A stretch of DNA of 64,000 bases from Patescibacteria group bacterium. GTDB taxonomy: Bacteria > Patescibacteriota > Dojkabacteria > GCA-002793355. The notes beneath the pieces were generated by a model. That model did not search any database. It worked only from the letters and a program-made list of their open reading frames with translations, and was not told the origin of the DNA. This document shows positions 1-64,000 of this stretch, in pieces. The stretch is taken from contig BOKM01000001.1 in assembly GCA_016860985.1 (NCBI GenBank), positions 591,462 through 655,461 on the forward strand, in the 5' to 3' direction. The translations under genes and the position numbers were made by a program. Numbering within the stretch: the first letter of the stretch is position 1; each line of letters opens with the position of its first letter.

Positions 1-1
1 T

Positions 2-226
2 ACAAGTATTGGAGATAGGGCAGTTTTTGCAGATGTAAACGGAAAGAAGGTTCAATTGGACGAAGTGTTAAAGAATGGTGACATAGTTGAGATAATTACC
101 GATAACAAGAAGCTTTACCCAACAGAGGAGTGGTTGGAAAGTGCTAAAACTAAAAATGCACAGGCACGGATAAAACTTGGTCTAAGAAAGAAAAAGTTTC
201 AATTGATAGTAAAAGAGAAAAATTAG
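2..226 (+). CDS. C-terminal fragment of RelA/SpoT-family (RSH) protein, TGS region; 5' truncated by window edge
   Basis: Frame-2 translation 'IGDRAVFADVNGKKVQLDEVLKNGDIVEIITDNKKLYPTEEWLESAKTKNAQARIKLGLRKKK' matches the TGS-domain end of RelA/SpoT ('GD.VEI.T ... P..DWL ... AR.KIR'). Stop TAG at 224-226. Confidence 0.45.
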   Translation, partial: TSIGDRAVFADVNGKKVQLDEVLKNGDIVEIITDNKKLYPTEEWLESAKTKNAQARIKLGLRKKKFQLIVKEKN

Positions 227-328
227 AGTATTGTTCCACGACTTGTGAAATAGCATCACGCTTGTCTGTGAGGTCGAATTATATATCAATAATCTGCCAT
301 AAAGTTCAATTTCTGATAATATAATGGA

Positions 329-1639
329 ATGCCTGTAAAAGAGTTTCCTAAACATAACACATCCTTTTTTGCTGGTTTAGGTGCTAGTTTGGTTGCCATT
401 GGGCTAGGAATTGGGAGTGGTGAGTTCATTTTATGGCCATATCTGTCTGCAAAGCATGGTTTTGGCATATTGTGGGCAGCTGTTGTTGGTATAGCTTTTC
501 AAGTGTTTTTGAATATTGAAATACAGCGATACGCAGCGGTAACGGGCAAAAGTGCAGTTGCAGGCTTTCTGAAGGTGAGTAGACTTTTTTCTTTTTGGTT
601 GTTGTTTTCGACTTTGGCGGGATTTGGTTGGCCTGGATTTGCTTCAAGTAGTTCGTTTTTGCTCTCGCATATATATTCAGACAAGCCATTTGTGTGGCTC
701 CCTTATGTGCTACTTATCGCTGCCGTTTTGCTGTTGGTTGTTGGTAGAAACGCCTACGCTAGAATCGAGAGATTTTTTAGGTACGTGCTGCCACTTTCCT
801 TTGCGTTTGTATTCTTTCTTGTGTGGTACTACTTTGATGCGGGAGTTTTTCAAGATCTACTTAAAGGACTTCTTGGGCAGGGAAATGGCTATTTTTGGCT
901 ACCAAAGAACATTGATATCGCTGTCCTACTTGGGGCATTTGCGTATGCAGGGAGTGGGGGAAATCTACTACTCGGACAGGGTTATTACATACTTGCCAAA
1001 AAGCATGGAATGGCAAGCTATGGCGATACTGCAAATCACCTTCCAGCGGAAACCGATAAGAGTGCACGGCATTTTAATGGACTTCGCCGCTTTATAATTA
1101 TCGAAAATATTCTTGTTTTCGGAGCCATGGGGCTTGTTACTATCTTAGGGCTTTCGTACCTTGGTCCAGTATTGCTTGGTACCGCAGAAGGTTTAGGCAA
1201 CAATCTTCAGTTTCTTGTTCTTGAGGCAAACAAAATTGCGCTTGACCTTGGGTGGTGGGGCAGAAGTGCCTTTCTACTTTCTGGCGCAGTTGCTCTCTTT
1301 TCTGTACAACTAGGGGTTTTTGATACGTTAGGGCGAATCTCGACTGATATTGCGTCTACAAAGAAGGAGTTCTGGTACAAGGCAAGTATTATTTTTCAAG
1401 GAGTTTTCGGGGTCGCTGTTTTTGCGCTTGGAATTAGAGAACCATTGTGGTTAATTACGATCGGGGCCGTGTGTAACGCGCTTGCCATGGCTGTGATTTC
1501 TTTTGCTGTTCTTTGGATGAATTCGACACATCTTCCAAAACTTTACAGGCCCAAGATTTGGGAGCAAATCTTTCTTTTTCTTGTAGGAAGCATTTATACT
1601 GTGTTCTTTATTGTTACTGTCGTTACAAAGCTTTCGTGA
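329..1639 (+). CDS. Nramp-like divalent metal transporter / multi-pass membrane protein
   Basis: 436-aa ORF with about 11 hydrophobic segments. N-terminal 'GIGSGEFILWPYLSAKHGFGILWAAVVGIAFQVFLNIEIQRYAAVTGKS' resembles Nramp/MntH TM1-TM3. Confidence 0.5.
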   Translation: MPVKEFPKHNTSFFAGLGASLVAIGLGIGSGEFILWPYLSAKHGFGILWAAVVGIAFQVFLNIEIQRYAAVTGKSAVAGFLKVSRLFSFWLLFSTLAGFGWPGFASSSSFLLSHIYSDKPFVWLPYVLLIAAVLLLVVGRNAYARIERFFRYVLPLSFAFVFFLVWYYFDAGVFQDLLKGLLGQGNGYFWLPKNIDIAVLLGAFAYAGSGGNLLLGQGYYILAKKHGMASYGDTANHLPAETDKSARHFNGLRRFIIIENILVFGAMGLVTILGLSYLGPVLLGTAEGLGNNLQFLVLEANKIALDLGWWGRSAFLLSGAVALFSVQLGVFDTLGRISTDIASTKKEFWYKASIIFQGVFGVAVFALGIREPLWLITIGAVCNALAMAVISFAVLWMNSTHLPKLYRPKIWEQIFLFLVGSIYTVFFIVTVVTKLS

Positions 1640-1703
1640 TACCCTGGGGGGTATACAAAGTATTGAAATGTAGGTATTCTGCTTTCTTGCACGGTGTAAT
1701 ATA

Positions 1704-2474
1704 ATGACTACAATGAAGCAAAGAGATACATCATGGAATAAGGTTGCAGGTTGGTATGGAAAGAAAGTGGGAGATTCCGGTCATTTTTATCACGAACAAA
1801 CCATTTTGCCATTGCTAAAAAAATATTTAGAAGAGAATAATGTCAGAAAACTGCTCGATTTGGGATGTGGTCAAGGTGTAGTAGAGAGAGTATTTGTTGG
1901 AGAAGAGTACGTCGGGGTCGATCTTTCTTCCTCTTTGTTGTCCCAAGCGCAAAGAAGCAAGAAGAATGTAAAATCGAGGTTTGTGCATGCAGACGCCAGT
2001 AAAAGCTTGCCGATAAAGGACACTGATTTTGATTGTGCCGTTAGTGTGCTCGCACTTCAGAATATAGAAAATTATGAGGGTGTAATTAATAACTTTGCAA
2101 AACACGTTAAAAAGGGTGGCTCGCTTGTTCTTGTTTTAAATCATCCATATTATCGAATCCCTCGTGCCTCTGGGTGGATGGTATTGCAAGGGAATAGTAA
2201 GCAAGTTCGTTGGATTAGCGACTACCTTAAAGTTAAGCGCATTCCTATAACTATGAATCCTGGCGCAAAAGGGAGAAGGCAAACAGTTACCTGGAGTTTT
2301 CATGTACCCCTTTCTTATTATATTAAGTGCCTTTCACAAAATGGATTTTATGTTGATGGGCTTGAGGAACTAGTTTCTTCTAAAGAAAGTGTTGGAAAAT
2401 TCGCTAATAGAGAGAATATCGCCCGAGAAGAAATACCCTTATTTATGTTTATTACAGCTAAAAAGGTAAATTAA
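1704..2474 (+). CDS. class I SAM-dependent methyltransferase
   Basis: Motif I 'LLDLGCGQGVV' and post-I acidic residue 'YVGVDLS'; 256 aa. Confidence 0.7.
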   Translation: MTTMKQRDTSWNKVAGWYGKKVGDSGHFYHEQTILPLLKKYLEENNVRKLLDLGCGQGVVERVFVGEEYVGVDLSSSLLSQAQRSKKNVKSRFVHADASKSLPIKDTDFDCAVSVLALQNIENYEGVINNFAKHVKKGGSLVLVLNHPYYRIPRASGWMVLQGNSKQVRWISDYLKVKRIPITMNPGAKGRRQTVTWSFHVPLSYYIKCLSQNGFYVDGLEELVSSKESVGKFANRENIAREEIPLFMFITAKKVN

Positions 2475-2486
2475 GTATTCGACAAT

Positions 2487-3782
2487 ATGCGGTTTGAGCA
2501 AAAAGTTTATACAGAAATCGAGGTCGCGCAGTTACTTACAAAAGTAGTTTCGGAATTATCTGGCGCACTGCAGTCGGTCGATCAAACTGCTACAGAAAAA
2601 AAGATTGAAGCAATGAATCTGTGGGCAGCGAAATATGATGAAGCGTTCGAGGATCTTATTGTAGAAGAGGTCGTTAAGCGCCATGTTCAGGGCATAACAC
2701 TCTGTGTATGGGCTGGTCCTCCTGGGTCCGGAAAGGGGACAAATATAGAGACTGTAAACGTGATTGGAGGGTTATACGCTGAAGTCGCTTCTCAGGGCTG
2801 GGCGCGGCAACTTCCTGAACCTATGCACTCGAGGTTATTGAACTTTTCGCTTGCCCAGTCGATTATCAGTACAGGTACAAAAGGAATGTTTAATAAACCG
2901 GAGGGAGAATATGCTACGTATTTTTCGGCTCTTGTTCCTGAGTTCGGCAGCTTTGTTGCAGCTGGCGGCTTTGTCCCTGACGCTGTTGTATCAATATTGG
3001 TTGAGGCGATGATTTTACTCAGATTAGTGCAGCATTCGCATAAGATTCAAATCGATTTGTGGCCAAGAACCGCAATGCAATTTGTGGCGTTTGATAGGTT
3101 GGTACAAAAAATTCGAGCTAACGGAGGAAAAGTCCAAGAAGAAGTAGTCACAATTAAAGTGCTAAAGAAAGAGAGTATGGAACTTGTAAAACAGCATCTT
3201 GCCGAAAGCGCAAAAATTTCAAAGGTAATTGCAGCAAAAATCAATGAGTATTTGAAATCAGAATGGTATGCCGCTTTGTGCAATAAAGCGGCCTTGGTCG
3301 AAGATATGAAGGAAAGGTATCGTGTTGAAAAAGAAGGCCTAACAGAGGTTTTTTCTCGATTGACTGGAGAATATTCGGATAGCTTGTCACTCGCTGTAAT
3401 TGAAGAGCTAAAAATTGTGTGCGACCGAATGGAATTCCGGTTTAACTTGGTGGTTGAAAAAGGTGGAATCCCACGTCCTGATGAATATCCATTAAGTGTT
3501 ATTCGCCGGTTGGCAGTATATACTGGCGAAACTGCCCCAGTTTTTTTGGAGCAAACAGCAGAAAAGAACGCTAAAAAGGGGTACTACGTCGTTTCATCCG
3601 CCGGTACACCTCAAGAGGTTATTGCAGAGATTCTTACCACGTTAGCTGGTGCAGCTGAAATAACAGATCAATGGGAAAGTATATTGTCTCTCGCAGGTGA
3701 AATTGCCAACTCGATAGTGTACAAAAAAGAGCTTGTAGTAGAAGAACTTTTGAAAAGGGTAGGGGGTATACTGGAGTCCTAA
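2487..3782 (+). CDS. adenylate-kinase-like (NMP kinase fold) P-loop protein with about 200-aa C-terminal extension
   Basis: Walker A 'AGPPGSGKGT' is the Adk signature. 'IISTGTKGMF', 'GGFVPDAVVSILVEAM' and 'IDLWPRTAMQFVAFDRL' align with the Adk NMP-binding, LID and 'DGFPRT..QA' segments. 431 aa against about 215 for Adk. Confidence 0.5.
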   Translation: MRFEQKVYTEIEVAQLLTKVVSELSGALQSVDQTATEKKIEAMNLWAAKYDEAFEDLIVEEVVKRHVQGITLCVWAGPPGSGKGTNIETVNVIGGLYAEVASQGWARQLPEPMHSRLLNFSLAQSIISTGTKGMFNKPEGEYATYFSALVPEFGSFVAAGGFVPDAVVSILVEAMILLRLVQHSHKIQIDLWPRTAMQFVAFDRLVQKIRANGGKVQEEVVTIKVLKKESMELVKQHLAESAKISKVIAAKINEYLKSEWYAALCNKAALVEDMKERYRVEKEGLTEVFSRLTGEYSDSLSLAVIEELKIVCDRMEFRFNLVVEKGGIPRPDEYPLSVIRRLAVYTGETAPVFLEQTAEKNAKKGYYVVSSAGTPQEVIAEILTTLAGAAEITDQWESILSLAGEIANSIVYKKELVVEELLKRVGGILES

Positions 3783-4513
3783 TTGCCAGTGTTTTTGCTT
3801 CTTTGGTGATTGTTGGTAAATAGTCAATTGTATTGTCTGTAGTTTGTGTGAACCATCATTTGAAAGGTTACTATTGCCCAACTGGATGATTCCTATATAC
3901 GTATCCCTTAGGTGTCTGAGTAATAAGTTGGATCGTTTTATAGAGTGGAAATAGAAAAATTATATAAAAGAATAACTATACTGCAAGAATGGGGCAAAAA
4001 TTGTAAGGTAGGCAGAGGAGGATGCATAATAATGTACGATTGTGGAGTCGTTTTCCTTGTGTTGTGTCACAAGAGTGGTCATTCGTTTTTTGAAACAGCC
4101 TCGTAATTAATACCGCGTTTCAGTTCTTGTATCTACCGCAATACAAAAGATTCCAAAATAACGATAAATAAGCAACCTGAAGCTTAAAAGTAATTCGCTT
4201 CAAAACGAATCAGGGGGAAAGAAGGGGTGCTCAAGGGAGACGACGGTGCTCATGTCTGTAGGTAAATTAATGCTAAAAATACTATACGTTTCCCGAAACA
4301 TTACAGACGTGATAGTGGGGGTGAAAAATTGGCTATGGGATTAAAGGCAGATAGGATTTGGTGCTTTGGCGCAAAGCAGAGACCGAGTATAATAATTCAG
4401 CAACGCGAATAAGTTTTGACATATTTCACGGTAGTGAAACTTGATGATGAGGTGTTCCATGCTAAAATTGAGTGTGGAGAACATGGGATAACGTAAAAAA
4501 GGTATAATTATCA

Positions 4514-5125
4514 GTGCGAAATACTTTCTCTCGAAACATTCTTAAATTGGCGGGTATTATTACTGTCATTTTTGCCGTTCTTATAGTTGCTATTCCTCCT
4601 CTTATATATTTTTATTATCGAAGATATATCTACGTTTCGGTTGAGTCGGTAGCTAATAATCCCCGTACTGTGATGGTTTTAGGAGCTGCGGTCTACCCAG
4701 ACGATACCCCAAGTAGTGCGCTTCAAGAGCGTTTAAATATGGCGGTCGAGTTATATAAAAATGGGAAAGTGGACAGAATATTAGTGTCTGGTGCATCAGA
4801 TACTGGCGCATACGATGAGGCAAGGGCAATGAAAAGTGCATTGGTTCAGGCAGGAATTCCTGCCGAATCGATAATTGAGGATAATCAAGGAACAAGAACT
4901 TTTGAATCCTGTAAACGTGCAAAAAGTGAGTTCAAAATTGACTCGTTGCTCGTAGTAAGCCAGGGATTTCATTTACCTCGTGCTTTGTTTTTATGTCGTG
5001 GGGTAAACATTGAGTCATATGGAATTTACGCCCTAGGCAATTTTTCGACATACCACAGTAACTGGTACAACTACCGAGAAATCGGTGCAATGTATCTTGC
5101 TTTTTACGACATTCTTTCTCTGTAA
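4514..5125 (+). CDS. SanA/YdcF (DUF218) family membrane-anchored protein
   Basis: N-terminal TM followed by 'VMVLGAAVYPDDTPSSALQERLNMAVELYKNGKVDRILVSGA', typical of DUF218/SanA; GTG start. Confidence 0.6.
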   Translation: MRNTFSRNILKLAGIITVIFAVLIVAIPPLIYFYYRRYIYVSVESVANNPRTVMVLGAAVYPDDTPSSALQERLNMAVELYKNGKVDRILVSGASDTGAYDEARAMKSALVQAGIPAESIIEDNQGTRTFESCKRAKSEFKIDSLLVVSQGFHLPRALFLCRGVNIESYGIYALGNFSTYHSNWYNYREIGAMYLAFYDILSL

Positions 5126-5164
5126 TAAGTGCTATAATCGAACATTAATTTGTAAGGTCCAATC

Positions 5165-6067
5165 ATGAATGTTTTCTTGGTGATATTTATTCTTGGTGTT
5201 ATTCTGCTGGGTGCAATGATTAAAATTGTGCCACAAAACCACGTCGCAATCGTCGAATTCCTTGGTAAATATGAGAGAACTCTGACTGCGGGTTTTAACT
5301 TAGTTATTCCTGTATTTGAACGCGTTTCGGTTCAGATTAACCTTGCGGTCCGTAACTTCTTGTTTGAATTAGATGCAGTGTCGAAAGACAAAGTTCAGGT
5401 TCGCCTGAAGTCCAACCTAATCTATGCAATTTCTGTCGATAAAGTTACACAATATTGGTACGAATTGAGTGATCCAAAACAGACGATTGCATCTTTTGTT
5501 GAAAACTATGTCAGAAGTTTTGTAGCCACTCAAACACACGAAGAATTGCTAGAAAAACGTGAAGAGATCTCGGCTTATCTTGTGCAACACTTAAACGAGA
5601 AATTCCTCGCATGGGGTATTGTTATTCATGGATACCAGATTATGGATATTGTATTCCCAACCATTATTACCGATGCAATGAGCAAAGTTGTTGCCTCACA
5701 GCGATTAAGAGAAGCTGCCATGAACGAAGCCGAAGCAACAAAGGTACGAGTGGTTAAAGAGGCAGAAGCAGAAAAAGACTCTCGTGTTCTTTTGGGTGAA
5801 GGTGTTGCAGGCGAAAGACAAGCAATTATCGATGGCTTAAAGCGCTCCATCGATGACATGAAAGGTATCCCAGGGCTAAATACTCACGAAGTCATGAATC
5901 TTATCGTTATGTCGCAATACTTCGATACCGTCAAGGCAATTGGAATGTCTCCAAACTCAAAAGTGATGTTTATAGATCCTGCTCCAGAGGGTGCAAACAA
6001 CATGTTGCAGCAGCTCTCGGCAGCACTTGAAGCAAACAAAGTAGAAACCACAACTACAAAGAAGTAG
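5165..6067 (+). CDS. SPFH/band-7 (stomatin/prohibitin-like) membrane protein
   Basis: N-terminal TM helix then 'IVPQNHVAIVEFLGKYERTLTAGFNLVIPVFERV' SPFH core. Ala/Glu-rich coiled-coil tail. Confidence 0.75.
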   Translation: MNVFLVIFILGVILLGAMIKIVPQNHVAIVEFLGKYERTLTAGFNLVIPVFERVSVQINLAVRNFLFELDAVSKDKVQVRLKSNLIYAISVDKVTQYWYELSDPKQTIASFVENYVRSFVATQTHEELLEKREEISAYLVQHLNEKFLAWGIVIHGYQIMDIVFPTIITDAMSKVVASQRLREAAMNEAEATKVRVVKEAEAEKDSRVLLGEGVAGERQAIIDGLKRSIDDMKGIPGLNTHEVMNLIVMSQYFDTVKAIGMSPNSKVMFIDPAPEGANNMLQQLSAALEANKVETTTTKK

Positions 6068-6072
6068 AAATA

Positions 6073-6897
6073 TTGCGCATGGTTTATCTTTTTTCTTCAA
6101 AACCGCGTACGATAGTCGAATATTTTGAGCGCAATAATATTGCGTATCAATTGGTAACGCTCGATAGTTTTGCAGCGATGGTACAGCAGTATGAACCGAT
6201 AAAGGGGGATATTGGTATCGTATATGATTTTGGTAAATTCATACCAGAAAAACTTCTGTCTGCCTTACCCCTTCTTAACATTCACTTTTCGTTGTTACCG
6301 AAATACAGAGGAGCAACACCTGTTGAAGCAGCGCTACTTTCAGGAGATACAGTCACGGGAGTTACTGTTCAAAAGATGGTGAAAGCTATGGACGAAGGCC
6401 CGTTGCTGCTCTCTGTTCCAATAGATATTGAACCTTCTTGGGCTGCGTTTGAACTTCAGGCATATATGGACAGTCGTTTACCAGAAGTGCTCGACGAAAT
6501 CTTTCGTGTTTCTCCGAACGAGTGGCAATTCAAAGAACAGACAGGTGAGCCATCCTATTGTTACGAAAAGGATTTGCAAAGAGAAAACGGGAAGATTGTA
6601 TTTGAAGAATTAACGGCTGACGAGGTTATCAATAAAATTCGTGCCTATAACCCGGAGCCGATGGCTTGGTGCCATATTCAGAAAGGTGCCCACATCTTAG
6701 AAATGAATATGATGAGGGCGAAACTCTTTCACGAGAAACTGAATCAAGGAGATATCGTCTTTGTAAAAAAACAGGGACTCGCTATTGGTTGTAAAACTGG
6801 CTCTGTTCTTATAACCGAGTTGGTGATTTCGGGCAGCAAAAAGCTGGCTAATGGTGATATCGTTGCACTTAAGGGAAGTATCGAATTAGCGGAATAA
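6073..6897 (+). CDS. fmt: formyltransferase-family protein, Fmt-like (methionyl-tRNA formyltransferase)
   Basis: 'LNIHFSLLPKYRGATPVEAALLSGDTVTGVTVQKM' matches the Fmt 'HxSLLPxxRG' catalytic motif; C-terminal Fmt-like beta-barrel region. The N-terminus is shorter than in canonical Fmt. Confidence 0.55.
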   Translation: MRMVYLFSSKPRTIVEYFERNNIAYQLVTLDSFAAMVQQYEPIKGDIGIVYDFGKFIPEKLLSALPLLNIHFSLLPKYRGATPVEAALLSGDTVTGVTVQKMVKAMDEGPLLLSVPIDIEPSWAAFELQAYMDSRLPEVLDEIFRVSPNEWQFKEQTGEPSYCYEKDLQRENGKIVFEELTADEVINKIRAYNPEPMAWCHIQKGAHILEMNMMRAKLFHEKLNQGDIVFVKKQGLAIGCKTGSVLITELVISGSKKLANGDIVALKGSIELAE

Positions 6898-6901
6898 TCT
6901 T

Positions 6902-7504
6902 ATGAATACGCTCACTCCCACCGCAGTCGATTGGCTTTTGCAGCAATCAAGATTTTCTATTGAGTATTTTTTAGAAACTAAGAACCTTTTTCCATTCGAA
7001 AAAGTAACGATACCTGAGCAAATAAAAGAAGAAGTACTCGCTTTATCTGGGGCTTTTATTCTTATTGAATCTTATTTTGGCAATAAGAGGATTGCTTATA
7101 CCAGGGGTGAAAATGGGGTGTTTGAAAGGGTAGAGCCACTCGCGAAAATTGTTCACCAAGTTGCCGTTAACGCCGCTTTTTTTGATCCTCATACTCCTCG
7201 TTTAAAAAACTTTGAATTAAACGAAATGGTATTGCATTTACTCGTACCTTCTGAAAAACAGATAGTAAGTAATGGAAGAATGGGGTTACCTACTGAACTG
7301 GCAGAAAACAGTACAGGTTTGATATTAGAAACCCGTGGGAGAATCGCCTACGACTTACCTCAAATGATTAGCGAGGCCCTTTCTGTTGAACAGCGAGTTC
7401 GAAAACTATTACTTCGCCTCGGTGTTAAAGGTCAAAAAGCAGTCGATTCGGTCGATTTCTACACTTTTACTGTCCAGCATCATTCGGAGGTTAAACGCGA
7501 GTAA
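6902..7504 (+). CDS. hypothetical protein
   Basis: 200-aa ORF, 4 nt after the preceding stop, so likely operonic with the fmt-like gene. No motif recognised. Confidence 0.4.
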   Translation: MNTLTPTAVDWLLQQSRFSIEYFLETKNLFPFEKVTIPEQIKEEVLALSGAFILIESYFGNKRIAYTRGENGVFERVEPLAKIVHQVAVNAAFFDPHTPRLKNFELNEMVLHLLVPSEKQIVSNGRMGLPTELAENSTGLILETRGRIAYDLPQMISEALSVEQRVRKLLLRLGVKGQKAVDSVDFYTFTVQHHSEVKRE

Positions 7505-7516
7505 AGTTAGTGGTTT

Positions 7517-9346
7517 TTATAATTTTTTCTCTTCTTGTTGTACTGCAAATGCCTTGGCGTAGTAGCCATCGAGTGAAAGAAGTTCGTCGTGAGTGCCTTG
7601 TTCAATAATTTTTCCGTCGTTAAATACAAGAATTTTCTGCGCTGCTCGAACTGTATTGTAGCGATGCGATACCACAATAACGGTCTTATCTTTTACGTGC
7701 TCGTAAAGGTTCGTAAATATTTTTGCTTCGGCAATCGGGTCAATCGCGGAAGTTGGCTCATCGAGCACAACGAGTGGTCGATTTGCGTAGAACTGTCGTG
7801 CGACAGCAACTCGCTGCCACTGCCCAGTGGAAAGTTCGGTGCCACCTTCAAGCCTCTTGGTCAAGAAGGTTGAATATTTGTTTGGAAGTTTTTCAATAAA
7901 GGTATTGGCGTCTGCTAGGCTTGCGGCCTTTTTCACCTGTTCCATATTTACTTGTAGTTTTTTATCGTATATAGAAATGTTTTGGGCAACGGTTAATGTA
8001 CCGTAGCGTGCAAAATCTTGCGTTACTACTGATATTTTGCCATTGTATGATTCTGTCGTGTATTCGTGTGAGGGAATTCCATTTACAAGTATTTGGCCCT
8101 TAGTTGGAAGATAAATTCTGTTAAGGAGTTTTAAGAACGTGCTTTTTCCGGCTCCGTTTTCGCCGACAATCGCAATACGCTCGTTATCATAAATCTTGAA
8201 TGACACATCTTTTAATGAATATCTTTTTGACCCAGGGTATTTAAACCATACATTTTTGAATTCTATCTCAATATGCTCCGTGTCTAGTACTTTTGTTCCT
8301 TCTGGGCGATCGTTCTGTTGTTCAAGAAGCGTATGAGCATAAGAAACGTAGCGGTAATATTCAACTGATTGATTTAATCTGGTCACAACTCGATACATGC
8401 TCGAGCCGATTTGGCTGATAAGGTTGGTCGTATATTGAAACGTACCAAGGAGCATTCCTTGAAAGAGAACCTGGGCAAGATAGTAAACATAAATTCCTGA
8501 GTTAATGATGTTTTCGAAGGTAAGTACAAGTAGCCATGGAGTCGCAAGTTTTTTATCTTTCTTTAAATAATATTGTCTGACATTTGCAGCAATATGTTCA
8601 TATTCCTTTTGAAGAAACTTCTGCCCCTGCGATGTTTTTATTTCGAGTAGAGTGGAGAAAGTTCTAAAGTAGTCAAAAATTGTTCCCTTACGAATCCAAT
8701 CGTATTGGGCGTCATCTTCTGCTTTATGATGTAAGCGTGTTCCGTAGGCGGTAAGAATAAGGCTGGGAACTTCTTTCGCAAACGTCAGAAGAATAACCCA
8801 CAACGGCGCTTTTACCAACAAAAAGGTCGAAACAAGTGTAATTCCTGCCACAACAATGTCAACGTGTACGTCGGCAAGTCGGACTATATAATCAGCTGCT
8901 CTGTTAAAGATTCGGTTTATACGTTTTTCCATCTGGGGGTTTTCAATATGTTCCCAGTCTAAATAGATGAGTTTATTTATGAAGGCTTTTTCTACAGCTA
9001 ACTGCATTGCGTAGACCGAAAAATACCAATCGTATCGTCGGTAAAGGTTGGTATAAAGTGAAGAGAAGAGACGCACTCCAATCGTAAGACCGATATACCA
9101 ATAGAGATTATTAAGTGACGTAATCTCTTTTGTAACAAAACGTTGCGTGTCGTTAAGGATAAGTCCAAGCATAAAGGTTTCGAAAACAGGGCGTAATCTT
9201 TCTACAACTGTTGCAGACAAATCAACCCAGTACCACCATCCAAAGGTTTTTATACGAATCTGCTGTACGAAGAGATTGATTCGTACAAATCGTTTGAAAC
9301 GCTGCCAGTTATCGATTTTCTTTTTTACGATATTTTGTTTTTTCAT
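7517..9346 (-). CDS. ABC exporter, fused permease plus ATPase (type I exporter, MsbA-like)
   Basis: C-terminal NBD has Walker A 'GENGAGKST', signature 'LSTGQWQRVAVARQF' and Walker B 'VLDEPTSAIDP'; N-terminal 6-TM domain. Start moved to ATG at 9346 because the longer ORF to 9508 reads through a tRNA gene. Confidence 0.8.
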   Translation of the reverse strand: MKKQNIVKKKIDNWQRFKRFVRINLFVQQIRIKTFGWWYWVDLSATVVERLRPVFETFMLGLILNDTQRFVTKEITSLNNLYWYIGLTIGVRLFSSLYTNLYRRYDWYFSVYAMQLAVEKAFINKLIYLDWEHIENPQMEKRINRIFNRAADYIVRLADVHVDIVVAGITLVSTFLLVKAPLWVILLTFAKEVPSLILTAYGTRLHHKAEDDAQYDWIRKGTIFDYFRTFSTLLEIKTSQGQKFLQKEYEHIAANVRQYYLKKDKKLATPWLLVLTFENIINSGIYVYYLAQVLFQGMLLGTFQYTTNLISQIGSSMYRVVTRLNQSVEYYRYVSYAHTLLEQQNDRPEGTKVLDTEHIEIEFKNVWFKYPGSKRYSLKDVSFKIYDNERIAIVGENGAGKSTFLKLLNRIYLPTKGQILVNGIPSHEYTTESYNGKISVVTQDFARYGTLTVAQNISIYDKKLQVNMEQVKKAASLADANTFIEKLPNKYSTFLTKRLEGGTELSTGQWQRVAVARQFYANRPLVVLDEPTSAIDPIAEAKIFTNLYEHVKDKTVIVVSHRYNTVRAAQKILVFNDGKIIEQGTHDELLSLDGYYAKAFAVQQEEKKL

Positions 9347-9367
9347 GACGATAAGAGATTTTGAAAA

Positions 9368-9438
9368 GCGGACGACGGGATTCGAACCCGCGGTCTTCTG
9401 CTTGGGAAGCAGACATTCTGCCACTGAACTACGTCCGC
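9368..9438 (-). tRNA. tRNA-Gly (anticodon CCC)
   Basis: Reverse complement 'GCGGACGTAGTTCAGTGGCAGAATGTCTGCTTCCCAAGCAGAAGACCGCGGGTTCGAATCCCGTCGTCCGC' folds as a cloverleaf: 7-bp acceptor, anticodon loop TTCCCAA, T-loop GGTTCGAATCC. An extended -10 'TGcTATAAT' lies 11 nt upstream on the minus strand (+ strand coordinates 9450-9458). Confidence 0.85.
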
Positions 9439-9498
9439 GATAATGGTGAATTATAGCACTAAAAGAAAAGGTCAGTCCCCCCAGAGTAGTGTCAGGAA

Positions 9499-11562
9499 CT
9501 ATTGACACTCAGAAGGAGGATTTTTAATTTCTTGTTCGGCTTCCTGTATCTCGTTTTCTGCTGTTGGGATAAAAGCTTCTGCCTTTTTGTACCACTCAAT
9601 CGCTTCTTGCGGTTTGCATTGCTGCCTAGACAATTCACCAAGGTGCATGTAGGCGTACCAGTAGTCTGGTTTAAGTTGAAGGGCTCTTTCGAATGCAGGT
9701 CTGGCGTCACTAAAATTCTTAATAAAGAGATAACGAAGGCCAAGCGAGTCCCATGTTGCAGGTAGAGTCGCATCTACGGATAAAATCTTTTTATATGCAT
9801 CAATAGATGCAGAAACGAAGGTTGGATCGTTTTTTAGCTTGGCGAGAGTGTAGTAGCTATCGGCAGCAATTCGTAAGTCGTCTAAATCTTTGCTTTGTGA
9901 AAGTTGAGTAAGGTATGTTTGTGTAAGGCGGTGCTCAGGATATTGATAGACAAGAAATCGCTTGAGTACATTATTTTGAAGTGGGAGTGCTGCGTATGCT
10001 TCGACGGTTGTTTCTTCGAGAGGAACTGCATTTTGAGTGAGTTTTTCTATAGCAAATTCAGCTTTTGCCTGAGTGAATATCCATAAAAGCAATGTTACAA
10101 AAATAACAAGAAGGAGTGCTTTTTCAGTTGGTATCGGTTTTCTAAGGGTCTCGTCATAATCAAGTGCTCGCGCAGCAATATACGCAAAGGCCAGTATTAC
10201 AAGTATCGTGGTTACGTGAGTAGGGTAATAAAAGACACCTTGCGCAAAGTATGCAACTAAAAGCGCAATGATTGAGATATCAATCTTCATTTTTGTGAAT
10301 ACATAACGGAAGACAAAAAAGAGAAGTATTGCACTTCCTGCTGTTGCTAGAATTCCGAACTGTACTAATGAGTTAATGTAAAGACTTCGAATATAAAAGG
10401 GTTTAGTAGCACTGTCCGTAGGAAAGTTATTAAAAATTGGGTCTCTGTATTTTGGTAGTTCAAAGAAACCTGCATCTGGTCCAACTCCAAAGAAGAAATT
10501 TTTTGGCGTTGCAAGCCATGTTTTTATCCCCCACTTCCACTCAAGCAAACGAATATCTGCGCTAGAGTATTGGGCGGCATTTTGATAGAAAACGAGTCCG
10601 TCTTCTAGACCTTCTCCTCCAATAGATTGCGAAATCGCGGTGAGTGTTTGTTGTGACTCGGCAACGAGATCAGTATTTCTGGCGCTATAATCATTTCGGT
10701 ATTGGTAGCCAATTAGTCCCATGAATGTCGTTAGTACAGTTACTGCAATCACTACTTTTACGCGTTCTTGCCGGGAGGTCTTTTGTATGACAGCAAGAAT
10801 AGTAATAATAACCGCCGTTACTCCTGCCATAAGTAGTGCGCTTCGTGTGAATGTAAGGAGGAGTGCAGTGCTTATTCCTAGATATAAGATGGTCGAACCG
10901 AGTGTTTTAAGTATAGATGCTTTGTTTACAAAATTTGTAAGTGCCTGGCTGAAGTTGTAGCTCCACAGCATTCCTAAAAAGTAAGCTGCAAAAAGTGGGT
11001 TTTTAAATCCAAGGGATAGTCGTGTTACACCTTGAGAAATGTAACCAGTACTTGGCTTCCATAAATAATATTCTCCGAGACTATAGATGATAGTGAGTAC
11101 AATAAGGAGCGAAAGTAGTGTGTGAAACACCATCCGTTCTGAAGAATACTTTCTTAAAAGGAGAAAATACGTCCACCATGAAAAGAAAAGACAGGTATAA
11201 GCGAGCCACATCATCCAGTTGCTCTCCCAGCTTGTAAACATACCGAAAACTGATGCCAATGGAGAAGTAGAGAAAAGTGTTGATAAAACGAACGAAATTA
11301 CGGTGAAACCCGCTGCAGTACTGAGTATTTTTCCTGCTTTTGCGAAAAGCCGTTTGCTTAATGAGGGGACGACTAGTAGCAGTTGAACGACTCCGAAAAG
11401 TGCCGCAATACTAATAAAAATAATCTTGCTTGTGCTATGAAAAGACGAGAACATTGTGAAGTTAACAAAGGGTGCTAAAACGAGTGTGACGAAAAAGAGG
11501 TAGCTACCAGAAAGAAAAACGACTGCAGGGACAAGTTTTGTGGTAGTAGTCTTCGTTGACAT
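9499..11562 (-). CDS. O-antigen ligase-like (Wzy_C-type) polytopic membrane protein with C-terminal TPR repeats
   Basis: At least 12 predicted TM helices in the N-terminal two thirds. C-terminal TPR-like repeats, for example 'ARPAFERALQLKPDYWYAYMHLGELSRQQCKPQEAIEWYKKAEAF'. Confidence 0.55.
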   Translation of the reverse strand: MSTKTTTTKLVPAVVFLSGSYLFFVTLVLAPFVNFTMFSSFHSTSKIIFISIAALFGVVQLLLVVPSLSKRLFAKAGKILSTAAGFTVISFVLSTLFSTSPLASVFGMFTSWESNWMMWLAYTCLFFSWWTYFLLLRKYSSERMVFHTLLSLLIVLTIIYSLGEYYLWKPSTGYISQGVTRLSLGFKNPLFAAYFLGMLWSYNFSQALTNFVNKASILKTLGSTILYLGISTALLLTFTRSALLMAGVTAVIITILAVIQKTSRQERVKVVIAVTVLTTFMGLIGYQYRNDYSARNTDLVAESQQTLTAISQSIGGEGLEDGLVFYQNAAQYSSADIRLLEWKWGIKTWLATPKNFFFGVGPDAGFFELPKYRDPIFNNFPTDSATKPFYIRSLYINSLVQFGILATAGSAILLFFVFRYVFTKMKIDISIIALLVAYFAQGVFYYPTHVTTILVILAFAYIAARALDYDETLRKPIPTEKALLLVIFVTLLLWIFTQAKAEFAIEKLTQNAVPLEETTVEAYAALPLQNNVLKRFLVYQYPEHRLTQTYLTQLSQSKDLDDLRIAADSYYTLAKLKNDPTFVSASIDAYKKILSVDATLPATWDSLGLRYLFIKNFSDARPAFERALQLKPDYWYAYMHLGELSRQQCKPQEAIEWYKKAEAFIPTAENEIQEAEQEIKNPPSECQ

Positions 11563-11590
11563 GATGCTTCAGTATCGCTATTATAATGTA

Positions 11591-12127
11591 ATGTCCTTGA
11601 CCAAGCAAATCATAATTGGAGTAATAGCCACAATATCGTTATTACTCTTTGGAGTTGGGAGTTATTACGCAAGTAAGCAGCTTTTTCCAGATCCAACTTC
11701 CGGATCCTCTGGTAGTGTGACGCCAACTCCTTCTGTTACATCTAATGTTCCAACTGTTAGTGATATGAAACGGTTAGAGCCAAGAAATTTACAAGCAAAA
11801 GTGGAAGGCGATAACGTTGTTGTTACATTCGAGACTGCAGAAAAAGTTGGTACCTTACTTTATGTTACTCCAAGCAAAACCGAAAAAATTGCTCAAGCAA
11901 TGAAAGATTACAATAACGGAGTTGCTATTGCCGGCAAGTGGTTTAATGTGACAGCCGAAGCCGAGGGCGCGGTTAATCATACATCAACGTTTCCTAAAAC
12001 CGTTCTAAATGCTTCTGGCGATTCTTACTACTATGTTGTTGTTAGCTACAAAAAGTATTGGCTCCCGTACGGTTCTGTGACAGATTATCAGAATGGCGTA
12101 GCCGAACCTTATATTATTAAGCTGTAA
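11591..12127 (+). CDS. hypothetical secreted/signal-anchored protein
   Basis: Start moved to ATG 11591, 'MSLTKQIIIGVIATISLLLFGVG...', to avoid overlap with the divergent gene. Ser/Thr-rich linker. Confidence 0.45.
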   Translation: MSLTKQIIIGVIATISLLLFGVGSYYASKQLFPDPTSGSSGSVTPTPSVTSNVPTVSDMKRLEPRNLQAKVEGDNVVVTFETAEKVGTLLYVTPSKTEKIAQAMKDYNNGVAIAGKWFNVTAEAEGAVNHTSTFPKTVLNASGDSYYYVVVSYKKYWLPYGSVTDYQNGVAEPYIIKL

Positions 12128-12141
12128 AAGTTTGCGTTACT

Positions 12142-13908
12142 ATGGCATATAAATACGAAGTGCAACAAAAAGCAAACACCGTAAAGGTGCGTGTGTTGAT
12201 TGCGGTGTATGTAATGTTCGTTGTCTCTTCTATTCTTATTGGTATTGCAGTTCGACTACAGCAGTTGCAAAGTGTTCGTCCAAACAGACCTAGCGCAGAT
12301 ACTGCCGGAAACCCTGCTGCAGCAGCAGTTTCACAAGCAAGTGATCCTACATACTCAGTTAGGCAACTTGGTGCATTGGCGTATTGTGAAGTTGTTGATG
12401 CGAACGGCCAATCAACCGGCACAAAACTCCTCTTGGCAGCGCGTTTCACGTTTAGGCAAATAAAACGAGATGTGGGGCAATACGGTACAGCTCTTGGAAC
12501 GGTTTGTTCTAGCGCAACTACTGGAAACCCACAATGTAATTGGAAAACTGCTACCGATCCAACCAACCGATGTCATGACACTCAAGATGGGCAATGTAAT
12601 CCTGCGGACTTTTATGCCTGTGATGATGGTTCAATTCCAGGTGCAAACTTCTTTTATGATGTAACAAAAGATTCGACCGTTACAAATTATATGGTTACGT
12701 GGCCAGGCAATGTAGTGCTTGGGAATTTGATTTACGATAATAACGAGGTCGATGTCTTTCTAAACCAGAATATGGGGGACTTAGCAGGCAATACGATAAC
12801 AAGGAATGGTGTGACTTATACCATCGACAAATCAACCTTAGCCACAGTCGATACGAATTCAATCTTCCCAATTTACAACTGGCGCTGTAACAATGATGTT
12901 TGTTCTTCTGGATCTTGTCAGAATGGGAGTTTAACGTATCAAGACTCACTATGTTCCTTTAACTCAACTTCCAGAGTATTTAACTGCCCAACAAATAAGT
13001 ATGTCTTTTATTCAGTGTTAACCGATCATAAGGCTTTTTACTACAACCTCTCAAACAAAGCAGGTCAAGTCGCTGGTGATCCTTCTTGGGTAAAAATGGG
13101 GTATGCCTACGAAACCTTGGCAGATGCTTCATACTCAAACGCAATGCCCGGTGCAAATGATAATGCGATAAACTTCAAAGGCAACCTCGCAAAGTTTAAG
13201 TACATCTGTAGATCAAATACTGTTACGACCTTAACCCCAACACCCTCAACAATTATTAGCGCAAGAAAAACAGGGCCGGTATGTGTAGAAAGAGTTGCCC
13301 CAAATAACGAGGCAACCTTTACCATTACGGTTACTAATAATGGGTCAACCCAAGCAACAATCGATAACGTTGAAGACGCGTTACCACAAGGATTTACCTA
13401 CAAAGCAAACTCTACAAGAATTAACGGAAATGTAATGTCTGATTCCTATGTAACGACAGTGAATTCAGGTACATCACAAAAGGTTACGTTTGCACCACCT
13501 TCAGGTCAACCAGCCTGGACATTAAATCAAAATCAGTCATTGACCATTGTATTCACTACTATTGCTTCTACAACTGCTGTGACGGGCATTAATACAAACC
13601 GAGTGGTAGTAACGCCTGAGAATCAAGATGCAATCGATAACATCACTTACCAATTCGAAGTCGCTCAAACGTGTAACCCAGTAACTGGAATCTTTGACGA
13701 GCCACTCGCAGTATTCGCAATGAGCGGTGTAATAATTATCTTCGGAGTATATCTTCTCTATGCCCCAGGTGGTGCGAATGTTATGGCAAAACTTGATGGG
13801 ATTGGTGCAAAGGTACAAAAGAAGGTTACCGCAACCGGAAAGAAACTCGAAGAAAAAGCAGATCCAAAAAAGCAATTCGAAAAAAGAGTTTTGAGTAGGC
13901 GCAAATAG
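12142..13908 (+). CDS. cysteine-rich surface protein with DUF11-like conserved repeat domain and C-terminal TM anchor
   Basis: N-terminal signal anchor and many Cys. 'ATFTITVTNNGSTQATIDNVEDALPQGFTYKANSTRINGNVMSD' resembles the DUF11 'conserved repeat domain'. C-terminal hydrophobic helix 'LAVFAMSGVIIIFGVYLLYA' plus Lys-rich tail. Confidence 0.5.
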   Translation: MAYKYEVQQKANTVKVRVLIAVYVMFVVSSILIGIAVRLQQLQSVRPNRPSADTAGNPAAAAVSQASDPTYSVRQLGALAYCEVVDANGQSTGTKLLLAARFTFRQIKRDVGQYGTALGTVCSSATTGNPQCNWKTATDPTNRCHDTQDGQCNPADFYACDDGSIPGANFFYDVTKDSTVTNYMVTWPGNVVLGNLIYDNNEVDVFLNQNMGDLAGNTITRNGVTYTIDKSTLATVDTNSIFPIYNWRCNNDVCSSGSCQNGSLTYQDSLCSFNSTSRVFNCPTNKYVFYSVLTDHKAFYYNLSNKAGQVAGDPSWVKMGYAYETLADASYSNAMPGANDNAINFKGNLAKFKYICRSNTVTTLTPTPSTIISARKTGPVCVERVAPNNEATFTITVTNNGSTQATIDNVEDALPQGFTYKANSTRINGNVMSDSYVTTVNSGTSQKVTFAPPSGQPAWTLNQNQSLTIVFTTIASTTAVTGINTNRVVVTPENQDAIDNITYQFEVAQTCNPVTGIFDEPLAVFAMSGVIIIFGVYLLYAPGGANVMAKLDGIGAKVQKKVTATGKKLEEKADPKKQFEKRVLSRRK

Positions 13909-13933
13909 CCTGCAATAAAATCATCGGACTCAT

Positions 13934-14641
13934 ATGGAATTTCCAGTAATGATTGGAGATAAAAAGCTTGTATTCGATTCAAACTTGCAAGGGGTAATGG
14001 TAGAGGGTAAGGAGTTCGTCTCAACAAAAGATACTCCTCTTGTTTACGAGCAAGTTAAAGACCTGAGACACGCACATGTACGCACGCAGATGTCTTCAAA
14101 TACCAGTACGCTTATACCTGCACTTCGAGTGTTAGGGGTTCGATATCCGTCATATTTTGATCAGTCAGAAGTTGTCGCTTCACAAAATGATATTTCGTTT
14201 TATTGGAATAAATCGAAGTTGGCAGCCTACTACAACCGATATTCAACTGATAACCTTACCTATGAGGTTCGAAAAGAAACAATTAAGCAAGCGGTCGAGT
14301 TTCTTGCAAATCGTGACACTATTGATCTTCCCGAAGAGTACCTCAAAGAAATGGATGAGCCGTGTGCCTTCTTAGGAATATTTAGGGGATTCCCCATATT
14401 TGATAGCAAAACGGGAGTGGCTAAACTGCTTTGCCGTATAGGTATTCATATTGATCCCGAAGTCGTTATGATCTCGACACCTTTGGATGAGCATTCCAGC
14501 TTGGTCTACGAACTCGCGACTCAAATCGGCAGTGAGCTTGGCATTCAAGGGGTATATAAAAAGAATAGAGTATCTTTTAGTCAGAAGGAGCAAGTCGTTG
14601 ATTTCATTCTAAAAGAGGCAAGAGGCAAACCTATAACTTGA
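13934..14641 (+). CDS. hypothetical protein
   Basis: 235-aa ORF, no recognised motif. Confidence 0.4.
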   Translation: MEFPVMIGDKKLVFDSNLQGVMVEGKEFVSTKDTPLVYEQVKDLRHAHVRTQMSSNTSTLIPALRVLGVRYPSYFDQSEVVASQNDISFYWNKSKLAAYYNRYSTDNLTYEVRKETIKQAVEFLANRDTIDLPEEYLKEMDEPCAFLGIFRGFPIFDSKTGVAKLLCRIGIHIDPEVVMISTPLDEHSSLVYELATQIGSELGIQGVYKKNRVSFSQKEQVVDFILKEARGKPIT

Positions 14642-15473
14642 AGTGATCAAGAGCGGCGATTATGCCGTTCTCGTCAACTGAATGAGACGAGATATAACCC
14701 TGTTCTCCTTTTGCTTTCACGAGTTCTTTTAGCTCGGGGCTTCCGTTATCTAGGGTTGCAACCGAACCGCAAAGTTCCATAAACGTCCAGTCGTTGGTAC
14801 TATCACCCATCGCTAGTGTGTTGGTCAGTGAAATTTTTTGCAATGCCGAGAGCTTTTGTACGCCGGTTCGCTTGGTAGCTTGTGGATTCGTAAAGAAAGC
14901 TGCCATTTTAGGTACAAGAGAGGGGTTGATTCCCCAATGCATTGCTGCATGTTTTGTATAGTGCTGTGCAATTTCTTTTAGTTGACTGGTTTGCCATTCG
15001 TCTGTTGGTAGCGTAATAATTTTTGAAATGTTGTTTTGGGTTGCTTCTGAGAGCATTGTTGCTTGTTTTCCTAAAAGTTTTGTTCTGCCGTCGAGAATTA
15101 TTCGGTCAGAATGTGGGAGTGCAAAATATTCGTTTCCGCAGTACCACTCTGTAAAAATATTCGTTTGTCTGAGTTCTTCGATGAGTGCCTTCGCAGAGGT
15201 TGTTTTTATGAGAGAGGTCTCTATCTTTTCTGTCTTTCCGTGGATTATGGTTGCTCCTGCATCGGTAACATGGTAATTATCTTCGATGCCGCATGCCTCT
15301 AAGATTGGTTTTACTGCAAAGTACGCCTTTACAGTGCATAGCGAAATTGCCACACCATTCTTTGACAAATTTTGTAAACGCTCTTGAACCTCAGGGGTAG
15401 GTAGGGGGAAATTAGTACCTTCTTTGTGACCGAGTATTACTCCGTCGATGTCTAGTATAAGTGCTTTAATCAT
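14631..15473 (-). CDS. HAD-superfamily hydrolase, Cof-type (subfamily IIB)
   Basis: Motif I 'LILDIDGVIL' and C-terminal 'AMGDSTNDWTFMELCG' motif IV. Start moved to ATG 15473, 'MIKALILDIDG'. Confidence 0.7.
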   Translation of the reverse strand: MIKALILDIDGVILGHKEGTNFPLPTPEVQERLQNLSKNGVAISLCTVKAYFAVKPILEACGIEDNYHVTDAGATIIHGKTEKIETSLIKTTSAKALIEELRQTNIFTEWYCGNEYFALPHSDRIILDGRTKLLGKQATMLSEATQNNISKIITLPTDEWQTSQLKEIAQHYTKHAAMHWGINPSLVPKMAAFFTNPQATKRTGVQKLSALQKISLTNTLAMGDSTNDWTFMELCGSVATLDNGSPELKELVKAKGEQGYISSHSVDENGIIAALDHFKL

Positions 15474-15553
15474 GTACAAGTATACCTCAATATGTGCAAG
15501 TGACACAAAATTAGCTATAATCCACGACAAAGATAAATTATTGGGTAACCGGT

Positions 15554-18142
15554 ATGCCGACTCATAGCGCGTACGACTTCGCAGCAGTGCAAAAAAAATG
15601 GAATGAGAAATGGGAAACCCTTGGACTTGCTCGCGCAGAAGATTTTTCTAAGAAACCTAAAAAGTACGCTCTTGTAGAACTACCGTATCCCAGTGCGGCA
15701 GGTCTTCACATGGGGCATTGCTGGAATTACACGTTGTTTGATGCCTACTCACGATTTTATCGACTCCGCGGTTATAACGTACTTTACCCTATGGGGTGGG
15801 ATTCTTTTGGGCTTCCAACCTATAATCACGCGGTAAAAGTTGGCAGAGATCCACACGAAGTTTCGACTGAAAATGTTCAAATCTTTAAAAGACAATTGAA
15901 GGAACTTGGATTGGGTTTTGATTGGGAGCGAGAAATTGATACCTCTTCTCCAGAATACTACAGATGGACGCAATGGATATTTATACAAATGTATGAACAT
16001 TGGTACGACTCCAATTTTGCTCGAAGAGATGGCGGAATAGGGCAGGCTCGTCCAATTTCAGATTTACCGATTCCTGCGGAGATTAAAAAAGCAGGATTAA
16101 AGGCGATTAAAGCTTACCAAGATAATTTCCGACTTGCCTTTAAGGCAAAAATGCCGGTCGCTTGGTGCCCCAAATGCAAAACGGGTTTGGCAAACGAAGA
16201 GGTATTAGGAGATAACACTCACGAGCGATGCGGCACTGTTGTAGAAGAACGTGAACTGGAGCAGTGGATGCTACGAATCACCGCGTATGCAGAGCGGTTG
16301 CTCGCAGATTTAGATACAGTAGATTTTCCTAATGGGGTAAAAGCAGCGCAGCGAAACTGGATAGGTAAAAAAACGGGAGTGAATATTACCTACCAAATAG
16401 TAACCGATAAAAATGAGGAAGTAGGAAGCATTACCTGTTTTACCACAAGGCCCGATACAAACTTCGGTGCAACCTTTGTAGTCGTTGCCCCAGAAAATCC
16501 TGTGCTCAAAACCATTGCTTCTTATATGGACAAAGAGACGTTACTTGCGGTTGAGGAATATAAAAAGAAGGCACAGTCAAAGACTAAATTAGAGCGTGAA
16601 GCAGAAGGCAAAAAGAAAACGGGAGTAGCTACTGGACTCTACTGTTTGAACCAACTTACAGGTACCAAAATGCCACTCTGCGTGTCTGATTTTGTGTTAA
16701 TGGACTTTGGTACGGGTGCTGTTGTAGGCGTTCCGGGGCATGATAAACGTGATTTCCAATTTGCAGAAGTGATGGGATTGCCTGTGATTCGAGTCGTCAA
16801 AAACGAAGATGGAGATATTTCTGAAATCACGTCACTCTCACAAGTACAAGAAGCAAAGGGAACAATGATTAACTCAGGTTTCTTGGATGGACTTGATATT
16901 CACGAAGCAACAAAAGTGATTACTGATTATTTAGAAGAGAAAGGTTGGGGTAAGAAAATTACGATGTATAAATTCCACGATTGGGTCTTCTCCCGTCAGC
17001 ATTATTGGGGTGAACCTACTCCAATGGTCTATTGTGAAGATTGCGGATGGAACCCAGTTCCAATGAAGGAGTTGCCTGTTACATTGCCAAAGCTTGACGA
17101 TTATAAAATGGGAGAAGATGGAAGTTCTCCATTGGAAAAAGCGACCTCGTGGATTGCCGCAAAGTGTCCAAATTGTCAAAAAGACGCTAAAAGAGAAACA
17201 GATGTAATGCCTAACTGGGCTGGCTCAAACTGGTACTATTTGCGCTACTTGGATCCACACAACAAAGAGAAGCTAGTCGATTTCAATATTGCAAAATACT
17301 GGATGCCACTTGATATCTATTACGGGGGGCAAGAACATGTAACCTTGCACTTGCTGTACTCTAGGTTCGTATACAAGTTCTTGTATGATCTTGGTTCAGT
17401 TCCTGGAGCGGAACCTTATCAAATGAGAAGGAATCACGGCATTATTCTTGGTCCAGATAATCGAAAGATGAGCAAGTCATGGGGAAATGTAGTCAATCCA
17501 GACCAAGTAGTGGAAAAATTCGGCGCAGATGCGGTACGTTTGTATATGATGTTCATTGGTCCCTACGATTCAGTTACACCATGGAGCGAAAAGTCTGTAA
17601 TTGGTGTAGCTAGATTCGTCGCAAGGCTGCATAAAAACCTATCCTCTAAGATTCGAATGGTGAAGGATGCTTCTGGCGAGGTTGGTAATGGTGACACAGT
17701 AGGCCTCGGTAAGCTTAAAAATAAGATTGCTTATGATGTCGAAAACCTCAAATTCAATACGGTAGTTTCTTCCTTGATGGAATTCTTCAATAAAAATGAA
17801 AAGGCAAACTGGACCGAAAAAAATATTGAGCAATTCTTGATACTCATCTCTCCGTTCACGCCATATTTGGCTGAAGAGTTGTGGGAAAGTTTAGGCAAAA
17901 CAGGTAGTGTTCATGCGCAATCACTTGAAATACAAGAAGAGAGCGGACAGGGAGTTGAGATAGTAGAAATTCCTGTAATGGTCAACGGTAAGGTGAGAGC
18001 TCGCCTTTCAGTCTCTATCGACGAACAGGAGCAAAAGGTGGTAGATGTTGCAATGACAATAACCGAGATTAAGAAATTCTTACCTGACGGGCACAAAAAA
18101 GTAGTATATGTACCTGGTAAAGCTGTAAACTTTGTAGGTTAA
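15554..18142 (+). CDS. leuS: leucyl-tRNA synthetase
   Basis: HIGH motif 'HMGHCWNYTLFDAYSRFYRLRGYNVLYPMGWDSFGLP', KMSKS 'RKMSKSWGNVVNP' and LeuRS editing-domain insertion; 862 aa. Confidence 0.95.
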   Translation: MPTHSAYDFAAVQKKWNEKWETLGLARAEDFSKKPKKYALVELPYPSAAGLHMGHCWNYTLFDAYSRFYRLRGYNVLYPMGWDSFGLPTYNHAVKVGRDPHEVSTENVQIFKRQLKELGLGFDWEREIDTSSPEYYRWTQWIFIQMYEHWYDSNFARRDGGIGQARPISDLPIPAEIKKAGLKAIKAYQDNFRLAFKAKMPVAWCPKCKTGLANEEVLGDNTHERCGTVVEERELEQWMLRITAYAERLLADLDTVDFPNGVKAAQRNWIGKKTGVNITYQIVTDKNEEVGSITCFTTRPDTNFGATFVVVAPENPVLKTIASYMDKETLLAVEEYKKKAQSKTKLEREAEGKKKTGVATGLYCLNQLTGTKMPLCVSDFVLMDFGTGAVVGVPGHDKRDFQFAEVMGLPVIRVVKNEDGDISEITSLSQVQEAKGTMINSGFLDGLDIHEATKVITDYLEEKGWGKKITMYKFHDWVFSRQHYWGEPTPMVYCEDCGWNPVPMKELPVTLPKLDDYKMGEDGSSPLEKATSWIAAKCPNCQKDAKRETDVMPNWAGSNWYYLRYLDPHNKEKLVDFNIAKYWMPLDIYYGGQEHVTLHLLYSRFVYKFLYDLGSVPGAEPYQMRRNHGIILGPDNRKMSKSWGNVVNPDQVVEKFGADAVRLYMMFIGPYDSVTPWSEKSVIGVARFVARLHKNLSSKIRMVKDASGEVGNGDTVGLGKLKNKIAYDVENLKFNTVVSSLMEFFNKNEKANWTEKNIEQFLILISPFTPYLAEELWESLGKTGSVHAQSLEIQEESGQGVEIVEIPVMVNGKVRARLSVSIDEQEQKVVDVAMTITEIKKFLPDGHKKVVYVPGKAVNFVG

Positions 18143-19014
18143 GCTGCCCACTGTAGCAATTTATTTACGTCGAGTTTTGCTTCTTCGATGTTTTTCATGC
18201 GAGGTGTTTCGAGAACCATAGGGATATGTGTAAGCTTCGGGTGTGTGACGATGCGTTTAAGTGCATCCTCTCCGATTAGGCCTTCGCCTAGGTTTTCATG
18301 ACGATCTTTTTTGGAGCCACATTCAACTTTTGAGTCGTTAAGATGTATTACTTTCACTAGTTCTAGTGAGATCAGGCTCTCAATTTCTGTAATTACCTCT
18401 TCTGTGTTAATCCAGTTGTAGCCCGAGGCGAACATGTGTTCGGTATCGAGGGCGATGCCAACACGGTCTTTTTGTTCAGTTTGTTCTCTTAGCCAGTTAA
18501 GATCCTCTAATTTTTCGCCAATAACTTGCCCTGCTCCTGCGCTAGATTCAAGAAGGAGTCGGCTTTTTCCTGGTGCATTCTCTAAAATCCAGTTAATCCC
18601 GTACACCGCACGGTCAAGTGCCTCTTGTTTGGTTGAATAGTGAATTGCCGAACCTACGTGTACGACAACGCCTCCTGCTTCAAAGTCCTGATCGTTCTTT
18701 TTCGCGCTGTTTTGGAGATATTCCATGAAGTTTAGGTAGTGGACCAACGAAAGCTTGCCCAAGTGGAATTTCTGTTTGTCTGGTTGCGCAAGGTTAATAA
18801 GGTAAATCGCGTGTGCAAATACTCTTTCTACCTGAGATTGCTGGAGTGCTTCGCACATTGAAAGTATTGAATCTTCGGTAATTGCCTTAGAGGTCCATCT
18901 TTGAGGTGGAGTAGGATGAATTTGAATTGTGTTTATTCCTAACTCTTTTGCCGCTGAAATGCCGTTGGCAAGTCCGCCAGCGACTGAAACATGTGCTCCT
19001 AAGTATCTCTTCAT
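18139..19014 (-). CDS. nfo: endonuclease IV (AP endonuclease family 2, TIM barrel)
   Basis: 'LGAHVSVAGGLANGISAAKELGINTIQIH' N-terminus and His/Glu metal-ligand pattern typical of Nfo. Overlaps the leuS stop by 4 nt (convergent). Confidence 0.8.
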   Translation of the reverse strand: MKRYLGAHVSVAGGLANGISAAKELGINTIQIHPTPPQRWTSKAITEDSILSMCEALQQSQVERVFAHAIYLINLAQPDKQKFHLGKLSLVHYLNFMEYLQNSAKKNDQDFEAGGVVVHVGSAIHYSTKQEALDRAVYGINWILENAPGKSRLLLESSAGAGQVIGEKLEDLNWLREQTEQKDRVGIALDTEHMFASGYNWINTEEVITEIESLISLELVKVIHLNDSKVECGSKKDRHENLGEGLIGEDALKRIVTHPKLTHIPMVLETPRMKNIEEAKLDVNKLLQWAA

Positions 19015-19053
19015 GCAATAAACTATATCACAAAGGAGGTGTTGTAATAGCGC

Positions 19054-20307
19054 ATGCCTTATTTGTTATGTTTTTTGGGAGTTTTGCTCGGGACCGTTCT
19101 TGCAACGTTTGGCTATTATTTCGTTCTCTTTGTGCTGATATGTACAAGTGTGTGGGTTTCTATTAAATATCGCCCTATATATGCAAAGCTTGTGTGGCTT
19201 GTACTTTTTGCTTTTGGGCTTATTGTGTCAGGAATGCGTGCGAGCGGTAGGGCAACTGTAGTTTGGTATTTGGGCGACACCTGCAGTGGAAGAGTTGTAA
19301 AAAATTACGACAGAAATCTGTCAGTTAGGGTTGACAATTGTTTGAAATCGAGCGGGAAAGGGGCGTATATCTACACTAAGTGTTTGGGGTGGTGTCCGAT
19401 GACATATCAGAAGGTAAATTTTCGGCTTACGTCGTTAAAAAGTTTTGGGAAATTTCAGGGAGAGGGGATTGTGGTGACTGTGCTGTCTGATGAGCAGAAA
19501 TCGTCACCACAAGATGTTTATTATAGGTTGTTGCGGAGATTTTCTTACGTTAAGTTGGTGTATTTCAGTAGATTGCGGGAAATGACTTCCAGCGATGTAG
19601 CATCGCTAGTTACCAGTATGTTGTTTGGCGAAACTAATATTTCAAATGATCTTAAGGATGTGATGAAGGGGGTTGGAATGATGCATGTTGTCGCGATTTC
19701 GGGGGTGAATATCTCCTATTTGCTTAAATTCTACAATCTTATTAGTAAAAGGTTCTCGTACACAACTCGAAAAGTGGGTGAGTGGGTGTTGCTCTTAGTG
19801 CTGTATCTTGTTGTTGGAGAGGTACTTTCACTAGTAAGAGCGCTTTTAACTCTTTTTTGGGCCGTTTTTATAAAGAGAGTCGGTGTTGTCGTGGGTGAGA
19901 ATGTGTACTGGCTAAGTATGTCAGCTTTGCTGGTTCTGGAACCGTGGAATTATATGGATGTAGGGTATTGGCTTGTTTTTTCAGCATGTTTTGGGGTGTT
20001 CATCGTTGTACCATTTATAACAAAAAAGTGGAGAATCTCTGGAGTAAGAAAATTATTAGTAGAAAATCTTGTTGTTTGGGGATGTGTGGTACCTGCGCAA
20101 ATTATTGTGTTTAGACAAATTTCTGTTGGAAGTCTGGTTCTGATGCCCGTAATTGGGCCACTTGTTGAGTATGTATCAATACTGGGATATCTCGGAGTAG
20201 TGCTGCTAAGGGTACCAATAGTATCGGAGGTCGTCTCCATAGTTCTCGGCTCACTTACCGCCGTAATACTATTTGCTATAAACATGTTCCACGCACTCGC
20301 GTCTTGA
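19054..20307 (+). CDS. comEC: ComEC/Rec2-family competence membrane protein
   Basis: Polytopic membrane protein with 'MHVVAISGVNISYL', the ComEC 'H..AISG.H' competence-domain motif. Confidence 0.65.
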   Translation: MPYLLCFLGVLLGTVLATFGYYFVLFVLICTSVWVSIKYRPIYAKLVWLVLFAFGLIVSGMRASGRATVVWYLGDTCSGRVVKNYDRNLSVRVDNCLKSSGKGAYIYTKCLGWCPMTYQKVNFRLTSLKSFGKFQGEGIVVTVLSDEQKSSPQDVYYRLLRRFSYVKLVYFSRLREMTSSDVASLVTSMLFGETNISNDLKDVMKGVGMMHVVAISGVNISYLLKFYNLISKRFSYTTRKVGEWVLLLVLYLVVGEVLSLVRALLTLFWAVFIKRVGVVVGENVYWLSMSALLVLEPWNYMDVGYWLVFSACFGVFIVVPFITKKWRISGVRKLLVENLVVWGCVVPAQIIVFRQISVGSLVLMPVIGPLVEYVSILGYLGVVLLRVPIVSEVVSIVLGSLTAVILFAINMFHALAS

Positions 20308-20436
20308 CTGGTATTTTGTCCCCGCTGCCTGCTTCTGTTTCATGGTGTGGATTTTCATAGTCACACAAAATAGTCTGTGCAAGTTGATAGTATCCATATT
20401 CAGAGGAGTCATTATTGTCCGGCTAGAGTAAGACAA

Positions 20437-22407
20437 ATGAGTCGCAATAATGTTTCGATAAAGTTCGCACTATTTACGGTAGTGGTCCTGGAGTATTTGT
20501 TGTTAGTGTTTACATTTTTAGGAAACAGGGTGAAAGCTGATTCCTTCTACCCTGAAGCAGACAATTTTGTTTCGGAGGTGGATTTCTATTATGGATTATC
20601 TTTCTCGCCACGAGCTCTTCCTCTTGTGACATATGATCTCGAACAAGCTGTTGGAAGAAATAGGTCTGATGTTACCGCAGAGGCAATGTATGCAGAAATA
20701 AGTAACCCATCTTCCAGTTGGAGCGAGAGAAGGTTGGTGCTCCCCCCAAGTTCAGATGTTTATCTCGATATTTTAGGCATAAACAAAACCTCTCATATGG
20801 TTGGGGTAAGTAAGTTTTGGTTATTTGTCCAGCGGTATGGGGTGGAGGGAGTAGATGTACTTCTTGAGTCGAGTAATTCAATAATTTACAGAAATATTGC
20901 GTTGAACTACCAAGGTAGTTTAATTACAAAAGGTGGAAGGAGTATTGAATTCCAAGGTTTGGGGAATATAGCAGCGGTTGATGGTGCTGGTAACGTAGGC
21001 AAAAAGCGGAAAGAGGTATATGTAGGCCGTGTTCTTCAACCGATTGAGGTGCGTCTTGATTCGGTGTCGTGTGGAGTGCAATCACGGGACGTGGTGTTTG
21101 AAGTAAAAAATAACGGCAATGCAAAAGCAACAATACGATATAAGAATACGATTTTAGGGGTGAAAGAACAAACCCTTGAGTCATCAACTGTGACTTCGGA
21201 GGTCATGCTCGAAACAGAATACGATCTTCAAGAAGCTATGTTTGTAGTTGAAGTTGAGGAAAGTGAGAATTATTGTTTTGAGGACTTGGGCAGGGGCTTG
21301 TTTGAGTCACCGCTTGATGCTCATGCTGTACTTGTTGCGCGTAATGACGAAGGAAAGCCTTTATGGGGAGGTATTGTCGCGAGTAAACAGATAGAAGGTA
21401 ATTCGCCACGTTTCTGCATTAAGAGGATGGGTTACTCAATTGAAATACCGCTGGAAGAATGCTCGTTGCCAACAAATTACCAAATAGAAGTCTCACAAGC
21501 CTTTGTGACTCTTCCAGCTAACACAGAAATTAGGATTCCGTTTCGTATTCTTAATGTAGGGGGAGAGTCCAAAAATCCTATTTCTTTGACCCTTGCAGCC
21601 CCTGAGGAATGGAAGGAGTGGCTTCAATTAAAGCTTCAAGAATCACCATCTATTGTTAAAGAAGGGGATGAGTTTGGATTGTTGTTAGATAAAAACACTT
21701 TTATTACTGGCGAGATAATAGTTACTTCCCCTGTATTGTTTAGCCATGCTCAAAGTGATGACTTTGCTTTTCGACTTGAAACCCAAGGAAAGTCGGTAAG
21801 TATTGGACTTCACCCAGAAATTAGCGGGACATTTAAGGTTGTTACTTTTGAACAAGATTGTAGTAATGAAAACTTATTTCGGCTTGCCACCTACTTTGAT
21901 TCAGTAGGATTGGTAGTTAACCCAACGATATATCTTTCTATGGTGGGGGATTCGTCTCAGGCTGAAGGAGTGGAGGTTGTTGTTGTAAAAAAAAGAGGTG
22001 AGGTCGTCTTTGAAGGAGGAATTCCTGCTGAGGGTGTTGAAGTAGAGTTTAAGGGAAAATATTACAAGGGATCGGTTGAGTTTGAAATTTTACACAAACC
22101 GCCTGTGACTGGTGGTTTGCGTGCATCACCGGCAGTCAGTGGAGTTACTGCTAAGGTTAGGAGGTGCATTAAACGTACGGCAAAAAAACCAGCAGTAGGG
22201 GCGATACGTGAGGTGTTTGTTTCGAGTGCTCCGGTTTTGGGTGTGCGTTTTCCTGCTTTGCGAAACGCAGTACAAATATCAGAAAGTATTGATAAACTTG
22301 AACCTACACAGTCTGTGGAAATATCGTTGTTTTCGTGGATACTTCTATTATTGATTATCTTACTTGCGAGCGTTGGTTTTTTGATGCTTAAGAGGCTATT
22401 TTCCTAA
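20437..22407 (+). CDS. large hypothetical surface protein (signal anchor, C-terminal TM anchor)
   Basis: Start set at ATG 20437, 'MSRNNVSIKFALFTVVVLEYLLLVF'. C-terminal 'FSWILLLLIILLASVGFLMLKRLFS'. Confidence 0.5.
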   Translation: MSRNNVSIKFALFTVVVLEYLLLVFTFLGNRVKADSFYPEADNFVSEVDFYYGLSFSPRALPLVTYDLEQAVGRNRSDVTAEAMYAEISNPSSSWSERRLVLPPSSDVYLDILGINKTSHMVGVSKFWLFVQRYGVEGVDVLLESSNSIIYRNIALNYQGSLITKGGRSIEFQGLGNIAAVDGAGNVGKKRKEVYVGRVLQPIEVRLDSVSCGVQSRDVVFEVKNNGNAKATIRYKNTILGVKEQTLESSTVTSEVMLETEYDLQEAMFVVEVEESENYCFEDLGRGLFESPLDAHAVLVARNDEGKPLWGGIVASKQIEGNSPRFCIKRMGYSIEIPLEECSLPTNYQIEVSQAFVTLPANTEIRIPFRILNVGGESKNPISLTLAAPEEWKEWLQLKLQESPSIVKEGDEFGLLLDKNTFITGEIIVTSPVLFSHAQSDDFAFRLETQGKSVSIGLHPEISGTFKVVTFEQDCSNENLFRLATYFDSVGLVVNPTIYLSMVGDSSQAEGVEVVVVKKRGEVVFEGGIPAEGVEVEFKGKYYKGSVEFEILHKPPVTGGLRASPAVSGVTAKVRRCIKRTAKKPAVGAIREVFVSSAPVLGVRFPALRNAVQISESIDKLEPTQSVEISLFSWILLLLIILLASVGFLMLKRLFS

Positions 22408-23409
22408 GAATAGTGGTCTTAGCTTCTCCCAATTTGCTTTTGTTACCGCACCAGCCTTTAAATAGTTCTCGATATCATGTAACTCGAATTTTTCAATTTT
22501 TTCTGCCAGTTCATGCTCAAATACTCGTTGGTCTGGGGTGAGCGGAAGCGCGAGGTAATCGAGGCCTATAGATTTCGCGTGACTAGCTCTTGATGCTCTC
22601 AGTACGGTAATTTTCATGTCCTGTCGACTGGTTGGGCAGGGCTTATATTGCAAGTCGCTCGTGAGTATCTCTTCAATGAATAATTGGGTCGCAGGCAGAA
22701 GGGTTGAATCGGCTTTTAGAAGCCGTAGGGCATCTAATACCGAATCGGGTGGGGTTGACCTGTTTTCGTACGCTAATGCTATCTCTTTGCAGTATTCGGT
22801 TAACTTTTTGATTGCAAGGGCGTCTCTTTTTGGGTAGTTCTCCTCTAAAGCTGGGTTAAGTTTCTCAAAAAGTAATGCATCGAGTGACTGTTTGTTTGGA
22901 AAGAGCACAAATTGTTGCTGTCTTCCAATAAAGCGGAAACCTGTGGCAAAGTTAAGTTTGATTGTCGCGAGGTTGTTTTCGTAGGTTCTTCCGTAAATTT
23001 TCATAAATCCTAATGAGAATAAGTAGTCAAAAAAACTTTCGTAACAGGCTTTGGCATATCCTTTCCCTCTGTACTTTGTGTCAGTGTCAATTGCTATTGA
23101 GATATAGCAACTCTTAACGTCCCAGTCGATAAGTTTGATCTTTACGTATCCAATGTATTTTTCTGATAGGAGTTTCTTAATTGTAAGTACATACGTAATC
23201 TCTTTTGGTGGATTCGCGTACATTTTCTCCAAGGATTTTAACTGCTTTTCTTTTGAAATCTTTGTTTTTGTCCTAAATAGTGTCTTTTGAATATCAGAAT
23301 TAGAGAGAAGTTCAACAATAAAGTTAAGATGCTTATGTTGCAAAGGCTGAAGCTGAAGTTCCTTAACTTTTGTTTTGAGAGTTGGAAAGTTTTGCATGTT
23401 TTTCTTCAA
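22396..23409 (-). CDS. GNAT (acetyltransferase-fold) domain protein, first (distal) gene of the ATP-grasp operon
   Basis: Central region 'IAIDTDTKYRGKGYAKACYESFFDYLFSLGFMKIYGRTYENNLATIKLNFATGFRF' matches GNAT motifs A/B. Overlaps the upstream ATP-grasp gene by 47 nt. Confidence 0.5.
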   Translation of the reverse strand: MKKNMQNFPTLKTKVKELQLQPLQHKHLNFIVELLSNSDIQKTLFRTKTKISKEKQLKSLEKMYANPPKEITYVLTIKKLLSEKYIGYVKIKLIDWDVKSCYISIAIDTDTKYRGKGYAKACYESFFDYLFSLGFMKIYGRTYENNLATIKLNFATGFRFIGRQQQFVLFPNKQSLDALLFEKLNPALEENYPKRDALAIKKLTEYCKEIALAYENRSTPPDSVLDALRLLKADSTLLPATQLFIEEILTSDLQYKPCPTSRQDMKITVLRASRASHAKSIGLDYLALPLTPDQRVFEHELAEKIEKFELHDIENYLKAGAVTKANWEKLRPLFLGK

Positions 23410-24403
23410 TGTACTGCACTATTTCTGCTGCGACGTTAACGCCGGTAGAGGATTCAAACCCTCTAAATTGAGGAGCACTATTAGTTTCAATAAGTACTGG
23501 ACCACTTTTGGGCAACATAATATCTACGCCTCTTATCTCTGCATTCTGAAGTCTTACTACGTCAAGTGCAAGTTTTTGAACCTCGGGGGTTATGTCTATG
23601 GGGTACGCATTGGCGCCTTGTGCCACGTTGCCTTTCCACTGTCCCTCTTGTGGTTCTCTTCGCATTGCGCCGAGTATCTTTTGACCAACAACGAACACTC
23701 TCACGTCCCCCATGTAGTCGATACATTCCTGAAAGAGCAGGTCGCCTACTTTTAATTCTTCTGTTCTTAGTAGTTCAAGAACGTCTTTCTTTGATGAACA
23801 CTTAAATACACCTTTGCCCTTTGAACTTTCGGACTTTTTAACGATTAGTGGATACTTCATGTAGTCAAGAAGTTGCAATAGCGACAATTCTGAGGTCACG
23901 GCAAATGTTTTTGCGTAAGGATATCCATCGCTGCTAGTTTTGTAAAAGGTTCCGTGTTTGGACTTATAGTACATCTCCTTCCCGATTTTCTCGTCGACAA
24001 GAGTTTTGTTATGGGACAGGAGGTAGTGGGCGAGAATTGTTGACCATTCTAATGTCTTTGAGATCTCTCTGAATAAAAATGCATCAAAGTAATTTATGTC
24101 AAAGTGATTTTTTACAGAGACCATTTTTTTTCCAAGCATACCTTTCTGCTCAATCTCTGCTTGAAACTCCTTTGGTGGGGTAATTAGAAGTGGTTGTTTG
24201 TCTGTAAACACTTCTGGGAACTTTATTTGCTCCTCTGTTGTTGGCGGCGTAAAGTAAATACCGAATTTTCCACCGTTAAAGAAGTTAGTCTCCACAATTC
24301 GTCGTTTTGAAAGGAAAACGGCCTCGTGGCCTTTCTTTAGTGCTTCGTATAGAATCCGATCACTCTCGTAATATGGATTCATTCCGATGATTGCAATCTT
24401 CAT
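23363..24403 (-). CDS. RimK-like ATP-grasp ligase
   Basis: 'YPLIVKKSESSKGKGVFK', 'VRVFVVGQKILGAMRREPQEGQWKGNVAQGANAYPIDITPEVQKLALDV' and 'RGVDIMLPKSGPVLIETNSAPQFRGFE' match the RimK ATP-grasp core. Confidence 0.7.
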   Translation of the reverse strand: MKIAIIGMNPYYESDRILYEALKKGHEAVFLSKRRIVETNFFNGGKFGIYFTPPTTEEQIKFPEVFTDKQPLLITPPKEFQAEIEQKGMLGKKMVSVKNHFDINYFDAFLFREISKTLEWSTILAHYLLSHNKTLVDEKIGKEMYYKSKHGTFYKTSSDGYPYAKTFAVTSELSLLQLLDYMKYPLIVKKSESSKGKGVFKCSSKKDVLELLRTEELKVGDLLFQECIDYMGDVRVFVVGQKILGAMRREPQEGQWKGNVAQGANAYPIDITPEVQKLALDVVRLQNAEIRGVDIMLPKSGPVLIETNSAPQFRGFESSTGVNVAAEIVQYIEEKHAKLSNSQNKS

Positions 24404-24405
24404 GG

Positions 24406-25314
24406 TTAATTGTGCTGTAATTTTTCAATATAGTCAACGAACATTTTTGCAACATTGATACCATGTGCTTGTGTAAATCCTTGGAATCCAGGGGTTCGAT
24501 TGACTTCGAGTAGGTATGGTTTTCCTTCCTTAGTGTAAACAACGTCTACACCGCCAAAGTTACAGTTAGTTGCTTTTGCTGCTTTTGCTGCAAGGTCTTT
24601 TAACTCACCTGTAAGCTCTGCTGGCTGTACTGTTCCACCGAGAGAGAAATTCGCACGAAAATCGCCCTTTTTAGGAATTCGAAGCATAGCACCGACCACT
24701 TGGTCTGCAACAACAAGAACTCGATAGTCAGCTGCAAGAGGTAAAAACTCTTGTATGTAGAATCTTCCAAGTTTGTTTTCTTCGTTTAGTTCGCTTAACA
24801 AGTTTTCAAGGTCAAGTCGATCATCGACTTTGTAGATTTTTGCTCCTTTACCACTCGATCGATGCTTAACAACCAATGGGTAGCCACATTCTTTTTCTAT
24901 TCGCGGGATGAGTTTCAGGTAGTTTGAAAGTGTGTGTGCATGGTATGTTTTTGGGAAAGGAAGCGCTGCTTGTACAATGCGTTGTCCATCAATGAGTTTG
25001 TTTATCATCATTTTCTCTTCTGCCAGATTGTTATCAACGACTAATTTCCCTTTGTTTTTCATGTAGGAGATTATGTTAAGTGCATATTTGAAGTAAGCAA
25101 ATACCTCGCGTACTAACAAAGCATCATATTGTGCAATATCTCCATGCTCACTGTGGGCAAAAAAGTCACCTTCTGGTCCATAATGCGCATAAACATCTTC
25201 AATTGTGATAATGTCGGCCTTCCATCCGGCTTTTGTAAAAGATTGTTGCAAAGCTTGTGGCTCGAACTTGTTTTTAAATCCTTTTTGGATAAGGATGGCA
25301 ATACTTTTTGACAT
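24406..25314 (-). CDS. RimK-family ATP-grasp ligase (alpha-L-glutamate ligase-like)
   Basis: 'YPLVVKHRSSGKGAKIYKV', 'YRVLVVADQVVGAMLRIPKKGDFRANFSLGGTVQPAELT' and 'GGVDVVYTKEGKPYLLEVNRTPGFQGF' give a close RimK pattern. 2-nt gap to the next gene. Confidence 0.8.
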   Translation of the reverse strand: MSKSIAILIQKGFKNKFEPQALQQSFTKAGWKADIITIEDVYAHYGPEGDFFAHSEHGDIAQYDALLVREVFAYFKYALNIISYMKNKGKLVVDNNLAEEKMMINKLIDGQRIVQAALPFPKTYHAHTLSNYLKLIPRIEKECGYPLVVKHRSSGKGAKIYKVDDRLDLENLLSELNEENKLGRFYIQEFLPLAADYRVLVVADQVVGAMLRIPKKGDFRANFSLGGTVQPAELTGELKDLAAKAAKATNCNFGGVDVVYTKEGKPYLLEVNRTPGFQGFTQAHGINVAKMFVDYIEKLQHN

Positions 25315-25330
25315 TGCTAGCTCAATGAAA

Positions 25331-26836
25331 TTATTGTTGCCTCATGGCAAAAACCCGTGTAGGGTCTATAAGAAATTCCTTTAAATCTTTTCGTCCAATT
25401 ATCACAGGGTAGAGTAAGTCAGATCTGTTGCTTACATTCAAGTTATACGTTTTTGTAACTGCGCCAAGTGTGATAACTGCTTCTATAACTGGTCTAACTG
25501 TATAACCGTTTGTTGACTTTACCACGACAAAATCTTTAATTGTCTCAAATTGTCGTTGTCGTACTTTTTCATCATATTCTTCTCGAATCTCGTGTGCTTC
25601 TTCGAGTGTGTGATATCGCTTGGTAATGATGTTTTGGATGCCAATGAGCTCTTTGTACCCGAGGGCAATGGCTAGGTTGTAATCTATGGCAGATTTAAGC
25701 GCTCCAGTGTCAATCTTTGACTTTACTGACTCTTTTGGAGGTGTCATATTCTTTTTCTTACTCTTTTTTAGAAGATCAAGAACGGCTGGTGTGGGAGATA
25801 CAGAGACTCTTTCAACTAATCCAATGATTTCTCGTCCTGTAAGGTTTTCAACTTGTTCTTCAATCTCTCCACCAAATAGATTCCTTGCGATTGCAACGTA
25901 TTTTTCTACTGTTTTTTTCTTCTTGTAGCGCTGCACTTGATTCATTCTGAGTAAAAGACCTTCTTGATTGGCCAGTTGAATTGCAAGTCCTGGGCGTGCG
26001 TTTAACTCAAGAATCATAGGTCCCTTTTCTTTATCTATAACAATATCTACTCCTGCAAGTCCCAGTTTTGAAATCTGCTGACTTTTAACTGCGAGCTCAA
26101 GTACTTTTTCCCAGTAAGGAATTTTGATTCCTCGGAGGAGAAGCTTTGGCTCATCTAATGTTTCTTCTATTAAGTCGTAGCGATCTCCAATGAGGTCGAA
26201 GCCTTTTCTGTGTATCGCTGTAGTAGTTACCCCAGAACCAATATCAATTCCGACACCAATGCCCCCTGCGTGCAAGTTTGCTGTACCTCTTGATTCTCGT
26301 GTAGGAAGTCGTAATTCTGCCATAATTGGAAAAGAATTGTAGACTATAACGCGAATATCTGGGATTCCTCTGTAGGAGTAGGGCTTAAGTGTTGGGTGAT
26401 TACTAACTCGTTCTTCGAAAAAGGCAACATCTGCCTTTCCATCAATTGAATATTTTCCGTCGATTATGTCGGATACGTGCTGTTTTATCGATTCGACGTT
26501 CATCGTCTCCATGTTTGGCATAATCCACTCCAACTTTCCTTTCTTTTTTCCGTAGAAAACGATAATACCTGACCCGTGAGTCCCCTTGTTGGGTTTAATC
26601 ACAAAGCTGTTTGGAAGTGCTGCCCAGTTGATGTATTCGAGCTGTTGTTTGCTGCGGATAATTTTGAATAGTTCAGGAGTTTTAATCTTTTTCTTCCCTA
26701 GGATACGTTTTGTCAAAAGCTTGTCATCAGCGTAGCGCTTATACTTTGGCGGATTGAGTCTTCGTATAAACCCTAAATTTCGCTGGTTAATTCCCAGTAT
26801 TGATCTTGAGAATTCAGAAAGTGAAAAGCCAAACAT
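25331..26836 (-). CDS. RimK-like ATP-grasp ligase with RLAN N-terminal domain and C-terminal retropepsin-like domain (PF05618, 'putative ATP-dependent zinc protease')
   Basis: N-terminal 'LGINQRNLGFIRRLNPPKYKRYADDKLLTKRIL' is RLAN-like. The ATP-grasp core is 'GIDIGSGVTTTAIHRKGFDLIGDRYD ... LELNARPGLAIQ'. C-terminal 'SKIDTGALKSAIDY ... VIIGRKDLKEFLIDP' has the D-T-G aspartyl-protease-like signature of PF05618. Confidence 0.65.
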   Translation of the reverse strand: MFGFSLSEFSRSILGINQRNLGFIRRLNPPKYKRYADDKLLTKRILGKKKIKTPELFKIIRSKQQLEYINWAALPNSFVIKPNKGTHGSGIIVFYGKKKGKLEWIMPNMETMNVESIKQHVSDIIDGKYSIDGKADVAFFEERVSNHPTLKPYSYRGIPDIRVIVYNSFPIMAELRLPTRESRGTANLHAGGIGVGIDIGSGVTTTAIHRKGFDLIGDRYDLIEETLDEPKLLLRGIKIPYWEKVLELAVKSQQISKLGLAGVDIVIDKEKGPMILELNARPGLAIQLANQEGLLLRMNQVQRYKKKKTVEKYVAIARNLFGGEIEEQVENLTGREIIGLVERVSVSPTPAVLDLLKKSKKKNMTPPKESVKSKIDTGALKSAIDYNLAIALGYKELIGIQNIITKRYHTLEEAHEIREEYDEKVRQRQFETIKDFVVVKSTNGYTVRPVIEAVITLGAVTKTYNLNVSNRSDLLYPVIIGRKDLKEFLIDPTRVFAMRQQ

Positions 26837-26839
26837 GAT

Positions 26840-27484
26840 TTATTGGTTTTTTAATATAGAACCAAAACGAAGTAACTCTGTAAACCTAACTGCAGACCAA
26901 AAGGCAACAATTGCGTCAACAATCAATACGAATATGAGTACCTCGTGATGTGCCGCGAGAAAGGTATTCCAGGTACTCCAGGTAATAAGAAGGCCAGCAA
27001 ATAGTGAAAGTACAACGGTGGTCGCAAGTCTGCGAATAAACTCTTGACTGTCTTTTTTGAATAGTAACGTTGCCAGCTCGTCGATTGTCGTTGCAATAAG
27101 GAAAACACCAATACCAAAAAAGTGGTCACTTACTATTGAGGCATAGGAAGTCTGCGCAATTACGGCCATTGCGATAAGAGAAAAGAAGGTCGCGCCCAAG
27201 TACATAACTGCGACACGTGCGTAGTAGTTAATTTTAAATCTCCTGATGAGATATCTTGTTGCGACAGCAGTACCGATAGTTAGGAGTGAAAAGAGGAGCC
27301 AAAGAACAACTGCAAACAGTGCTGAGTCGAGTAACTGGTAAAAGAAGTAATACGCTAGAGATAGCGCAATGACGGGATAATTCTTCCATGTTTTAAAACC
27401 AATCATATAACGAGTAATAGCAACAAGAGATACGATTATCGGAATATTGAGGAGGATGGCCGGGACGTCTGGTAAGAAAACCAT
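26840..27484 (-). CDS. multi-pass (about 7 TM) membrane protein, promoter-proximal gene of the ATP-grasp operon
   Basis: 214 aa and almost entirely hydrophobic helices. 3-nt gap to the RLAN/ATP-grasp gene. Resembles the 7TM partners of RimK-like ligases. Confidence 0.5.
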   Translation of the reverse strand: MVFLPDVPAILLNIPIIVSLVAITRYMIGFKTWKNYPVIALSLAYYFFYQLLDSALFAVVLWLLFSLLTIGTAVATRYLIRRFKINYYARVAVMYLGATFFSLIAMAVIAQTSYASIVSDHFFGIGVFLIATTIDELATLLFKKDSQEFIRRLATTVVLSLFAGLLITWSTWNTFLAAHHEVLIFVLIVDAIVAFWSAVRFTELLRFGSILKNQ

Positions 27485-27593
27485 GAGACGTTGTATTAAT
27501 TTAACTCTGTATTATATCAAAAACGTGTAGGAGAAGCCATTTTTTCGGGGCTGTTTAGTTGCTTGTTCGTGATAAAAAGAATACAATCTGGGC

Positions 27594-28151
27594 ATGATTG
27601 AAGTAGAATCTAAAATTTTGAATATAGATTGTGAATTAGTGAGAACCAGACTCAAAAGTATTGGTGCGCAGTTTATTTCGGAGAAGTTATTTCATACATT
27701 GTTATTCCGATTGCCAAAAGATCTAAGCAAGGCGACATTGAGATTAAGAAAAGAGGGAGAAAGAGCAGTTCTAACCTTTAAGACGATTGTTAAAAGCCCA
27801 GACGATTCAGTGAAAGTGAGAAATGAAATGGAAACTGAAGTGGAAAATTTTGAGATAATGAAAGGAGTGCTGCTTTCTTTAGGATATCCGGTGTCGCAAG
27901 AGTTTGAAAAGATTCGTGAAGAGTACCGGTTGGATGACGCAGTTATTGTTATTGACCAATTTCAAGGAAGGTATGCAGTTATTCCTCCTCTTCTGGAAAT
28001 TGAAGCTATTGATGCCATCGAGGTGATTCGAATAGCTGAATTGTTGGGGTATGAAAAATCGCAGCTTTCAAGTGCTGGATTGCGTGATTTTGTTGTGCAG
28101 TACAATCTAGGTGAACTTGATAGCGATACTGACAAGAGTGGAGGTTCTTGA
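27594..28151 (+). CDS. CYTH-domain protein (CyaB/ThTPase-like triphosphate tunnel metalloenzyme)
   Basis: 'MIEVESKILNID' has the EXEXK motif at the N-terminus, with 'LRLRKEG..AVLTFK' and an acidic 'E.E.E' strand later; 185 aa. Confidence 0.7.
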   Translation: MIEVESKILNIDCELVRTRLKSIGAQFISEKLFHTLLFRLPKDLSKATLRLRKEGERAVLTFKTIVKSPDDSVKVRNEMETEVENFEIMKGVLLSLGYPVSQEFEKIREEYRLDDAVIVIDQFQGRYAVIPPLLEIEAIDAIEVIRIAELLGYEKSQLSSAGLRDFVVQYNLGELDSDTDKSGGS

Positions 28152-28157
28152 TATAAT
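28129..28157 (+). promoter_or_regulatory. sigma70-like promoter for tRNA-Arg (CTGACA-17-TATAAT)
   Basis: -35 CTGACA 28129-28134, 17-nt spacer, -10 TATAAT 28152-28157. tRNA 5' end 9 nt downstream. Confidence 0.4.
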
Positions 28158-28165
28158 TACGAAGT

Positions 28166-28238
28166 GCGCCTGTAGCTCAACGGATAGAGCAACAGACTTC
28201 TAATCTGTGGGTTGTGGGTTCGATTCCCGCCGGGCGCA
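28166..28238 (+). tRNA. tRNA-Arg (anticodon TCT)
   Basis: Cloverleaf: acceptor GCGCCTG/CGGGCGC, anticodon stem-loop CAGAC-TTCTAAT-CTGTG, T-arm GTGGG-TTCGATT-CCCGC, discriminator A. Confidence 0.85.
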
Positions 28239-28239
28239 G

Positions 28240-28276
28240 GTGAGTGACCACGCTGTTGCGTGGGCAGTCACCTGAG
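28240..28276 (+). terminator. long imperfect hairpin immediately 3' of tRNA-Arg
   Basis: 'AGGTGAGTGACCACGC TGTT GCGTGGGCAGTCACCT' forms an approximately 14-bp stem. No T-run follows, so it may be a processing or structural element rather than an intrinsic terminator. Confidence 0.3.
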
Positions 28277-28376
28277 TATTCGGATTCGACCTTTACTCAG
28301 TTATCTCAAATCTTCAGTGTGTGAAGGAATCGATTGCGTAGCAATATAGACGCCGCTTTATTGTGATGTAGGACAT

Positions 28377-28392
28377 ATTCCCGCCGGGCGCA
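28377..28392 (+). repeat. 16-nt direct repeat of the tRNA-Arg 3' end (ATTCCCGCCGGGCGCA), 138 nt downstream of the tRNA
   Basis: Exact copy of tRNA positions 28223-28238. The copy is flanked by the inverted repeat GGACATAT...ATATGTCC and followed by a T-run. Confidence 0.6.
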
Positions 28393-28683
28393 TTTTTATA
28401 TGTCCTCTAATCCAGTAAATCGTAAAATTTCCCGTTGTTGAATGGATGTGGTCGCGCGGTGTGTTTCCCAAGGGTTCTTTTGCTAGTTATCTAATGCGTA
28501 AATTGGAGTGGTTTTGAATTCGTTCTATTACCCAAACATGAAAAAAGTGAAAATGTAGAACAGGTGCACTGTGAAACACTCTGAGTTGTAAACAGAGGAG
28601 CTGTTTCACAATGCAGACGAAAGTGGCAAAAAGTACCGAATTATCCACTTGTTTTGTGTGTATAAGTCTTGTATATTTAATCA

Positions 28684-31600
28684 ATGAGAAACAGAAGCGG
28701 GCAGAGCCCCTCCGCTTTCCTTCGGGTAACGCTTTTTGCGTTGCTTTTGACGACTTTTTCATTCTTGGGGCAAGTTCGTGCAGCGACGACTGACACAATT
28801 TCTTTTCAAAGCAAGCTTACAAATACCGATGGTACAAACATTTCGAACGGTACGTACAACTTCCGTTTTCGAATGTACTCCGTGTCTTCCGGTGGCACTT
28901 CCCACTGGACTGAAGATAGATCGTTAGTCGTGAATGCTGGCGTTGTGTCTGTTGATTTGGGGGCGGTTCAAAGTTTTCCATCGGATCTATTTGATTATTC
29001 TGATCTCTATCTTCAGGTCTGTTTCGATGCAAATGGAACTGACTTGGATAGCTCTGATGCGAATTGTGGAAGCGGTTCACATCGCTATGAAGAGGTATTT
29101 TCGACAAGAAAAGCAATTACTGCTGTCCCTGTGGCATTTAGAGCAAAATACCTAACGGATGGTGCAGGTAATGCCTACGGGTTTAACGATTTCTTTATCC
29201 AAGGAGGCAATGCCTTTGGGGCGGTTGGGGTTATCGGAACTACTGATAATTATGGTCTTGAATTTAGAACTAACAATTCAGTAGTAGGCTCTTTTGATAC
29301 TTCTGGTACCTTTGAAATGGCAGGGCTAGCAAAAATAGGTGCGGTTGCCATCGATGATGCGCCGTCGAACACTTATGGTCCAGCGCTCTGGGGCGGCACT
29401 TTTAACAATGGATTAACAATTAAACGGGACCTTGTAGACCTTTCAATGCAGGTAGTAACAGGGAGTCTTACGGAATTAAATATTAACCCATCTGCAACTC
29501 CGATAGCAGATTCAGTTGGTTCACTAACGTTAGTGTATAGCAATGCTGCAAATTCTGAGAATCTATCAAGCCTGTATGGTGTTTATGGAGAGACGATACA
29601 TAGTAGTTCAGGTACGGCAGATTATTTATACGGTGGTCATTTTTCAGCTTCGAGGGATACTAGTACCGGAGGGGCAGTGGGTACAACTTATGGAATTAGC
29701 GCATATGCCGCTGATGGCGATAATATAATTGCTGGAAGTTTTGTAGCTAATAGACAATTGGGCGCAACAAATGTAGACACCAAAGGCGTTAGCTCATTCG
29801 TTTCCAATCAATATGCACAGTCTTCTGGTGTCGACAATACATATGGGTCCTATGTGAGTGTATCAAGACAAAATGCAACAGGTGGCACTGTAAATACGTA
29901 TGGTATTTATGCCGAACTTGGTGGCGATAATGCTGGGTCTGGGGTGCATACAACCTACGGTTTATATCTCGAAAATTTTGGAGGTGGCGATACAAACTAT
30001 GCGATTTATACAAATGGTACAACGCCTAGCAGATTCGGTGGAAGTATTACGACCGAAGGTATTCTTGGCATCAAAGAAACCGGTACGACACCTACGTACT
30101 ACACATACTTTCAAGGTGGGGACCAAGCAGGTGATATTACCTATACTTTGCCTACGGCTTCGAGTAACGGGGTACTTACCAACACGGGTGGCGTACTGAG
30201 CTGGGCAGCAGGTGGCGGTGGAATTAGCCAAGTTGGTTCAATGACTAGTTCTGTGGTTTTTGGTGATGTAACTGCAGACGATGACTGGCTTGGTTTGGGT
30301 GCTTCGGCGGGGAGGATTGAATTTGATGATTTAACCATCGATGAAATAAACATTCTTGGTGCGAGAGTTGGTATTGGAACTTCGACGCCTACTGACGCAC
30401 TGTCGTTAGTTGTGAATGAAACAGATAATGCGATTTGGGGTGGCGGTGTATCTGTATTTTATGATTATGCTCCAGCAACAGCAGGCACTGGGTATCCAAT
30501 TGGAATAATAAATTCAGTGAGTGTGGGCGTCGGGAATGCCAATGGAATGAGCGGTTTAATTGGTATACAAAACGAAGTCTCAAATGACGGAAGTGGAGAT
30601 ATAGATAATCTCATTGGTATGATCACTTCTGCTTACAATTCAGGGTCGAATCAGGTCACTTCGATTATGGGTGCATCAATCTCTGCTGGGGCTTCTGGGG
30701 GCGGTGCAACAAATCTAATTGGATTGAATGTTTCTGCTAATGACACTATTCCAGGCGTTACTAACCTGTATGGAATCTATGTCGGAGCATTCAACGATGG
30801 AATCGGAGATACACAAAATCGTTACACTCTCTATCTTGCAGAAGATGAAGATGGAAGCACGGCAGTGAATGATTTTGGCCTGTATTCAGCTGACCCAAAT
30901 GTAGTGAACTACTTTGCAGGAAATGTTGGTATTGGAACTGTTTCACCAACAAGTTTTGTACTGCAGGTGGCTGGAGACATTGGCCCTGACGCTGACGATA
31001 CATACGATTTAGGATCTTCTTCTTTGAGATTTAGGGATTTGTATTTAGGTGGAAACACATTGCATATTGGAAGCTCCTTAACAGACGAAGGTACCATATC
31101 TTATAACACCACGACCAACGTTTTAGGAATCTCTACAGACTCAACGACTAATGGTGATATTGCGTTCTTTACTAATCAACTCTTCTTGGATAAGTCGAGT
31201 GGCAATGTCGGAATTGGAACAACTGCACCACTTTCAACACTAAATATTGCAGATAACACTGGCCCTGTAACGCTTACCTCAACGTTATTGGGTGATCCAG
31301 GAACAACAGGGGCGCTAGGAAGGTATGCATTTAGAGCGGAAACAACGGAAGCCCCAAGTTGGACAACAGTTTACAACACACCAGAGGTAACGGTATCAGC
31401 CTTTGCGTATGATTATGAGAATGGAGTTATGTACGCGGCTGCAGGTGGCGGAAATGGTGTAATTTATCGTTGTGTAGTATCTTCTGGTTGTGATGTTTCA
31501 GGCGATTGGACGGAAGTGTACGATGCAGCTAGTTTGTGGGATCAACCTGCCATTGTGTTTGATGCTGCAACAAATACGGTCTTCTCTACATCTGATGGAG

Positions 31601-34600
31601 TGGTGTCGCGTTGTGATACGAGTACTGGTTGTGACGCACCTGGTGATTGGGCAAATGTATTCACGAGTGGTGATGATGATGTACTTTCACTCGGAGTTGA
31701 TACCGCTAATAGTGTTCTTTACGTTGGTTCAGCATGGACACAAGGAATAATTTACCGATGTGATATTGCAGCAACTAGTTGTGATGCTTCTGGCGACTTT
31801 ACTACAAGTTTTGACACTCCAGACGATGGTCTTACCTCAATGGTCTATGATGCTACAAATGGCACGATGTACGCGGGCAGTGAATGGGGAGGTGAAGTGT
31901 ATCGTTGTGACACAGCAACGGATTGTGACGCCGGAACTGACTGGACTGTATCAGGAGATCTTCCTGGTTCCGGAAATCTAATTCACGCACTTGCAATCGA
32001 TACCGCAAACGATATTTTATATGCATCGTCAGATGATGTCATTTATCGGTGTCCTTTGAGCAGTGGTTGTGATGCTCTTACCGACTGGTCAATCTCGTAT
32101 GATACGAATCTCTCTGGTGTCTACAGTTTAGGGTACGATACTGTACACGAAAGAATGTTTGCAGGAACAGGAAACACCGGAATTGTATATCAATGTGCGA
32201 CTTCTACCGGTTGTGACAGCTCGAGCGATTGGTCAGTATCTTATGATTCGACACAAACCTCGATATTAAGTATTGGTGTAGTGAATGGAGTTGTGTATGC
32301 GGGTAGTGGAAATGGCGGTTTTATCTATCGATTTGATGATAATACTTCTCCGACCTACGCAAACTACGCAGCGATAGAAGCTTATGCAGTTGATACAGTT
32401 ACAGGCTCAGAAGATGGCCGACTATCGTTTAAAACAATGCTTGGTGGAACTGAATATGAGTCACTTCGAGTTTCCGGTAATGCTTCTACGTTTTATAGCT
32501 CACTTTCTTTGGGTACTTCTTCGGCTGGATATGATGCGACATTTAATGCTTCTGGTGTAAATCGTTCTCTTTTCTGGGAATCCTCGACGGGGAGATTGAT
32601 AGGTAGAGATGGTACAAATCCGATGGTTATGTTTACTACTCAACCAAGCACCGCGGATGGTGTCTTTACCTCCTTTAACGCTACCGGCACTTCGAAGGTG
32701 GTCCAGTTCGGTAATGCTGCAATGAATATTGGTGGTGGAGGTAAGTTCCGACTGTTTAATCAGCCAACGTGGGCAGTTGGAGAAGATCCAGGAGCAATGA
32801 GTGCGGTAGAAACACTCGAAATGAACTCGGCAACAGGTTCAATTGGCATTAATCCAAGTGGAAACGCTTCTGCACCTACAACTGAGAATATCCGGATAAC
32901 AACTAATGTAAGTGTGGCAGCAGATATTACCGGACTGTATATTACCGGAAGTAATCCAGGAGGAAGTTGGACCGCAGGGTATTTTGGGGGAAATGTAGGA
33001 ATAGGTGCGACTGGTGTTCCAAATGCCACGCTAAATGTTAGGGGAAGTGCAAATCAAGTGCAGTTTGCAGTAAGAAATAATGGTACGCAAAGTGCAAATA
33101 TGGTTGAGTTTCAGAATTCTTCTGGTACTGCTTTAACTTCCATAAACTCAAGTGGTCATCTTGATTTGTCGGGCAATGCAATTCCAAATGCATGGAATAC
33201 GGTATTAAAATTTAATAATGACACATTAGGGGCTACTGAACTCGCTGGTGGTTTTACGAATGGTTTTATCCGTTCCTCTACAGGCAGATTGCTTGTTAAC
33301 TATATTACTGATAATGCAGCAAACTCACTTTTTGGCGGTGGAGTTAATGGTGATGCCTATAGGCGTTTCACGATGGGTGGTGACGGAAAATGGAGTGTTG
33401 GAGATGGAACAGGGCTTCAAGATACGAACTTATACCGATCTGCTGCAAATCAGTGGACTACAGATGATTCTTTTAGAATAAAGGGAACGCTTGGAGTGAT
33501 GGAAGGCACTGGGGCTACATACTACACTATTTTCCAGGGTGGAGACCAAGCTGGAGATATTACCTATACTTTGCCAACCGCCTCGTCAAATGGCTTCTTG
33601 CAAAATACAGGCGGGTTACTCAGTTGGGCAGCCGGAAGTAGTAGCGTAACTGTCGGTTCAATGACAGGGGGAACCTTGTTTGCCGATGCCACCGCAGATG
33701 ATGATTGGCTAGGTTTAGGGGCAAGTGCAGGTCGCATAGCCTTTGATGATCAAACAACTGACTACGTGAACATTTTAGATGCGAATGTCGGTATCGGAAT
33801 TGCAGCACCAACAGAACGACTTCATATAGCAAACAATGGGGACACGTACTTAAATATCAACGCAACTAATGGATCTGGACAGATAAGCGGCCTTAAACTG
33901 CAACGGGGAACGTGGTTAACCGATACGTATACTGATTACAGTCTCTACGTTTCTAACGGTGATTTTATGATTGACACGCTTGATGACAACGTGACAACGA
34001 ACGTTTTTCATATAGACGGAGCAACCGGCTATACCGGTATTGGAATGTCAACGACAGCAAATCGATTGGCTGTAAAAGGTGGGCAATCAGTAGCCACTAT
34101 TGGTGTGAGTAATTTGATTACGGCAGACGGCACCTTTGCTACTTCGAGTGGGTGGACAGCAGGTTCAGGGTGGAGTATTGGTTCCGGAGTCGTGACTCAC
34201 ACAACAGGTAACACTGCGACATTGTCCGGAACGACTGGTGCAACCGACGATGATCTCGTTTATCAGGTTAATTTTACGGTTGCGGTGACAACTGCGGGTG
34301 ATGGGTTTACGGTATCGCTTGGCGGGAACGATGCGGGAACAACAATAACTACGGCTGGTGCAAAGGTATTGTATATTCGCCCAACTGATTTAACTGGTAC
34401 CCTCGTCTTTACCCCAGGACCTGCTGGAACTTTTGTTGGAACGATTGATGACGTAACAGTATATGCAATAAGTCAATCTAATGCTGATGTTTTGGTCCAA
34501 AACAGCAACGGAACTACTAATCCTCTCGAGTTACGCGCAGGAGGTAGTGGAGCGCTAAGCACATTTATCGGTACTAACGCAGGTCGTTACAATACGACAA

Positions 34601-37600
34601 CAGGTGGTGGTGGAAATGGTTTGTACAACACCTTTGTTGGTTATAACTCCGGAAGGTTTAACGCAACAGGAAATAGTAATACAACCCTTGGGCACTACGC
34701 TTTGGCACGAAATACAACTGGTTACTCTAATACTGCAATCGGTACGTGGGCAATGGAATATAACATCTCTGGCTATCGAAATAGCGCTTTTGGAGATGGC
34801 GCTTTAGGTCTGAACACCACGGGCTACGAAAATAGTGGTTTTGGCATGTACTCGCTTGCAGAAAATACAACAGGTAATCGTAATGTTGCACTTGGTTACG
34901 CCGCACTTGAAGAAAACACAACGGGACATAGCAACATTTCAGTGGGTAGTCGTTCAGGTCGTTATTTGGCAGATGGGTCTACTCCCAATACGAATTCAAT
35001 CGAGTCAATTTTCATTGGAACTGATACAGAAGCACTCGCGGCCAGTGGAACAAACGAGATTGTGATTGGCTATGCAGCAGAAGGGTTAGGAAGTAACTCT
35101 GTGGTTCTTGGAAATGATTCCATTATAAAAACACTTTTGCGAGGTAATGTGGGTATCGGTGCAAGTTCAAGCAACCAATTGTATGTTTACGATGGGCAAT
35201 GGGCCGATACCGTCAACCCACAAGTATTGATTTATGGAGTAGATAATGAAACCCAAGTAAAGGCACTTTCGATTGTAGATGAAAACGATAATGAGTACTT
35301 TTATGTACGTTCGACGACCGATGATCGTGGAGAAACATACTTCTTAGGAGATGTTGGAATAGGTGTCGAATCTCCTGCCTATGCACTCTCGGTTCAGGCG
35401 GCAGCCGGACAAGATGCAATAAACTGGAGAAACCCGACATACGAATTAGGTCGGTTAGGATATTCGACGGATAATGACAGTGGTTGGTTAGGTCTTTATC
35501 GTAATGGTTCAAGTGAGGTTGAAATTAAAGCAAATGGTGATTCTTATTTTAATGGTGGGGATGTTGGTATTGGTTTAGATTATGCAAATACTCGATTGCA
35601 CGTGAAAGGATCTAGTTCCCTCGCAAGTGTAGGGGTGACCAATTTAGTCACCGCAGACGGTACTTTTGCGACATCCTCAGGATGGACAGAGGGAACAGGT
35701 TGGACAATTGGTTCTGGTGTTGCAACGCACGCAACAGGGAATACAGGAATACTTTCAGGTACAACTACAGCAACAAATACATCAACCGTTTATCAAGTAA
35801 ACTTTACAACAACAGTTACAACAGCAGGTGATGGATTAACAGTATCCCTCGGTGGGCAAGACGCAGGTGAAACAATTACAACTGCTGGTGCAAAAACACT
35901 ATATATCGTTCCGTCAGCAGGCACAGGAACACTTGAGTTTAAACTCGGAGCACTTGGTACGTTTGTCGGTACTATTGATGATGTAACAGTGTATGCGTTA
36001 ACGGGTTCCACAGCAGATGCAACATTCGAAAGTAGCAATGGTACGAGCAGCCCGATTGAGTTACGAGCAGGAAGAAGCTCAAGCAACAATACCTTTATTG
36101 GAACGAATGCAGGTAGCTTTAGTACAATAAGCGGTGGGGGAACTTACAACACCTTTATTGGTTATGATTCTGGGCGATACACTACAACAGCTAGTAGAAA
36201 TACTGCACTTGGCACTTGGTCCTTTGCCCAAAACACAACTGGTTATCGAAGCACCGCAATTGGATATTCTGCGTTGAGTGAAAATACAACTGGTTACAGA
36301 AACACTGCACTTGGTTCGAACGCCTTAGAACTAAATACAACAGGGTATGATAACGCAGCCGTTGGAACGTACGCGCTTAATGTGAACACAACGGGTTACG
36401 AAAATGCTTCTTTGGGCATCTACTCACTTGAGGCAAATACAACAGGAAACCGAAATGTTGCAATTGGTTTTGCTGCATTGGAGAATAACACCACAGGGTA
36501 TCGCAATACCGCAATCGGTAGCCGTTCGGGGCGCTACCTTGCCGATGGGGTGACGTCAAATACAAACTCAATATCATCCATTTTCATTGGTTCGGATACA
36601 GAGGCACTTGCAGCAAGTGGCACAAATGAAATTGTGATTGGTTACGGAGCAGAAGGGTTAGGAAGTAACTCGGTAGTACTCGGTAACGACTCCATAACAA
36701 AAACATTACTGCAAGGTAACGTAGGAATTGGTGCGAGTTCAAACAATCAATTATATGTGTACGACTCACAATGGGCAGATATTACGAATCCACAAGTATT
36801 GATTTATGGAGTAGACAACGAAACACAGGTTAAGGCACTTTCGATTGTCGATGAAAATGATAATGAATATTTCTACGTAAGGTCTTCACCCGATGATAAA
36901 GGCGAAACTTATTTTAATGGTGACGTTGGAATTGGAGTAGAATCTCCTGCCTACAAACTAGCGGTTGGTGGAACGCTCGGTATTCTTGAAGGTGGGAGTA
37001 CACCAAGCTTTTATACAATCTTCCAAGGTGGTGATCAGTCGGCAAATCTTACCTACACGTTGCCAACGACTTCTACAAACGGTGTATTGACCAATACTGC
37101 AGGCGTTTTGAGTTGGGTTGCCGGTGGTGGTGGCGGTATTGGGCAGGTTGGTTCGATGACGGGCACTCCGGCTTTTGGCGATGCAACCGCAGACGATGAT
37201 TGGTTAGGTTTAGGTGCGAGTGCGGGAAGAATAGCGTTTGATGACCAAGCAATAGACTACGTCAATATTCTTGATGCGAATGTTGGAATTGGATACGCTA
37301 CGCCAACTGCGAGATTAGATATTCAAGGTACTGTGACCGAAGCTTCGCTCGGAGCTGAAATGATTACTGCAACTGCAGACCGTGATTTCTCTTCTTGGAC
37401 TGGAAATTGGTCGGGCACTGATTGGGCACCAAGTGGTGACGGAAGAGCAAGGCACTTAATTTCAGTTGGCTTTTCGCATCCATTTTCTTTAAGTAATGCT
37501 GCGTTGTCTGCGGCACCAGCTTCCGGGAATGTTTATAAAATTACATTTACGGTAGAAACTTCTACCGTGGGCTCTCTCCTTGTTAGTATCGGGGGTGCAA

Positions 37601-40600
37601 ACTCGGGTGTTTTAGTTGGAAAACAATTGAATACTGAAACTCATACAGTAGTCATCACTGCAACAGGCACAGGTGCACTAACATTTACACCTAACACAGG
37701 TGGATGGGAAGGTTACCTGGATGATATCTCTGTGGTTCAGGTTACACCTACCAATGCTGTAGAAATATTAAGAAATGCAGATGGAACAATTGGGTCAGAA
37801 TTACGTGCCGGTGGTTCAGCTCTATATAATACTTTTGTAGGTAACTCAAGTGGCCAAGCCAATACAACAGGGTACAACAATGCAGCTTTAGGACGTCAGG
37901 CTTTAGGGCACAATATTGCCGGATATCGGAATAGTGCAGTCGGGTACAACGCCCTCTATGAGAATACGATTGGTCATGATAACGTTGCATTTGGTACATT
38001 CGCTTCTCGTTGGAATAACATTGGAAATTACAATACTTCGGTCGGTGTATATGCACTTGGAAGTTCAACAAGCGGCTCTTATAACACAAGTATTGGTTAT
38101 CAATCACTTTACAATGTAACAAGTGGCAATAATAACACCGCGTTTGGTAGTTCTGTGGGGTATTCTTTGAGTACTGGAGCGAATAATGTATTGTTTGGCT
38201 ATCAGGCAGGAGACAATCTTACCTCTGGCTCCAACAATATCGTTATCGGTTACAATGTTGATGCGCCATCTGCTACGGCTTCGAACCAACTCAATATTGG
38301 CAACTTTATTTTTGGAACAGGAATCGATGGTACGGGTACAACAGTATCGAACGGCAGGATTGGTATTGGGACAACTGCGCCACAAACTACTTTTGACGTA
38401 GCTGGTTCCGGAGCATTTAGCGCGCTTGGTGTGAAGTATATTACAGGCTCTATTGATCCAACTGCTTCAACTACCGTTACCGGTACAGGCACGCTCTTCT
38501 TAAGTGAAGTTGATCCAGGAGACAGAATCGCACTAGATGGCACAGCTACTATTACAGGTTCCATTGACCCTACTGCGTCAACTGCAGTAACTGGAGTTGG
38601 AACGCTCTTCCTTACTGAGCTTAAGGTTGGTGATCAAATTACCGTTAATTCCGAGACTCGAACTGTTATCGCAATTGCCTCGAACACTGCTTTGACCGTT
38701 GGTGTTGCTTTTACTGACACAGCAAACGACACATCAATAGTGCGAACGTCAACCGAAATAAGAACGGTTGTTTCTATTGCTTCCAACACTTCCTTAACAG
38801 TCGACAGGGCATACCTCGATAATAGTGCAGATAGCCAAATTACAGTGTATCGAGATACCTTTGATGTGACAGGTGCAGCCCTATTTAAAGGTGGTGCTTT
38901 GTTTACGGGACTTGGAACTCCAGGTGCGCCAACAGTCACTCCTCAAGGCACTACTGGCGCTGCAACATGGACATATAAAATTTCAGCGGTCAATGCAACA
39001 GGCAATGAAACAGTGCTGTCTGCAGATGGTTCAACCACCTCAGGTAATGCCACTTTGTCAGGGACAAATTTCAATAGAATTACATGGTCCGAAACTCCAG
39101 GTGCCGCTGCGTATAGAATTTATCGCGTCGCAACGGGTACTTCTCCAAACACCTCGGGGTACATTGGAACAGTTGATGCACACAGTACATTGCAGTTTGA
39201 TGACACGGGTATTGGTATCATGGGTGGTTACTCAGGGAGTGTATTCGATGAAACAAGTAACGTAGGAATTGGCACACTTAAAACACCACCACGAGACACA
39301 CTCACGGTAGACGGAAGGATTAATCAGACATGGCACTATATGTTTGAGGATTTCTTTGGAGGCAGAGCAAACCAGACGGCAAACGCAGTAATCAACGCAG
39401 GCAATGCAATGAGTTTTGCAAGAATCGGAACATCGGGTTGTACAGCTTCTTATCCGAGTGTCGCAAACGGAGTATATAGAATGACATCTGGTGCTACGGC
39501 GGCCTTAGGTTGTTTGCTTTCTCAGGCTGGTACTGCAGGGTTACCAAATATTAAGCAAGTTGATGTCTCACTCGCGCCAGTGCTTGAAGTGGTCCTTAAC
39601 CCAGGAGCGACTTCGGCAAAAACAATGATTGTTGGTTTTTCTAACCAGACAACCGCAACGGTTGCCGAACCTACTGCAGGCTTGTATTTCTATGCCAGCA
39701 CGGCAGGTACTCCTTCTGATCAATGGATAGCGGTTGCCCGTAACGCATCTGTTTCAACCACACAGGCCACAGGAGTCACAACAAACACAAATACGTATCA
39801 AGTTCTGAGGATTGAAGCATCAGCTACTCATGCACGCTACTATATTAACGATGTACTTGTTGCAGATTTGAGAACAAATATTCCTGCGTCAGGTGCAACC
39901 CTCGAATTCGTAGTCGGTCACGCGACAACGGCAGCAGCAGCTAAAACGGTGGACATTGATTCAATTGAGTTCTGGCAAGATGATCCAGTGGTTTCAGGTA
40001 TGCCTGGACAGTTGCCCGCAGGCTTTGATGGTTCAAACTTACTTCAGAATCACATGCTTTACAGTGATACAACCTACGCGAAAGGTGCAAGCGAAGAAAC
40101 GATTCCAGAAGGCTACGTCGTCTCGTTTACTGATAGCACAGAATTCGATGATAACGGAAAGAATAGATTAGTGTACAACATTGAAAAATCAAAAGCTGGA
40201 GATTCGACCGTTCTTGGTATTGGTTCAGGACTTATTGATCCAAATGCACCTTTTGAAATTGGATTAAATCCATATGCTGTTGCACTCTACGGTCCAACCT
40301 ATGCGTGGGTAGAAGAGGGTGGAGAAACAAATATTACCCTTGGACAAGAGCTAAGACTTTCGAGTAAATCAGAAGGTGTTCTGTCGGTTGAAGGTGGACA
40401 GATAATTGCACGTTCACTAGAAGTCGTAGACTGGAATGTCATTGATGGAGTCGAAGGGCAATCAAAGCGAAAACTCATTAAGGTCTTTGCAATGAATGGT
40501 GGCTCACAAAATGCTGCTCTGGTTGCAGGTGGGGTAAGTAACTACTTTACGGCAGTTGATGATTCCTCGATCCAGACACCATACAGACTTATTGCCAATT

Positions 40601-41091
40601 CATTAGTTGCAACAACAGCAGAAGTAAATGTACTGAAAGCCAGAACACTCAATGTAAACGATAACTTCCTTGTAGACGACGAAGGGAATGTTTCTACAAG
40701 CGGAGAACTTTTTGCCGGAGCGATAGAAACGCCAGTAATAAAAGGTGTCGCCGGTGGGTTGAATATAAATATTGGAGAGCAAGAAACCTTTACCGTTTCG
40801 GTTGGTGATACAAAGGCAATTGAGGCAAGCGTGAAAGGAGTTAAAGTCAATAACTTATTAGTAAGCGAGCAGCAGGCAGGCAAAGTAACTCTCCCAGCTG
40901 GTCAAACAACCACAACCGTACAAAGCGAATTGGTTGCTCCTGAATCCGTAGTTGTTGTGACTCCAAATATTCCAGTGGTAACAGCTGTCAAGACAAATAA
41001 TGGCTATTTTGTTATTTCGATAGCAACTGCGAGTTCGCAGGATATCGAACTCGCATGGTATGTCGTAAATGTGGATAGAGGAGAAGATTAA
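28684..41091 (+). CDS. giant (4135-aa) secreted mosaic surface protein
   Basis: Single uninterrupted ORF with signal peptide 'MRNRSGQSPSAFLRVTLFALLLTTFSFLGQVRAATTD'. Internal module repeats, YadA-head-like/tail-fibre-like repeats, FN3-like and ConA/LamG-like C-terminal regions; Thr/Gly/Ser-rich. Confidence 0.8.
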   Translation: MRNRSGQSPSAFLRVTLFALLLTTFSFLGQVRAATTDTISFQSKLTNTDGTNISNGTYNFRFRMYSVSSGGTSHWTEDRSLVVNAGVVSVDLGAVQSFPSDLFDYSDLYLQVCFDANGTDLDSSDANCGSGSHRYEEVFSTRKAITAVPVAFRAKYLTDGAGNAYGFNDFFIQGGNAFGAVGVIGTTDNYGLEFRTNNSVVGSFDTSGTFEMAGLAKIGAVAIDDAPSNTYGPALWGGTFNNGLTIKRDLVDLSMQVVTGSLTELNINPSATPIADSVGSLTLVYSNAANSENLSSLYGVYGETIHSSSGTADYLYGGHFSASRDTSTGGAVGTTYGISAYAADGDNIIAGSFVANRQLGATNVDTKGVSSFVSNQYAQSSGVDNTYGSYVSVSRQNATGGTVNTYGIYAELGGDNAGSGVHTTYGLYLENFGGGDTNYAIYTNGTTPSRFGGSITTEGILGIKETGTTPTYYTYFQGGDQAGDITYTLPTASSNGVLTNTGGVLSWAAGGGGISQVGSMTSSVVFGDVTADDDWLGLGASAGRIEFDDLTIDEINILGARVGIGTSTPTDALSLVVNETDNAIWGGGVSVFYDYAPATAGTGYPIGIINSVSVGVGNANGMSGLIGIQNEVSNDGSGDIDNLIGMITSAYNSGSNQVTSIMGASISAGASGGGATNLIGLNVSANDTIPGVTNLYGIYVGAFNDGIGDTQNRYTLYLAEDEDGSTAVNDFGLYSADPNVVNYFAGNVGIGTVSPTSFVLQVAGDIGPDADDTYDLGSSSLRFRDLYLGGNTLHIGSSLTDEGTISYNTTTNVLGISTDSTTNGDIAFFTNQLFLDKSSGNVGIGTTAPLSTLNIADNTGPVTLTSTLLGDPGTTGALGRYAFRAETTEAPSWTTVYNTPEVTVSAFAYDYENGVMYAAAGGGNGVIYRCVVSSGCDVSGDWTEVYDAASLWDQPAIVFDAATNTVFSTSDGVVSRCDTSTGCDAPGDWANVFTSGDDDVLSLGVDTANSVLYVGSAWTQGIIYRCDIAATSCDASGDFTTSFDTPDDGLTSMVYDATNGTMYAGSEWGGEVYRCDTATDCDAGTDWTVSGDLPGSGNLIHALAIDTANDILYASSDDVIYRCPLSSGCDALTDWSISYDTNLSGVYSLGYDTVHERMFAGTGNTGIVYQCATSTGCDSSSDWSVSYDSTQTSILSIGVVNGVVYAGSGNGGFIYRFDDNTSPTYANYAAIEAYAVDTVTGSEDGRLSFKTMLGGTEYESLRVSGNASTFYSSLSLGTSSAGYDATFNASGVNRSLFWESSTGRLIGRDGTNPMVMFTTQPSTADGVFTSFNATGTSKVVQFGNAAMNIGGGGKFRLFNQPTWAVGEDPGAMSAVETLEMNSATGSIGINPSGNASAPTTENIRITTNVSVAADITGLYITGSNPGGSWTAGYFGGNVGIGATGVPNATLNVRGSANQVQFAVRNNGTQSANMVEFQNSSGTALTSINSSGHLDLSGNAIPNAWNTVLKFNNDTLGATELAGGFTNGFIRSSTGRLLVNYITDNAANSLFGGGVNGDAYRRFTMGGDGKWSVGDGTGLQDTNLYRSAANQWTTDDSFRIKGTLGVMEGTGATYYTIFQGGDQAGDITYTLPTASSNGFLQNTGGLLSWAAGSSSVTVGSMTGGTLFADATADDDWLGLGASAGRIAFDDQTTDYVNILDANVGIGIAAPTERLHIANNGDTYLNINATNGSGQISGLKLQRGTWLTDTYTDYSLYVSNGDFMIDTLDDNVTTNVFHIDGATGYTGIGMSTTANRLAVKGGQSVATIGVSNLITADGTFATSSGWTAGSGWSIGSGVVTHTTGNTATLSGTTGATDDDLVYQVNFTVAVTTAGDGFTVSLGGNDAGTTITTAGAKVLYIRPTDLTGTLVFTPGPAGTFVGTIDDVTVYAISQSNADVLVQNSNGTTNPLELRAGGSGALSTFIGTNAGRYNTTTGGGGNGLYNTFVGYNSGRFNATGNSNTTLGHYALARNTTGYSNTAIGTWAMEYNISGYRNSAFGDGALGLNTTGYENSGFGMYSLAENTTGNRNVALGYAALEENTTGHSNISVGSRSGRYLADGSTPNTNSIESIFIGTDTEALAASGTNEIVIGYAAEGLGSNSVVLGNDSIIKTLLRGNVGIGASSSNQLYVYDGQWADTVNPQVLIYGVDNETQVKALSIVDENDNEYFYVRSTTDDRGETYFLGDVGIGVESPAYALSVQAAAGQDAINWRNPTYELGRLGYSTDNDSGWLGLYRNGSSEVEIKANGDSYFNGGDVGIGLDYANTRLHVKGSSSLASVGVTNLVTADGTFATSSGWTEGTGWTIGSGVATHATGNTGILSGTTTATNTSTVYQVNFTTTVTTAGDGLTVSLGGQDAGETITTAGAKTLYIVPSAGTGTLEFKLGALGTFVGTIDDVTVYALTGSTADATFESSNGTSSPIELRAGRSSSNNTFIGTNAGSFSTISGGGTYNTFIGYDSGRYTTTASRNTALGTWSFAQNTTGYRSTAIGYSALSENTTGYRNTALGSNALELNTTGYDNAAVGTYALNVNTTGYENASLGIYSLEANTTGNRNVAIGFAALENNTTGYRNTAIGSRSGRYLADGVTSNTNSISSIFIGSDTEALAASGTNEIVIGYGAEGLGSNSVVLGNDSITKTLLQGNVGIGASSNNQLYVYDSQWADITNPQVLIYGVDNETQVKALSIVDENDNEYFYVRSSPDDKGETYFNGDVGIGVESPAYKLAVGGTLGILEGGSTPSFYTIFQGGDQSANLTYTLPTTSTNGVLTNTAGVLSWVAGGGGGIGQVGSMTGTPAFGDATADDDWLGLGASAGRIAFDDQAIDYVNILDANVGIGYATPTARLDIQGTVTEASLGAEMITATADRDFSSWTGNWSGTDWAPSGDGRARHLISVGFSHPFSLSNAALSAAPASGNVYKITFTVETSTVGSLLVSIGGANSGVLVGKQLNTETHTVVITATGTGALTFTPNTGGWEGYLDDISVVQVTPTNAVEILRNADGTIGSELRAGGSALYNTFVGNSSGQANTTGYNNAALGRQALGHNIAGYRNSAVGYNALYENTIGHDNVAFGTFASRWNNIGNYNTSVGVYALGSSTSGSYNTSIGYQSLYNVTSGNNNTAFGSSVGYSLSTGANNVLFGYQAGDNLTSGSNNIVIGYNVDAPSATASNQLNIGNFIFGTGIDGTGTTVSNGRIGIGTTAPQTTFDVAGSGAFSALGVKYITGSIDPTASTTVTGTGTLFLSEVDPGDRIALDGTATITGSIDPTASTAVTGVGTLFLTELKVGDQITVNSETRTVIAIASNTALTVGVAFTDTANDTSIVRTSTEIRTVVSIASNTSLTVDRAYLDNSADSQITVYRDTFDVTGAALFKGGALFTGLGTPGAPTVTPQGTTGAATWTYKISAVNATGNETVLSADGSTTSGNATLSGTNFNRITWSETPGAAAYRIYRVATGTSPNTSGYIGTVDAHSTLQFDDTGIGIMGGYSGSVFDETSNVGIGTLKTPPRDTLTVDGRINQTWHYMFEDFFGGRANQTANAVINAGNAMSFARIGTSGCTASYPSVANGVYRMTSGATAALGCLLSQAGTAGLPNIKQVDVSLAPVLEVVLNPGATSAKTMIVGFSNQTTATVAEPTAGLYFYASTAGTPSDQWIAVARNASVSTTQATGVTTNTNTYQVLRIEASATHARYYINDVLVADLRTNIPASGATLEFVVGHATTAAAAKTVDIDSIEFWQDDPVVSGMPGQLPAGFDGSNLLQNHMLYSDTTYAKGASEETIPEGYVVSFTDSTEFDDNGKNRLVYNIEKSKAGDSTVLGIGSGLIDPNAPFEIGLNPYAVALYGPTYAWVEEGGETNITLGQELRLSSKSEGVLSVEGGQIIARSLEVVDWNVIDGVEGQSKRKLIKVFAMNGGSQNAALVAGGVSNYFTAVDDSSIQTPYRLIANSLVATTAEVNVLKARTLNVNDNFLVDDEGNVSTSGELFAGAIETPVIKGVAGGLNINIGEQETFTVSVGDTKAIEASVKGVKVNNLLVSEQQAGKVTLPAGQTTTTVQSELVAPESVVVVTPNIPVVTAVKTNNGYFVISIATASSQDIELAWYVVNVDRGED
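34084..36960 (+). repeat. intragenic tandem duplication (two diverged copies of about 1.45 kb each) within the giant gene
   Basis: Encoded blocks 'TADGTFATSSGWTAGSGWSIGSGVVTHTTGNTATLSGTTGATDDDLVYQVNFTVAVTTAGDGFTVSLGG ... VESPAYAL' and 'TADGTFATSSGWTEGTGWTIGSGVATHATGNTGILSGTTTATNTSTVYQVNFTTTVTTAGDGLTVSLGG ... VESPAYKL' are collinear over about 480 aa, with about 80% DNA identity in long stretches. Confidence 0.8.
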
Positions 41092-41107
41092 TATAAGAAA
41101 GGTAAGG

Positions 41108-43516
41108 ATGAACAAGTTATTAAAAGGTATGAGGGCGATGTCGTTAAGCTTCTTGGTGTTAATCGCTTCTTTTGGTGTTGTTCATGCTGCTAATTATGTA
41201 GAAACTACCTCCTATGACCTTGGGTATCCAGGGATTGATCTTGCCGAAGATTCGAGTGGAAACATCTTTATTGTAGATACAAATAATCAGAAAATTAAAA
41301 AATACGACCAAAACGGCAACTACTTATTACAATTTGGTGCCGAAGGAACAGGTAACGGGGAGTTCTCCTATGTTTCTAGTATGGCTATTGACTCTGCAGG
41401 TAATGTGTTTGTTGCAGACGAAGTTCGCGTTCAGAAGTTTTCAAATAATGGAGCCTTTCTCTCCGTATTTGCTAATACAGGTGAGGTAAAAGGAATGGCT
41501 ATTGATGCTGCTGACAATGTATATGTTTCGCTGCCTGTTGATTCGCAGATTGCAAAATACTCCTCTGCCGGTGCATTGCTTGGGTCTTTTGGAACTTTAG
41601 GTGACCAACCAGAAGAGTTTGATTCTCCAGGGAGCCTCACTATTGACGCAGCAGGGAATATTTATGTTGCAGATGAAGCCAATAAACGAATGCAGGTGTT
41701 CTCCTCGGGCTTTGAATACTTGTATGAGGTGACAGGTTTTGGCCCTGCAGAATCATGGTACATTATGCCTTTTGATATTGATGTAAGCCCATCTGGTGAA
41801 ACTTTTGTTGCTGATACCTACAATAATATTGTAAAGGTTTACGATAACACTGGATTGTTTTTGTCCAGTATTGATGTGCCGGGAAATCCGTACGGTATTA
41901 TTGCCAAAAGTAATGTGATTCTTGTAAGCGTTGCCGGAGATACAACGTTACGCAGGTTTACGTTGGATGATTTAGCGCCAACTATAAATGTAACACCGTT
42001 TGATAGTCATACGGTTGCGACAGGTCGACCCACTTTTGAAGGTTTGGCTGTCGATACCATGAGTCCGGTTACTTCAGTTGATTTCAAGGTAGAGGGTGGT
42101 GCGTATACAGGTGATTGGGCCAATTGTTCCCCTTCTGATGATTCGTACGATTCATTATCTGAAGCATTTACATGTATACCAGCCGACAGTATCCCCGTTG
42201 GGAGCTACACACTAACAGTACGGGCGACTGATAATGTTGCAAACACCAACCGTCAAGAAGACGATAATTTATTTACTTATACGTTTTCAATTATTGATGA
42301 TGCTCCTGCTAGTATAGATAACGAAGCGTTTCCGGAGGACAAAACGTTTGATACCACACCATTATTAACGGGAACAGTTGTTGATCTTGTTTCAGGAATT
42401 GTGAGTGTTGAGTACGAGTTAACCTCTGAAGCATCGGGAGTGTGGCACGCCTGTACCTCTGAAGATGGTGCATTTGATGAGCTTGCAGAAGTATATCAAT
42501 GTCAATTAGTTGATGCCTTAAGTGCAGGTATACATATAGTAACGATTCGTTCGACTGATGCTTCAGGTTTTACTAATGAACCATATCCTGATGGAAATGC
42601 GTGGGAATATACCTTTGAAGTAAGAGCGCTGACGACCCCAACTGTGGCAACAGGTACAGCGAGTTCAATTACTTCCAGCTCTGCAGTGATTGGCGGGACT
42701 GTTTCAAGCAATGGAGGGAGTGTTGTAACTGAGCGGGGTATTGTGTATTCAGCAACAGTAAGTACCCCTACGGTTTCTGATATAAAAGTAGCAAGTGGTA
42801 TGGGGGTAGGAGTATACACAGCGAGCCTAAGTAGTCTTGCTGCATCAACTCATTACTACGCGCGTTCATATGCAATAAACGCACAAGGAACATCGTACGG
42901 CTCCGTTCTCGAATTCACTACGCTTGCAGCTGCACCTACAACACCTGCCTCGCTACAGAATGTGTATGTCACGTTTGCAAAGTTTAAATATAATAAATAT
43001 GTATCTCCTTCTGCTCTTCGCACGGGGGATACGGCGTATATAAAGAATTTCAATACGAGTAAGTTGAAATTGTTACAGGTTTTTCTTTATGACTATGCAA
43101 AAAAAGGGAATCAAGGGTTTACCAAGTCAAAGGTGACAACATCGTCAATGTTTCTTAGAACAACTAGCCTTCTACCGACGGGTAAGCGCTACGCGTATGT
43201 CTTTAAATTCCAAGATAAAGCAACAGGGATCATCGCAACCAAATATTTTGTTGTATATACAACAAAAGTATGGCAGGGAAAGTCGGTTTTAGGAGTTACA
43301 ACGACAACGGAAACTGGAGTGCAGAATAAGCCGGGGCCTGACCCAAGTGAAGTTGCGCCGAATTATGTTGCCAATCCACTTCCACAGTATAGTGGAGATT
43401 GGAATAGAATATGGTCTAACGTTGTTGATTCAGGCGTGCTACCTTATATTGCTGTTGCTATTTGTATTGGAGGAGTTGTGATTGTCTTTCTAAGAAATAT
43501 AAAGCATGAATCCTGA
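41108..43516 (+). CDS. NHL-repeat (six-bladed beta-propeller) surface protein with Ig-like domains and C-terminal TM anchor
   Basis: Start at ATG 41108 with RBS-like AAGAAAGGTAAGG upstream; signal peptide 'MNKLLKGMRAMSLSFLVLIASFGVVHA'. Repeated 'GN.F.VAD..N.R.Q.F' NHL blades, e.g. 'SGNIFIVDTNNQKIKKYDQNG' and 'AGNVFVADEVRVQKFSNNG'. C-terminal 'VLPYIAVAICIGGVVIVFLRNIKHES'. Confidence 0.75.
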   Translation: MNKLLKGMRAMSLSFLVLIASFGVVHAANYVETTSYDLGYPGIDLAEDSSGNIFIVDTNNQKIKKYDQNGNYLLQFGAEGTGNGEFSYVSSMAIDSAGNVFVADEVRVQKFSNNGAFLSVFANTGEVKGMAIDAADNVYVSLPVDSQIAKYSSAGALLGSFGTLGDQPEEFDSPGSLTIDAAGNIYVADEANKRMQVFSSGFEYLYEVTGFGPAESWYIMPFDIDVSPSGETFVADTYNNIVKVYDNTGLFLSSIDVPGNPYGIIAKSNVILVSVAGDTTLRRFTLDDLAPTINVTPFDSHTVATGRPTFEGLAVDTMSPVTSVDFKVEGGAYTGDWANCSPSDDSYDSLSEAFTCIPADSIPVGSYTLTVRATDNVANTNRQEDDNLFTYTFSIIDDAPASIDNEAFPEDKTFDTTPLLTGTVVDLVSGIVSVEYELTSEASGVWHACTSEDGAFDELAEVYQCQLVDALSAGIHIVTIRSTDASGFTNEPYPDGNAWEYTFEVRALTTPTVATGTASSITSSSAVIGGTVSSNGGSVVTERGIVYSATVSTPTVSDIKVASGMGVGVYTASLSSLAASTHYYARSYAINAQGTSYGSVLEFTTLAAAPTTPASLQNVYVTFAKFKYNKYVSPSALRTGDTAYIKNFNTSKLKLLQVFLYDYAKKGNQGFTKSKVTTSSMFLRTTSLLPTGKRYAYVFKFQDKATGIIATKYFVVYTTKVWQGKSVLGVTTTTETGVQNKPGPDPSEVAPNYVANPLPQYSGDWNRIWSNVVDSGVLPYIAVAICIGGVVIVFLRNIKHES

Positions 43517-43817
43517 GGAATCATTTAGTAAAGCCGACGCATTATGTGGGGATCAAGATTTTACCTTCCAATATGAGCCAGATAGAACTGACCTGCTTGT
43601 TGCTGCAACCTTACCTGCTGTAAATGCAAAAGCGAGAAAAGGTGACGTCAAATTAGATACTGATGCACTCATTTTGCGTAAAGCGCAGTGCCGTTTGTGT
43701 AAATTGAATGCTGCAAACCAGCGACATGGTGGAAATGTATCTTGCCTGCCCCGACTGCAATCGACCCTAGATATGGTCACTTTCAAGGTTATTCCTCAGA
43801 TCAAAGAGAAGAGATAG
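43506..43817 (+). CDS. small hypothetical ORF (doubtful)
   Basis: 103-aa ORF overlapping the NHL gene stop. No motifs, and an antisense ORF covers the same span. Confidence 0.2.
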   Translation: MNPEESFSKADALCGDQDFTFQYEPDRTDLLVAATLPAVNAKARKGDVKLDTDALILRKAQCRLCKLNAANQRHGGNVSCLPRLQSTLDMVTFKVIPQIKEKR

Positions 43818-43826
43818 TTACGGCTC

Positions 43827-43856
43827 TTGACTTGCTGGTTTTGTTTTGTGTATAAT
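43827..43856 (+). promoter_or_regulatory. rRNA operon promoter, sigma70 consensus (TTGACT-18-TATAAT)
   Basis: TTGACT at 43827-43832 and TATAAT at 43851-43856, about 290 nt upstream of the 16S 5' end. Confidence 0.55.
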
Positions 43857-44146
43857 ACCCCTGCTCTTAAGAAAAAAAGTAAGAAGAGTTGTATCCCAAA
43901 AGATTAATAAAGCGCAATTTGACACTGCATTCGTTTGTGTTACAATTACGAACATTTAATCCGAAAGGATTTGCTCCTTGACAATCGAGGTGTGGCGGGA
44001 AACCGCACCAATTCAGTAGAAATACTACAAAAAACAAAATTAGGGTTGCGAGGCGACTTCGGTCAAATCGGAACGCTAGTTCAATAAATCGAAAACGCGA
44101 AAGAATTCAAAAGCAATCGCAGGTTCGATCATGAGTCAATGACTCC

Positions 44147-45698
<1,552 letters not shown>

Positions 45699-45739
45699 TA
45701 GGAGATGAGCGGTTTTCTCGCCACACCAGGATTGTTAAG

Positions 45740-45811
45740 GGGCATGTAGCTCAGTGGTAGAGCACTGTACTGATAATGCAGTGGTCCTTGGTTCGACCCC
45801 AAGCATGCCCA
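45740..45811 (+). tRNA. tRNA-Ile (anticodon GAT) in the 16S-23S spacer
   Basis: 'GGGCATGTAGCTCAGTGGTAGAGCACTGTACTGATAATGCAGTGGTCCTTGGTTCGACCCCAAGCATGCCCA' forms a cloverleaf. Confidence 0.9.
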
Positions 45812-45824
45812 TTTCTAGGGACCC

Positions 45825-45897
45825 GGGCCTGTAGCTCAGTTGGTAGAGCACTCGCTTTGCATGCGAGTTGTCAGGGGTTCGAATCCCCTCAGGTCCA
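45825..45897 (+). tRNA. tRNA-Ala (anticodon TGC) in the 16S-23S spacer
   Basis: 'GGGCCTGTAGCTCAGTTGGTAGAGCACTCGCTTTGCATGCGAGTTGTCAGGGGTTCGAATCCCCTCAGGTCCA' with the G3:U70 alanine identity pair. Confidence 0.9.
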
Positions 45898-46239
45898 AGA
45901 ATCTTTAAAAGGTTCTGAGTCTGAGGAAATGGAAAAATTGCATTATCATAATTAGTCAATGTCGGCTTCCAATATAAACGGAGCCAAAAAGCATTGCATA
46001 CACCTCGGTTCTTTGATAAAATCTGCTTACGCTCGTAAAGAAAGCAGAAGAGAGTGAAGGAATTATGGAGTTTTTCGCAAGGAAAATTCCCAGTTCTTTT
46101 ACTGAAAGGAGGTTCGCCTCTGATAAAGGATGTGCGTTGGTTTTCTTCGGAATTCTGACCTCTCTCATTTGCGCAAGCAAATGAGGGAAAACACATTTGA
46201 ACATTGACAATTGAATTAGGTTTTGTGACCGTACAAAAA

Positions 46240-49370
<3,131 letters not shown>

Positions 49371-49588
49371 TTGTTTGGTCACATACCTATTCAGTTGCTT
49401 TTACATTAGACTCTGTCTAGTACGAAAGCAACTGAAAACACGAATTTCAGACTTGTCTGTGTATAACTTGTTATACAACCTACTTGTAGGTAAAGGAGTG
49501 TTATTCAATTGTCAGTGTTTGCATTTTTCTGTAAACACTTTTCAACTCTATCTAATAAAAATAGACAATGCTCTGTTTTTTATATGCG

Positions 49589-49613
49589 TAACCGACGTGC
49601 TCGGTTGTTTTTT
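49589..49613 (+). terminator. rho-independent terminator after the rRNA operon
   Basis: Hairpin AACCGA-CGTGC-TCGGTT followed by a T-rich run (TGTTTTTT). Confidence 0.5.
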
Positions 49614-49638
49614 ACGACCTATTGAGTAAAATGTAGCT

Positions 49639-50211
49639 ATGCCAGAAGTAGAGTTGAGAAAAAAATTTTCAGAACTACATGCGATGGATCAAAAATATCG
49701 CACTAATATCGAAACTTTCGATGCCAACTTACGGGAACAGAAAGTGCTTGACGAGCAAAATCTATTAATGTTGGAGGAAATAGTTGGAAAATTTGGCTGG
49801 CCAACAATTGCTGTATTAGGTGAAGATTTGGCTCGTGTACCGATACTAATTGCTCAACATTCGAGCTTTTTGGATCGCTCGGAACGTCTTTATGAGATAG
49901 CGTTTTCTGCATATAAACAAGATTCACGTGCATTGAAGCCAGAATGGCTAACAAATTGGATTGATTCGATTAGAGTGCAAAGTCAAAGGCCACTCGTTTA
50001 CGGTCAATATTTTTTACGAAGAAATGGAGAGCATTGGGTAATACCTCAAATTGAAGATGTAGAACGCTTAGAGCAAAGGCGACGAAGTATGGGACTTGAG
50101 CCGTTTCCTGTATTTTTCGCGCAGCGTTTGAGGGATTTTCCAGATAAGGCAGATAGAGAATCTCTTCTTAATTCTTATGAGACTATTTTTGGAGCAAGGT
50201 TTAGGGAATAA
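49639..50211 (+). CDS. hypothetical protein
   Basis: 190-aa ORF directly after the rRNA terminator. No recognised motif. Confidence 0.45.
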   Translation: MPEVELRKKFSELHAMDQKYRTNIETFDANLREQKVLDEQNLLMLEEIVGKFGWPTIAVLGEDLARVPILIAQHSSFLDRSERLYEIAFSAYKQDSRALKPEWLTNWIDSIRVQSQRPLVYGQYFLRRNGEHWVIPQIEDVERLEQRRRSMGLEPFPVFFAQRLRDFPDKADRESLLNSYETIFGARFRE

Positions 50212-50261
50212 TTTTTTGTCAGAAAGTTGAATTTATCGGTGTTTTGTTTTACTATGAAGAG

Positions 50262-51914
50262 ATGAATCGACGTGTCGTTGCCTTTCTAAAAAAATTACCC
50301 GGACTCGCAGTTATAGTTGTTGCAGGAACCATTTCATATTCGGTCGTCGCTGACTCTATCAATACACAAGTTACGGTTTCAAACTCGTCACCTACGTTTT
50401 CAGTCGCACCTGCAGAATCACCTGTGTCTGATACAACAACTCCAACCAACGTTGGAAATGTTGTCACGTTTCAGGCAACTGCCACCGATGCAAATAATGA
50501 TTCGTATCGGCTTGCAATCTGCAAAACAAATGCAGTAACCCCAAATGGTGTAGGTGCTCCCACATGTGATGGCGGAAGTTGGTGTGTTTCTTCTACAGCT
50601 GCCTCAGGTGCGCAAGCCTCCTGTACCTATACAGCTTTGTCAGGGGATGCCGAATCAAATGATTGGTTTGCTTTTGTTTGTGATTCAACAACCGGAAGTA
50701 CGTGTTCGTCGTCAAGCCAAGGGAGTGGGAGCGCAGGCTCTCCTTTTGCAGTTAATCACGCGCCTGCCTTTACTGCAATGAACTCTACCGCGGGGGATCC
50801 AGGAGCAACAATAACCTTCACCGCAACGGCCAGCGATGCTGATACAAGTGGAAGTGCAGATACCGTTCTCCTTGTTGTTTGTTCAGTATCTGGAGCAACT
50901 GCCAGTGGATGTACTATACCTGCAAATCAACTTTGTATTTCGACAGCGGTATCGAGCAATCCTACCTGTGATTACACCCTACCCGCGGTAAAAAATAGCG
51001 GTACAACGAGCTATTATTCCTATGTTTATGATAGTCACAATTTAGGGGCAACCAACAATCCTTTTCCTTCAAAATCCTACACAACTAATAATGTTTCGCC
51101 CTCAGTGTCAAATGTTGTCGTAAATGGTGCGGCAGACATTACGCTGACGGCAGGTACAACAACTAACGTTACGGTTACGGGCACAATTACCGATGCTAAC
51201 TCTTGTCAAAATATAAGTTCGGTGAAAACAAGCCTTTACCGTTCTGGAGTGGGCTATTCTGCGTGTGATACCGTTGGTGAGTTAAATTATAACTACTGTT
51301 ATTCACTCGTTACCTGTTCAGTTTCTGGAGGTTCCTGTACTGGTGGGACTGACGCATCTGCTGACTACTCTTGTACCGTAACGATGCAATATCATACAGA
51401 TCCAACCGATGTGTCGACTGTATATTCTGCCGAAAACTGGCTTGGAACGATTTTGGTAACCGATTCAGGTGCGTTAACTGCAACTGCTGAGTCGAGTACT
51501 CCCATAGAAGTTGCAAGTCTTACTGCACTCAGCCTTGACGCGCTTGTTTCCTATGGCAACATAGGCTTAGGGCAAGATTCTGGAGCGACTAATGCCACAA
51601 CAACCGTAACGGCACTTGGTAATGTCGGGATTGATACTGAATTGTCCGGTACATCAATGACAAATGGAACCGATACCATTCCTGTCGCCAACCAAAAATA
51701 TGGAACAACGGCTTTCACCTATTCGTCGGGGGGGACTGCGCTAAGCACAACACCCGTTGAAATCGAACTAAATGTGCTTAAGACAACGAGTGTGGGAACT
51801 CCGGCAACGAAGAGCCTGTATTGGGGTATTGCAATTCCAGGCAGTATAAGTTTTGGTACGTATACAGGGACAAATAACATCACAGCCATAAAAGGTGAAT
51901 CAAATGAATGGTAA
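50262..51914 (+). CDS. Cys-rich secreted surface protein sharing a C-terminal domain with the 1597-aa Gly-rich protein
   Basis: ATG 50262 preceded by GAAGAG, signal peptide 'MNRRVVAFLKKLPGLAVIVVAGTISYSVVA', many Cys pairs. The C-terminal half ('NVTVTGTITDANSCQNISSVKTSLYRSGVG ... SLYWGIAIPGSISFGTYTGTNNITAIK') parallels the C-terminus of the 52835-57604 product. Confidence 0.55.
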   Translation: MNRRVVAFLKKLPGLAVIVVAGTISYSVVADSINTQVTVSNSSPTFSVAPAESPVSDTTTPTNVGNVVTFQATATDANNDSYRLAICKTNAVTPNGVGAPTCDGGSWCVSSTAASGAQASCTYTALSGDAESNDWFAFVCDSTTGSTCSSSSQGSGSAGSPFAVNHAPAFTAMNSTAGDPGATITFTATASDADTSGSADTVLLVVCSVSGATASGCTIPANQLCISTAVSSNPTCDYTLPAVKNSGTTSYYSYVYDSHNLGATNNPFPSKSYTTNNVSPSVSNVVVNGAADITLTAGTTTNVTVTGTITDANSCQNISSVKTSLYRSGVGYSACDTVGELNYNYCYSLVTCSVSGGSCTGGTDASADYSCTVTMQYHTDPTDVSTVYSAENWLGTILVTDSGALTATAESSTPIEVASLTALSLDALVSYGNIGLGQDSGATNATTTVTALGNVGIDTELSGTSMTNGTDTIPVANQKYGTTAFTYSSGGTALSTTPVEIELNVLKTTSVGTPATKSLYWGIAIPGSISFGTYTGTNNITAIKGESNEW

Positions 51915-52851
51915 GATAAATCTTTATATTGCTGTCGCGTTATTCATCTTTTTTGCGGGGGTACAGCTGGTTTTCTTTCCTGATTATGCGCATGCTGCAT
52001 CATCAAGTATCGGAGTTTCCCCGTCACAGATTACGAACGATATTCTTACCCCTGGGGCAGAGTATGAAACAAAATTGACGATTTCACGTGCATCAGCAAC
52101 TATTGAAGTTGTTGCAAAGATTGAAATAAGTGGACAGGAAATCTCAAACTGGGTAACTTTTCCCGCTGGAGACAGTGTTGTAATCGCTAAGGGCGAACAA
52201 CGAAAAGAGATAACGGTCAAAATCAAGGTACCGCAAGACGCAGCCTACAGAAAATACGAAGGAAGTCTCCGTTTTACGGTAACACAGCAAACACAAGGGC
52301 AAGTTAACATTGTTCCAGGTGTTCGTGTTGATGTTAAACTCACGGTCACTGATAAAATAACGGAATCCATTAAGGTTTTGTACGTACAAGCCAAAGATTC
52401 TCCGTTTCTTGCACCATATCATGTGATGGTAAAAGTCAAGAATTTAGGAAACGCCGAAGCTTCACCTACAAAGCTAAACTTGGTAATCTTAGACATTAAT
52501 GAGAAGGAGCTGAGAACTTTATCCGCCCAGTTTAATGAAAAAGTAGCGGCGTTTAGTGAAAAAGATTATGATATTTACCTGCAAGATCCAACGCCACTTT
52601 CAATAGGAGAGTACTGGGCAAGAGTTACCGTATTTGGGGGAGAGAAAGAATTGTATTCAGATAAATTCTCCTTTAGAATTACGGAATCGACTCCATCAGT
52701 CAGTGTATCACCTTCAGTAGATAAAGGTTCAATTTTTGCAAGCAATATTTTGATGATTACCTTAGTTTTTGTGGGCATACTTACACTGGTTGGATCAATC
52801 GCGATAATCGTTGTATTTAGGCGCAAAAACAAAGATGAAGAAGGTACCTAA
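51895..52851 (+). CDS. bitopic membrane-anchored protein (N-terminal signal, C-terminal TM) in the surface-protein operon
   Basis: 'MNQMNGKINLYIAVALFIFFAGVQLVFFPDYAHA' signal and C-terminal 'ILMITLVFVGILTLVGSIAIIVVFRRKNKDEE'. Overlaps both neighbours, by 20 nt upstream and 17 nt downstream. Confidence 0.5.
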   Translation: MNQMNGKINLYIAVALFIFFAGVQLVFFPDYAHAASSSIGVSPSQITNDILTPGAEYETKLTISRASATIEVVAKIEISGQEISNWVTFPAGDSVVIAKGEQRKEITVKIKVPQDAAYRKYEGSLRFTVTQQTQGQVNIVPGVRVDVKLTVTDKITESIKVLYVQAKDSPFLAPYHVMVKVKNLGNAEASPTKLNLVILDINEKELRTLSAQFNEKVAAFSEKDYDIYLQDPTPLSIGEYWARVTVFGGEKELYSDKFSFRITESTPSVSVSPSVDKGSIFASNILMITLVFVGILTLVGSIAIIVVFRRKNKDEEGT

Positions 52852-55800
52852 ATGGCTTGCTGTTAGTTATTCCGTTGCCTCGATTGTGGTTTTTCTTGTT
52901 ATTTCTACATTTATTCATTTTTATCCCTCACCTCCTAAATCAAATGCATGGACAGAAACCTGCACGTGGACTGGAGCAACCGGTGGTGCATGGGAAACAA
53001 GTACCAACTGGGATTGCAATAGTGTTAATAGAGTACCAACTGCAACTGATCGCGTAGTTATAGATTCTAATGTAACAGTAAATATCAACGCCACCACAAC
53101 TATAGATGATTTGGTAATTGGAAACTCAGGAGGTACAACTTCACCGATTTTAAACTTTAATTATGATGCAATTACAAACGGAGCACTTATTGTTGATGAT
53201 TCAAATGCAGTTATTTATTCAAATGCACAAGTAACGCATACGTTGGGCGCAACAGCCGAGACAGCAAAGGTCAATATAACGGTGACGAATGGTGACATGA
53301 CGGTTACTGGGAGTATAAATGTAAACGAAAAAGGGTTTCGTCCTGGATATGGAACAGGAAAGGGGAATAATGGAAATGGTGCAGGTGGTGGCGCATATGG
53401 AGGAGGTGGTGGAAGTGGTGCAAGTGCAACTGGGGGAATTCCGTATGGCTCAGCAGCGCAACCTGTTAATTATGGAAGTGGTGGTGGAACAGATGGGACA
53501 GGGCTAAACAAAGGGGCGGGAGGTGCCGCAAAAATAACGATTGGAGGAACACTAACCGTTAATGGTTCTATTACTGCAACGGGGGGAATATCAATTACTG
53601 GAACTTCAGATGTAGGGAGTGGCGCTGGCGGCAGTATTTGGATTACTGCAACAACTATAACAGGTGCGGGCTCAATAACTGCAAACGGAGGCAATGGTGG
53701 AACAGGTGGTCAGTTAGCGGGTGCGGGCGGTGGTGGTCGTGTTGCCCTTTACTACACAACCGACAGTATGAGTGGAACAGTTTCCGCAAAATCAGGAGGA
53801 ACCACAAGTGGTACTTCAGTAATTGGAGCTGCTGGGACTATATATCGAGAAGTAAATGGAGGAATCAAAACAATTTTTATAGACAATGTTGGGCAGAATA
53901 ACAACGATACCTATTCTAAAATTGAAACAGGACTGACGCTCGATACGCTGACGGTCGCGAGTTACGGGTATTTATGGCTTGACGTAACACTCACCACTAC
54001 GACACTTACGTTAGAAAATAACACAAGGCTAACTGTTGATGCCGCTGCAAACTGTACATACACCACCTTTAATCTTGGTACGCCAACAACGATTATGGAT
54101 AGGGGTGGCACATTTGCATTACTTAGCGATGGTGGTTCACTTACTGTTGCTGCCTCAAACACACTGATTGCAGATTATCCTCGTACTTATACGAGTGTCA
54201 CGATAAACGGAACACTTACCACAAGTCAGAACTCAAGTGCCGAAACTTATAAGCTTTCTCACACTACATCAGGTGACTACACAATTTCTTCAACTGGTGT
54301 AATCAACGTTAGCGAGAAAGGTTACACGCCAGGTTACGGCCCAGGCAAGGGGGTTAACGGAAATGGAGCAGGCGGTGCAGGGCATGGCGGAGGGGGCGGA
54401 AGAGGAACTAGTGCAGTTGGTGGGACAACATACGGCTCTACAACGCAACCAAATAATATAGGGAGTGGTGGCGGTACTGATGGTCTAGGGCTAAACAAAG
54501 GTGGAGGAGGGGCGGTTAAATTGGACGTTGGGGGTACGTTAACAATAAACGGTAGTATTACAGCAAATGGTGGAGCATCACTAACAGGAACAAGCGATGT
54601 TGGTGGCGGAAGTGGCGGAAGCATATGGCTTATTGCATCTACATTATCTGGTTCTGGAGCTCTTTCTGCAAATGGAGGAAATGGGGGGCCTTCAGGGCAA
54701 AACTCAGGTGCAGGTGGTGGTGGGAGAATTGCTATCTATTACACAACTGACACCTCGACGCTGACAGTGTCTGCAAAGAGTGGAACAACTGGTGGAGGAA
54801 CATGGGTTATTGGTGCTGCAGGTACAATCTACAAAGAGTCTACAGGTGGCACAAAGAGTGTGACTATAGATAATGGAAATTTAGAGAACAACGATAATTA
54901 CGCAACAATTCAATCTGGTTTAAACCTTACCACCTTGACCGTAACGAATAAGGGATCGTTATGGGCAGATAATTCAACTACAGCAACGACAGTTAATCTA
55001 ACTAACTCAGGAAAACTTGCAATAGCGTCAACTGGTAGTATCTCTTATACAAACCTAAACTGGTCAACATCTGGAATTTTAATAGATAGAGGAGGGACGT
55101 TCTCATTACTAAGTGGAGGAGCTGTACTTACTGTTCCGACAAGTACAGTGCTTTTTGCTGATACTGCAAGAACATACACGTCTGTTACTGTTGATGGAAC
55201 AGTGACGCATACAGCAAATGGTACAGCTGAAACGTATAAAACTAATCATACAACATCAGGTGACTACACAATATCGGCAACTGGATCGATTGACGTAACG
55301 GGAAAGGGGTTTGCAGGTGGGTACGGTACGGGCAAGGGAACCAACGGTAACGGTGCTGGTGGCGCTGGATATGGTGGAGAAGGTGGAAACGATGCATATG
55401 CAAATATCGCTGGAGGAACAACATATGGTTCGCTCACAAATCCACTCGATTCCGGGAGTGGTGGCGGAATTAACGAAGGTGCACAAAATTATGGAGGAGG
55501 AGTTGTGAAATTATCGATTGGGGGAACGTTGACAGTCGATGGCCCGATTTACTCTAACGGACAAGCAAATCAAGGCGGTGGGACTGACGATGTTGGTGGC
55601 GGGTCCGGCGGGTCCATCAACATTACGGCGTCAACACTTGCTGGAAATTCAACAGTCGCCGCTAATGGTACGAATGCGTATAGGTATGGAGGAGCAGGCG
55701 GTGGGGGAAGAATTGCAGTGTACTATACAAACAACACTTCTTCGATTTCCTATCAGGCATACGGAGGAACTCAGGGTGGTTCGGGGGGGAACATCGGCGC

Positions 55801-57604
55801 AGCAGGAACAATTTACCAAAAACCAGATTCTAGCAACGGAACTGTTATTGTGAACAATGGAAATCGCAATGCCGGGGCAAAAAAAACAGCGAGCTTACCA
55901 GCTAGCCTTTCCATAGCAACGCTTGATATTCTAAATTACGGGAGGTTGCACTTTACGACATCGATTACGGCAACAACAATTAATCTCTCTGCAAACGCTA
56001 CATTAGTGAATGAGGCAACGGGGACAACCGCAAATACGGAATTTAACTGGACCGGGCCTTCAATTTTATATGACAGAGGTGGTACTTTTGGGACTTTAAG
56101 TGGTGGTGGTGCGTTAAATGTTCCCACAAATACAACGCTTTATGCTGACGTGGCAAGAAGTTACAGTTCAGTAACAGTCGATGGTACTATCACTCACTCA
56201 AGCAATACGACTGCTGAGACTTATAAAATTGCGTATACCGTTACAAACAACGTGACAGTAGCCGCAGGAGGTAAAATTGATGTATCAAGCCGCGGGTATG
56301 CTTCTTCAGAAGGTACAGGGCAAGGAGTTGATCATGCTTCGGGTTCAGGTGGTGGAGGTTATGGAGGGAACGGAGGCGCAGGGCTTTCAGGTGCAGGTGG
56401 TTCATCCTATGGTTCTGCTACAGCACCTGCAAATATTGGTTCTGGAGGTGGAGCAGATGGTGCAGGAAATGGAGGGCTCGGTGGTGGAAATGTCACAATC
56501 AATGCAGGAGGAACAGTAACCATTACGGGCAGTATTCTTGCTGATGGTGGGAGTTACGTTGCAAACGACTCAGGAGGTGGAGCAGGTGGTACGATTAGTA
56601 TTAACGCCGGTACCTTTACTGGAGCTGGAACTGTGTATGCACGTGGAGGAGCTGGAAGACCCGGTACTGGAGGTGGTGGTAGCGGCGGAAGAATTGCCAT
56701 TTTTTACGCTGGTTGGGGCTGGACTGGCAATACAATGACTGATGCAGTAGCCACAAGCGGCGGAAGTGGTTATGCTACTGGTTCGGTTGGAACTGTTTAC
56801 CTAGAATCATCAAATAACTTACCTTCAGTTTCCGGTGTTGCCATAAATTCAGGGGCTGCTGCAATTGACTTAACCGCTGGGAGTTCCTTAAATGTGAGTT
56901 GTACGGGAACAGTATCAGACCTTGATGGATATTTGGATATTACCTCAGTAACGGCGGTGCTTTATCGATCAGGAGTTGGGGCTGGTGCAGCAGATAACGA
57001 CAACAATCACTATTCAAGTACCTGTTCGGGAGGAGCCGGAAGCGGGACAACGCAACCATTTACCTGTACGTTCCCCGTGTGGTTTATTGCAGATCCTACG
57101 GACGTTGGTTCAAATAATGCAGCGGACGACTGGACCTGTAAAATAACTCCATATGATGGCGATGGCACTGGAAGCGATGGAACCGATACCATTGAAATGA
57201 ACTCACTATCTGCAATATCTGTTACTCCAAGTAGTATTGATTTTAATGGAGCACTCTCCGCAGGGGGAAACTCAGGGAGTAATAACGATACGACTGAATT
57301 TTATAATATTGGCAATGTGGCCATAGACGTTGAGGTTTCTGGATCAAACTTGTGTACAGATTATCCAACTTGCGCAACTAATGTAATTAGTACGGGGAAT
57401 ATTGAGTATAAGGATACGGCGTTCACATATGGAGCAGGGATCGACCTCACAAACTCTCCTGTATTTAATGGGTACAACATTGCTAAATCGACGGTTCGAC
57501 CTTCAAACCAGTCAAGAACAACCTATTGGGGAATTGGGATACCATTATCTGTTACCTCTGGAACATATACTGGGGTTGCGACTTTTACGGCGTTACAGCA
57601 CTAA
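52835..57604 (+). CDS. giant glycine-rich repeat protein (1590 aa), predicted beta-helical surface fibre
   Basis: ATG 52835 with signal anchor 'MKKVPKWLAVSYSVASIVVFLVISTFIHF'. Four copies of an approximately 330-aa unit beginning 'TAETYK' with 'EKGFxPGYGTGKGxNGNGAGG.GYGG.GG', 'GSGGGTDG.GLNKG.GGA.K' and 'GGSGGSIW.TA.T..G.G...ANGGNGG' up to 'GAGGGGR.A.YYT'. C-terminal domain shared with the 50262-51914 product. Confidence 0.7.
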   Translation: MKKVPKWLAVSYSVASIVVFLVISTFIHFYPSPPKSNAWTETCTWTGATGGAWETSTNWDCNSVNRVPTATDRVVIDSNVTVNINATTTIDDLVIGNSGGTTSPILNFNYDAITNGALIVDDSNAVIYSNAQVTHTLGATAETAKVNITVTNGDMTVTGSINVNEKGFRPGYGTGKGNNGNGAGGGAYGGGGGSGASATGGIPYGSAAQPVNYGSGGGTDGTGLNKGAGGAAKITIGGTLTVNGSITATGGISITGTSDVGSGAGGSIWITATTITGAGSITANGGNGGTGGQLAGAGGGGRVALYYTTDSMSGTVSAKSGGTTSGTSVIGAAGTIYREVNGGIKTIFIDNVGQNNNDTYSKIETGLTLDTLTVASYGYLWLDVTLTTTTLTLENNTRLTVDAAANCTYTTFNLGTPTTIMDRGGTFALLSDGGSLTVAASNTLIADYPRTYTSVTINGTLTTSQNSSAETYKLSHTTSGDYTISSTGVINVSEKGYTPGYGPGKGVNGNGAGGAGHGGGGGRGTSAVGGTTYGSTTQPNNIGSGGGTDGLGLNKGGGGAVKLDVGGTLTINGSITANGGASLTGTSDVGGGSGGSIWLIASTLSGSGALSANGGNGGPSGQNSGAGGGGRIAIYYTTDTSTLTVSAKSGTTGGGTWVIGAAGTIYKESTGGTKSVTIDNGNLENNDNYATIQSGLNLTTLTVTNKGSLWADNSTTATTVNLTNSGKLAIASTGSISYTNLNWSTSGILIDRGGTFSLLSGGAVLTVPTSTVLFADTARTYTSVTVDGTVTHTANGTAETYKTNHTTSGDYTISATGSIDVTGKGFAGGYGTGKGTNGNGAGGAGYGGEGGNDAYANIAGGTTYGSLTNPLDSGSGGGINEGAQNYGGGVVKLSIGGTLTVDGPIYSNGQANQGGGTDDVGGGSGGSINITASTLAGNSTVAANGTNAYRYGGAGGGGRIAVYYTNNTSSISYQAYGGTQGGSGGNIGAAGTIYQKPDSSNGTVIVNNGNRNAGAKKTASLPASLSIATLDILNYGRLHFTTSITATTINLSANATLVNEATGTTANTEFNWTGPSILYDRGGTFGTLSGGGALNVPTNTTLYADVARSYSSVTVDGTITHSSNTTAETYKIAYTVTNNVTVAAGGKIDVSSRGYASSEGTGQGVDHASGSGGGGYGGNGGAGLSGAGGSSYGSATAPANIGSGGGADGAGNGGLGGGNVTINAGGTVTITGSILADGGSYVANDSGGGAGGTISINAGTFTGAGTVYARGGAGRPGTGGGGSGGRIAIFYAGWGWTGNTMTDAVATSGGSGYATGSVGTVYLESSNNLPSVSGVAINSGAAAIDLTAGSSLNVSCTGTVSDLDGYLDITSVTAVLYRSGVGAGAADNDNNHYSSTCSGGAGSGTTQPFTCTFPVWFIADPTDVGSNNAADDWTCKITPYDGDGTGSDGTDTIEMNSLSAISVTPSSIDFNGALSAGGNSGSNNDTTEFYNIGNVAIDVEVSGSNLCTDYPTCATNVISTGNIEYKDTAFTYGAGIDLTNSPVFNGYNIAKSTVRPSNQSRTTYWGIGIPLSVTSGTYTGVATFTALQH

Positions 57605-59511
57605 AGTTTTTCTCCTCCGATTCTCCAGTAGCAAATGCCTTTAATGCCGTAGTTTTGGGCAAGCTTGAGCCTATTATCTATTGCCTGCTTGTTAAGATAA
57701 TACATTACCCGTTCAACTCCGTTATACTTAAACTCTGCTCGCACTTCTTTTATCGTGCTGTCATAGGTTTCTCGATAATACGTGCTGTGGTTCTTTATGT
57801 ATGCAATATTGTCATGTTGCGGAGATATGGTGTTTTTTTGTTCGCCCGAAGAAAGTGACTGGTCGTTATTAGTTCCAGCTAGGTTTTTACTCTTTGGCTT
57901 CGGCCATCCATGTGCATACAAAGGGAGTGCAAGTACCACTTTTTCTGCGGGCATTTGGCTTAATGCGTAGCGTATCAATGTTTCGTTCCATCCGTAGGGA
58001 GAGAGAGGTCCAGGCTGTTTACTACCTTGCCCAGTAAAATCATAGGCCATGATTCTGAACTCATCTACGATTGCGCCGATTGCTTTCCAGTCCTGAGCCT
58101 CATGTGTTTGTGGGAGAAATGAGTAAATTTTTCGGTCATCAATTTTTGGGAGTGCGGTGAATACAAGCTTTTTGTTGTTTTTGTGAAGTTCATCGGCAAG
58201 TTTTGACAGAAATTGGAGGAGCTCGTCTTTATCGGAAGCATAGGTACTTTCATAGTCAAGGTCAATTCCATCGTAGCCGTTTTTGGTCACAACACTCACT
58301 ATTTCCTTGATATGCGCGTCCATGTGTTTGTTTAGTATACTGCTGAGAATGTCAGCGTCGAAGAGTGAAATTGTGGGAATTAACGTTATGTTGTTGCGCT
58401 GTACAAGATCAAGCAACACTCTGTTGTTAAGCGTCGGCTCAACATTTAAAGAACCGTTGGCTTTTGGTGTAAACCAAACAGGAGAGAGTGTACGGTACTT
58501 CTTTGGATTAGCTCTTATTGAGGTGAGTGCTGGTGTCATTCCCCAATCGGGAATCCATGACATTTCTTCCGGAATATTCGGGGAACCGTTATACGAGACA
58601 GCGTTTTCAGTGGGTAAGTCGGAGTTAAACTGGACTCTAGATTCAAAGAAGGTACTAAATATAGTGCTACCGATCTTTGGCCAAATCCTAAGTATCAATG
58701 TCAGTTGCTGTGAAGCTAAGGGAACTGTAGGTTGAAAATAGTCGCCTTTTTGGGATGTTGCAAGTTTTCCAGTGGCGAAAATTCTTGCTCCTTTCTCGTC
58801 AAGTACCTCTATGCTGTAGGCAGCTTGTGACAACAATGAGTTATCTAGTAGTGTTGAAGAACTCCAATCAAAAACAAATGTTCCGTAGGGATTTGAAACG
58901 GAGGGTAATGCTACTCCATAATAAGCCAAGAACGGGTTGAGAGCATTGTAGTAATAATCGCCGTGAGTAGTCGCTATAAGATAATCACTCTGGCATTTTT
59001 GATTTTTGATATCACAGCTAGTCTTGAAGATTTCTCGAGATTTTATGTCTCCGTTACATGTATATAATAATCCATCTGGGGTGTGTATTGATAATTCGCT
59101 GGCAGACTCAGAGTTTACTGCTTGCTCGAATATTTCACATAAATTGTCTGTGAGCTTGTCTTGGCGCGAGGTGACTTCTAGGGCAGGATACTTTTTTTGT
59201 ATGGAGAGTAAATAGTCTTCCGAAGGGGAGTCTAATAGCAGTGTGGTTATTCCTGTTGATAGCAATATCACTTCCTCAGTATTATTCGGCCAGTAGTTGT
59301 TGGGTAGGATAATTGCCTTTTTGATACTATCCTTGTTTTGCGCATTAGGAGTAGGAGTAACTATCCCGTTTTGTGATACAGGAATACTCCCTATTTGTTC
59401 GATTTGTTTTAGTTTGCCGTGCCAAAGTTTTAAATCTCCATAAACTCCGAGTGATAGCACGATCGCAAACAATAGCAGAATGCTGAAAATCTGAGCTCTT
59501 TGAGTGTTCAT
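57601..59511 (-). CDS. glycoside hydrolase family 18 (chitinase-like) secreted/anchored enzyme
   Basis: N-terminal signal anchor 'MNTQRAQIFSILLLFAIVLSLGVYG'. GH18 catalytic motif 'YDGIDLDYE' (DxxDxDxE) with surrounding TIM-barrel pattern. Confidence 0.75.
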   Translation of the reverse strand: MNTQRAQIFSILLLFAIVLSLGVYGDLKLWHGKLKQIEQIGSIPVSQNGIVTPTPNAQNKDSIKKAIILPNNYWPNNTEEVILLSTGITTLLLDSPSEDYLLSIQKKYPALEVTSRQDKLTDNLCEIFEQAVNSESASELSIHTPDGLLYTCNGDIKSREIFKTSCDIKNQKCQSDYLIATTHGDYYYNALNPFLAYYGVALPSVSNPYGTFVFDWSSSTLLDNSLLSQAAYSIEVLDEKGARIFATGKLATSQKGDYFQPTVPLASQQLTLILRIWPKIGSTIFSTFFESRVQFNSDLPTENAVSYNGSPNIPEEMSWIPDWGMTPALTSIRANPKKYRTLSPVWFTPKANGSLNVEPTLNNRVLLDLVQRNNITLIPTISLFDADILSSILNKHMDAHIKEIVSVVTKNGYDGIDLDYESTYASDKDELLQFLSKLADELHKNNKKLVFTALPKIDDRKIYSFLPQTHEAQDWKAIGAIVDEFRIMAYDFTGQGSKQPGPLSPYGWNETLIRYALSQMPAEKVVLALPLYAHGWPKPKSKNLAGTNNDQSLSSGEQKNTISPQHDNIAYIKNHSTYYRETYDSTIKEVRAEFKYNGVERVMYYLNKQAIDNRLKLAQNYGIKGICYWRIGGEKL

Positions 59512-59543
59512 ATCGTATTATAACTGATTCCTCTTTTATGGTA

Positions 59544-59572
59544 TTGCCAACACGTTTTTGGCGTGTTATAAT
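59544..59572 (+). promoter_or_regulatory. sigma70-like promoter for the unlinked 5S rRNA (TTGCCA-17-TATAAT)
   Basis: -35 TTGCCA 59544-59549, -10 TATAAT 59567-59572, 5 nt before the 5S 5' end. Confidence 0.5.
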
Positions 59573-59577
59573 TCTTT

Positions 59578-59693
59578 GCTTGGTGACTAGAGCGGAGTGG
59601 CACCACCCGATCCCTTTCCGAACTCGGAAGTGAAACACTCCAGCGCCGAAGATACTTGGATATTTCTCCTGGGAAAATAGGTCGTTGCCAAGC
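59578..59693 (+). rRNA. rrf: 5S rRNA, unlinked from the 16S-23S operon
   Basis: 'GCTTGGTGACTAGAGCGGAGTGGCACCACCCGATCCCTTTCCGAACTCGGAAGTGAAACACTCCAGCGCCGAAGATACTTGGATATTTCTCCTGGGAAAATAGGTCGTTGCCAAGC'. The conserved 'CCGAACTCGGAAGTGAAAC' loop C/helix III is present, helix I pairs the termini, and a T9 run follows. Confidence 0.8.
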
Positions 59694-59784
59694 TTTTTTT
59701 TGGCCTACAAGATTTGCCGCAATGTAATGCAATCACTAAGCTTTAAAGCGGTCGCGTCTTGATGCTTTCTATACTGTTTGCCCG

Positions 59785-60969
59785 TTATGCCTGTGAAAGG
59801 ATTTCCTCTGCTTTTTCTGGTGTTTTTGCCATTCTATCGAAAAGGAGAAGTGCCTTTGCTGGATCTTTTATCTTCTTAAGGACCTTTTCAAATGGGATAT
59901 CGTGTATTTTTACCGAAAGTGTTTTAATGTGGTCAAATTCTCCGAGCTCATCGGCAAGAAAGTTGATACTCTGTGAGAGTCTAAGTAGTTTTGCTGCCGT
60001 TGGTTCAGCATCTGCATTGCTGTATGCATATTTATTTTTTAGCACGGTAACGAGCTTTTTTGAGAGTTTCTTGTCATGTAAATACTTAACGAGTAGTTGC
60101 TGTACAGTGGAGATGATGTTTTGAGCAATCATGTAGACGGAAACGATACTTGGAAGGGGAGTCATGCTAAGTGTGAGCATTACAGGCATCACGTATAGCG
60201 TTGAGGTATTTAGTGAAGAAGAAAACGCTTCTTGCATTGTTTCTGCGTCGGTTTTGGCTTCGTTTTTCTTTACTTTTGGCACTTGAGTATTCATAAGCTT
60301 CATGGATACAAGAGTTGGGAGCATGTTAGAAAGCCCAAGAATAAGGAGAAGTATTAGATATGGAATTGCGGGCGATGCGAATAATCCATTTGAAAATATG
60401 CTTCCAGGAGAGAGTAGCAGTTGTATACCAAATAAATCGGTTGCGAATGACGACTGTCCAGTTCCTTTTAATATCTGCTCAATAAATGGATATAAACCGG
60501 GCATATTTTGCGGGGTAACTCCACTTTTCGTAAAGGCAAGTACAGATTGGTATAAAGCAATAAGTACTGGAATTTGAATCAAAAAGTTAGTGAAGCAACC
60601 AAGTGGGTTGTAGTTAATTTCTTTGTACACTGCCTGTTGTGCTTGAGCCATACCTGTTGGATCGTTTTTGTACTTTTCTTTTAGCTCATCAAGACGTGGC
60701 TGAATTGATCGAATTTTTTTAGTGTCTCTATATTGTTTGGCAACCATTGGCCATAGGACTATACGAATAACAATGATGAGTATAAAGGTACTTAATCCAA
60801 GGCTCCCTGTTATCACATAAAGATAGGTAAGAAGGTTATGAATCGGTCCATAAATAAGAAAATTCCAAATGTTTCCAAGCATAGGTGTTATTTTAGGAGG
60901 TTTATGCTTTTTTAGCAAGCAGTGGCTTGACACAAAATAGAGGTGTGCTACTATGACCCTATTCGGCAC
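59785..60969 (-). CDS. yidC: membrane protein insertase YidC (Oxa1 family) with C-terminal extension
   Basis: 'IVIRIVLWPMVAKQYRDTKKIRSIQPRLDELKEKYKNDPTGMAQAQQAVYKEINYNPLGCFTNFLIQIPVLIALYQSV' is the YidC core (TM2/TM3). Gene order is rnpA-yidD-yidC. Confidence 0.8.
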   Translation of the reverse strand: MPNRVIVAHLYFVSSHCLLKKHKPPKITPMLGNIWNFLIYGPIHNLLTYLYVITGSLGLSTFILIIVIRIVLWPMVAKQYRDTKKIRSIQPRLDELKEKYKNDPTGMAQAQQAVYKEINYNPLGCFTNFLIQIPVLIALYQSVLAFTKSGVTPQNMPGLYPFIEQILKGTGQSSFATDLFGIQLLLSPGSIFSNGLFASPAIPYLILLLILGLSNMLPTLVSMKLMNTQVPKVKKNEAKTDAETMQEAFSSSLNTSTLYVMPVMLTLSMTPLPSIVSVYMIAQNIISTVQQLLVKYLHDKKLSKKLVTVLKNKYAYSNADAEPTAAKLLRLSQSINFLADELGEFDHIKTLSVKIHDIPFEKVLKKIKDPAKALLLFDRMAKTPEKAEEILSQA

Positions 60970-61002
60970 TGCCCCGCTGAATATTTTTTCCCATTCAGTG
61001 AG

Positions 61003-61227
61003 TTACGGAACAGAATCAACTGTTCCGGCTTTTGTCATTATCGGATTGCAGCGAATTACTCTCCAAATTGTTAAAAAGATTCCCCAATAACTATGCTTTT
61101 TTATAGCTTCTGCACCGTATTCAGAGCAAGTAGGAATAAAACGGCATGTAGCTCTGTGGTTAACGCCGTGGTCGGGGGATAGAGTCTTTTGGTATATGGT
61201 AATGAGTTTAAGAAGAATTTTTGTCAT
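61003..61227 (-). CDS. yidD: membrane protein insertion efficiency factor YidD
   Basis: 'LITIYQKTLSPDHGVNHRATCRFIPTCSEYGAEAIKKHSYWGIFLTIWRVIRCNP' with conserved Cys pattern; 74 aa. Confidence 0.8.
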   Translation of the reverse strand: MTKILLKLITIYQKTLSPDHGVNHRATCRFIPTCSEYGAEAIKKHSYWGIFLTIWRVIRCNPIMTKAGTVDSVP

Positions 61228-61564
61228 GTGCAGTGTCGTTAAAGGTGTGTTTTATTAGTTCACTGAGTTGCAACCGAGTCTCTTTTGTTATGGCAGGGGC
61301 TTTGCAAATCCACATCCAATCATATGCCTTTAATGTCTCCTTAGTTAATGATATTCGGAGTAATGCTCGGAGCACTCGCTTTATATAATTTCGTGCGACT
61401 GCCTTTGGAACAATTTTTTTTGGCACACTTACAATTATTGTGGGCTTCGCTCCGGTAGCTGTTGCGGCAGTGGGAGTGTACAATAAAAGAATTTTTTCGT
61501 GTGAAAGTTTCGTGTTATTGGCAAGAATTCTTTGTCCAACTTTTTGTTTCTCAGAGAGTTTCAT
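61208..61564 (-). CDS. rnpA: RNase P protein component
   Basis: 118-aa basic protein. The RNR-like motif 'ARNYIKRVLRALLR' is typical of RnpA. Position upstream of yidD-yidC. Confidence 0.7.
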   Translation of the reverse strand: MKLSEKQKVGQRILANNTKLSHEKILLLYTPTAATATGAKPTIIVSVPKKIVPKAVARNYIKRVLRALLRISLTKETLKAYDWMWICKAPAITKETRLQLSELIKHTFNDTAHDKNSS

Positions 61565-61603
61565 TACGTTTGTATTTTACCATGTATCTGTTACAATTAC
61601 CGC

Positions 61604-61906
61604 ATGTTCGGACTAGAAAAATTCGGTAAAATGGCTGAAACCGTAAAGCAAGCCAAGCAACAGCAAGATAAAATGAAAGCAATTCAGGTATTCGGCGAAT
61701 CAAGGAATCACTTGGTAAAAATTCACCTGAATGGGCTGCAAGAACTTGTCAGTATTAGTATTGATGAGTCACTTTTGTCTCCAGCTAAAGCGAAAGATTT
61801 GAAAAACGATATTATGGCCGCGTATAAGGATGCCCAACAAAAACTTCAAAAAGAGTTAATGAAGGGATTAGACCTTGAGCAGATGAAAAAAATGTTAGGT
61901 ATGTAA
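61604..61906 (+). CDS. ybaB: nucleoid-associated protein YbaB/EbfC
   Basis: Start at ATG 61604. 'MFGLEKFGKMAETVKQAKQQQDKMKAIQ ... HLVKIHLNGLQELVSISIDESLL ... DIMAAYKDAQQKLQKELMKGL' matches YbaB. Directly upstream of recR. Confidence 0.8.
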   Translation: MFGLEKFGKMAETVKQAKQQQDKMKAIQVFGESRNHLVKIHLNGLQELVSISIDESLLSPAKAKDLKNDIMAAYKDAQQKLQKELMKGLDLEQMKKMLGM

Positions 61907-61909
61907 TCC

Positions 61910-62539
61910 ATGGGTGTTATACCTAAAACGCTCAAGACCCTTACACTAGAGTTACAGCGACTTCCTGGAATTGGTCCAAAATCTGCCAGAAGAATTGCAT
62001 ATTTTCTTTTTACGCTCCCACAAGATCGGTTGAGTTTTTTGGGCGAGTCGTTTCATAACCTGAAAAAAAATGTCACGGTTTGTACGTTTTGTCATATGCT
62101 TGCAGACACAAACCCTTGTGATATCTGTGGCGATGCAACAAGAGAAGTAAAAACACTGTGTGTTGTTGCAGATCATATGGATGTGTATGCAATTGAACGA
62201 ACTGCAGGATATAAAGGTATGTATTATGTATTGGGTGGCTTACTTTCTCCTGTAAAAGGTCACGGACCAGAAGAGGTTGATACAAAAGGGCTGCTTAAAA
62301 GAATTGCACAGTTAAAAAAACTTCAGCGTGGTGGTGAAAAGTTAGAAGTTATCTTTGCTTTAAGTCCAACGACCGAGGGGCAAACCACATCCCTATATAT
62401 GCGGGAAGAAATTCGAAATGAATTTGGTGAGGATGTCTCGCTTTCCAAGGTAGCAGTTGGTATTTCTGTCGGCACTGATATCGATTATGTCGATACGTAC
62501 ACACTTCAAGAGGCATTGAAAGGAAGAGGCTCCCTGTAA
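61910..62539 (+). CDS. recR: recombination protein RecR
   Basis: HhH 'LQRLPGIGPKSARRIAYFL', C4 zinc finger 'CTFCHMLADTNPCDICGD', Toprim and C-terminal regions. Confidence 0.9.
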   Translation: MGVIPKTLKTLTLELQRLPGIGPKSARRIAYFLFTLPQDRLSFLGESFHNLKKNVTVCTFCHMLADTNPCDICGDATREVKTLCVVADHMDVYAIERTAGYKGMYYVLGGLLSPVKGHGPEEVDTKGLLKRIAQLKKLQRGGEKLEVIFALSPTTEGQTTSLYMREEIRNEFGEDVSLSKVAVGISVGTDIDYVDTYTLQEALKGRGSL

Positions 62540-62611
62540 TATTTAGCAATCTTATTTGAGGCTGCTTTTACTTGCGTGAATTGTCGTATGTTGTTATACT
62601 GAAAACGAAAT

Positions 62612-63544
62612 ATGACACTGCTCACCCCCGCCGTGCTTCACTGCTCGGCTTTAGAATATGTAAAGTCCCAAGATAAGGCCTTTCACAGGCGATATATTGT
62701 CCAGTTCGCACTGATGCAGGGGCTTTGGGGGGTTATCCTTTGGATACTTGCAATGGTGTTTATTGCTTTTCCCATGGCGAATGAACTTCGTCAGACGTCT
62801 GAAAAAATCCTTACTAACGCCAATTTCTCAAGTGTCACCATAAAAGATGGAAAAGCGACAGTGGATATTAAGCCTTTGATCTGGCCATTTACCATCAGTG
62901 ATTCAGAAAGAGAACGTGTAGAGTTTGTGGTCGATACAACAGGCCATATGAATAAATTTTACTGGGATGACAGAGTCGAGAAGGGCCAAATCAAGCAAAT
63001 CAACGGAGTAGGTATTACACCAGAGTATATCTTTGCCAAAAAAGGAACGTGGATGAAGAAGATGTACTTTAAGAATATGTGCGCGGGATGCGAGGTGACG
63101 TTTACAAAACAACAGGCATATGAAAAATCGATGAATATGTTGTCTTCTGGGACAATGTTGCGTATCGCACTTTATGCTATACCTTTAGTTTTTGCAGTGT
63201 TCACACTAATCGGAGCGATTTTGCACATTATATTTATTCTCGTTGTTGGTGCTATATTAAAAGTGCTCACGAGGAATTTTGTTGCTACCAAAGGTGGTCG
63301 ATACAAAATCGCCTCTGCTTTGTATGTTGGGTGGGCGTATGTGATGGTGCTTTCGCTTATTAGTCAGAAAATACTATTGTTAACGCTTGGAGATGCCTCT
63401 CGCTTCTTTATGGTTGTTGAGACGGTTATATTTATGACGCTCGTTTTTATTGGGTACCTTTGCATCGGTTCATTTGAAAAGAATATTCATGAGTTGCCAA
63501 TTACTAAAGTGAGACGAATGGGGTATGACAAAAAGAGACGCTAG
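62612..63544 (+). CDS. hypothetical polytopic membrane protein
   Basis: 310-aa ORF with two hydrophobic clusters at the N-terminus and four at the C-terminus, and a soluble loop between them. Confidence 0.45.
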   Translation: MTLLTPAVLHCSALEYVKSQDKAFHRRYIVQFALMQGLWGVILWILAMVFIAFPMANELRQTSEKILTNANFSSVTIKDGKATVDIKPLIWPFTISDSERERVEFVVDTTGHMNKFYWDDRVEKGQIKQINGVGITPEYIFAKKGTWMKKMYFKNMCAGCEVTFTKQQAYEKSMNMLSSGTMLRIALYAIPLVFAVFTLIGAILHIIFILVVGAILKVLTRNFVATKGGRYKIASALYVGWAYVMVLSLISQKILLLTLGDASRFFMVVETVIFMTLVFIGYLCIGSFEKNIHELPITKVRRMGYDKKRR

Positions 63545-63545
63545 A

Positions 63546-64000
63546 ATGTGGGAGAAAAGGGCATCAGTTATGAATGTGCTCGGAACGGTATACACAGTTT
63601 CTTTGAGCTTTTTTGTTGTACTCTCAATGATGTTCGTTACGCTTGCCAAACAATTGCAAGAGCCGCAATACACAGAGGCAGCAGCTTGTTCTCTTCCAGC
63701 AACAATTACAACAACAATTGAATTAACACCTGAAAGCTCAGACAATATAATTGATTGTTCGGGGCAAGATATCACAGTTACTTCAACCGGAAAATTAATC
63801 ATTAAAAGTTATACTGCTGCAGATTCAAGCACCTCAAATGATGTTGGTGTTGTGCTAAAAGTTGCCAATCTTACCATCGATGCAGGTGGAGAGGTTTCTG
63901 CAGATGGCCAAGGATATATTCCAAGTGCGGTTGATGGTGGAAGCGCTGTCGCATCGACAGGAGTGGCTGCAGGTTCTGGTGGTGGTCATGGTGGTGCAGG
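63546..64000 (+). CDS. glycine-rich repeat protein, partial (3' truncated by window edge); paralogue of the 1597-aa protein
   Basis: ORF open to the window end. 'MWEKRASVMNVLGTVYTVSLSFFVVLSMMFVTLA' signal anchor, then 'TSTGKLIIKS ... DAGGEVSADGQGYIPSAVDGGSAVASTGVAAGSGGGHGGAG' has the same motif as 'EKGF.PGYGTGKG..GNGAGGG.YGGGGG' in the 52835-57604 product. Confidence 0.5.
   Translation, partial: MWEKRASVMNVLGTVYTVSLSFFVVLSMMFVTLAKQLQEPQYTEAAACSLPATITTTIELTPESSDNIIDCSGQDITVTSTGKLIIKSYTAADSSTSNDVGVVLKVANLTIDAGGEVSADGQGYIPSAVDGGSAVASTGVAAGSGGGHGGA

Follow-up and report, generated by a model that had tools for sequence, protein, structure and literature searches.

A conserved five-gene operon of Dojkabacteria joins an Rlo-type membrane and ligase-retropepsin core to two RimK-family ligases and a GNAT protein

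What might a bacterium build with three ATP-grasp ligases, a retropepsin-like peptidase domain, an N-acetyltransferase and a seven-transmembrane (7TM) protein encoded side by side? The question is raised by a locus in a 64,000-nucleotide stretch of DNA, called the window, from a bacterium of the Dojkabacteria (Patescibacteria) with a tiny genome. The open reading frame list confirms five genes, all on the minus strand, within positions 22396–27484. In transcription order they are gene 1 (26840–27484, 214 aa), a 7TM membrane protein; gene 2 (25331–26836, 501 aa), a fusion of an ATP-grasp ligase and a retropepsin; gene 3 (24406–25314, 302 aa) and gene 4 (23363–24403, 346 aa), two RimK-family ATP-grasp ligases referred to as RimK1 and RimK2; and gene 5 (22396–23409, 337 aa from a TTG start), a GNAT protein. 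The true start of gene 5 is more likely the ATG at 23397, which yields a protein of 333 aa identical to database protein P0121 and shortens the overlap of genes 4 and 5 from 47 to 35 nt. The preceding junctions measure 3, 16 and 2 nt, and the tight packing described in the first-pass annotation therefore stands, except that its gaps of 2–3 nt do not extend to the 16-nt junction. The spacing is of the translational-coupling type, and the five genes form one operon, within which PADLOC and Rfam find nothing.

Gene 1 scores 18.7 bits against the 7TM_transglut family (PF14402), under the Pfam cut-off of 25, and 13 of its 14 positional orthologues match the same model, the best at 3.9e-34. Together with a hydropathy profile of seven hydrophobic blocks in which the K/R-rich loops alternate, these matches uphold the 7TM call and identify gene 1 as a RloB-like member of the family, reduced to its membrane part and without a transglutaminase domain. 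Its invariant residues (R25, G29, K144, R206 and F207) lie in or adjoin the K/R-rich loops, which are presumably cytoplasmic; we infer this topology, as well as the docking of ligases discussed below, from hydropathy and the positive-inside rule only. Since extracellular loops are almost lacking and the protein shows no recognised transporter fold, export through it is speculative.

Gene 2 comprises an ATP-grasp domain (residues 18–302, minus strand 25931–26785; PF14397, ATPgrasp_ST, 4e-65) and a retropepsin-like domain (residues 361–498, minus strand 25343–25756; PF05618 at 4.9e-9, NCBIfam RloA3 at 3.4e-10) joined by a basic linker. The proposed C-terminal retropepsin is thus borne out; the RLAN module proposed for the same ligase is not, PF14401 having no match in any of the five reading frames at E ≤ 0.01. 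The ligase instead resembles TIGR02291 (261.6 bits, under the equivalog cut-off of 314.2), with a weak match to the TTL family (PF03133, 3.3e-4), and its ATP- and Mg-binding positions (K81, G85–G90, E141-E142-R143, D264, E277, N279 and R281) are invariant among 15 diverse homologues. The retropepsin, whose nearest solved chains are 9g58, 9g59 and 2pma, carries the catalytic motif D376-T377-G378-A379 (codons 25700–25711) and a C-terminal IIGRKDL motif. D-T-G is present in 78 of 89 homologous fusions, and every locus with the five-gene layout keeps it or the variant D-S-G, the latter in L013. Gene 2 is accordingly a RloC-type ATP-grasp ligase fused to a RloA/RimB-type retropepsin. Neither a signal peptide nor a membrane segment was detected in it (maximum 19-residue hydropathy 1.14), so the retropepsin should be cytoplasmic and not secreted.

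Genes 3 and 4 are paralogues with 32% identity, the N-terminal domain of gene 4 being divergent and longer. Both reach the cut-off of the RimK family model TIGR00768 (143.4 bits), with 158.4 and 143.8 bits respectively, and match PF08443 at 3.7e-33 and 3.5e-32, in agreement with the first reading of two further RimK-family ligases. The nearest solved structures are RimK of E. coli (5zct, 4iwx) and of Pseudomonas (7qyr) for RimK1, and 7qyr (5.6e-28) for RimK2. Equivalents of R189, D248 and E260-x-N262, with roles known from PMC10092738, occur in both proteins. At several of the sites by which Pseudomonas RimK contacts polyglutamate (PMC10092738), both paralogues differ: R8 is replaced by G or Q in RimK1 and by M in RimK2, and H215-R216 by S-L and A-Q respectively; given these neutral replacements, RimK1 and RimK2 may handle something other than glutamate chains. 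The RimK1 family is restricted to the operon's own clade.

Gene 5 begins with a RimJ/RimL-type N-acetyltransferase domain (residues 1–180, minus strand 22858–23397), which matches PF13302 at 1e-10, as the GNAT-fold call anticipated, and has an invariant acetyl-CoA motif. The remainder (residues 181–333 and the stop codon, minus strand 22396–22857) is a compact all-helical domain for which the first-pass annotation had no assignment. Orthologues of 550–582 aa exceed the cut-off of the MATCAP family (PF08014) and carry HExxH and QEGLA motifs, and a search across 1.84 billion proteins pairs one of them, P0140, with a genuine MATCAP protein (P0223, 3e-5). The window's tail has neither motif and is linked to MATCAP only via intermediates (round-2 profile, 3e-6), with a direct hhalign comparison at 6.8e-4 and 27% probability, and a fold search of this half gave no confirmation. 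The tail is probably what is left of a MATCAP/DUF1704 metallocarboxypeptidase domain after shortening and loss of catalysis. With a dN/dS of 0.18 (window against the relative L090) the domain is still maintained; gene 5 as a whole joins a RimJ/RimL-like N-alpha-acetyltransferase to a helical C-terminal domain that evolves fast.

Upstream, a spacer of 109 bp (27485–27593) separates the 7TM gene from a divergent CYTH gene (TIGR00318, 69.8 against a cut-off of 57.95 bits). The divergent arrangement is as first described, and is limited to close relatives: CYTH adjoins the operon only in the window, L011, L013, L090 and L091, and is absent from this place in L012, L014 and L015. A candidate extended -10 element, TGaTATAAT, was read by eye in the spacer (minus strand 27511–27519), 27 nt ahead of the 7TM gene's start codon; because a consensus scan gives no -35/-10 pair there and its overall counts are at chance level, we treat it as a lead only.

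At least six other Dojkabacteria species have all five genes in this order: it is complete in L011–L015 and seen in part on L010, a short contig (six GTDB species together), and it recurs in L001–L004, L090 and L091, the operon remaining intact among loci whose upstream neighbour varies. Both the neighbourhood comparison and the profile searches proposed at the outset thus support the operon, the latter recovering PF14402, PF14397, PF05618, RimK and GNAT families, RLAN excepted. Between the window and L090, dN/dS is 0.021 for gene 1, 0.025 for gene 2, 0.007 for RimK1 and 0.014 for RimK2, with 0.028 for LeuS and 0.167 for ComEC as reference genes, so that the operon's ligases are as constrained as leucyl-tRNA synthetase. 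For L091, which is more distantly related, identity to the window's proteins is 96% for the fusion and for RimK1 and 88% for LeuS.

Across 80 GTDB loci the 7TM gene and the fusion are constant, and the number of extra ATP-grasp genes is 0, 1, 2 or 3; in about 60 of the 80 there are three other ATP-grasp ligases, usually accompanied by a MATCAP carboxypeptidase. Dojkabacteria have a widespread core with interchangeable add-ons. The combination of three ligases and a GNAT had been called unusual, which holds for that exact combination, confined to a small subclade, but not for multiple ligases, which are the Dojkabacteria norm, mostly four. The version with three accessory ligases (L008, L009, L018–L089), of which no description was found in the literature searched, shares an identical core, followed by the extra ligases and the MATCAP-family peptidase. 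Other subfamilies supply its accessory ligases, AG1 and AG2 being mutually related and AG3 only 20–25% identical to RimK1 or RimK2, and it has no GNAT. Its MATCAP peptidase, present in most of the complete loci, is encoded by a separate, convergently transcribed and intact gene (HExxxH and EEGL motifs), whereas in the operon's own clade MATCAP is fused to the GNAT.

Among characterised systems the closest is rloABC of Pseudomonas aeruginosa, the subject of a genetic and structural study in 2025 (PMC11957051), in which RloA cleaved polyglutamate in vitro and deletion of rloB or rloC suppressed the defects of an rloA triple mutant. The first two genes of the operon are a compact form of this system: both encode together a PF14402 7TM protein, a PF14397/TIGR02291-type ATP-grasp ligase and a PF05618 retropepsin with D-T-G. 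Unlike rloABC, the operon has a 7TM protein without a transglutaminase domain and with almost no extracellular loops, a retropepsin fused to the ligase C-terminus and without a signal peptide, a ligase under the TIGR02291 equivalog cut-off, and in addition two RimK ligases and a GNAT. Its host is moreover a patescibacterium, whereas 96% of the RloB hits in that study were in Proteobacteria (PMC11957051).

A second relative is the RimABK system (PMC4741518, PMC11957791, PMC10092738), which likewise pairs an ATP-grasp alpha-L-amino-acid ligase with a retropepsin that trims its product. RimK extends the tail of ribosomal protein S6 with alpha-linked glutamate and also makes free poly-alpha-glutamate, and RimB trims the RimK-made chains and stimulates RimK (PMC11957791, PMC10092738). 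The hybrid RimBK, shown to be active (PMC11957791), is a ligase-protease fusion like gene 2, although its protease is N-terminal to a true RimK and that of the operon is C-terminal to a RloC-type ligase; the operon further differs from RimABK in lacking RimA and in having a 7TM partner. The cluster is of the amidoligase kind predicted by Iyer, Aravind and colleagues, as first proposed, with a conserved 7TM partner and retropepsin-like peptidase, but its core is no longer known from comparative genomics alone, given the work on rloABC (PMC11957051) and RimBK (PMC11957791). The tubulin tail cycle (PMC10499314, PMC3495828) similarly pairs ATP-grasp TTL/TTLL ligases with a MATCAP-family metallocarboxypeptidase that undoes ligation, MATCAP/TMCP removing C-terminal residues and shortening polyglutamate chains (PMC10499314). 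The operon, however, has no tubulin-like target and its probable MATCAP domain lacks the metal-binding motifs; the likeness is one of system logic and common protein families and does not imply a shared substrate.

The synthesis of N-acetylaspartylglutamate (NAAG) by RIMKLA and RIMKLB offers a RimK-like route to an N-acetylated small peptide. Another is N-acetylglutaminylglutamine synthetase (TIGR03103), a GNAT-ATP-grasp fusion, and a very weak match to TIGR03103 (1.3e-3) is the operon's sole sequence link to these routes. They combine, as the operon may, an N-acetyltransferase with RimK-like ligases extending an N-blocked acidic amino acid, yet both a 7TM partner and a protease are missing from them. 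For linked ATP-grasp ligases and GNATs, successive ligations with an acyl cap have been proposed (PMC4431377).

The most likely role of the operon, to which we give about an even chance, is membrane-associated, ATP-dependent peptide building of the Rlo/Rim kind without ribosomes, with trimming of the short chains by a protease and N-acetyl capping. Stepwise ATP-dependent peptide-bond formation, as suggested at first, is the natural reading of three ligases that keep their ATP-grasp motifs under very strong purifying selection. The soluble enzymes would act on the cytoplasmic side of the membrane, where the 7TM protein would hold them docked on its conserved basic loops. Each ligase would convert an acceptor carboxyl to an acyl-phosphate and then add one amino acid, judged by family most likely glutamate or another acidic residue, and the three may differ in the step they serve (start, extend, finish) or in the residue they add. 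The retropepsin would limit or recycle the chain, as RimB does for RimK, and the GNAT would acetylate a free alpha-amino group. As such a cap requires that the N-terminus be free, the favoured product would be a short N-acetylated acidic peptide or amino-acid conjugate, begun on an amino acid that is free or bound to a carrier; the 7TM protein would receive or retain this product. The operon contains no candidate gene for a precursor or carrier.

A tentative alternative, which we regard as clearly less probable, is reversible C-terminal protein tagging, in which the ligases would extend the tail of a specific protein, such as S6, the target of RimK, or another acidic-tailed protein, in the way TTL/TTLL enzymes modify tubulin; the retropepsin (ancestrally MATCAP too) would erase it, and the GNAT, like RimJ, RimL and RimI on ribosomal proteins, would acetylate the N-terminus either of that protein or of a partner. 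The characterised relatives of both peptidase types all act on protein tails, S6 being the substrate of RimB (PMC11957791) and tubulin that of MATCAP/TMCP (PMC10499314); RimK1 and RimK2 both reach the RimK cut-off and their nearest solved structures are S6-glutamate ligases; and the GNAT has its best structural matches in RimJ and RimL, which acetylate ribosomal proteins. Protein N-termini are the typical targets of RimJ/RimL-type GNATs, a point that suits protein tagging just as well. Yet RimK1 and RimK2 score only 88.6 and 78.7 bits against an S6-ligase equivalog cut-off of 331, and several basic residues that line the polyglutamate channel are missing from both. No S6 gene occurs in the window or in 89 loci (L001–L089), and modification of the ribosome has no role for a 7TM partner. 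Of 64 loci of the sister three-ligase clade, 42 have the operon downstream of rplL at a distance of no more than 6 kb, but this rplJ-rplL proximity could be inherited gene order and is absent from the window's own clade.

The same sister clade has mreB downstream in 25 of 64 loci, and in L005 and L006 the two-gene core lies directly downstream of murB. Such neighbours, together with the Pfam description of PF14397 as "sugar-transfer associated", would suit ligases that add amino acids to a carboxyl of an envelope precursor (peptidoglycan, teichoic-acid-like or polysaccharide) bound to the membrane and exposed on its inner face, with the 7TM protein presenting or flipping the lipid-linked substrate and the peptidase editing it. 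We think this unlikely: the window's clade has no conserved glycosyltransferase, flippase or Mur-type neighbour, the glycosyltransferase of L073 is an opposite-strand insertion seen in few loci, and no glycan-linked substrates are known for RimK-family enzymes or MATCAP peptidases. Far less probable still is a graspetide-type RiPP, with ATP-grasp lactam or lactone cross-links, a leader removed by the protease and a product acetylated by the GNAT; matches to maturase models (TIGR04187, 1e-4 to 8e-7; TIGR04184, 6e-3) are weaker than the RimK matches by at least 30 orders of magnitude, the 2–16 nt gaps and the 109-bp spacer are too small for a precursor-peptide gene, and PADLOC and Rfam are empty here. 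A chance cluster of housekeeping ATP-grasp paralogues (Ddl, GshB and similar) is effectively refuted, since Ddl and glutathione-synthetase models give only weak secondary matches and RimK and RloC models are best by wide margins, with coupled spacing and an order kept in at least six species despite differing flanks.

With membrane-associated building of short capped chains as the preferred reading, the operon represents a new layout of the recently studied and still unexplained Rlo/Rim systems.

The five minus-strand genes between positions 22396 and 27484 form an operon that encodes three ATP-grasp amidoligases, one retropepsin and one N-alpha-acetyltransferase-type GNAT, all of them intact, together with a seven-transmembrane (7TM) protein. 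In transcription order these are the 7TM gene (26840-27484; 214 amino acids), a gene fusing a RloC-type ATP-grasp ligase to a C-terminal retropepsin (25331-26836; 501 amino acids), two RimK paralogues, RimK1 (24406-25314; 302 amino acids) and RimK2 (23363-24403; 346 amino acids), and the GNAT gene, which covers 22396-23409 (337 amino acids) if a TTG start is used; the ATG at 23397 is the more likely start, and the resulting 333-amino-acid form has the same sequence as database protein P0121. Along the operon the genes are separated by 3, 16 and 2 nt, and the last two overlap by 35 nt, or by 47 nt if translation begins at TTG, so that the 2-3 nt gaps described in the first-pass annotation hold at two junctions and fail at the one of 16 nt. 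What that annotation observed is real and almost entirely correct, and its interpretation is broadly right but needs corrections. The spacer to the divergent CYTH gene, which it put at about 110 bp, measures 109 bp (27485-27593) and carries, on the operon strand and 27 nt upstream of the first start codon, a TGaTATAAT element; a generic promoter/terminator scan of 21800-28400 stayed at chance level (15 versus 12.8 expected; 7 versus 5.9). No RNA family was found inside the operon in an Rfam scan, and the PADLOC defence-system models gave 0 matches among the six proteins scanned. An exact-sequence lookup returned database records for the GNAT and RimK1 proteins of the window and no identical record for the fusion protein. 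The presence of leuS, an rRNA operon and a ComEC-like gene marks the window as part of a chromosome rather than of a mobile element. By the names of its homologues, the host belongs to Candidatus Dojkabacteria (WS6, Patescibacteria).

The 7TM protein has seven hydrophobic blocks in its hydropathy profile, with alternating K/R-rich loops, and its score against PF14402 (7TM_transglut) is 18.7 bits, below the cut-off of 25. Thirteen of its 14 positional orthologues do match PF14402 (best 3.9e-34), and through them the protein is very likely a member of that family. No transglutaminase match was found in it by profile search, its 214 amino acids comprising only membrane segments and short loops. 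Its invariant residues lie in or beside the basic loops, which are presumably cytoplasmic. In the second protein, residues 18-302 match PF14397 (ATPgrasp_ST) at 4.1e-65 (220 bits, cut-off 31.4) and TIGR02291 ("alpha-L-glutamate ligase-like") at 7.9e-78, the latter with 261.6 bits against an equivalog cut-off of 314.2, so that it is a member of the family and not an equivalog; its ATP-grasp catalytic positions are invariant in 15 diverse homologues. The retropepsin-like domain that had been proposed for its C-terminus is confirmed at residues 361-498 by PF05618 (36.7 bits, cut-off 27) and by NCBIfam RloA retropepsin models; 9g58, 9g59 and 2pma are the nearest solved chains to it. It holds the catalytic motif D376-T377-G378-A379, within KIDTGALKS, and the C-terminal G-R motif, within VIIGRKDL, and DTG is retained in 78 of 89 fusion homologues. 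Neither a hydrophobic N-terminus nor a membrane segment appears in the hydropathy profile of the fusion. An RLAN module had also been claimed for this ligase, and here the first reading fell: PF14401 matches none of the five proteins at E <= 0.01.

Both of the remaining ligases reach the RimK family cut-off of TIGR00768 (143.4 bits), RimK1 with 158.4 and RimK2 with 143.8 bits, as had been expected of them. They share 32% identity with each other; their nearest solved structures are the RimK proteins of Escherichia coli and Pseudomonas. Equivalents of R189, D248 and E260-x-N262 are kept in both. The residues R8 and H215-R216, which in Pseudomonas RimK lie around the bound polyglutamate chain (PMC10092738), are replaced by neutral residues in both paralogues, for which reason the two are probably RimK-family ligases other than standard S6 polyglutamylases. 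Against the S6-ligase equivalog NF007764 (cut-off 331) they score 88.6 and 78.7 bits, respectively. No gene for ribosomal protein S6 was found in the window or in the 89 loci L001-L089. Among the distant matches to RimK1 are three RimK-family proteins of 459-465 amino acids that also carry PF05618 (P0193, P0197 and P0205), from which it follows that ligase-retropepsin fusions arose both among true RimK proteins and in the RloC-type family.

The N-terminal domain of the fifth protein was classed as a GNAT, in agreement with the original call, on the GNAT fold, a score above the cut-off (PF13302, RimJ/RimL-like) and the acetyl-CoA motif R/Q-x-x-G-x-G/A, present here as an invariant R110-x-x-G113-x-A. 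The family is very small: a search of 5.8 billion sequences gives 27 clusters, and one of 1.84 billion about 15 representatives at E < 1e-30. As for the C-terminal half, orthologues of 550-582 amino acids have a C-terminal domain that passes the cut-off of PF08014, the family of the MATCAP metallocarboxypeptidases. P0138, P0140 and P0144 score 35-48 bits against that model (cut-off 27) and have HExxH and QEGLA, and P0140 matches the standalone MATCAP P0223 (itself 3.6e-83 to PF08014) at 3e-5 in a search of 1.84 billion sequences. From there the orthologues form a series, through full-length proteins lacking HExxH (P0141, P0146), proteins of about 400-420 amino acids (P0132, P0136) and a group of about 360-380, down to the 333 amino acids of the window, where HExxH and QEGLA are both gone. 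The tail of the window protein has no Pfam match, neither MATCAP motif and no MATCAP fold match. A profile of the long tails matches the intermediates P0136 (2e-6) and P0127 (5e-4), and the next profile round reaches the window tail at 3e-6; direct profile-profile comparison of short with long tails is weak (E 6.8e-4, probability 27%), and the link becomes significant only when intermediates bridge the two, in a search database of very small size. The tail would thus be, at best, a MATCAP remnant. It is not a dead pseudogene, since its dN/dS (versus the close relative L090) is 0.18, compared with 0.064 for the GNAT domain. The zinc motif of the fused MATCAPs differs by one residue from that of the standalone ones: the long orthologues P0138, P0140, P0143 and P0144 have HExxH (for example HESIH) with QEGLA, and the standalone MATCAPs of Dojkabacteria the canonical HExxxH (HEVGTH) with EEGL. 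This difference may mean that activity was already altered before the domain decayed.

Co-location of the five genes, proposed from the start as a check, is borne out by the same gene order in L001-L004, L011-L015, L090 and L091, and part of it is seen on the short contig L010. L010-L015 represent six GTDB species, and their fusion proteins are 68-86% identical to that of the window. Across distant relatives the constant part is the core, in which the gene for the ligase-retropepsin fusion comes after the 7TM gene. In about 60 of 80 GTDB loci it is succeeded by three other ATP-grasp genes, whose products have roughly 330, 560 and 310 amino acids, and most complete contigs with this three-ligase layout have a convergent, intact MATCAP gene with HExxxH and EEGL (in L073, PF08014 at 8e-33). 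The core stands alone in L005-L007, L017, L069, L074 and L083, and the parts are otherwise combined in L016, L076, L081, L084 and L085. The operon is therefore one layout of a modular system that is widespread in Dojkabacteria and strongly conserved. As MATCAP is present in both main layouts it was an ancestral partner, and in the clade of the window it became fused to the GNAT and is now decaying, a clear case of domain decay, from intact through dead to shortened, inside a conserved operon. We also considered complementary loss of the peptidases, with the retropepsin inactive where MATCAP is intact or the reverse, and rejected it: those 78 homologues keep DTG whether or not MATCAP is intact, and neither peptidase is therefore a simple substitute for the other. 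In the sister clade, that of the three-ligase layout with L008 and L009 among its loci, 42 of 64 loci have rplJ-rplL no more than 6 kb upstream of the operon, and 25 of 64 have mreB on its downstream side. The clade of the window shows neither linkage, and the proximity could be inherited gene order or a hint to the ribosome or cell shape.

The ligases are among the most constrained genes of their neighbourhood in a genome of about 1 Mb. Computed between the window and L090, dN/dS is 0.007 for RimK1, 0.014 for RimK2, 0.021 for the 7TM protein and 0.025 for the fusion, compared with 0.028 for LeuS, 0.059 for an AP endonuclease, 0.167 for ComEC and 0.171 for CYTH; identity to the proteins of L091, a more distant relative, is 96% for the fusion and RimK1 and 88% for LeuS. 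The CYTH gene (27594-28239, plus strand) does lie divergently beside the operon, and the generic triphosphatase label it had been given is to be refined, as it passes the cut-off of CyaB, the model for class IV adenylate cyclases (TIGR00318; 69.8 bits, cut-off 57.95). It adjoins the operon only in the window, L011, L013, L090 and L091, is absent beside it in L012, L014, L015 and all three-ligase loci, and is not a conserved operon partner.

Several other features of the window may be recorded here. A tRNA-Arg(TCT) starts 14 nt after the CYTH gene, with a strong promoter-like site (28129-28157; 11 of 12 matches plus an upstream TG) shortly before it. Beyond it, on the plus strand, lie a giant ORF of 4135 amino acids with long internal repeats (28684-41091) and, right after it, a protein of 815 amino acids with NHL/beta-propeller and Ig-like domains (41069-43516); an ORF of 1597 amino acids follows at 52811-57604 (plus strand). 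The giant gene adjoins the operon in relatives too, past CYTH where that is present, and is highly variable in size (4439 amino acids in L090, 3550 in L091, and in L001 a 1499-amino-acid Peptidase_S74 protein); the proteins of this region are probably fast-changing surface proteins. The rRNA operon (44147-49375) consists of 16S, tRNA-Ile, tRNA-Ala and 23S, and the 23S match, 3142 nt long against a 2925-nt model, contains some 200 nt of additional sequence. The 5S rRNA (59579-59693) is not linked to this operon but stands about 10 kb further downstream, separated from it by protein-coding genes. On the other side, an ORF of 676 amino acids (20377-22407, plus strand), which has no Pfam match and whose two ends carry hydrophobic segments, is convergent with the GNAT gene, the 3' ends of the two sharing 12 nt. 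This ORF is fast-evolving (73% identity, dN/dS 0.21 versus L090; 42% identity versus L091) and is missing in L001 and L014. A tRNA-Gly(CCC) (9367-9438, minus strand) is contained, in the same orientation, in the 5' end of the longest ORF for an ABC-transporter ATPase (7517-9508, minus strand), whose true start must therefore be further downstream.

The core has its counterpart in the rloABC operon of Pseudomonas aeruginosa, in which the retropepsin RloA is secreted and cuts polyglutamate in vitro, RloC is an ATP-grasp protein of the cytoplasm, and the osmotic, biofilm and morphology defects of a triple rloA mutant are suppressed by deletion of rloB or rloC (PMC11957051). Both operons have a ligase of the RloC-type family (PF14397). 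Unlike rloABC, however, the operon of the window has a 7TM protein without the extracytoplasmic inactive transglutaminase domain, a retropepsin that is fused to the ligase C-terminus and has no signal peptide rather than being separate and secreted, a ligase below the TIGR02291 equivalog cut-off, and, in addition, two RimK paralogues and a GNAT gene with a MATCAP remnant. The biochemistry of the sister Rim system is understood: RimK attaches alpha-glutamates to ribosomal protein S6 and also produces free poly-alpha-glutamate, and RimB trims RimK chains and stimulates RimK, a natural RimB-RimK hybrid being active (PMC11957791, PMC10092738); there the protease is N-terminal to a true RimK, whereas in the window it is C-terminal to a PF14397-type ligase. 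Klebsiella CfmP was set aside as not relevant because its ATP-grasp family is a different one (TupA-like). Our literature search, of incomplete coverage, found no paper on such systems in Patescibacteria.

A mechanism consistent with these parts would have all soluble components in the cytoplasm, and the position of the invariant 7TM residues in or beside basic loops suggests that the enzymes probably work while docked on that protein, on the cytoplasmic side of the membrane. Through acyl-phosphate intermediates, the ligases would add one amino acid at a time, the retropepsin would limit chain length or recycle chains, and the GNAT would cap the free alpha-amine; successive ligations followed by an acyl cap have been proposed for linked ATP-grasp ligases and GNATs (PMC4431377). 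Capping requires a free N-terminus, which favours as product a short peptide or amino-acid conjugate that is N-acetylated and probably acidic, a reading we hold to have about an even chance of being right. The substituted polyglutamate-contact residues of the RimK paralogues caution against assuming plain polyglutamate. The main alternative is that the ligases build a C-terminal tail on a protein, which we consider rather unlikely; a membrane-bound envelope precursor comes next, at a slim chance. Reversible peptide tagging, comparable to that by TTL enzymes, has been proposed for ligase-peptidase operons (PMC3495828). MATCAP/TMCP metallocarboxypeptidases take off C-terminal residues and shorten tubulin polyglutamate chains (PMC10499314). 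If the 7TM anchor, up to four ATP-grasp ligases, the retropepsin and the MATCAP carboxypeptidase are read together, the Dojkabacteria system might, at a slim chance, be a bacterial "tail-code" machine that, at the membrane, writes a tail of mixed amino acids onto the C-terminus of a particular protein and erases it again. If true, it would be a working prokaryotic counterpart, and possibly an evolutionary source, of the tubulin tyrosination/glutamylation cycle, and conservation as strong as that of an aminoacyl-tRNA synthetase would make it near essential in these minimal-genome bacteria.

The operon joins three recent lines of work, on rloABC, on RimK/RimB polyglutamylation and on the MATCAP tubulin carboxypeptidases. 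In Pseudomonas, rloABC has envelope and stress phenotypes, and the Dojkabacteria versions, being compact, modular and apparently fully cytoplasmic, could be a simpler route to the product of Rlo-type ligases. Biosynthetic capacity is very small in Patescibacteria, whose genomes measure about 1 Mb, yet this lineage keeps about 5 kb for three ATP-consuming peptide ligases that evolve as slowly as LeuS or more slowly, which argues for an important function.

Follow-up and report, generated by a model that had tools for sequence, protein, structure and literature searches.

To our knowledge, little is known about how Patescibacteria (CPR bacteria) recognize their hosts and attach to them beyond type IV pili, and references to giant surface proteins have stayed general. 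Such proteins were proposed as host-attachment factors in Vampirococcus lugosii and in Absconditicoccaceae (PMC8080830, PMC13059738). Lectin/FN3 adhesins are essential in Southlakia epibionticum, where their importance for epibiotic growth was shown genetically (PMC10633639), and a Gracilibacterium population of otherwise near-identical genomes shows sharp variation in one surface-protein gene (PMC6851277). Cellular proteins built from phage-fibre modules have been characterised in Bdellovibrio bacteriovorus as the mosaic adhesive trimer (MAT) fibres (Caulton et al. 2024, PMC10769870).

The gene described here lies in the 64-kb stretch of DNA that was analysed (below, the window) and belongs to a tiny CPR genome of 1.05 Mb. 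It is a single open reading frame (28684..41091; this and all other features given as start..end are on the forward strand) with an ATG start and no internal stop in 4135 codons, a length at which an origin by chance is impossible. It occupies 19.4% of the window and accounts for 1.2% of the DNA of the genome. Its product, rich in Gly, Thr, Ser and Asn, is best explained as a Sec-exported, probably trimeric, mosaic surface fibre of about 100 nm, which recognizes host cells and is diversified by the exchange of cassettes. We hold this explanation with moderate confidence; the length is scaled from Bd2133 (142 Å per 370 residues). An earlier sequence-only reading had described an uninterrupted frame of about 19% of the window, encoding a secreted mosaic giant that might serve host attachment or form a fibre. 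The exact extent of the frame, the signal peptide, the FN3-like and lectin-like domains and the lack of an anchor agree with that description. The same reading held that the architecture could not be assigned to any named family. Here we differ, as from profile and comparative evidence the protein appears to fall in the phage-tail-fibre-like/Bdellovibrio MAT-like class of cellular fibre proteins.

By an exhaustive HMMER search 4555 relatives were found. A word-indexed search was misleading for this low-complexity family (four matches for aa 1-600, none for aa 3501-4135 and one for the C-terminal profile); the conserved C-terminus was detected by phmmer. Neither Pfam nor NCBIfam gave anything above threshold on 600-aa tiles and domain-sized pieces of the window protein, and when the PDB was searched by sequence and profile, neither the entire protein nor module A, module B, the N-domain, the Cys repeats or the last 741 aa had a meaningful match. 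Several known classes of surface proteins were tried and rejected. For a YadA-like trimeric autotransporter, the YadA-type barrel and Hep_Hag/HIM were unmatched in Pfam and NCBIfam on any tile; the resemblance of the 17-aa repeats described below to YadA-type head repeats is presumably only superficial. Giant adhesins of the RTX/T1SS class (LapA, SiiE, FrhA type) were discarded with zero GGxGxD motifs and no Big or cadherin match in Pfam, sortase-anchored (LPXTG) wall proteins with zero LPxT[GAN] motifs and no hydrophobic C-terminal segment, and SLH S-layer proteins with no SLH match in the Pfam tiles. A PEP-CTERM motif is absent from the window protein as well.

As first read from the sequence, the protein begins with a signal peptide. 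The predicted Sec signal (aa 1-33, 28684..28782) contains the only hydrophobic 19-mer (aa ~10-30) and ends in QVRA/ATTDT. This VxA/ATTDT junction is conserved in 11 relatives with A33 invariant and, by inspection of the sequence, cleavage probably takes place after A33. Since a signal-like segment is present at the N-terminus only and all 16 Cys residues of the protein stand in close pairs, an extracellular location is suggested. Directly behind the signal peptide follows a conserved beta-rich N-domain (aa ~34-155), with a linker motif QGGNAFG..LGTTD extending to aa ~200 (28783..29283). Fifteen relatives have the domain in full, always inside their first ~250 residues, and its C113/C128 pair is nearly invariant in relatives. 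The NCBIfam family NF053851 (Bdello_MAT_N) was matched by 11 out of 11 family N-domains (best E 3.4e-10), and it is the sole family matched by the N-domain of more than one member. The window copy itself (E 0.0016) reaches 18 bits, where the curated cut-off is 60, and aligns to profile positions ~4-80, about 80 out of 162, which counts against the fibre reading. The N-domain is likely a remote homologue of the Bdellovibrio MAT N-domain, scoring below the curated cut-off. AF2 placed its beta core at aa 38-115 (pLDDT 67-83). In a fold search against viral structures the N-domain model had no match at E <= 0.001, and this also counts against a fibre, as does the low mean pLDDT (55-57) of both AF2 monomer models.

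Between this domain and the C-terminal part several repeat systems alternate, as noted before; module A, module B with its 17-aa repeats and the ~48-aa Cys repeats were all confirmed. A Gly/Tyr-rich periodic region I (aa 192-455, 29257..30048), 39% identical to P0001, is probably a beta-solenoid stalk, judging by its sequence periodicity. Module A, about 120 aa long, occurs in three copies (aa 454-578, 30043..30417, with the pattern FQGGDQ..ITYTLPT..NGVL.N..G.LSW ... NVGIGT..P; aa 1596-1718, 33469..33837; aa 2759-2880, 36958..37323). The copies show 66-72% identity, and the module is also present in many relatives; in PDB, Pfam and PHROG it has no relative. The Gly-rich periodic region II with a tail-fibre-like linker (aa 579-888, 30418..31347) contains the motif YDLGSSSLRFRDLYL as well as two punctuation motifs (GNVGIGT..P), is widely shared by relatives and matches phrog_5906 at aa ~815-869 (E 1.5e-8). 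It is followed by six repeats of ~48 aa, each with a C-x5/6-C pair (aa 889-1218, 31348..32337), the cysteines of which are invariant in nine relatives. These repeats may form a six-bladed beta-propeller, a fold unconfirmed by Pfam and PDB, where the region gave nothing significant; a lone weak Tachylectin match was seen in one relative. Next comes a unique region (aa 1219-1595, 32338..33468), inside which the collinearity with strain L014 stops (nt 33002).

Module B (~470 aa) is present in three copies as well, each with about 6-8 units of the 17-aa repeat NTxxGxxALxxNTTGYx. Copy 1 (aa 1719-2245, 33838..35418) consists of a jelly-roll-like subdomain, ~6 of the 17-aa units and a knob. Copy 2 (aa 2246-2760, 35419..36963) is 73% identical to copy 1 in protein and 68% in DNA, and copy 3 (aa 2881-3215, 37324..38328) is diverged (~37% to both). 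In PHROG, copy 1 matched the tail spike family phrog_4636 and the virion structural families phrog_6002/23837 (E 1e-12 to 1e-15), and copy 2 matched phrog_4636 with an E of 5e-24. By tblastn, copy 1 showed 31-40% identity to annotated phage tail spike or fibre proteins. These similarities show module B to be homologous to phage tail-spike/fibre families. About 14 punctuation motifs of the form V-G-I-G-x-x-x-P-x-x-x-L stand at the module borders. Behind the last copy of module B, short repeated TGTGTLF..GD.I units were read from the sequence (aa 3216-3398, 38329..38877); they are probably small beta-barrels, with a sub-threshold Pfam OB-fold match only (E 7e-4).

Of the two regions in which the protein was thought to end, the FN3-like one (aa 3399-3515, 38878..39228) stood at the profile level, where a profile of 15 copies matched the PDB entry 3mpc ('Fn3-like protein', E 5.7e-6) and, more weakly, further FN3 entries; Pfam, however, is silent on the window copy. 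The module was found in 26 copies across 10 relatives, including giants of Saccharibacteria and Lentzea, and was modelled by AF2 with low confidence (~50). The lectin-like region held up: AF2 and Foldseek point to a ConA-like lectin/LamG jelly-roll at aa ~3540-3770 (39301..39993) with a confident core at aa 3594-3769 (pLDDT 66-87) and a C3586/C3610 pair. Foldseek matches in the PDB (probability 1.0) were 2a5z (5e-7), BoNT receptor-binding domains and PL7 lyases, and those in BFVD were Caudovirales SO2946-like/LamG/ConA-like proteins and tail-fibre proteins (best TM 0.70, rmsd 3.6 Å). In Pfam the window copy gave sub-threshold similarity only (3keto-disac_hyd, E 0.03); for the sister allele P0008 a Laminin_G_3 match is recorded. 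As modelled, aa ~3594-3769 have the ConA-like jelly-roll fold common to phage receptor-binding proteins. The protein does not end there, since ~350 aa more follow (aa ~3790-4135, 40051..41088, ending in WYVVNV), which are conserved in the family. This C-terminal region is kept in the alleles P0005-P0008 and P0012 and in the relatives P0046, P0099 and P0045, and in those relatives having an S74/G2 chaperone it follows the chaperone. AF2 modelled a beta-barrel (aa 3864-3939) and a terminal beta-sandwich (aa 4064-4129). The absence of a C-terminal anchor had been described correctly.

The fact that we judge most informative had been omitted by the sequence-only reading, namely that the locus is hypervariable: whole central cassettes are swapped between near-identical strains, and the ends are conserved. 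Six alleles, between 2437 and 4135 aa long, were found at this one syntenic position. The variable central cassette comprises 5.4 kb in the window (33003..38358) and an unrelated 3.0 kb in strain L014, where its flanks show 85-91% DNA identity to the window. Strains with 98-99% identical flanking ATP-grasp proteins carry unrelated central cassettes, and in allele P0007 collinearity ends directly after module A copy 1. At 90% identity the giant protein is a singleton; the neighbour proteins fall into clusters of 4-10 members.

Peptidase_S74, known from the K1F endosialidase and the T5 L-shaped fibre, and Peptidase_G2, known from the phi29 appendage, are chaperones regarded as hallmarks of trimeric phage spikes, where they act on trimeric beta-helices. 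The window protein has no Pfam S74 match, no SDxxxK motif and no G2 chaperone, an observation counting against a fibre. An intramolecular chaperone is present in three other alleles at the locus: P0012 matches Pfam Peptidase_S74 (2.9e-10), and P0006 and P0007 contain a G2-type chaperone-like region (2e-21 and 5e-21, respectively). Among the relatives, P0046 matches Peptidase_S74 (5e-13) and the more distant P0099 Peptidase_G2 IMC (1.8e-8), and S74-type regions occur in at least 19 of the best 153 relatives. Because such chaperones are found in sister alleles and relatives, the giant protein is, by analogy, probably a trimer.

According to the mechanism that we propose, the signal peptide would direct export and the conserved N-domain may dock the fibre on the envelope of the producer. 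The centre of ~3500 residues would be a long, probably homotrimeric stalk of beta-helical segments (17-aa repeats, Gly/Tyr-rich regions) between recurring GNVGIGTxxPxxxL loops. Along this stalk the Cys-stapled propeller-like domain, the jelly-rolls of module B and the FN3-like and ConA-like lectin domains would be presented as globular binders, which may recognize glycans or proteins of the partner (host) cell. Replacement of whole central cassettes by inter-strain recombination would change the specificity, and the ends would stay conserved because they are needed for export, docking and folding. Since the centre is swapped wholesale between near-identical strains, the protein is a strong candidate for a host-cell-recognising fibre.

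This organisation resembles that of the MAT fibres in several respects. In both cases a signal peptide is directly followed by a conserved beta-rich N-domain, the homology by NF053851 being detectable but below the curated cut-off, and then by an extended mosaic body, in which phage-fibre-like segments are accompanied by recurring VG..P...L loops. Both families comprise members with and without an S74 chaperone and include adhesive domains such as lectin folds, and both producers live by attaching to other bacteria. Three differences count against a MAT-like reading: the giant protein is about four times longer (~4100 aa compared to ~1000 aa), it varies in the centre and conserves the C-terminal ~300 aa whereas MATs vary at their tips, and it is made by a CPR bacterium, which lacks an outer membrane. 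Furthermore, the chaperone is internal in the relatives of the giant protein, with the conserved C-terminus behind it. The MAT capping-loop consensus V-G-G/N-pi-x-x-P-x-x-x-L has no strict match in the giant protein, whose motif contains one extra residue before the Pro, a further point against the MAT-like reading. The diversity of the giant protein is allelic at one locus; B. bacteriovorus HD100, in contrast, possesses 21 paralogues in one genome.

Compared by description, the CPR giants published so far resemble the present one: they are secreted or membrane proteins of very large size, carry FN3, ConA-type and comparable adhesion domains and are encoded in ~1-Mb genomes. Published accounts, however, give generic adhesion domains only, and the literature searched on CPR giants reports no link to MAT or S74 fibres, no conserved N-/C-terminal frame and no cassette-swapping locus. 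The Gracilibacterium gene, too, is a CPR surface-protein gene variable amid near-identical genomes, but there a short PTD-coding repeat undergoes synonymous diversification, whereas multi-kilobase domain cassettes are exchanged in the giant gene. With its conserved N-/C-terminal frame, its link to phage fibres and MATs and its single cassette-swapped locus, the giant family is a concrete and testable attachment candidate.

A more far-reaching interpretation, which we offer tentatively and regard as possible but doubtful, is that the locus determines the host range of a CPR episymbiont. Its product would be a ~100-nm domesticated phage receptor-binding fibre, kin to the Bdellovibrio prey-recognition fibres, the central binding cassettes of which would pass from strain to strain. 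Natural transformation is a plausible route for this exchange, as a ComEC gene lies 8 kb upstream. On this view, cells with 98-99% identical housekeeping proteins would display fibres of different kinds, by which they could attach to different hosts. The conserved C-terminal module would then be a previously undescribed assembly/docking element, which in some alleles follows an autoproteolytic chaperone. If the allele type tracks host identity, the locus could serve to predict and manipulate the host range of uncultivated episymbionts, and two unrelated bacteria-dwelling lineages would use phage-fibre-like modules for surface recognition.

Alternatively, the protein might be a monomeric 'beads-on-a-string' adhesin, comparable to multi-domain Ig/FN3/lectin adhesins known from other bacteria, with borrowed phage-like domains but no trimeric fibre. 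We consider this unlikely. It would fit the missing intramolecular chaperone of the window allele and the FN3-like, ConA-like and propeller-like domains, which are typical of monomeric adhesins and gave monomer models of reasonable confidence. The homology of the N-domain to that of the MAT trimers, the S74 chaperone or G2-type region of same-locus alleles and the relationship of module B to tail spikes and fibres argue for the trimeric fibre instead, and Ig, cadherin or RTX repeats as well as T1SS or sortase signals are lacking.

Still less probable is an envelope or S-layer-like coat without specific host recognition, the variability of which would reflect evasion of phages or predators. Fibrous CPR surfaces have been attributed to giant proteins (PMC8080830), the Gly/Thr/Ser/Asn-rich composition is in line with a coat, and hypervariability would be expected equally of a phage receptor under evasion pressure. 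However, the lectin and FN3 domains and the kinship to tail fibres speak for ligand binding. The gene was found in one copy only, and no sign of lattice-forming domains was seen. Of the roles considered in the sequence-only reading, attachment or fibre formation stays plausible, but an S-layer is not backed by any SLH or S-layer family match.

It is highly improbable that the gene is non-cellular, that is, a tail-fibre gene of a chromosome-resident phage, prophage or tailocin. The closest annotated relatives of module B and the lectin domain occur in phages, and the tRNA-Arg 3' end is duplicated immediately upstream of the giant gene. With phage spikes and fibres the protein shares, besides this kinship, the S74/G2-type regions in relatives and sister alleles and the modular shuffling. 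It differs from them by its Sec-type signal peptide, its chromosomal location with no virion genes nearby, the missing chaperone of the window allele and a length far beyond that of typical fibres. The flanks hold ATP-grasp genes, CYTH, a tRNA, the NHL protein and the rRNA operon but no phage genes, at least six strains share the synteny of the locus, and the N-domain and the FN3-lectin region were not found in the IMG/VR contigs scanned.

As described before, a gene encoding an NHL-propeller surface protein comes next and the rRNA operon after it (16S at 44147). The NHL protein (41069..43516; Pfam NHL 3.7e-15) has 815 aa with a signal peptide, an NHL propeller, an Ig-like domain and a C-terminal TM helix. 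The start of its gene overlaps the end of the giant gene by 23 nt, no terminator was found between the two, and it follows the giant gene in the strains L014, L016 and L017, but not in L019. The giant gene and the NHL gene may form one functional unit. A 103-aa ORF behind the NHL gene (43506..43817) is conserved in related strains. Directly upstream of the giant gene there is no consensus promoter; the sole strong one (28129-28157) precedes the tRNA-Arg.

A collapsed-repeat assembly artefact or a decaying pseudogene, which the sequence-only reading had named as what would overturn it and which might be suspected behind a very long repetitive frame from a metagenome-type genome, is effectively refuted and has practically no probability left, because the longest exact repeat inside the gene is 26 nt, the internal repeats are only 68-71% identical in DNA with no tandem arrays found at this level, no stop occurs in the frame, the protein recurs unchanged in an independent Logan assembly and in the NCBI contig of 1,051,512 bp, and dN/dS is low. 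Compared to the allele of L014, dN/dS was 0.035-0.13 for the giant gene and 0.01-0.11 for the flanking genes; the giant gene is under strong purifying selection.

The giant gene (28684..41091, + strand in the ORF listing, ATG start) encodes 4135 aa, contains no internal stop in translation and takes up 19.4% of the window, which bears out the single uninterrupted ORF of about 19% claimed by the sequence-only reading; it makes up 1.2% of the CPR-sized (Patescibacteria) genome of 1.05 Mb. Gly, Thr, Ser, Ala and Asn are abundant in the protein. A hydrophobicity scan revealed its sole hydrophobic 19-mer at aa ~10-30, followed by the junction VRA|ATTDT, which is kept in relatives with A33 invariant; the signal peptide proposed earlier is thereby supported. 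Sequence and motif scans of the giant detected no C-terminal hydrophobic stretch, LPXTG, PEP-CTERM or RTX motif, in line with the proposed lack of a C-terminal membrane anchor. All 16 Cys residues occur in close pairs (113/128, six C-x5/6-C pairs at aa 930-1177, and 3586/3610), which is compatible with an extracellular protein.

Self-comparison and alignments gave the module order. The predicted signal peptide (aa 1-33) is followed by a conserved N-domain (aa ~34-200), a Gly/Tyr-rich periodic region (aa 192-455), module A1 (aa 454-578), a second periodic region and then a linker with YDLGSSSLRFRDLYL (aa 579-888), six 48-aa Cys-stapled repeats (aa 889-1218), a unique stretch (aa 1219-1595), modules A2 (aa 1596-1718), B1 (aa 1719-2245), B2 (aa 2246-2760), A3 (aa 2759-2880) and B3 (aa 2881-3215), short TGTGTLF..GD.I units (aa 3216-3398), an FN3-like module (aa 3399-3515), a ConA-like lectin domain (aa ~3540-3770) and a conserved C-terminal region (aa ~3790-4135). 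About 14 G(N/D)VGIGxxxPxxxL motifs lie at module borders. Several different repeat systems are thus present as described, modules A and B in three copies each besides the six 48-aa repeats. The FN3-like and lectin-like regions were also found, but the protein does not end in them, since the conserved region follows the lectin domain.

Tiles of the giant gave no match above threshold in Pfam and NCBIfam, the outcome of the domain-by-domain HMM check that had been proposed, and PDB sequence searches yielded no relative for most modules. The 17-aa-repeat part of module B matches the PHROGs tail-spike family phrog_4636 (5e-24) and virion-structural families, and tblastn aligned module B, at 31-40% identity, with proteins annotated as tail spikes or fibres in phages of Flavobacterium, Pelagibacter, cyanobacteria and E. 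coli. The solved structure of a 'Fn3-like protein' (3mpc) was matched at 5.7e-6 by a 15-copy profile of the FN3-like module. An AF2 model of the C-terminal 741 aa, built from an alignment of 11 rows, has a mean pLDDT of 55 with three confident domains. The largest of these (aa 3594-3769) is a ConA-like jelly-roll according to Foldseek, with PDB matches to 2a5z, botulinum-toxin receptor-binding domains and PL7 lyases, and BFVD matches to many Caudovirales LamG/ConA-like, SO2946-like and tail-fibre proteins (best TM 0.70, rmsd 3.6 Å). The Cys-repeat region looks like a putative six-bladed propeller, a fold for which the searches run on this region gave no confirmation.

The giant is probably a relative of the phage-fibre-like 'mosaic adhesive trimer' (MAT) adhesins of Bdellovibrio bacteriovorus. 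All 11 N-domains tested match the NCBIfam profile NF053851 (Bdello_MAT_N; best E 3.4e-10, window copy sub-threshold at 0.0016), the only family matched by more than one of them. Together with the tail spike and fibre matches of module B, this speaks against the earlier statement that no named family can be assigned. By definition (PMC10769870), MAT proteins combine a signal peptide with a conserved N-domain that is beta-rich and ~130 aa long; their body is trimeric and beta-helical and has V-G-G/N-pi-x-x-P-x-x-x-L capping loops, and their tips vary, a terminal Peptidase_S74 chaperone being present in some and absent from others. The giant has a counterpart of the signal peptide and likely, at its sub-threshold score, of the N-domain, and its border motif is similar but not identical to the capping-loop consensus. 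In contrast to the variable MAT tips, however, its C-terminus is conserved and its centre variable; it is a CPR-borne protein, four-fold enlarged compared to MAT adhesins, with a conserved frame. Among its relatives, P0012 and P0046 carry Peptidase_S74 (Pfam) and P0099 a Peptidase_G2 chaperone; S74-type regions occur in at least 19 of the best 153 relatives and G2-type regions in 8. Such intramolecular chaperones serve trimeric beta-helical phage spikes, and by this analogy the giant is probably homotrimeric. A monomeric multi-domain adhesin is unlikely though still worth considering. Alleles with a chaperone would shed the conserved C-terminal module along with it.

The comparison among related strains proposed by the sequence-only reading disclosed six allelic giants of 2437-4135 aa. 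P0005 (3336 aa), P0006 (3550 aa), P0007 (2437 aa), P0008 (4043 aa, with Laminin_G_3) and P0012 (2546 aa, with S74) occupy the same syntenic position as the window's giant. Between the window and the strain loci L014 and L016 the ATP-grasp neighbours show 98-99% protein identity and the giant N-termini 96-97%, yet the centres of their giants are unrelated, and the L016 C-terminus is only 54% identical. At DNA level, window and L014 are collinear at 85-91% identity on both sides of 33003-38358, where an unrelated 3.0 kb in L014 takes the place of the 5.4 kb. P0007 loses collinearity directly past module A1, and module A is located at allele junctions. On clustering at 90% identity the giant is a singleton, its neighbours falling into clusters of 4-10 members. 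Since dN/dS indicates purifying selection within modules whereas the centres are unrelated, the diversity arises by cassette exchange rather than point mutation or decay. The variability might also reflect phage evasion by a non-specific coat protein, an explanation we consider improbable; that the giant, with its phage-type module B, is a prophage gene is very improbable.

The aa 211-1430 block (29314-32973) shows a dS of ~1.04 against L014, 1.4-5 times that of flanking genes and the gene's own ends (0.2-0.7), but a dN/dS of only 0.035, which points to a recombinational import of the block from a more distantly related lineage. A ComEC/Rec2 competence gene (19054-20307, +), 8 kb upstream, is a candidate route for allele exchange by transformation.

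An artefact is practically out of the question, as internal repeats share only 68-71% DNA identity with a longest exact repeat of 26 nt, a Logan contig of 79.6 kb from an independent assembly encodes an identical 4135-aa protein, and dN/dS is 0.035-0.13 in parts collinear with the L014 allele, similar to neighbouring genes (0.01-0.11). TRF found no tandem arrays in the gene, and the identical protein is encoded on an NCBI contig of 1,051,512 bp, too. The gene is neither artefact nor pseudogene, and the collapsed repeat or pseudogene named earlier as a refuting option can be dropped.

Exhaustive HMMER (query aa 1-1200) returned 4555 relatives at E <= 0.001 and 108 at <= 1e-30, many themselves giants of up to 5727 aa; a near-orphan status obtained with word-indexed searches was overturned by this and reflects a limitation of that search tool. 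In relatives that have the full N-domain it falls within the first ~250 residues, and the C-terminal ~300 aa with the WYVVNV end are common to closer ones. Saccharibacteria MAGs encode giants of 3268, 4248 and > 5143 aa in which the N-domain, module B and several copies of the FN3-like module recur in different arrangements. The FN3-like module also occurs, at 35-40% identity, in ~3500-aa proteins (~3490-aa ORFs) of Lentzea spp. (Actinomycetota; three loci, L011-L013) and thus outside Patescibacteria. Saccharibacteria are known to use actinomycetes as hosts.

The best-supported reading of the giant is a mosaic surface fibre that is exported by Sec and probably homotrimeric. The conserved N-domain would dock the fibre on the producer cell, the stalk may offer a partner cell several domains that bind glycans or proteins, and binding cassettes would be swapped between strains. 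Extrapolation from Bd2133 (142 Å per 370 residues) would make the fibre roughly 100 nm long. Of the earlier interpretation, the secreted giant with FN3-like and lectin-like domains as a plausible attachment fibre stands, the unassignable architecture does not. The fibre model agrees with literature in which giant surface proteins of CPR bacteria are regarded as host-attachment factors (PMC8080830, PMC13059738) and lectin/FN3 adhesins are essential in a Saccharibacterium (PMC10633639). The literature searched contained no link of CPR giant surface proteins to MAT/S74-type fibres.

The NHL-propeller protein reported directly behind the giant was confirmed: a gene for 815 aa (41069-43516, +) overlaps the giant's end by 23 nt, no terminator was found between the two, and a conserved 103-aa ORF (to 43817, +) and the rRNA operon follow. 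The 815-aa protein combines an NHL propeller and an Ig-like (Big_13) domain with a signal peptide and a C-terminal TM helix, and could be a membrane-anchored candidate partner of the fibre. L014, L016 and L017 have it alongside the giant as well, and L016 and L017 also have the 103-aa ORF; the L019 locus lacks both.

Upstream of the giant, a divergent cluster on the opposite strand (22396-27484, -) encodes an acetyltransferase, three ATP-grasp/RimK-like ligases and a 214-aa protein, a relative of which has a 7TM_transglut match; CYTH and tRNA-Arg genes are next. This cluster adjoins the giant locus in 6 of 6 strains and was likened to predicted peptide-modification neighbourhoods. The 3'-terminal 16 nt of tRNA-Arg(tct) (ATTCCCGCCGGGCGCA, 28223-28238) recur exactly at 28377-28392 (chance expectation 0 matches), directly past which synteny with related strains stops. 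In L014, L016 and L017 a 304-aa CorA gene separates the tRNA from the giant, where the window has only ~200 bp. This region (28165-28600) resembles the att-type scar that a site-specific insertion or deletion adjoining the giant would leave.

The 23S rRNA match (46234-49375) spans 3142 nt compared to the 2925-nt model, the ~200 extra nt being a possible insertion. The 5S rRNA (59579-59693) lies 10.2 kb downstream of the 23S with five ORFs intervening. One of them, a 1597-aa surface-type protein (52811-57604, +), has an N-terminal TM/signal segment and four long Gly-rich repeats (…GNGAGGG…GGGGRIA.YYT…), no Pfam match and no detected kinship to the giant's N- or C-domains; it is named 'beta strand repeat-containing protein' in a related MAG. 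The gene beside the 5S rRNA (57601-59511, -) encodes 636 aa and includes a GH18 (chitinase-like) domain.

Follow-up and report, generated by a model that had tools for sequence, protein, structure and literature searches.

The window, the whole 64-kb stretch of DNA analysed here, contains a giant open reading frame whose 4135-aa product is, as judged from its sequence, a Sec-secreted, mosaic, fibre-like surface protein. Its probable signal peptide displays, when read by eye, a basic N-terminus along with a hydrophobic core and the motif V-R-A, in keeping with an earlier sequence-only reading in which the protein was taken to be extracellular. A class III pilin signal (PF07963 N_methyl; G↓F-T-L-I-E with a hydrophobic helix) is not found in the giant protein, the signal being of the Sec type. 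At aa ~2010-2166 the protein contains PHROG 4636 'tail spike' repeats (E 4.7e-41) and, compared with its close relative P0032, the ends are 90-94% identical whereas the middle, corresponding to aa 1520-3221, has been replaced. With conserved ends, an exchangeable middle and tail-spike-like repeats, the carrier protein, as distinct from the propeller that it contains, resembles mosaic adhesive fibres such as the Bdellovibrio MAT proteins and phage tail fibres and spikes, although the NCBIfam model for the MAT N-terminus reaches the carrier only at E 0.06. Twelve of the 16 cysteines of the giant protein fall within a 250-aa repeat stretch, which is dissected in Table 1. By eye, the domain formed by these repeats seems to sit inside a fibre module, one half of which lies on either side of it. 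A GH18 gene is also present in the window.

Table 1. The giant ORF and the elements of its repeat domain (positions are those of the window)
Feature	Residues	Nucleotides	Strand	Basis
Giant ORF carrying the propeller domain	4135 aa	28684..41091	+	ORF list and translation
Sec signal peptide (probable), MRNRSG...LGQVRA↓ATT	aa 1-33	28684..28782	+	direct sequence reading
Predicted seven-bladed beta-propeller domain	aa 892-1218	31357..32337	+	AF2 model mfd8f55ecfb33, Foldseek against PDB, unit HMM derived from homologues only
N-terminal strand 'SWTTVY'	aa 892-897	31357..31374	+	first strand of the model (E8-13); matches unit-HMM positions 18 onward (Trp strand)
Cys hairpin 1, CVVSSGCDVSGDW	aa 930-942	31471..31509	+	sequence and AF2 model
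Cys hairpin 2, CDTSTGCDAPGDW	aa 977-989	31612..31650	+	sequence and AF2 model
Cys hairpin 3, CDIAATSCDASGDF (C-x6-C / D-F variant)	aa 1026-1039	31759..31800	+	sequence and AF2 model
Cys hairpin 4, CDTATDCDAGTDW	aa 1075-1087	31906..31944	+	sequence and AF2 model
Cys hairpin 5, CPLSSGCDALTDW	aa 1123-1135	32050..32088	+	sequence and AF2 model
Cys hairpin 6, CATSTGCDSSSDW	aa 1171-1183	32194..32232	+	sequence and AF2 model
Last strand 'FIYRF' (predicted strand 3 of blade 7; not followed by a Cys hairpin)	aa 1213-1217	32320..32334	+	last propeller strand of the model (E330-334)

The domain consists of seven tandem units of ~48 aa. Units at a spacing of ~47 aa had been described in the sequence-only reading, and all seven strings quoted there are found in the translation of the ORF. 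The extent assigned to them, 31430-32380, places the repeats correctly but needs adjusting at the edges: the N-terminal 'SWTTVY...VMYAAAG' segment belongs to the domain, which thus begins ~70 nt further upstream and ends at about nt 32337. Likewise, the description of each unit as having two Cys 5-6 residues apart and an Asp-Trp holds for five units (C-x5-C and D-W), but unit 3 departs from it with C-x6-C and D-F, and the seventh (FIYRF) is devoid of Cys; the general motif C-x5/6-C-D-x3-D-[WF] is accordingly present in six of the seven. The first Cys of the successive pairs are at aa 930, 977, 1026, 1075, 1123 and 1171, at intervals of 47-49 aa, and the variant hairpin of unit 3 recurs as 'CD[IV]xATSCD' at the equivalent blade of P0001, P0002, P0005 and P0008. 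A unit HMM of 48 positions, constructed from homologues alone with the window's own units excluded, matches the giant protein only at aa 893-1210, where it recovers seven units with independent E-values of 4e-9 to 6e-19, thereby excluding chance. No tandem repeat was detected at the DNA level in this stretch (TRF), which implies old, diverged protein repeats. Further, the domain shows 93.6% amino acid identity to its orthologue in L002 with a dN/dS of 0.016 (dS about 1.9, saturated), indicating a genuine coding sequence under purifying selection. Taken with homologues numbering in the hundreds and a confidently predicted fold, these values leave practically no room for the repeats being a chance or low-complexity artefact of non-coding or mis-framed DNA.

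An AF2 model of the domain (pLDDT 85.2, pTM 0.83) has 28 strands, i.e. 7x4, and its best Foldseek matches in the PDB are seven-bladed propellers, namely 5yzv (TM 0.83), RACK1, WDR5 and YncE, with TM-scores to such propellers in the range of 0.72-0.84. This bears out the earlier suggestion of a beta-propeller with about seven blades. Propeller-containing viral tail-fibre proteins are also among the fold matches in BFVD. Aa 892-1218 are accordingly predicted to form a seven-bladed beta-propeller, in each blade of which strand 1 would correspond to I-x-S-L-x-F-D-x-x-N, strand 2 to V-L-Y-A-G and strand 3 to G-I-I-Y-R-C, followed by the hairpin x-x-S-T-G-C-D-x-x-G-D-W and strand 4 with T-x-x-Y-D. 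In this proposed registration of the blades, every sequence blade of the model that carries a Cys loop has it between strands 3 and 4; that of hairpin 1, for example, is a loop with two 3-10 turns between model strands E41-47 and E58-64. The order of the strands suggests that the ring is closed by exchange between the N- and C-terminal strands, a 'velcro' in which the N-terminal Trp strand 'SWTTVY' would supply strand 4 of blade 7 beside the last three strands. Drawing that strand from the N-terminus would account for there being six Cys loops in seven blades, with blade 7 lacking both a 3-4 hairpin and a Cys pair. Immediately C-terminal to the 'FIYRF' strand the pLDDT collapses.

As the earlier reading had it, the repeat belongs to no named family: searches against Pfam-A, NCBIfam and PDB sequences gave no match to the domain, and none of the candidates that it had singled out for comparison (YWTD, NHL, PQQ and Kelch) was recovered. 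For WD40 (PF00400), YWTD/LDL-receptor class B, PQQ and SBBP (PF06739) there is no hit on the domain at E <= 10, and in the homologue P0003 the only such matches are WD40 (E 0.22) and SBBP (E 0.91); the similarity to WD40 is confined to the level of the fold (10-15% identity in Foldseek). NHL (PF01436) likewise has no match on the domain, and an hhalign comparison with the NHL propeller of the neighbouring gene returned a probability of 1.3%. Kelch (PF01344 and relatives) shows no Pfam match on the domain either, its pattern of a GG doublet with conserved Y and W being resembled by the 'YAG[ST]' and Trp strands; weak matches are limited to a designed Kelch protein (7ong, E 0.034) and to Kelch_FKB95, which the Cys-less relative P0011 meets below the curated cut-off. 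What the Kelch and NHL/SBBP propellers do share with the domain is blades of ~48 aa and an h-h-Y-x-G-G/S strand, then a strand ending before the Trp strand.

On profile evidence, the repeat domain is nevertheless not an isolated invention. The family profile reaches, among its weaker matches, proteins with Sortilin-Vps10/BNR Asp-box propellers at E-values indicative of homology (P0090 8e-38, P0115 8e-26, P0124 7e-24, P0150 1e-20), and the Cys loop falls at their Asp-box site: positions 13-18 of the unit HMM (D-x-x-G-D-W) align with 'DDGESW', 'DSGKSW' and 'DAGQTW' of P0090, P0115 and P0150. Position 13, equivalent to position 5 of the Asp-box motif, is Asp in 77% of units (Asn in 7%), and position 18, equivalent to motif position 10, is W/F/Y in 99%. 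In P0067, one blade has NIYRSTNGGSTW at the site occupied by the Cys loop in its other blades. The Asp-box propellers (Sortilin-Vps10/Ycf48/sialidase; PF02012, PF15902, PF14870) resemble the domain in having four-stranded blades with an Asp in the 3-4 hairpin, an aromatic residue (usually Trp) five residues after it, h-[YF]-[RK] before the hairpin and an 'LYAG' strand in the blade; their structural Asp-box, S-x-D-x-G-x-T-W, occupies the same hairpin site with an equal D...W spacing. Without exception, Asp-boxes are located between strands 3 and 4, where their role is structural; in the known structures it is the top face alone that is functional (PMC2716378). The differences are that the hairpin is 5-6 residues longer here and has two Cys, that Asp-box propellers are characteristically irregular (PMC2716378) whereas those described here are very regular, and that the S/T, G and T/S of the Asp-box (positions 3, 7 and 9) are not conserved but replaced by G (56%), S/A (G in only 10%) and D/E/N. 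The Pfam models BNR, Sortilin-Vps10 and PSII_BNR miss the domain even at E <= 10, and the whole protein shows no match to them either. Given the aligned D...W residues, the Cys loop probably represents an Asp-box-like hairpin in expanded form, stapled by a disulfide. Descent of the domain from Asp-box propellers would follow the same lines, but the replaced S/T, G and T/S positions, the lack of Pfam matches and the top Foldseek matches, which are WD40/YncE rather than sialidase-type propellers, speak against it. In terms of protein science the domain, neither a new fold nor a new principle, is a propeller of great regularity in which an Asp-box-like hairpin would carry a C-x5-C staple.

In a survey of the family, exactly two Cys are present in 593 of 677 Cys loops (88%), 463 of these having C-x5-C. 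From this co-occurrence, a local intra-blade disulfide that would staple the strand-3/strand-4 hairpin, as considered possible in the earlier reading, is most likely between the paired Cys, the first of which ends strand 3 and the second of which comes six or seven residues later. A precedent is PfCyRPA, the cysteine-rich protective antigen of Plasmodium falciparum, a non-enzymatic propeller with one local disulfide in each blade other than that joining the N- and C-termini, and with an Asp-box remnant at strands 3/4 (PMC5349852). If the Cys pairs are disulfides, the rule seen in CyRPA, that the closure blade has no staple, is repeated here. Like CyRPA, the domain would be a secreted, non-enzymatic propeller acting in cell invasion or attachment. 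CyRPA is, however, eukaryotic, has six rather than seven blades, and these are irregular and without the C-x5-C-D...D-W motif; no CyRPA chain is reached at E <= 1 by the family profile among PDB sequences, and no sequence relationship was detected. The Cys pairs could instead bind a metal such as Zn or Fe, together with the adjacent Asp, or bear another modification. The conserved C-x5-C-D...D would offer S and O ligands, anoxic groundwater is the home of most CPR bacteria, and a sub-family with 'GVWRCxxPDxSPxW' (P0070, P0096, P0117) retains the first Cys only, which is thus not always paired. Yet there are just two Cys per site in a secreted protein, and C-x5-C located at a hairpin's base is characteristic of a local staple. 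CPR genomes are moreover enriched in an MdbA-like oxidoreductase and VKOR (10.1101/335083), and in L001 the homologue has a DsbA-like gene two genes away, so that we consider metal binding or modification very unlikely. What counts against the disulfides is that the 64-kb window, although no more than a part of the genome, contains no detected thiol-disulfide oxidoreductase.

The Cys-stapled type accounts for about 80 cluster representatives among the best 150 matches of an exhaustive profile search, and its named members are all from CPR lineages and all called 'hypothetical'. Tandem unit runs peak at seven (66 runs), with 14 units in P0014 and 21 in P0012 and P0013, i.e. up to three copies of the domain per protein. 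As its architectures indicate, the domain is a portable cassette found at varying positions in the mosaic fibre proteins that related genomes encode, e.g. at aa 192-665 in P0051. A second set of members (P0001, P0006, P0007, P0035, P0038) has an N-terminal G↓FTLIELL pilin signal, with the domain making up the C-terminal head and, with it, the entire non-pilin part; the gene for P0038 shares an operon with a prepilin peptidase and two pilins. The model of P0001 shows an N-terminal helix, 28 strands from 'ALFAG' to 'YFTKILY' and seven Cys loops. The pilin-fused relatives would therefore be circular permutations that start at strand 2 and have seven Cys pairs. Their architecture is that of PilX2 of the saccharibacterium TM7x, a pilin that has a C-terminal seven-bladed propeller and that this CPR bacterium needs to bind its host efficiently (PMC11623550), and PilY1 of Pseudomonas also places such a propeller on a type IV pilus protein. 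The PilX2 propeller, however, is made of RCC1 repeats and that of PilY1 is a family of its own, a Cys hairpin being reported in neither, and the protein in the window is a Sec-secreted giant fibre rather than a pilin.

We put at roughly 0.6 the probability that the stapled seven-bladed propeller is a rigid binding module on a mosaic surface fibre. It would be an oxidation-hardened module that an episymbiotic CPR bacterium displays so as to attach to a host cell or a surface polymer, with the stapled hairpins as scaffold and the opposite ('top') face engaging the ligand, by analogy with the Asp-box propellers. An enzymatic role as a glycosidase, sialidase-like enzyme, lactonase or lyase remodelling envelope polymers of the host or of the bacterium itself is improbable: the remote Asp-box relatives are mostly glycosidases (PMC2716378), the domain in P0024 is set in an NHL/SGL array to which one source gives the name 'sugar lactone lactonase YvrE', and a GH18 gene is found in the window, but no enzyme family matches in Pfam or NCBIfam and the conserved residues are identical in every blade, a pattern of scaffolds rather than of blade-specific catalytic residues. 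Up to three tandem copies and pilin carriers are also as seen with binding modules, and PfCyRPA demonstrates that a sialidase-fold propeller with a disulfide per blade can be non-catalytic. More weight, though still well short of favouring it, goes to a purely structural role as a rigid knob, spacer or oligomerisation node without a ligand of its own, host recognition being left to the exchangeable middle or C-terminal parts. The domain lies mid-chain (aa 892-1218 of 4135), apparently nested in a fibre module, and is highly conserved while another part of the protein is exchanged in P0032, which is not the behaviour expected of a host-specificity determinant. Against this, in the pilin fusions it stands where a head is expected to be the functional tip, and the cassette moves to other positions. 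On balance, the domain in the giant fibres and pilus proteins of these ultra-small CPR/Patescibacteria most likely serves cell attachment. A stronger proposal, which we advance as speculative and rather unlikely, is that it is a portable, CPR-specific host-recognition head that giant mosaic fibres have in common with the tip pilins of type IV pili, and a main determinant of the episymbionts' grip on their hosts; a multivalent, lectin-like binding crown would then be formed either by the stapled hairpins, identical and six or seven in number, or by the opposite face.

The CPR/Patescibacteria constitute a large share of bacterial diversity, and how they recognise a host and keep hold of it is, to our knowledge, hardly understood at all. 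The biggest of their surface proteins carry the annotation 'hypothetical', and the domain described here, well defined and confidently foldable, recurs in these as a module and joins two display systems, pili and giant fibres. The domain has neither a Pfam nor an NCBIfam model; by linking the two systems it becomes a concrete target at which family curation, structure determination and binding assays could be aimed. In P0024 the domain is embedded in the NHL/SGL array such that the NHL model covers the flanking blades and leaves out the Cys blades, and the 'SBBP' name of P0132 stems from a separate C-terminal domain.

All the repeat strings quoted in the sequence-only reading are present in the translation of the giant ORF, whose product starts with a stretch resembling a Sec signal on sequence inspection (MRNRSG...LGQVRA|ATT) and has no matching record in an exact look-up of its 4135 aa. 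The first Cys of successive pairs lie at aa 930, 977, 1026, 1075, 1123 and 1171, i.e. 47-49 aa apart, and 12 of the 16 Cys in the protein fall in the repeat stretch. Two Cys and an Asp-Trp had been ascribed to each unit: this is true of five (C-x5-C-D-x3-D-W), while the third shows C-x6-C-D-x3-D-F and the seventh ('FIYRF', aa 1213-1217) is Cys-less. A 48-position profile of a single blade (the unit HMM), built from homologues only with the window's own units excluded, matches the protein solely at aa 893-1210, where it detects seven units with independent E-values of 4e-9 to 6e-19. Thus, the proposed seven repeats at ~47-aa spacing are real, and we attach next to no credence to their being an artefact. 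The extent first assigned to them began about 70 nt too late: the true domain bounds are nt 31357 and about nt 32337. TRF found no tandem repeat at the DNA level; therefore, the protein repeats are old and diverged. The domain and its orthologue at a syntenic locus (L002) show 93.6% amino acid identity and a dN/dS of 0.016, a rough ratio as dS is saturated.

An AlphaFold2 model of aa 885-1262, computed from an 11-sequence alignment (A1), has a mean pLDDT of 85.2 and a pTM of 0.83, and displays 28 β-strands, with a linker of low confidence after them. The top matches of the model in Foldseek searches of the PDB are seven-bladed propellers, namely the Thermomonospora WD40 protein 5yzv (TM 0.83), RACK1/Asc1, WDR5 and E. 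coli YncE, at just 10-15% sequence identity. Model and matches together bear out the earlier suggestion of a seven-bladed β-propeller, and the repeats probably form a disulfide-stapled version of this fold. By sequence, each blade runs 'I-x-S-L-x-F-D' (strand 1), 'V-L-Y-A-G' (strand 2), 'I-I-Y-R-C' (strand 3), hairpin and 'W-T-x-x-Y-D' (strand 4), with the Cys motif modeled as a loop of ~10 residues with two 3-10 turns between the 'GVIYRC' and 'DWTEVY' strands. The domain opens with the Trp strand 'SWTTVY' and closes with strand 3 ('FIYRF'), and the simplest reading of this strand order is a predicted 1+3 'velcro' closure of the ring. Such a closure would leave blade 7 without a 3-4 hairpin, and hence six Cys pairs in seven blades. 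A second model, that of the pilin-fused homologue P0001, also has 28 strands; here the order runs from strand 2 ('ALFAG') to strand 1 ('YFTKILY') with seven Cys hairpins, so that P0001 represents a circular permutation.

That the repeats belong to no named family, as originally supposed, was confirmed in Pfam-A (zero matches in the whole giant protein and none significant in the propeller domain), NCBIfam, where the domain is unmatched, and PDB sequences, where neither single-sequence nor profile queries recovered a significant match to it. The domain matches none of YWTD, NHL, PQQ, Kelch, WD40 and SBBP. Matches to coronavirus 3CL protease and gliomedin (E 0.05-0.26) were dismissed as noise, and an NHL identity was rejected, with hhalign comparison of the family alignment and the NHL propeller of the downstream gene giving a probability of 1.3%. 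In the homologue P0024, Pfam NHL matches the blades that flank an inserted Cys-blade propeller on either side, excluding the propeller itself.

The family profile reaches Sortilin-Vps10/BNR Asp-box proteins (P0090, P0115, P0124 and P0150; E 1e-20 to 1e-38), and positions 13-18 of the unit HMM (D-x-x-G-D-W) align on Asp-boxes of such proteins ('DDGESW', 'DSGKSW' and 'DAGQTW'). One blade of the homologue P0067 has a near-canonical 'NIYRSTNGGSTW', and the neighboring blades there show Y-R-C-x5-C-D-x3-D-W. Asp-boxes in propellers invariably lie between strands 3 and 4, and their only indispensable residues are D/N at position 5 and an aromatic at position 10; the box is structural, and in known structures only the opposite ('top') face is functional (Quistgaard and Thirup, PMC2716378). 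The Cys hairpin retains the D/N and the aromatic, but other residues take the S, G and T positions and the hairpin is longer by 5-6 residues. Because the spacing of the two indispensable residues and the loop in which they lie are unchanged, the hairpin may be understood as an expanded Asp-box-like one, wherein a local disulfide would assume part of the stabilizing role. The domain would most fittingly be called a Cys-stapled offshoot of Asp-box-type propellers; its top structural neighbors are of the WD40/YncE type and not of the sialidase type.

A word-indexed search recovered 11 relatives, and the impression of a very rare family that it gave was overturned by an exhaustive profile search, with 99 cluster representatives at E <= 1e-30 and 1035 at E <= 1e-3; the latter figure is not a family size, the matches below about E 1e-40 being Cys-less relatives. 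At least three Cys hairpins occur in 79 of the best 150 matches. Stapled-type proteins tend to be large, with a median of 1367 aa and 12 of them above 3000 aa. The lengths of their unit runs have a sharp maximum at seven (66 runs), with P0012 and P0013 having 21 units, i.e. three propellers, and P0014 having 14, i.e. two. Among 677 scored loops, 593 have exactly two Cys, 47 one and 34 none, and the C-x5-C spacing is seen in 463. Named members come from 'Patescibacteria group bacterium', Dojkabacteria, Microgenomates and Colwellbacteria, and are all annotated 'hypothetical protein'. Several are carried on contigs of 0.8-1.0 Mb, a size typical for genomes of CPR bacteria. A single-sequence scan of genome contigs returned one locus only, from Colwellbacteria (L001), and we found no earlier description of the Cys-hairpin motif in CPR in the literature. 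In P0132 (aa 60-400) and P0148 (aa 70-380), a 'C-x-x-[ST]-G-C-D-x-x-G-D-W' hairpin sits on another blade backbone ('...SLALDSANNPRISYYD...DLKF..C'), which suggests that the hairpin may be the most conserved and transferable element. A sub-family with 'GVWRCxxPDxSPxW' blades (P0070, P0096, P0117 and P0145), often co-occurring with DUF5719, keeps the first Cys only, Pro-Asp standing where the second would be; this weighs against the disulfide-hardened module favored below. That the Cys pairs are instead a metal site appears quite improbable.

Five homologues are type IV pilin fusions with G|FTLIELL signals, and one, P0038, is encoded immediately downstream of genes for a prepilin peptidase and two pilins and of an unannotated 453-aa gene. 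A precedent is presented by the minor pilin PilX2 of the cultivated CPR bacterium TM7x: it bears a different seven-bladed propeller, and efficient binding to the host depends on this pilin (PMC11623550). Another is PfCyRPA, a secreted, non-enzymatic six-bladed propeller with one disulfide per blade except that built from the termini (PMC5349852): the termini-assembled blade lacking a staple is the same rule as predicted for the Cys-stapled propeller, which merits a family model and a structure without being a new principle. In a profile search of PDB sequences, no PDB chain proved related to the domain, that of CyRPA being no exception. Thiol-disulfide oxidoreductases of the MdbA-like type, with VKOR, are overrepresented in CPR genomes (10.1101/335083). 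In L001, the Cys-propeller gene (587-2317) lies two genes from one for a membrane-anchored DsbA-like protein with a CPFC motif (3780-4514) and three from one for a thioredoxin-reductase-like protein (4767-5687); blastp with the L001 homologue and a CxxC scan found no DsbA/MdbA-like gene in the 64-kb window.

The carrier is fibre-like and probably secreted; it has PHROG 4636 'tail spike' repeats (aa ~2010-2166, E ~5e-41) and a weak, non-significant resemblance in NCBIfam to the Bdellovibrio mosaic adhesive trimer N-terminus. Its make-up is mosaic: P0032 matches it over aa 1-1519 and 3222-4132 at 90-94% identity, with the middle ~1700 aa replaced. Its N-terminus is common to P0032 and P0036 and, more distantly, to P0051; P0036 shares aa 562-1279 with it, and P0051 has the propeller cassette at aa 192-665. 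Large internal duplications are visible by eye. Also by eye, the propeller is seemingly inserted between halves of a fibre module (~31200-31356 and 32340-32470; likewise in P0016 and P0060), with '...GNVGIGTT.P...L.V...' before it and '...G.EDG.L.F.T..GG...E.LR..G' after it; if so, it would seem to be a lateral knob on the shaft.

The fibre-like carrier, the pilin fusions, PilX2, PfCyRPA and the oxidoreductase context lead us to favor a rigid, disulfide-hardened adhesive or binding module for attachment (probability about 0.6). The propeller is most aptly regarded as a portable module of CPR cell surfaces. A purely structural element is a less likely alternative: the domain lies in the middle of the chain and shows strong conservation, in a protein that has exchanged another segment, and this suits a structural knob no less than it suits a specificity determinant. 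An enzyme is more doubtful still, even with superfamily relatives often being enzymes.

Protein-coding genes of the window considered with the propeller carrier
Feature	Position (nt)	Strand	Remarks
ComEC-type 'Competence' protein	19054-20307	+	
Giant ORF (propeller carrier)	28684-41091	+	12.4 kb, 4135 aa
Next gene	41069-43516	+	815 aa; NHL-repeat propeller, Big_13, C-terminal hydrophobic segment; overlaps end of giant ORF by 23 nt
ORF	52811-57604	+	1597 aa; no Pfam or PHROG match
GH18 (chitinase-like) protein	57601-59511	-	

The gene following the carrier probably supplies a second, unrelated propeller protein in the same operon. Judging from L002, the giant gene is preceded by an ATP-grasp/RimK-like gene trio. 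The window also contains rRNA genes (44147-49375 and 59579-59693) in the order 16S, tRNA-Ile, tRNA-Ala, 23S; the 23S match is 3142 nt against a 2925-nt model, i.e. ~200 nt extra, and the 5S gene lies ~10 kb downstream of the 23S with protein genes in between.

Follow-up and report, generated by a model that had tools for sequence, protein, structure and literature searches.

A gene trio of Patescibacteria combines a remote WxLIP homologue with two secreted proteins sharing a C-terminal domain and may work as a surface display module

Among described systems, the closest to the locus analysed here are the WxL clusters of Firmicutes, such as the Csc clusters of Lactiplantibacillus plantarum and loci A-C of Enterococcus faecium, which combine a small WxL partner, a large WxL partner and a WxLIP (PMC10599100, PMC9772566). 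WxLIP, which possesses a conserved N-terminal motif (NQIDKxxxYFDLK), is predicted to donate a beta-strand that completes the fold of the WxL partner, although this mechanism is mostly in silico (PMC10599100). No paper in the literature collection that we searched connects CPR bacteria with WxL/WxLIP systems. CPR bacteria (Patescibacteria) are mostly obligate epibionts with tiny genomes and, to our knowledge, little has been established about the assembly of their surface and their attachment to hosts.

We analysed three overlapping genes (A, B and C) of a Dojkabacteria contig, located in a stretch of 64,000 nucleotides (the window; Table 1). We propose that this trio serves a monoderm CPR bacterium for displaying proteins on its surface and would work like a Firmicutes WxL cluster, a reading to which we assign a probability of roughly 0.55.

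Table 1. Features of the A-B-C locus (positions in the window).
Feature	Coordinates	Strand	Description	Basis
Gene A	50262..51914	+	550 aa; secreted, Cys-rich, all-beta, four Ig-like domains	ORF
Mature N-terminal strand of A	50352..50390	+	aa 31-43, DSINTQVTVSNSS; family motif TTxVTVGNxxP	
A_N	50391..51086	+	aa 44-165 and 166-275; tandem pair of cadherin-like, Cys-rich Ig domains	
CTD of A	51087..51911	+	aa 276-550; two Ig-like domains	BLASTP against the C-terminus of C; 70-sequence alignment
Shine-Dalgarno-like AAGGTGA	51892..51898	+	5 nt upstream of the ATG of B, within the end of A	direct sequence reading
Gene B	51904..52851	+	315 aa (318 if GTG 51895); proposed anchor, remote WxLIP homologue	
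C-terminal TM helix of B	52726..52824	+	followed by RRKNKDEEGT	hydropathy; AF2 helix 279-315
Gene C	52835..57604	+	1589 aa; Gly-rich repeat passenger between a signal sequence and the CTD; large cargo of the proposed module	ORF
Tandem repeats of C	53192..56830	+	3.7 x ~325 aa, Gly/Thr-rich; aa 120-450, 458-779, 790-1108, 1119-1332	
CTD of C	56813..57601	+	aa 1327-1589	BLASTP against A; A_C HMM E = 3e-48

The three co-directional reading frames described in the initial annotation were all recovered on the + strand at the same coordinates, and its 17-nt overlap between B and C stands, with C starting at ATG 52835. The 20-nt overlap that it had given for A and B is instead corrected to 11 nt, as ATG 51904 is the most likely start of B considering the AAGGTGA sequence upstream of it and a homologue with 94% identity to B (P0001) that starts with MNGK. 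The GTG at 51895 falls within the putative ribosome-binding site of B itself. The predicted composition of the products was also correct: A is Cys-rich (16 Cys counted), the passenger region of C is Gly-rich (22% Gly), and B is a small protein with a hydrophobic N-terminal signal and a C-terminal TM helix. Extracellular or membrane-anchored products, as had been proposed, are supported. None of the three exceeds the curated cut-off of any Pfam or NCBIfam family, and A, C and the C-terminal domain (CTD) common to A and C have no match in either collection.

B provides the link with a described family. It consists of a signal peptide, two Ig-like domains, a C-terminal TM helix and a basic cytoplasmic tail (AF2 model, pLDDT 82.5, strands at 39-151 and 159-263), and this corresponds to the layout of the WxLIP family, in which the tandem Ig-like domains follow the PGBD-HBD order. 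Among the 350,542 PDB chains that Foldseek compared with B, WxLIP (9i25_C / 9i1y) came up at ranks 2, 3 and 5 (E 5e-10 to 1e-8); the entry 9i25_C is titled 'WxLIP bound to long WxL', and such a complex thus exists for the Enterococcus protein. Using reference sets of WxL and WxLIP verified with Pfam (PF06030, PF11797, PF13731), hhalign gave 96.7% for B versus WxLIP (E = 4.1e-10, 230 columns) and 97.2% in a second comparison (E = 4.6e-11), against 0.2-2.3% for the negative controls, and Ig1 and Ig2 of B mapped separately and collinearly on PGBD and HBD, respectively. Moreover, a WxLIP HMM searched against 4775 CPR ORFs ranked the B of the window at the top (1.6e-6), with 14 of the top 15 positions occupied by the B family, and B and WxLIP were reciprocal HMM best matches. 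B is therefore a remote homologue of the WxLIP (DUF916-DUF3324-TMH) of Firmicutes WxL clusters. The distance is visible in Pfam, where B remains below the gathering thresholds of WxLIP_PGBD (PF06030) and WxLIP_HBD (PF11797), with no match for the B of the window; among 46 members of its family, PF11797 was weakly detected in 4 (best E = 0.015) and PF06030 in none. In place of NQIDKxxxYFDLK, B has SSSIGVSPSQITNDILTPG, and only the segment that follows, L.(M/T)PG......L.(I/V)S(N/R), is common to both. The B family is large, with 1947 cluster representatives at E <= 1e-3 and 910 clusters of 50% identity at E <= 1e-10, and 24 of 46 homologues carry an SH3b domain located after 2 or 6 TM helices. 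Other PDB matches of B were the Vpr fibril, RbmA, CEP192 and PapD-like chaperones (1e-10 to 1e-6). Two-Ig-domain folds are common.

The initial annotation had also claimed that A and C end with homologous domains, and the alignment confirmed it. Residues 276-544 of A align with 1327-1588 of C with 39% identity and 57% positives (BLASTP with compositional adjustment, E = 3e-35), a similarity that far exceeds compositional bias, and the domain is a pair of Ig-like, disulfide-rich domains of ~270 aa in total. The motifs noticed at first sight (NV.VTGT..D, LYRSGVG and YWGI.IP...GTYTG) are real, being invariant or near-invariant columns in an alignment of 70 CTDs. The passengers of the CTD are diverse, including DUF2341, Laminin_G_3, fn3, Beta_helix/NosD and Ig_Rha78A_N, and the large CTD proteins start with a signal peptide of the ordinary kind and show neither LPXTG nor a TM helix at the C-terminus. 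The CTD also stands alone, as a signal peptide plus CTD of ~300 aa, in loci reading large-CTD / small-CTD / B (for example L110 and L111), which parallels the large WxL / small WxL / WxLIP arrangement (PMC10599100). In agreement with the suggestion of a common anchoring, the CTD has the distribution expected of a portable docking device, on many different passengers encoded next to a membrane-anchored protein.

We rejected a relationship of the CTD with the WxL domain itself, as none of the 70 CTDs matches PF13731 (dual Trp-x-Leu motif), cross HMM searches were empty and hhalign against Pfam-verified small WxL gave only 0.2%, while the positive control (small versus large WxL) gave 97.7%. As the CTD has no sequence similarity to WxL, the analogy with WxL clusters is carried by B and by the gene logic.

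This gene logic is widely conserved. B adjoins an A-type gene in 52 of the 54 related loci having enough flanking DNA, which sustains the earlier idea that the three genes form a functional unit. A second CTD protein is present in 51 of 63 loci, and the full WxL-type set (one anchor and at least two secreted partners, small and large, with a common C-terminal domain) was found in the window and in 46 of the 63. The loci belong to genomes labelled Dojka-, Paceibacteria, Sung-, Peregrini-, Kerfeld-, Doudna- and Shapiro-, and they are not near-identical copies of one mobile element, considering that A identities across them range from 34 to 63%. Homologues of C occupy the same position in two loci (L003 and L012). 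The A-B-C order, taken at first as the arrangement of the module, is a minority one, large-A-B being commoner. The neighbourhood of 79 loci contained no family other than CTD and B in more than 13 loci, and those identified were housekeeping. Two further ideas found no support: the giant gene on the upstream side of the rRNA operon (28684-41091) lacks both the CTD and the N-terminal domain of A and is not part of the module, and no sortase, usher or LPXTG was found that would speak for pilus polymerisation (in 76 loci, the 10 kb examined contained no sortase gene). The tip and adaptor roles suggested at first are conjectural. Of the fibre-operon-like logic without a named system, the unit stands, and the missing name can now be supplied, B being a WxLIP relative and the logic that of WxL clusters.

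A simple 1:1 tethering of A and C by B does not account for two properties of A, its unusual degree of conservation and the free, conserved strand at its N-terminus. Over 200 homologues cover A along its full length (44-98% identity for the 120 matches listed), and within the module its conservation is the highest, far above that of B or the passengers. Its two A_N domains are an internal repeat (28% identity, E = 1.7e-4) with an invariant Cys pattern and the junction motifs VNHxPxF and NNVSPSV. The A_N domain was also seen inside giant CPR proteins without CTD. Directly after the signal peptide, the TTxVTVGNxxP motif is present in 58/74 and 108/120 A-type proteins and in 5/6 small CTD-only proteins, but in 0/22 large proteins and 3/542 background ORFs. 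Positions A30, T35, V37, V39, N41 and P44 are near-invariant, yet residues 25-38 are modelled as disordered (AF2 pLDDT <50), and the segment shares homology with the strand SYTTNNVSPSV at the junction between domains. It is a candidate beta-augmentation or donor strand.

These observations invite a different explanation, which we consider unlikely: a so far undescribed fibre that monoderm CPR bacteria would build by strand exchange and without an usher. Small and A-type subunits would polymerise head-to-tail by inserting the N-terminal strand into the CTD acceptor of the neighbour; considering the junction-strand homology, this strand would be the orphan last strand of a missing domain. The large CTD protein, having an acceptor CTD but no donor strand, would be the distal tip adhesin, and the membrane-fixed, WxLIP-like B would act as strand donor, capping the CTD of the basal subunit, chaperoning the fibre and anchoring it. 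The frequent duplication of A (A-B-A, L-A-A-B, A-A-A-B) and its conservation, as expected for a self-assembling subunit, point in this direction, as do the resemblance of B to PapD/FimC chaperones (E ~1e-6) and the prediction of WxLIP as strand donor to WxL (PMC10599100). On the contrary, the AF2 model of A (all beta, mean pLDDT 91.8) shows all four domains as complete seven-strand sandwiches (pLDDT >90) with no obvious missing strand, the acceptor groove is only putative, no usher or assembly ATPase is encoded nearby, and B or the wall are just as conceivable as docking sites of the N-terminal strand. If such a fibre existed, the CPR system and the WxL clusters would both be offshoots of one ancient principle of assembly in monoderms, the 'anchored chaperone'.

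Equally doubtful to us is that the CTD itself binds the cell wall or S-layer, like SLH or as proposed for the peptidoglycan binding of WxL, attaching A and C directly, with B as a separate co-encoded factor, for instance one that assists folding or stability, or an adhesin in its own right. WxL domains are indeed reported to bind peptidoglycan alone (PMC9772566), and the second CTD domain has an IxVPxxxxxGxYxGxxT hairpin common to carbohydrate-associated E-set domains, with weak GH123_N_2 matches in 18/70 CTDs and a resemblance to PDB 5l7v; the residues strongly conserved across both CTD classes would also fit a ligand that does not vary, such as the wall. On the other side, no known wall-binding family matches the CTD, and a direct partnership is favoured by the near-obligate adjacency of B and by its homology to a protein named for binding a partner domain. 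That A and C are mere paralogous surface proteins and B an unrelated neighbour is highly improbable, as the reading frames overlap and the same three families always stay together in many CPR lineages, although their order is permuted in several ways.

We favour anchored display. Sec would export A and C, which have no anchor of their own and end in the two-Ig-domain CTD. B is a type-I membrane protein with both Ig-like domains facing outward and its C-terminal helix in the membrane of the cell itself; roughly half of its relatives have additional TM helices, even in number, that would also bring a peptidoglycan-binding SH3b outside. By analogy with WxLIP, we infer that B contacts the CTDs physically, possibly by strand augmentation, and tethers A and C at the envelope. 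The passenger of C, in which repeat 1 matches the rest with 58.5%, 44.8% and 43.5% identity (BLASTP, E 1e-71 to 1e-8), may form a beta-helix-like fibre judging from its composition and repeat pattern; this long Gly-rich fibre would extend away from the cell and probably serve as an adhesin, and A, with its high conservation, would be displayed beside it as constant partner.

The trio is among the more widespread surface gene sets that we saw, and linking B to WxLIP provides a testable mechanism, the anchor-mediated display of interchangeable adhesins. It would extend the WxLIP-type anchoring principle beyond Firmicutes and to a non-WxL partner domain. The CTD could also serve as a sequence signature for cataloguing displayed, probably host-binding, proteins in CPR genomes.

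Compared with known systems, the trio resembles sortase-assembled pili and LPXTG adhesins in encoding multi-Ig-domain secreted proteins of a monoderm in a small operon, but A ends in ...GESNEW and C in ...FTALQH, neither having LPXTG or a C-terminal TM helix. A TasA/camelysin fibre was rejected, with weak Peptidase_M73 matches in only 3/46 B homologues (best 7e-5), none in A or C, and no signal peptidase nearby (the SipW type is required). With chaperone-usher pili (PapD/FimC) it shares a two-Ig-domain protein, B, which probably complements the folds of its partners, subunits whose N-terminal strand is free and conserved, and a large partner without this strand, like the tip adhesin of those pili. 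Unlike those pili, it has neither outer membrane nor usher (no usher gene among the neighbour families of the 79 loci); B is membrane-anchored and, in sequence, kin to WxLIP rather than PapD, and the A domains are modelled complete, the incomplete fold of pilins being only hypothetical here. From WxL clusters it differs in its host lineage, in a partner domain that is a disulfide-rich Ig-like pair and not WxL, in a B without NQIDKxxxYFDLK and under Pfam thresholds, in a usual partner that is a 550-aa four-domain protein and not a bare domain, in having no LPXTG protein or sortase, and in the SH3b added to half of the B homologues. Nonetheless, both belong to monoderm envelopes and have one membrane-anchored protein of homologous architecture, at least two secreted partners without covalent anchor and with a C-terminal domain in common, of which one is short or constant and the other long with variable passengers, and, as commonest gene order, large / small / anchor.

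We read the open reading frames of the window and found three co-directional genes, here called A, B and C, where the initial annotation had placed them. Concerning the proposed overlaps of 20 and 17 nt, the second (between B and C) was right, while the first (between A and B) was most likely too long. An AAGGTGA ribosome-binding site lies 5 nt ahead of the ATG at 51904 (junction sequence AAAAGGTGAATCAAATGAATGGTAA), and P0001, a homologue at 94% identity, begins MNGK; therefore, B most likely starts at this ATG, with a predicted A/B overlap of 11 nt. As had been noticed, A is Cys-rich (16 cysteines) and C is Gly-rich, with 22% glycine in a passenger region made of 3.7 tandem repeats of ~325 aa (58-43% identity). 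None of the three proteins matched Pfam or NCBIfam above threshold, and phmmer of A and B against the PDB gave no match. The window also contains a bacterial rRNA operon, and the named homologues came from Candidatus Dojkabacteria and other Patescibacteria, which identifies the organism as a CPR bacterium.

Features of the window and of loci from relatives (handles beginning with L)
Feature	Position	Strand	Description
A	50262-51914	+	ORF, 550 aa
B (ATG start)	51904-52851	+	ORF, 315 aa
B (GTG start)	51895-52851	+	ORF, 318 aa
C	52835-57604	+	ORF, 1589 aa
C repeats	aa 120-450, 458-779, 790-1108, 1119-1332		found by self-comparison
Giant ORF	28684-41091		4135 aa; no Pfam or NCBIfam match
NHL/beta-propeller gene	41069-43516		815 aa; 23-nt overlap with the giant ORF
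23S	46234-49375		match of 3142 nt to a 2925-position model
GH18 gene	57601-59511	-	636-aa secreted or membrane protein, C-terminal GH18 (E = 3e-25)
Promoter-like site	59544-59572		TTGCCA-17-TATAAT, 11/12 matches, immediately upstream of 5S
5S	59579-59693		10.2 kb downstream of 23S
Long B forms	L011:11693-13081, L015:4176-6071, L017:2508-4388 and 21 others		extra TM helices and C-terminal SH3b
A_N giants	L063:3704-13495, L066:7709-12910, L067, L070-L076		mainly Staskawiczbacteria-labelled genomes

Several neighbouring genes were also considered. The giant gene on the other side of the rRNA operon had been grouped with the trio as a further fibre gene, a link that did not hold, as HMM searches found in it no similarity to the C-terminal domain, to the N-terminal half of A or to B; it was rejected as part of the module and, together with the NHL/beta-propeller gene, is a separate surface-protein pair outside the trio. 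The GH18 gene converges on C, the two gene ends overlapping by 4 nt. Between 23S and 5S lie five protein genes, namely DUF6624, A, B, C and the antisense GH18 gene, and the promoter-like site suggests that 5S is transcribed on its own. The 23S match has ~217 extra bases that may represent an insertion or intervening sequence, both frequently reported in CPR rRNA.

The homology claimed for the C-terminal regions of A and C was confirmed by BLASTP, in which residues 276-544 of A paired with residues 1327-1588 of C (39% identity, 57% positives, E = 3e-35). This value was obtained with composition-based statistics; therefore, the likeness reflects real homology rather than low-complexity bias. AF2 modelled A, from a 66-sequence alignment, as an all-beta protein of four Ig-like domains (mean pLDDT 91.8), in which D1 and D2 form the Cys-rich, cadherin-like N-terminal half (A_N), with the junction motifs VNHxPxF and NNVSPSV, and D3 and D4 form the shared domain (CTD). 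Across 70 sequences of A-type and large-type proteins, P280, D311, Y347, N454 and G536 of the CTD are invariant, and four Cys, W393, W521 and K507, among others, are at least 90% conserved. The terminal YWGI.IP...GTYTG motif (YWGIxIP...GxYxGxNT), first taken as a mark of the domain, was discarded as a specific signature, being the generic last hairpin 'IxVPxxxxxGxYxGxxT' of E-set domains; the same hairpin type occurs in GH123_N, NEW3 and CARDB, and also in the first domain of B. We also looked for a WxL domain, with negative results: 0 of the 70 CTDs matched the WxL Pfam family, hhalign against verified small WxL proteins gave 0.2%, and CTD/WxL cross HMM searches were empty. Therefore, by sequence and profile tests, the CTD is not WxL, and as a partner domain it has no curated family.

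The CTD appears to be a portable module. Proteins of the large CTD type, 600-3800 aa in length, have ordinary signal peptides and carry unrelated passengers, namely DUF2341, Laminin_G_3, fn3, Beta_helix/NosD, Ig_Rha78A_N or no known domain. A profile search brought up CTD-only proteins as well (297-330 aa), in which a signal peptide and a short strand precede the CTD. Two loci, L110 and L111, have the order large-CTD, small-CTD, B. An 809-aa protein (L110:5487-7913) has an internal CTD (aa 333-595) followed by ~210 more residues, and thus the domain is not always C-terminal. Giant proteins without a CTD (1200-4082 aa) also contain an embedded A_N.

We asked whether the trio was conserved as a unit. 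Scanning the A alignment against one genome per GTDB species gave 76 loci, with flanks of up to 10 kb and labels spanning many CPR lineages, and all their ORFs were searched with HMMs for A_N, CTD and B. An A-type gene (A_N plus CTD, under 700 aa) was found in 63 loci, adjoined by B in 52. As nine of the 11 loci without B stop within 310 nt of A, B is kept beside A in 52 of 54 testable loci, in agreement with the gene module proposed in the initial annotation. Among the 63, a second CTD protein was present in 51 and the full set in 46; the commonest order was Large-A-B (16 loci), while the A-B-Large order of the window and A-B-A were found in 6 each. When all other ORFs were clustered, no additional neighbour proved to be conserved: the most frequent of these families occur in at most 13 loci, and those identified are housekeeping (enolase, TsaD, Sua5/TsaE, thioredoxin, ABC/FtsX). 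No sortase, usher or signal peptidase (SipW) was present in these neighbourhoods. The module is therefore self-contained, consisting of at least two CTD proteins and one B. Directly 3' of B, 13 mostly Paceibacteria-labelled loci have a ~380-aa protein with a weak Big_6 match (for example L055:12744-13889), missing from the window, which may be a lineage-specific fourth component.

The AF2 model of B (12-sequence alignment, mean pLDDT 82.5) has an N-terminal signal helix, beta-sandwich Ig-like domains at 39-151 and 159-263, a linker and a C-terminal helix (279-315), after which the sequence reads RRKNKDEEGT; in the ectodomain (aa 38-275), a long hairpin (aa 134-145, GQVNIVPGVRVD) is conserved. 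When Foldseek compared this model with 350,542 PDB chains, it ranked 'WxLIP from Enterococcus faecium', the anchor protein of Firmicutes WxL clusters, 2nd, 3rd and 5th (E 5e-10 to 1e-8; 9i25_C, 'bound to long WxL', and 9i1y, structures on which our literature search found no paper), and also returned generic double-Ig proteins, including PapD-like chaperones at ~1e-6. Searched as a profile against the PDB, the B alignment matched only the SH3b tail. For comparison, metagenomes were scanned for the published WxLIP motif NQIDKxxxYFDLK (PMC10599100), giving 29 loci ordered large WxL, 2-3 small WxL, WxLIP, with proteins verified by Pfam (PF06030 + PF11797 and PF13731). Results showed that the B family aligns with WxLIP over 230 columns, beginning just past the signal peptide and ending with Ig2 (hhalign 96.7%, E 4.1e-10; 97.2%, E 4.6e-11 with 46 sequences), Ig1 alone falling onto PGBD (14.6%, E 1.8e-3) and Ig2 alone onto HBD (44.4%, E 2.3e-4). 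The positive control, small against large WxL, gave 97.7% (E 1.4e-12), and B or WxLIP against CTD or A_N gave a non-significant 0.2-2.3%. Moreover, the WxLIP HMM found the B of the window as its best match among 4775 CPR ORFs (1.6e-6), with the B family making up 14 of the top 15, and the B HMM recovered WxLIPs among Firmicutes ORFs. As fold search, profiles and reciprocal searches agree, B is, on these comparisons, a remote WxLIP homologue without the hallmark motif, falling beyond the curated Pfam boundaries. Its family has 1947 representatives at 50% identity with E <= 1e-3, 910 at 1e-10 and 309 at 1e-30.

Of 46 B homologues, 24 carry an SH3b domain beyond the first TM helix (E = 2e-12 at best), and GW-domain matches occur in 13 of these long forms. 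By hydropathy, a crude measure, long forms mostly have two TM segments, with six in L015 and L017 and only one in L005, L009 and L030. An even number of helices would leave SH3b outside the cell, which argues for a helix of B in the membrane of the bacterium itself and for an additional contact of B with the wall. That the CTD itself would bind the wall, B serving as a helper, we regard as unlikely.

A WxL-like display module is the best-supported reading. What the data establish are the homologies, the architectures and the synteny, and we infer the contact between B and the CTD, its mode and the role in adhesion. A and C would be exported by Sec with no anchor of their own, and B would sit anchored in the membrane, with SH3b as an additional link to the wall in many relatives. 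By analogy with WxLIP, the Ig domains of B would bind the CTDs, and C would extend its repeat fibre away from the surface, with a plausible role as adhesin in an epibiotic cell. AlphaFold predicts that the WxL sandwich is completed by a strand from WxLIP (PMC10599100), and a WxLIP-WxL complex is deposited as 9i25.

The A-type and small CTD proteins also carry, directly behind the signal peptide, a strand TTxVTVGNxxP (aa 31-43 in A). It occurs in 58 of the 74 A-type genes of the loci, in 108 of 120 homologues from the database and in 5 of the 6 small proteins, against a background of 3 in 542 other ORFs. This strand is near-invariant, yet disordered in AF2 (residues 25-38, pLDDT <50), and being homologous to the D2-D3 junction strand it would be a leftover last strand whose domain is missing. 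Its absence from all 22 large proteins, together with the strong conservation and frequent duplication of A, would suit a strand-exchange polymer with the large protein as tip and B as anchored cap; however, every domain of A is complete in the model, and we consider such a polymer unlikely.

The module has one homologous component (B/WxLIP) in common with WxL clusters and, on the preferred reading, would work in a similar way; the large-CTD, small-CTD, B order of L110 and L111 corresponds exactly to large WxL, small WxL and WxLIP. Our literature search found no paper joining CPR/Patescibacteria with WxL, DUF916 or DUF3324. Several Firmicutes WxL loci (L080-L108) have a sortase gene directly behind WxLIP, as in L080:5774-6580 with a Sortase match at E = 1.6e-19, whereas the CPR module has none. 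The WxL domain, the defining feature of WxL clusters, is also missing, and therefore we do not file the CPR module as a WxL cluster; what is new here is a WxLIP-type anchor that is combined with another partner domain and occurs in a separate, very deep lineage.
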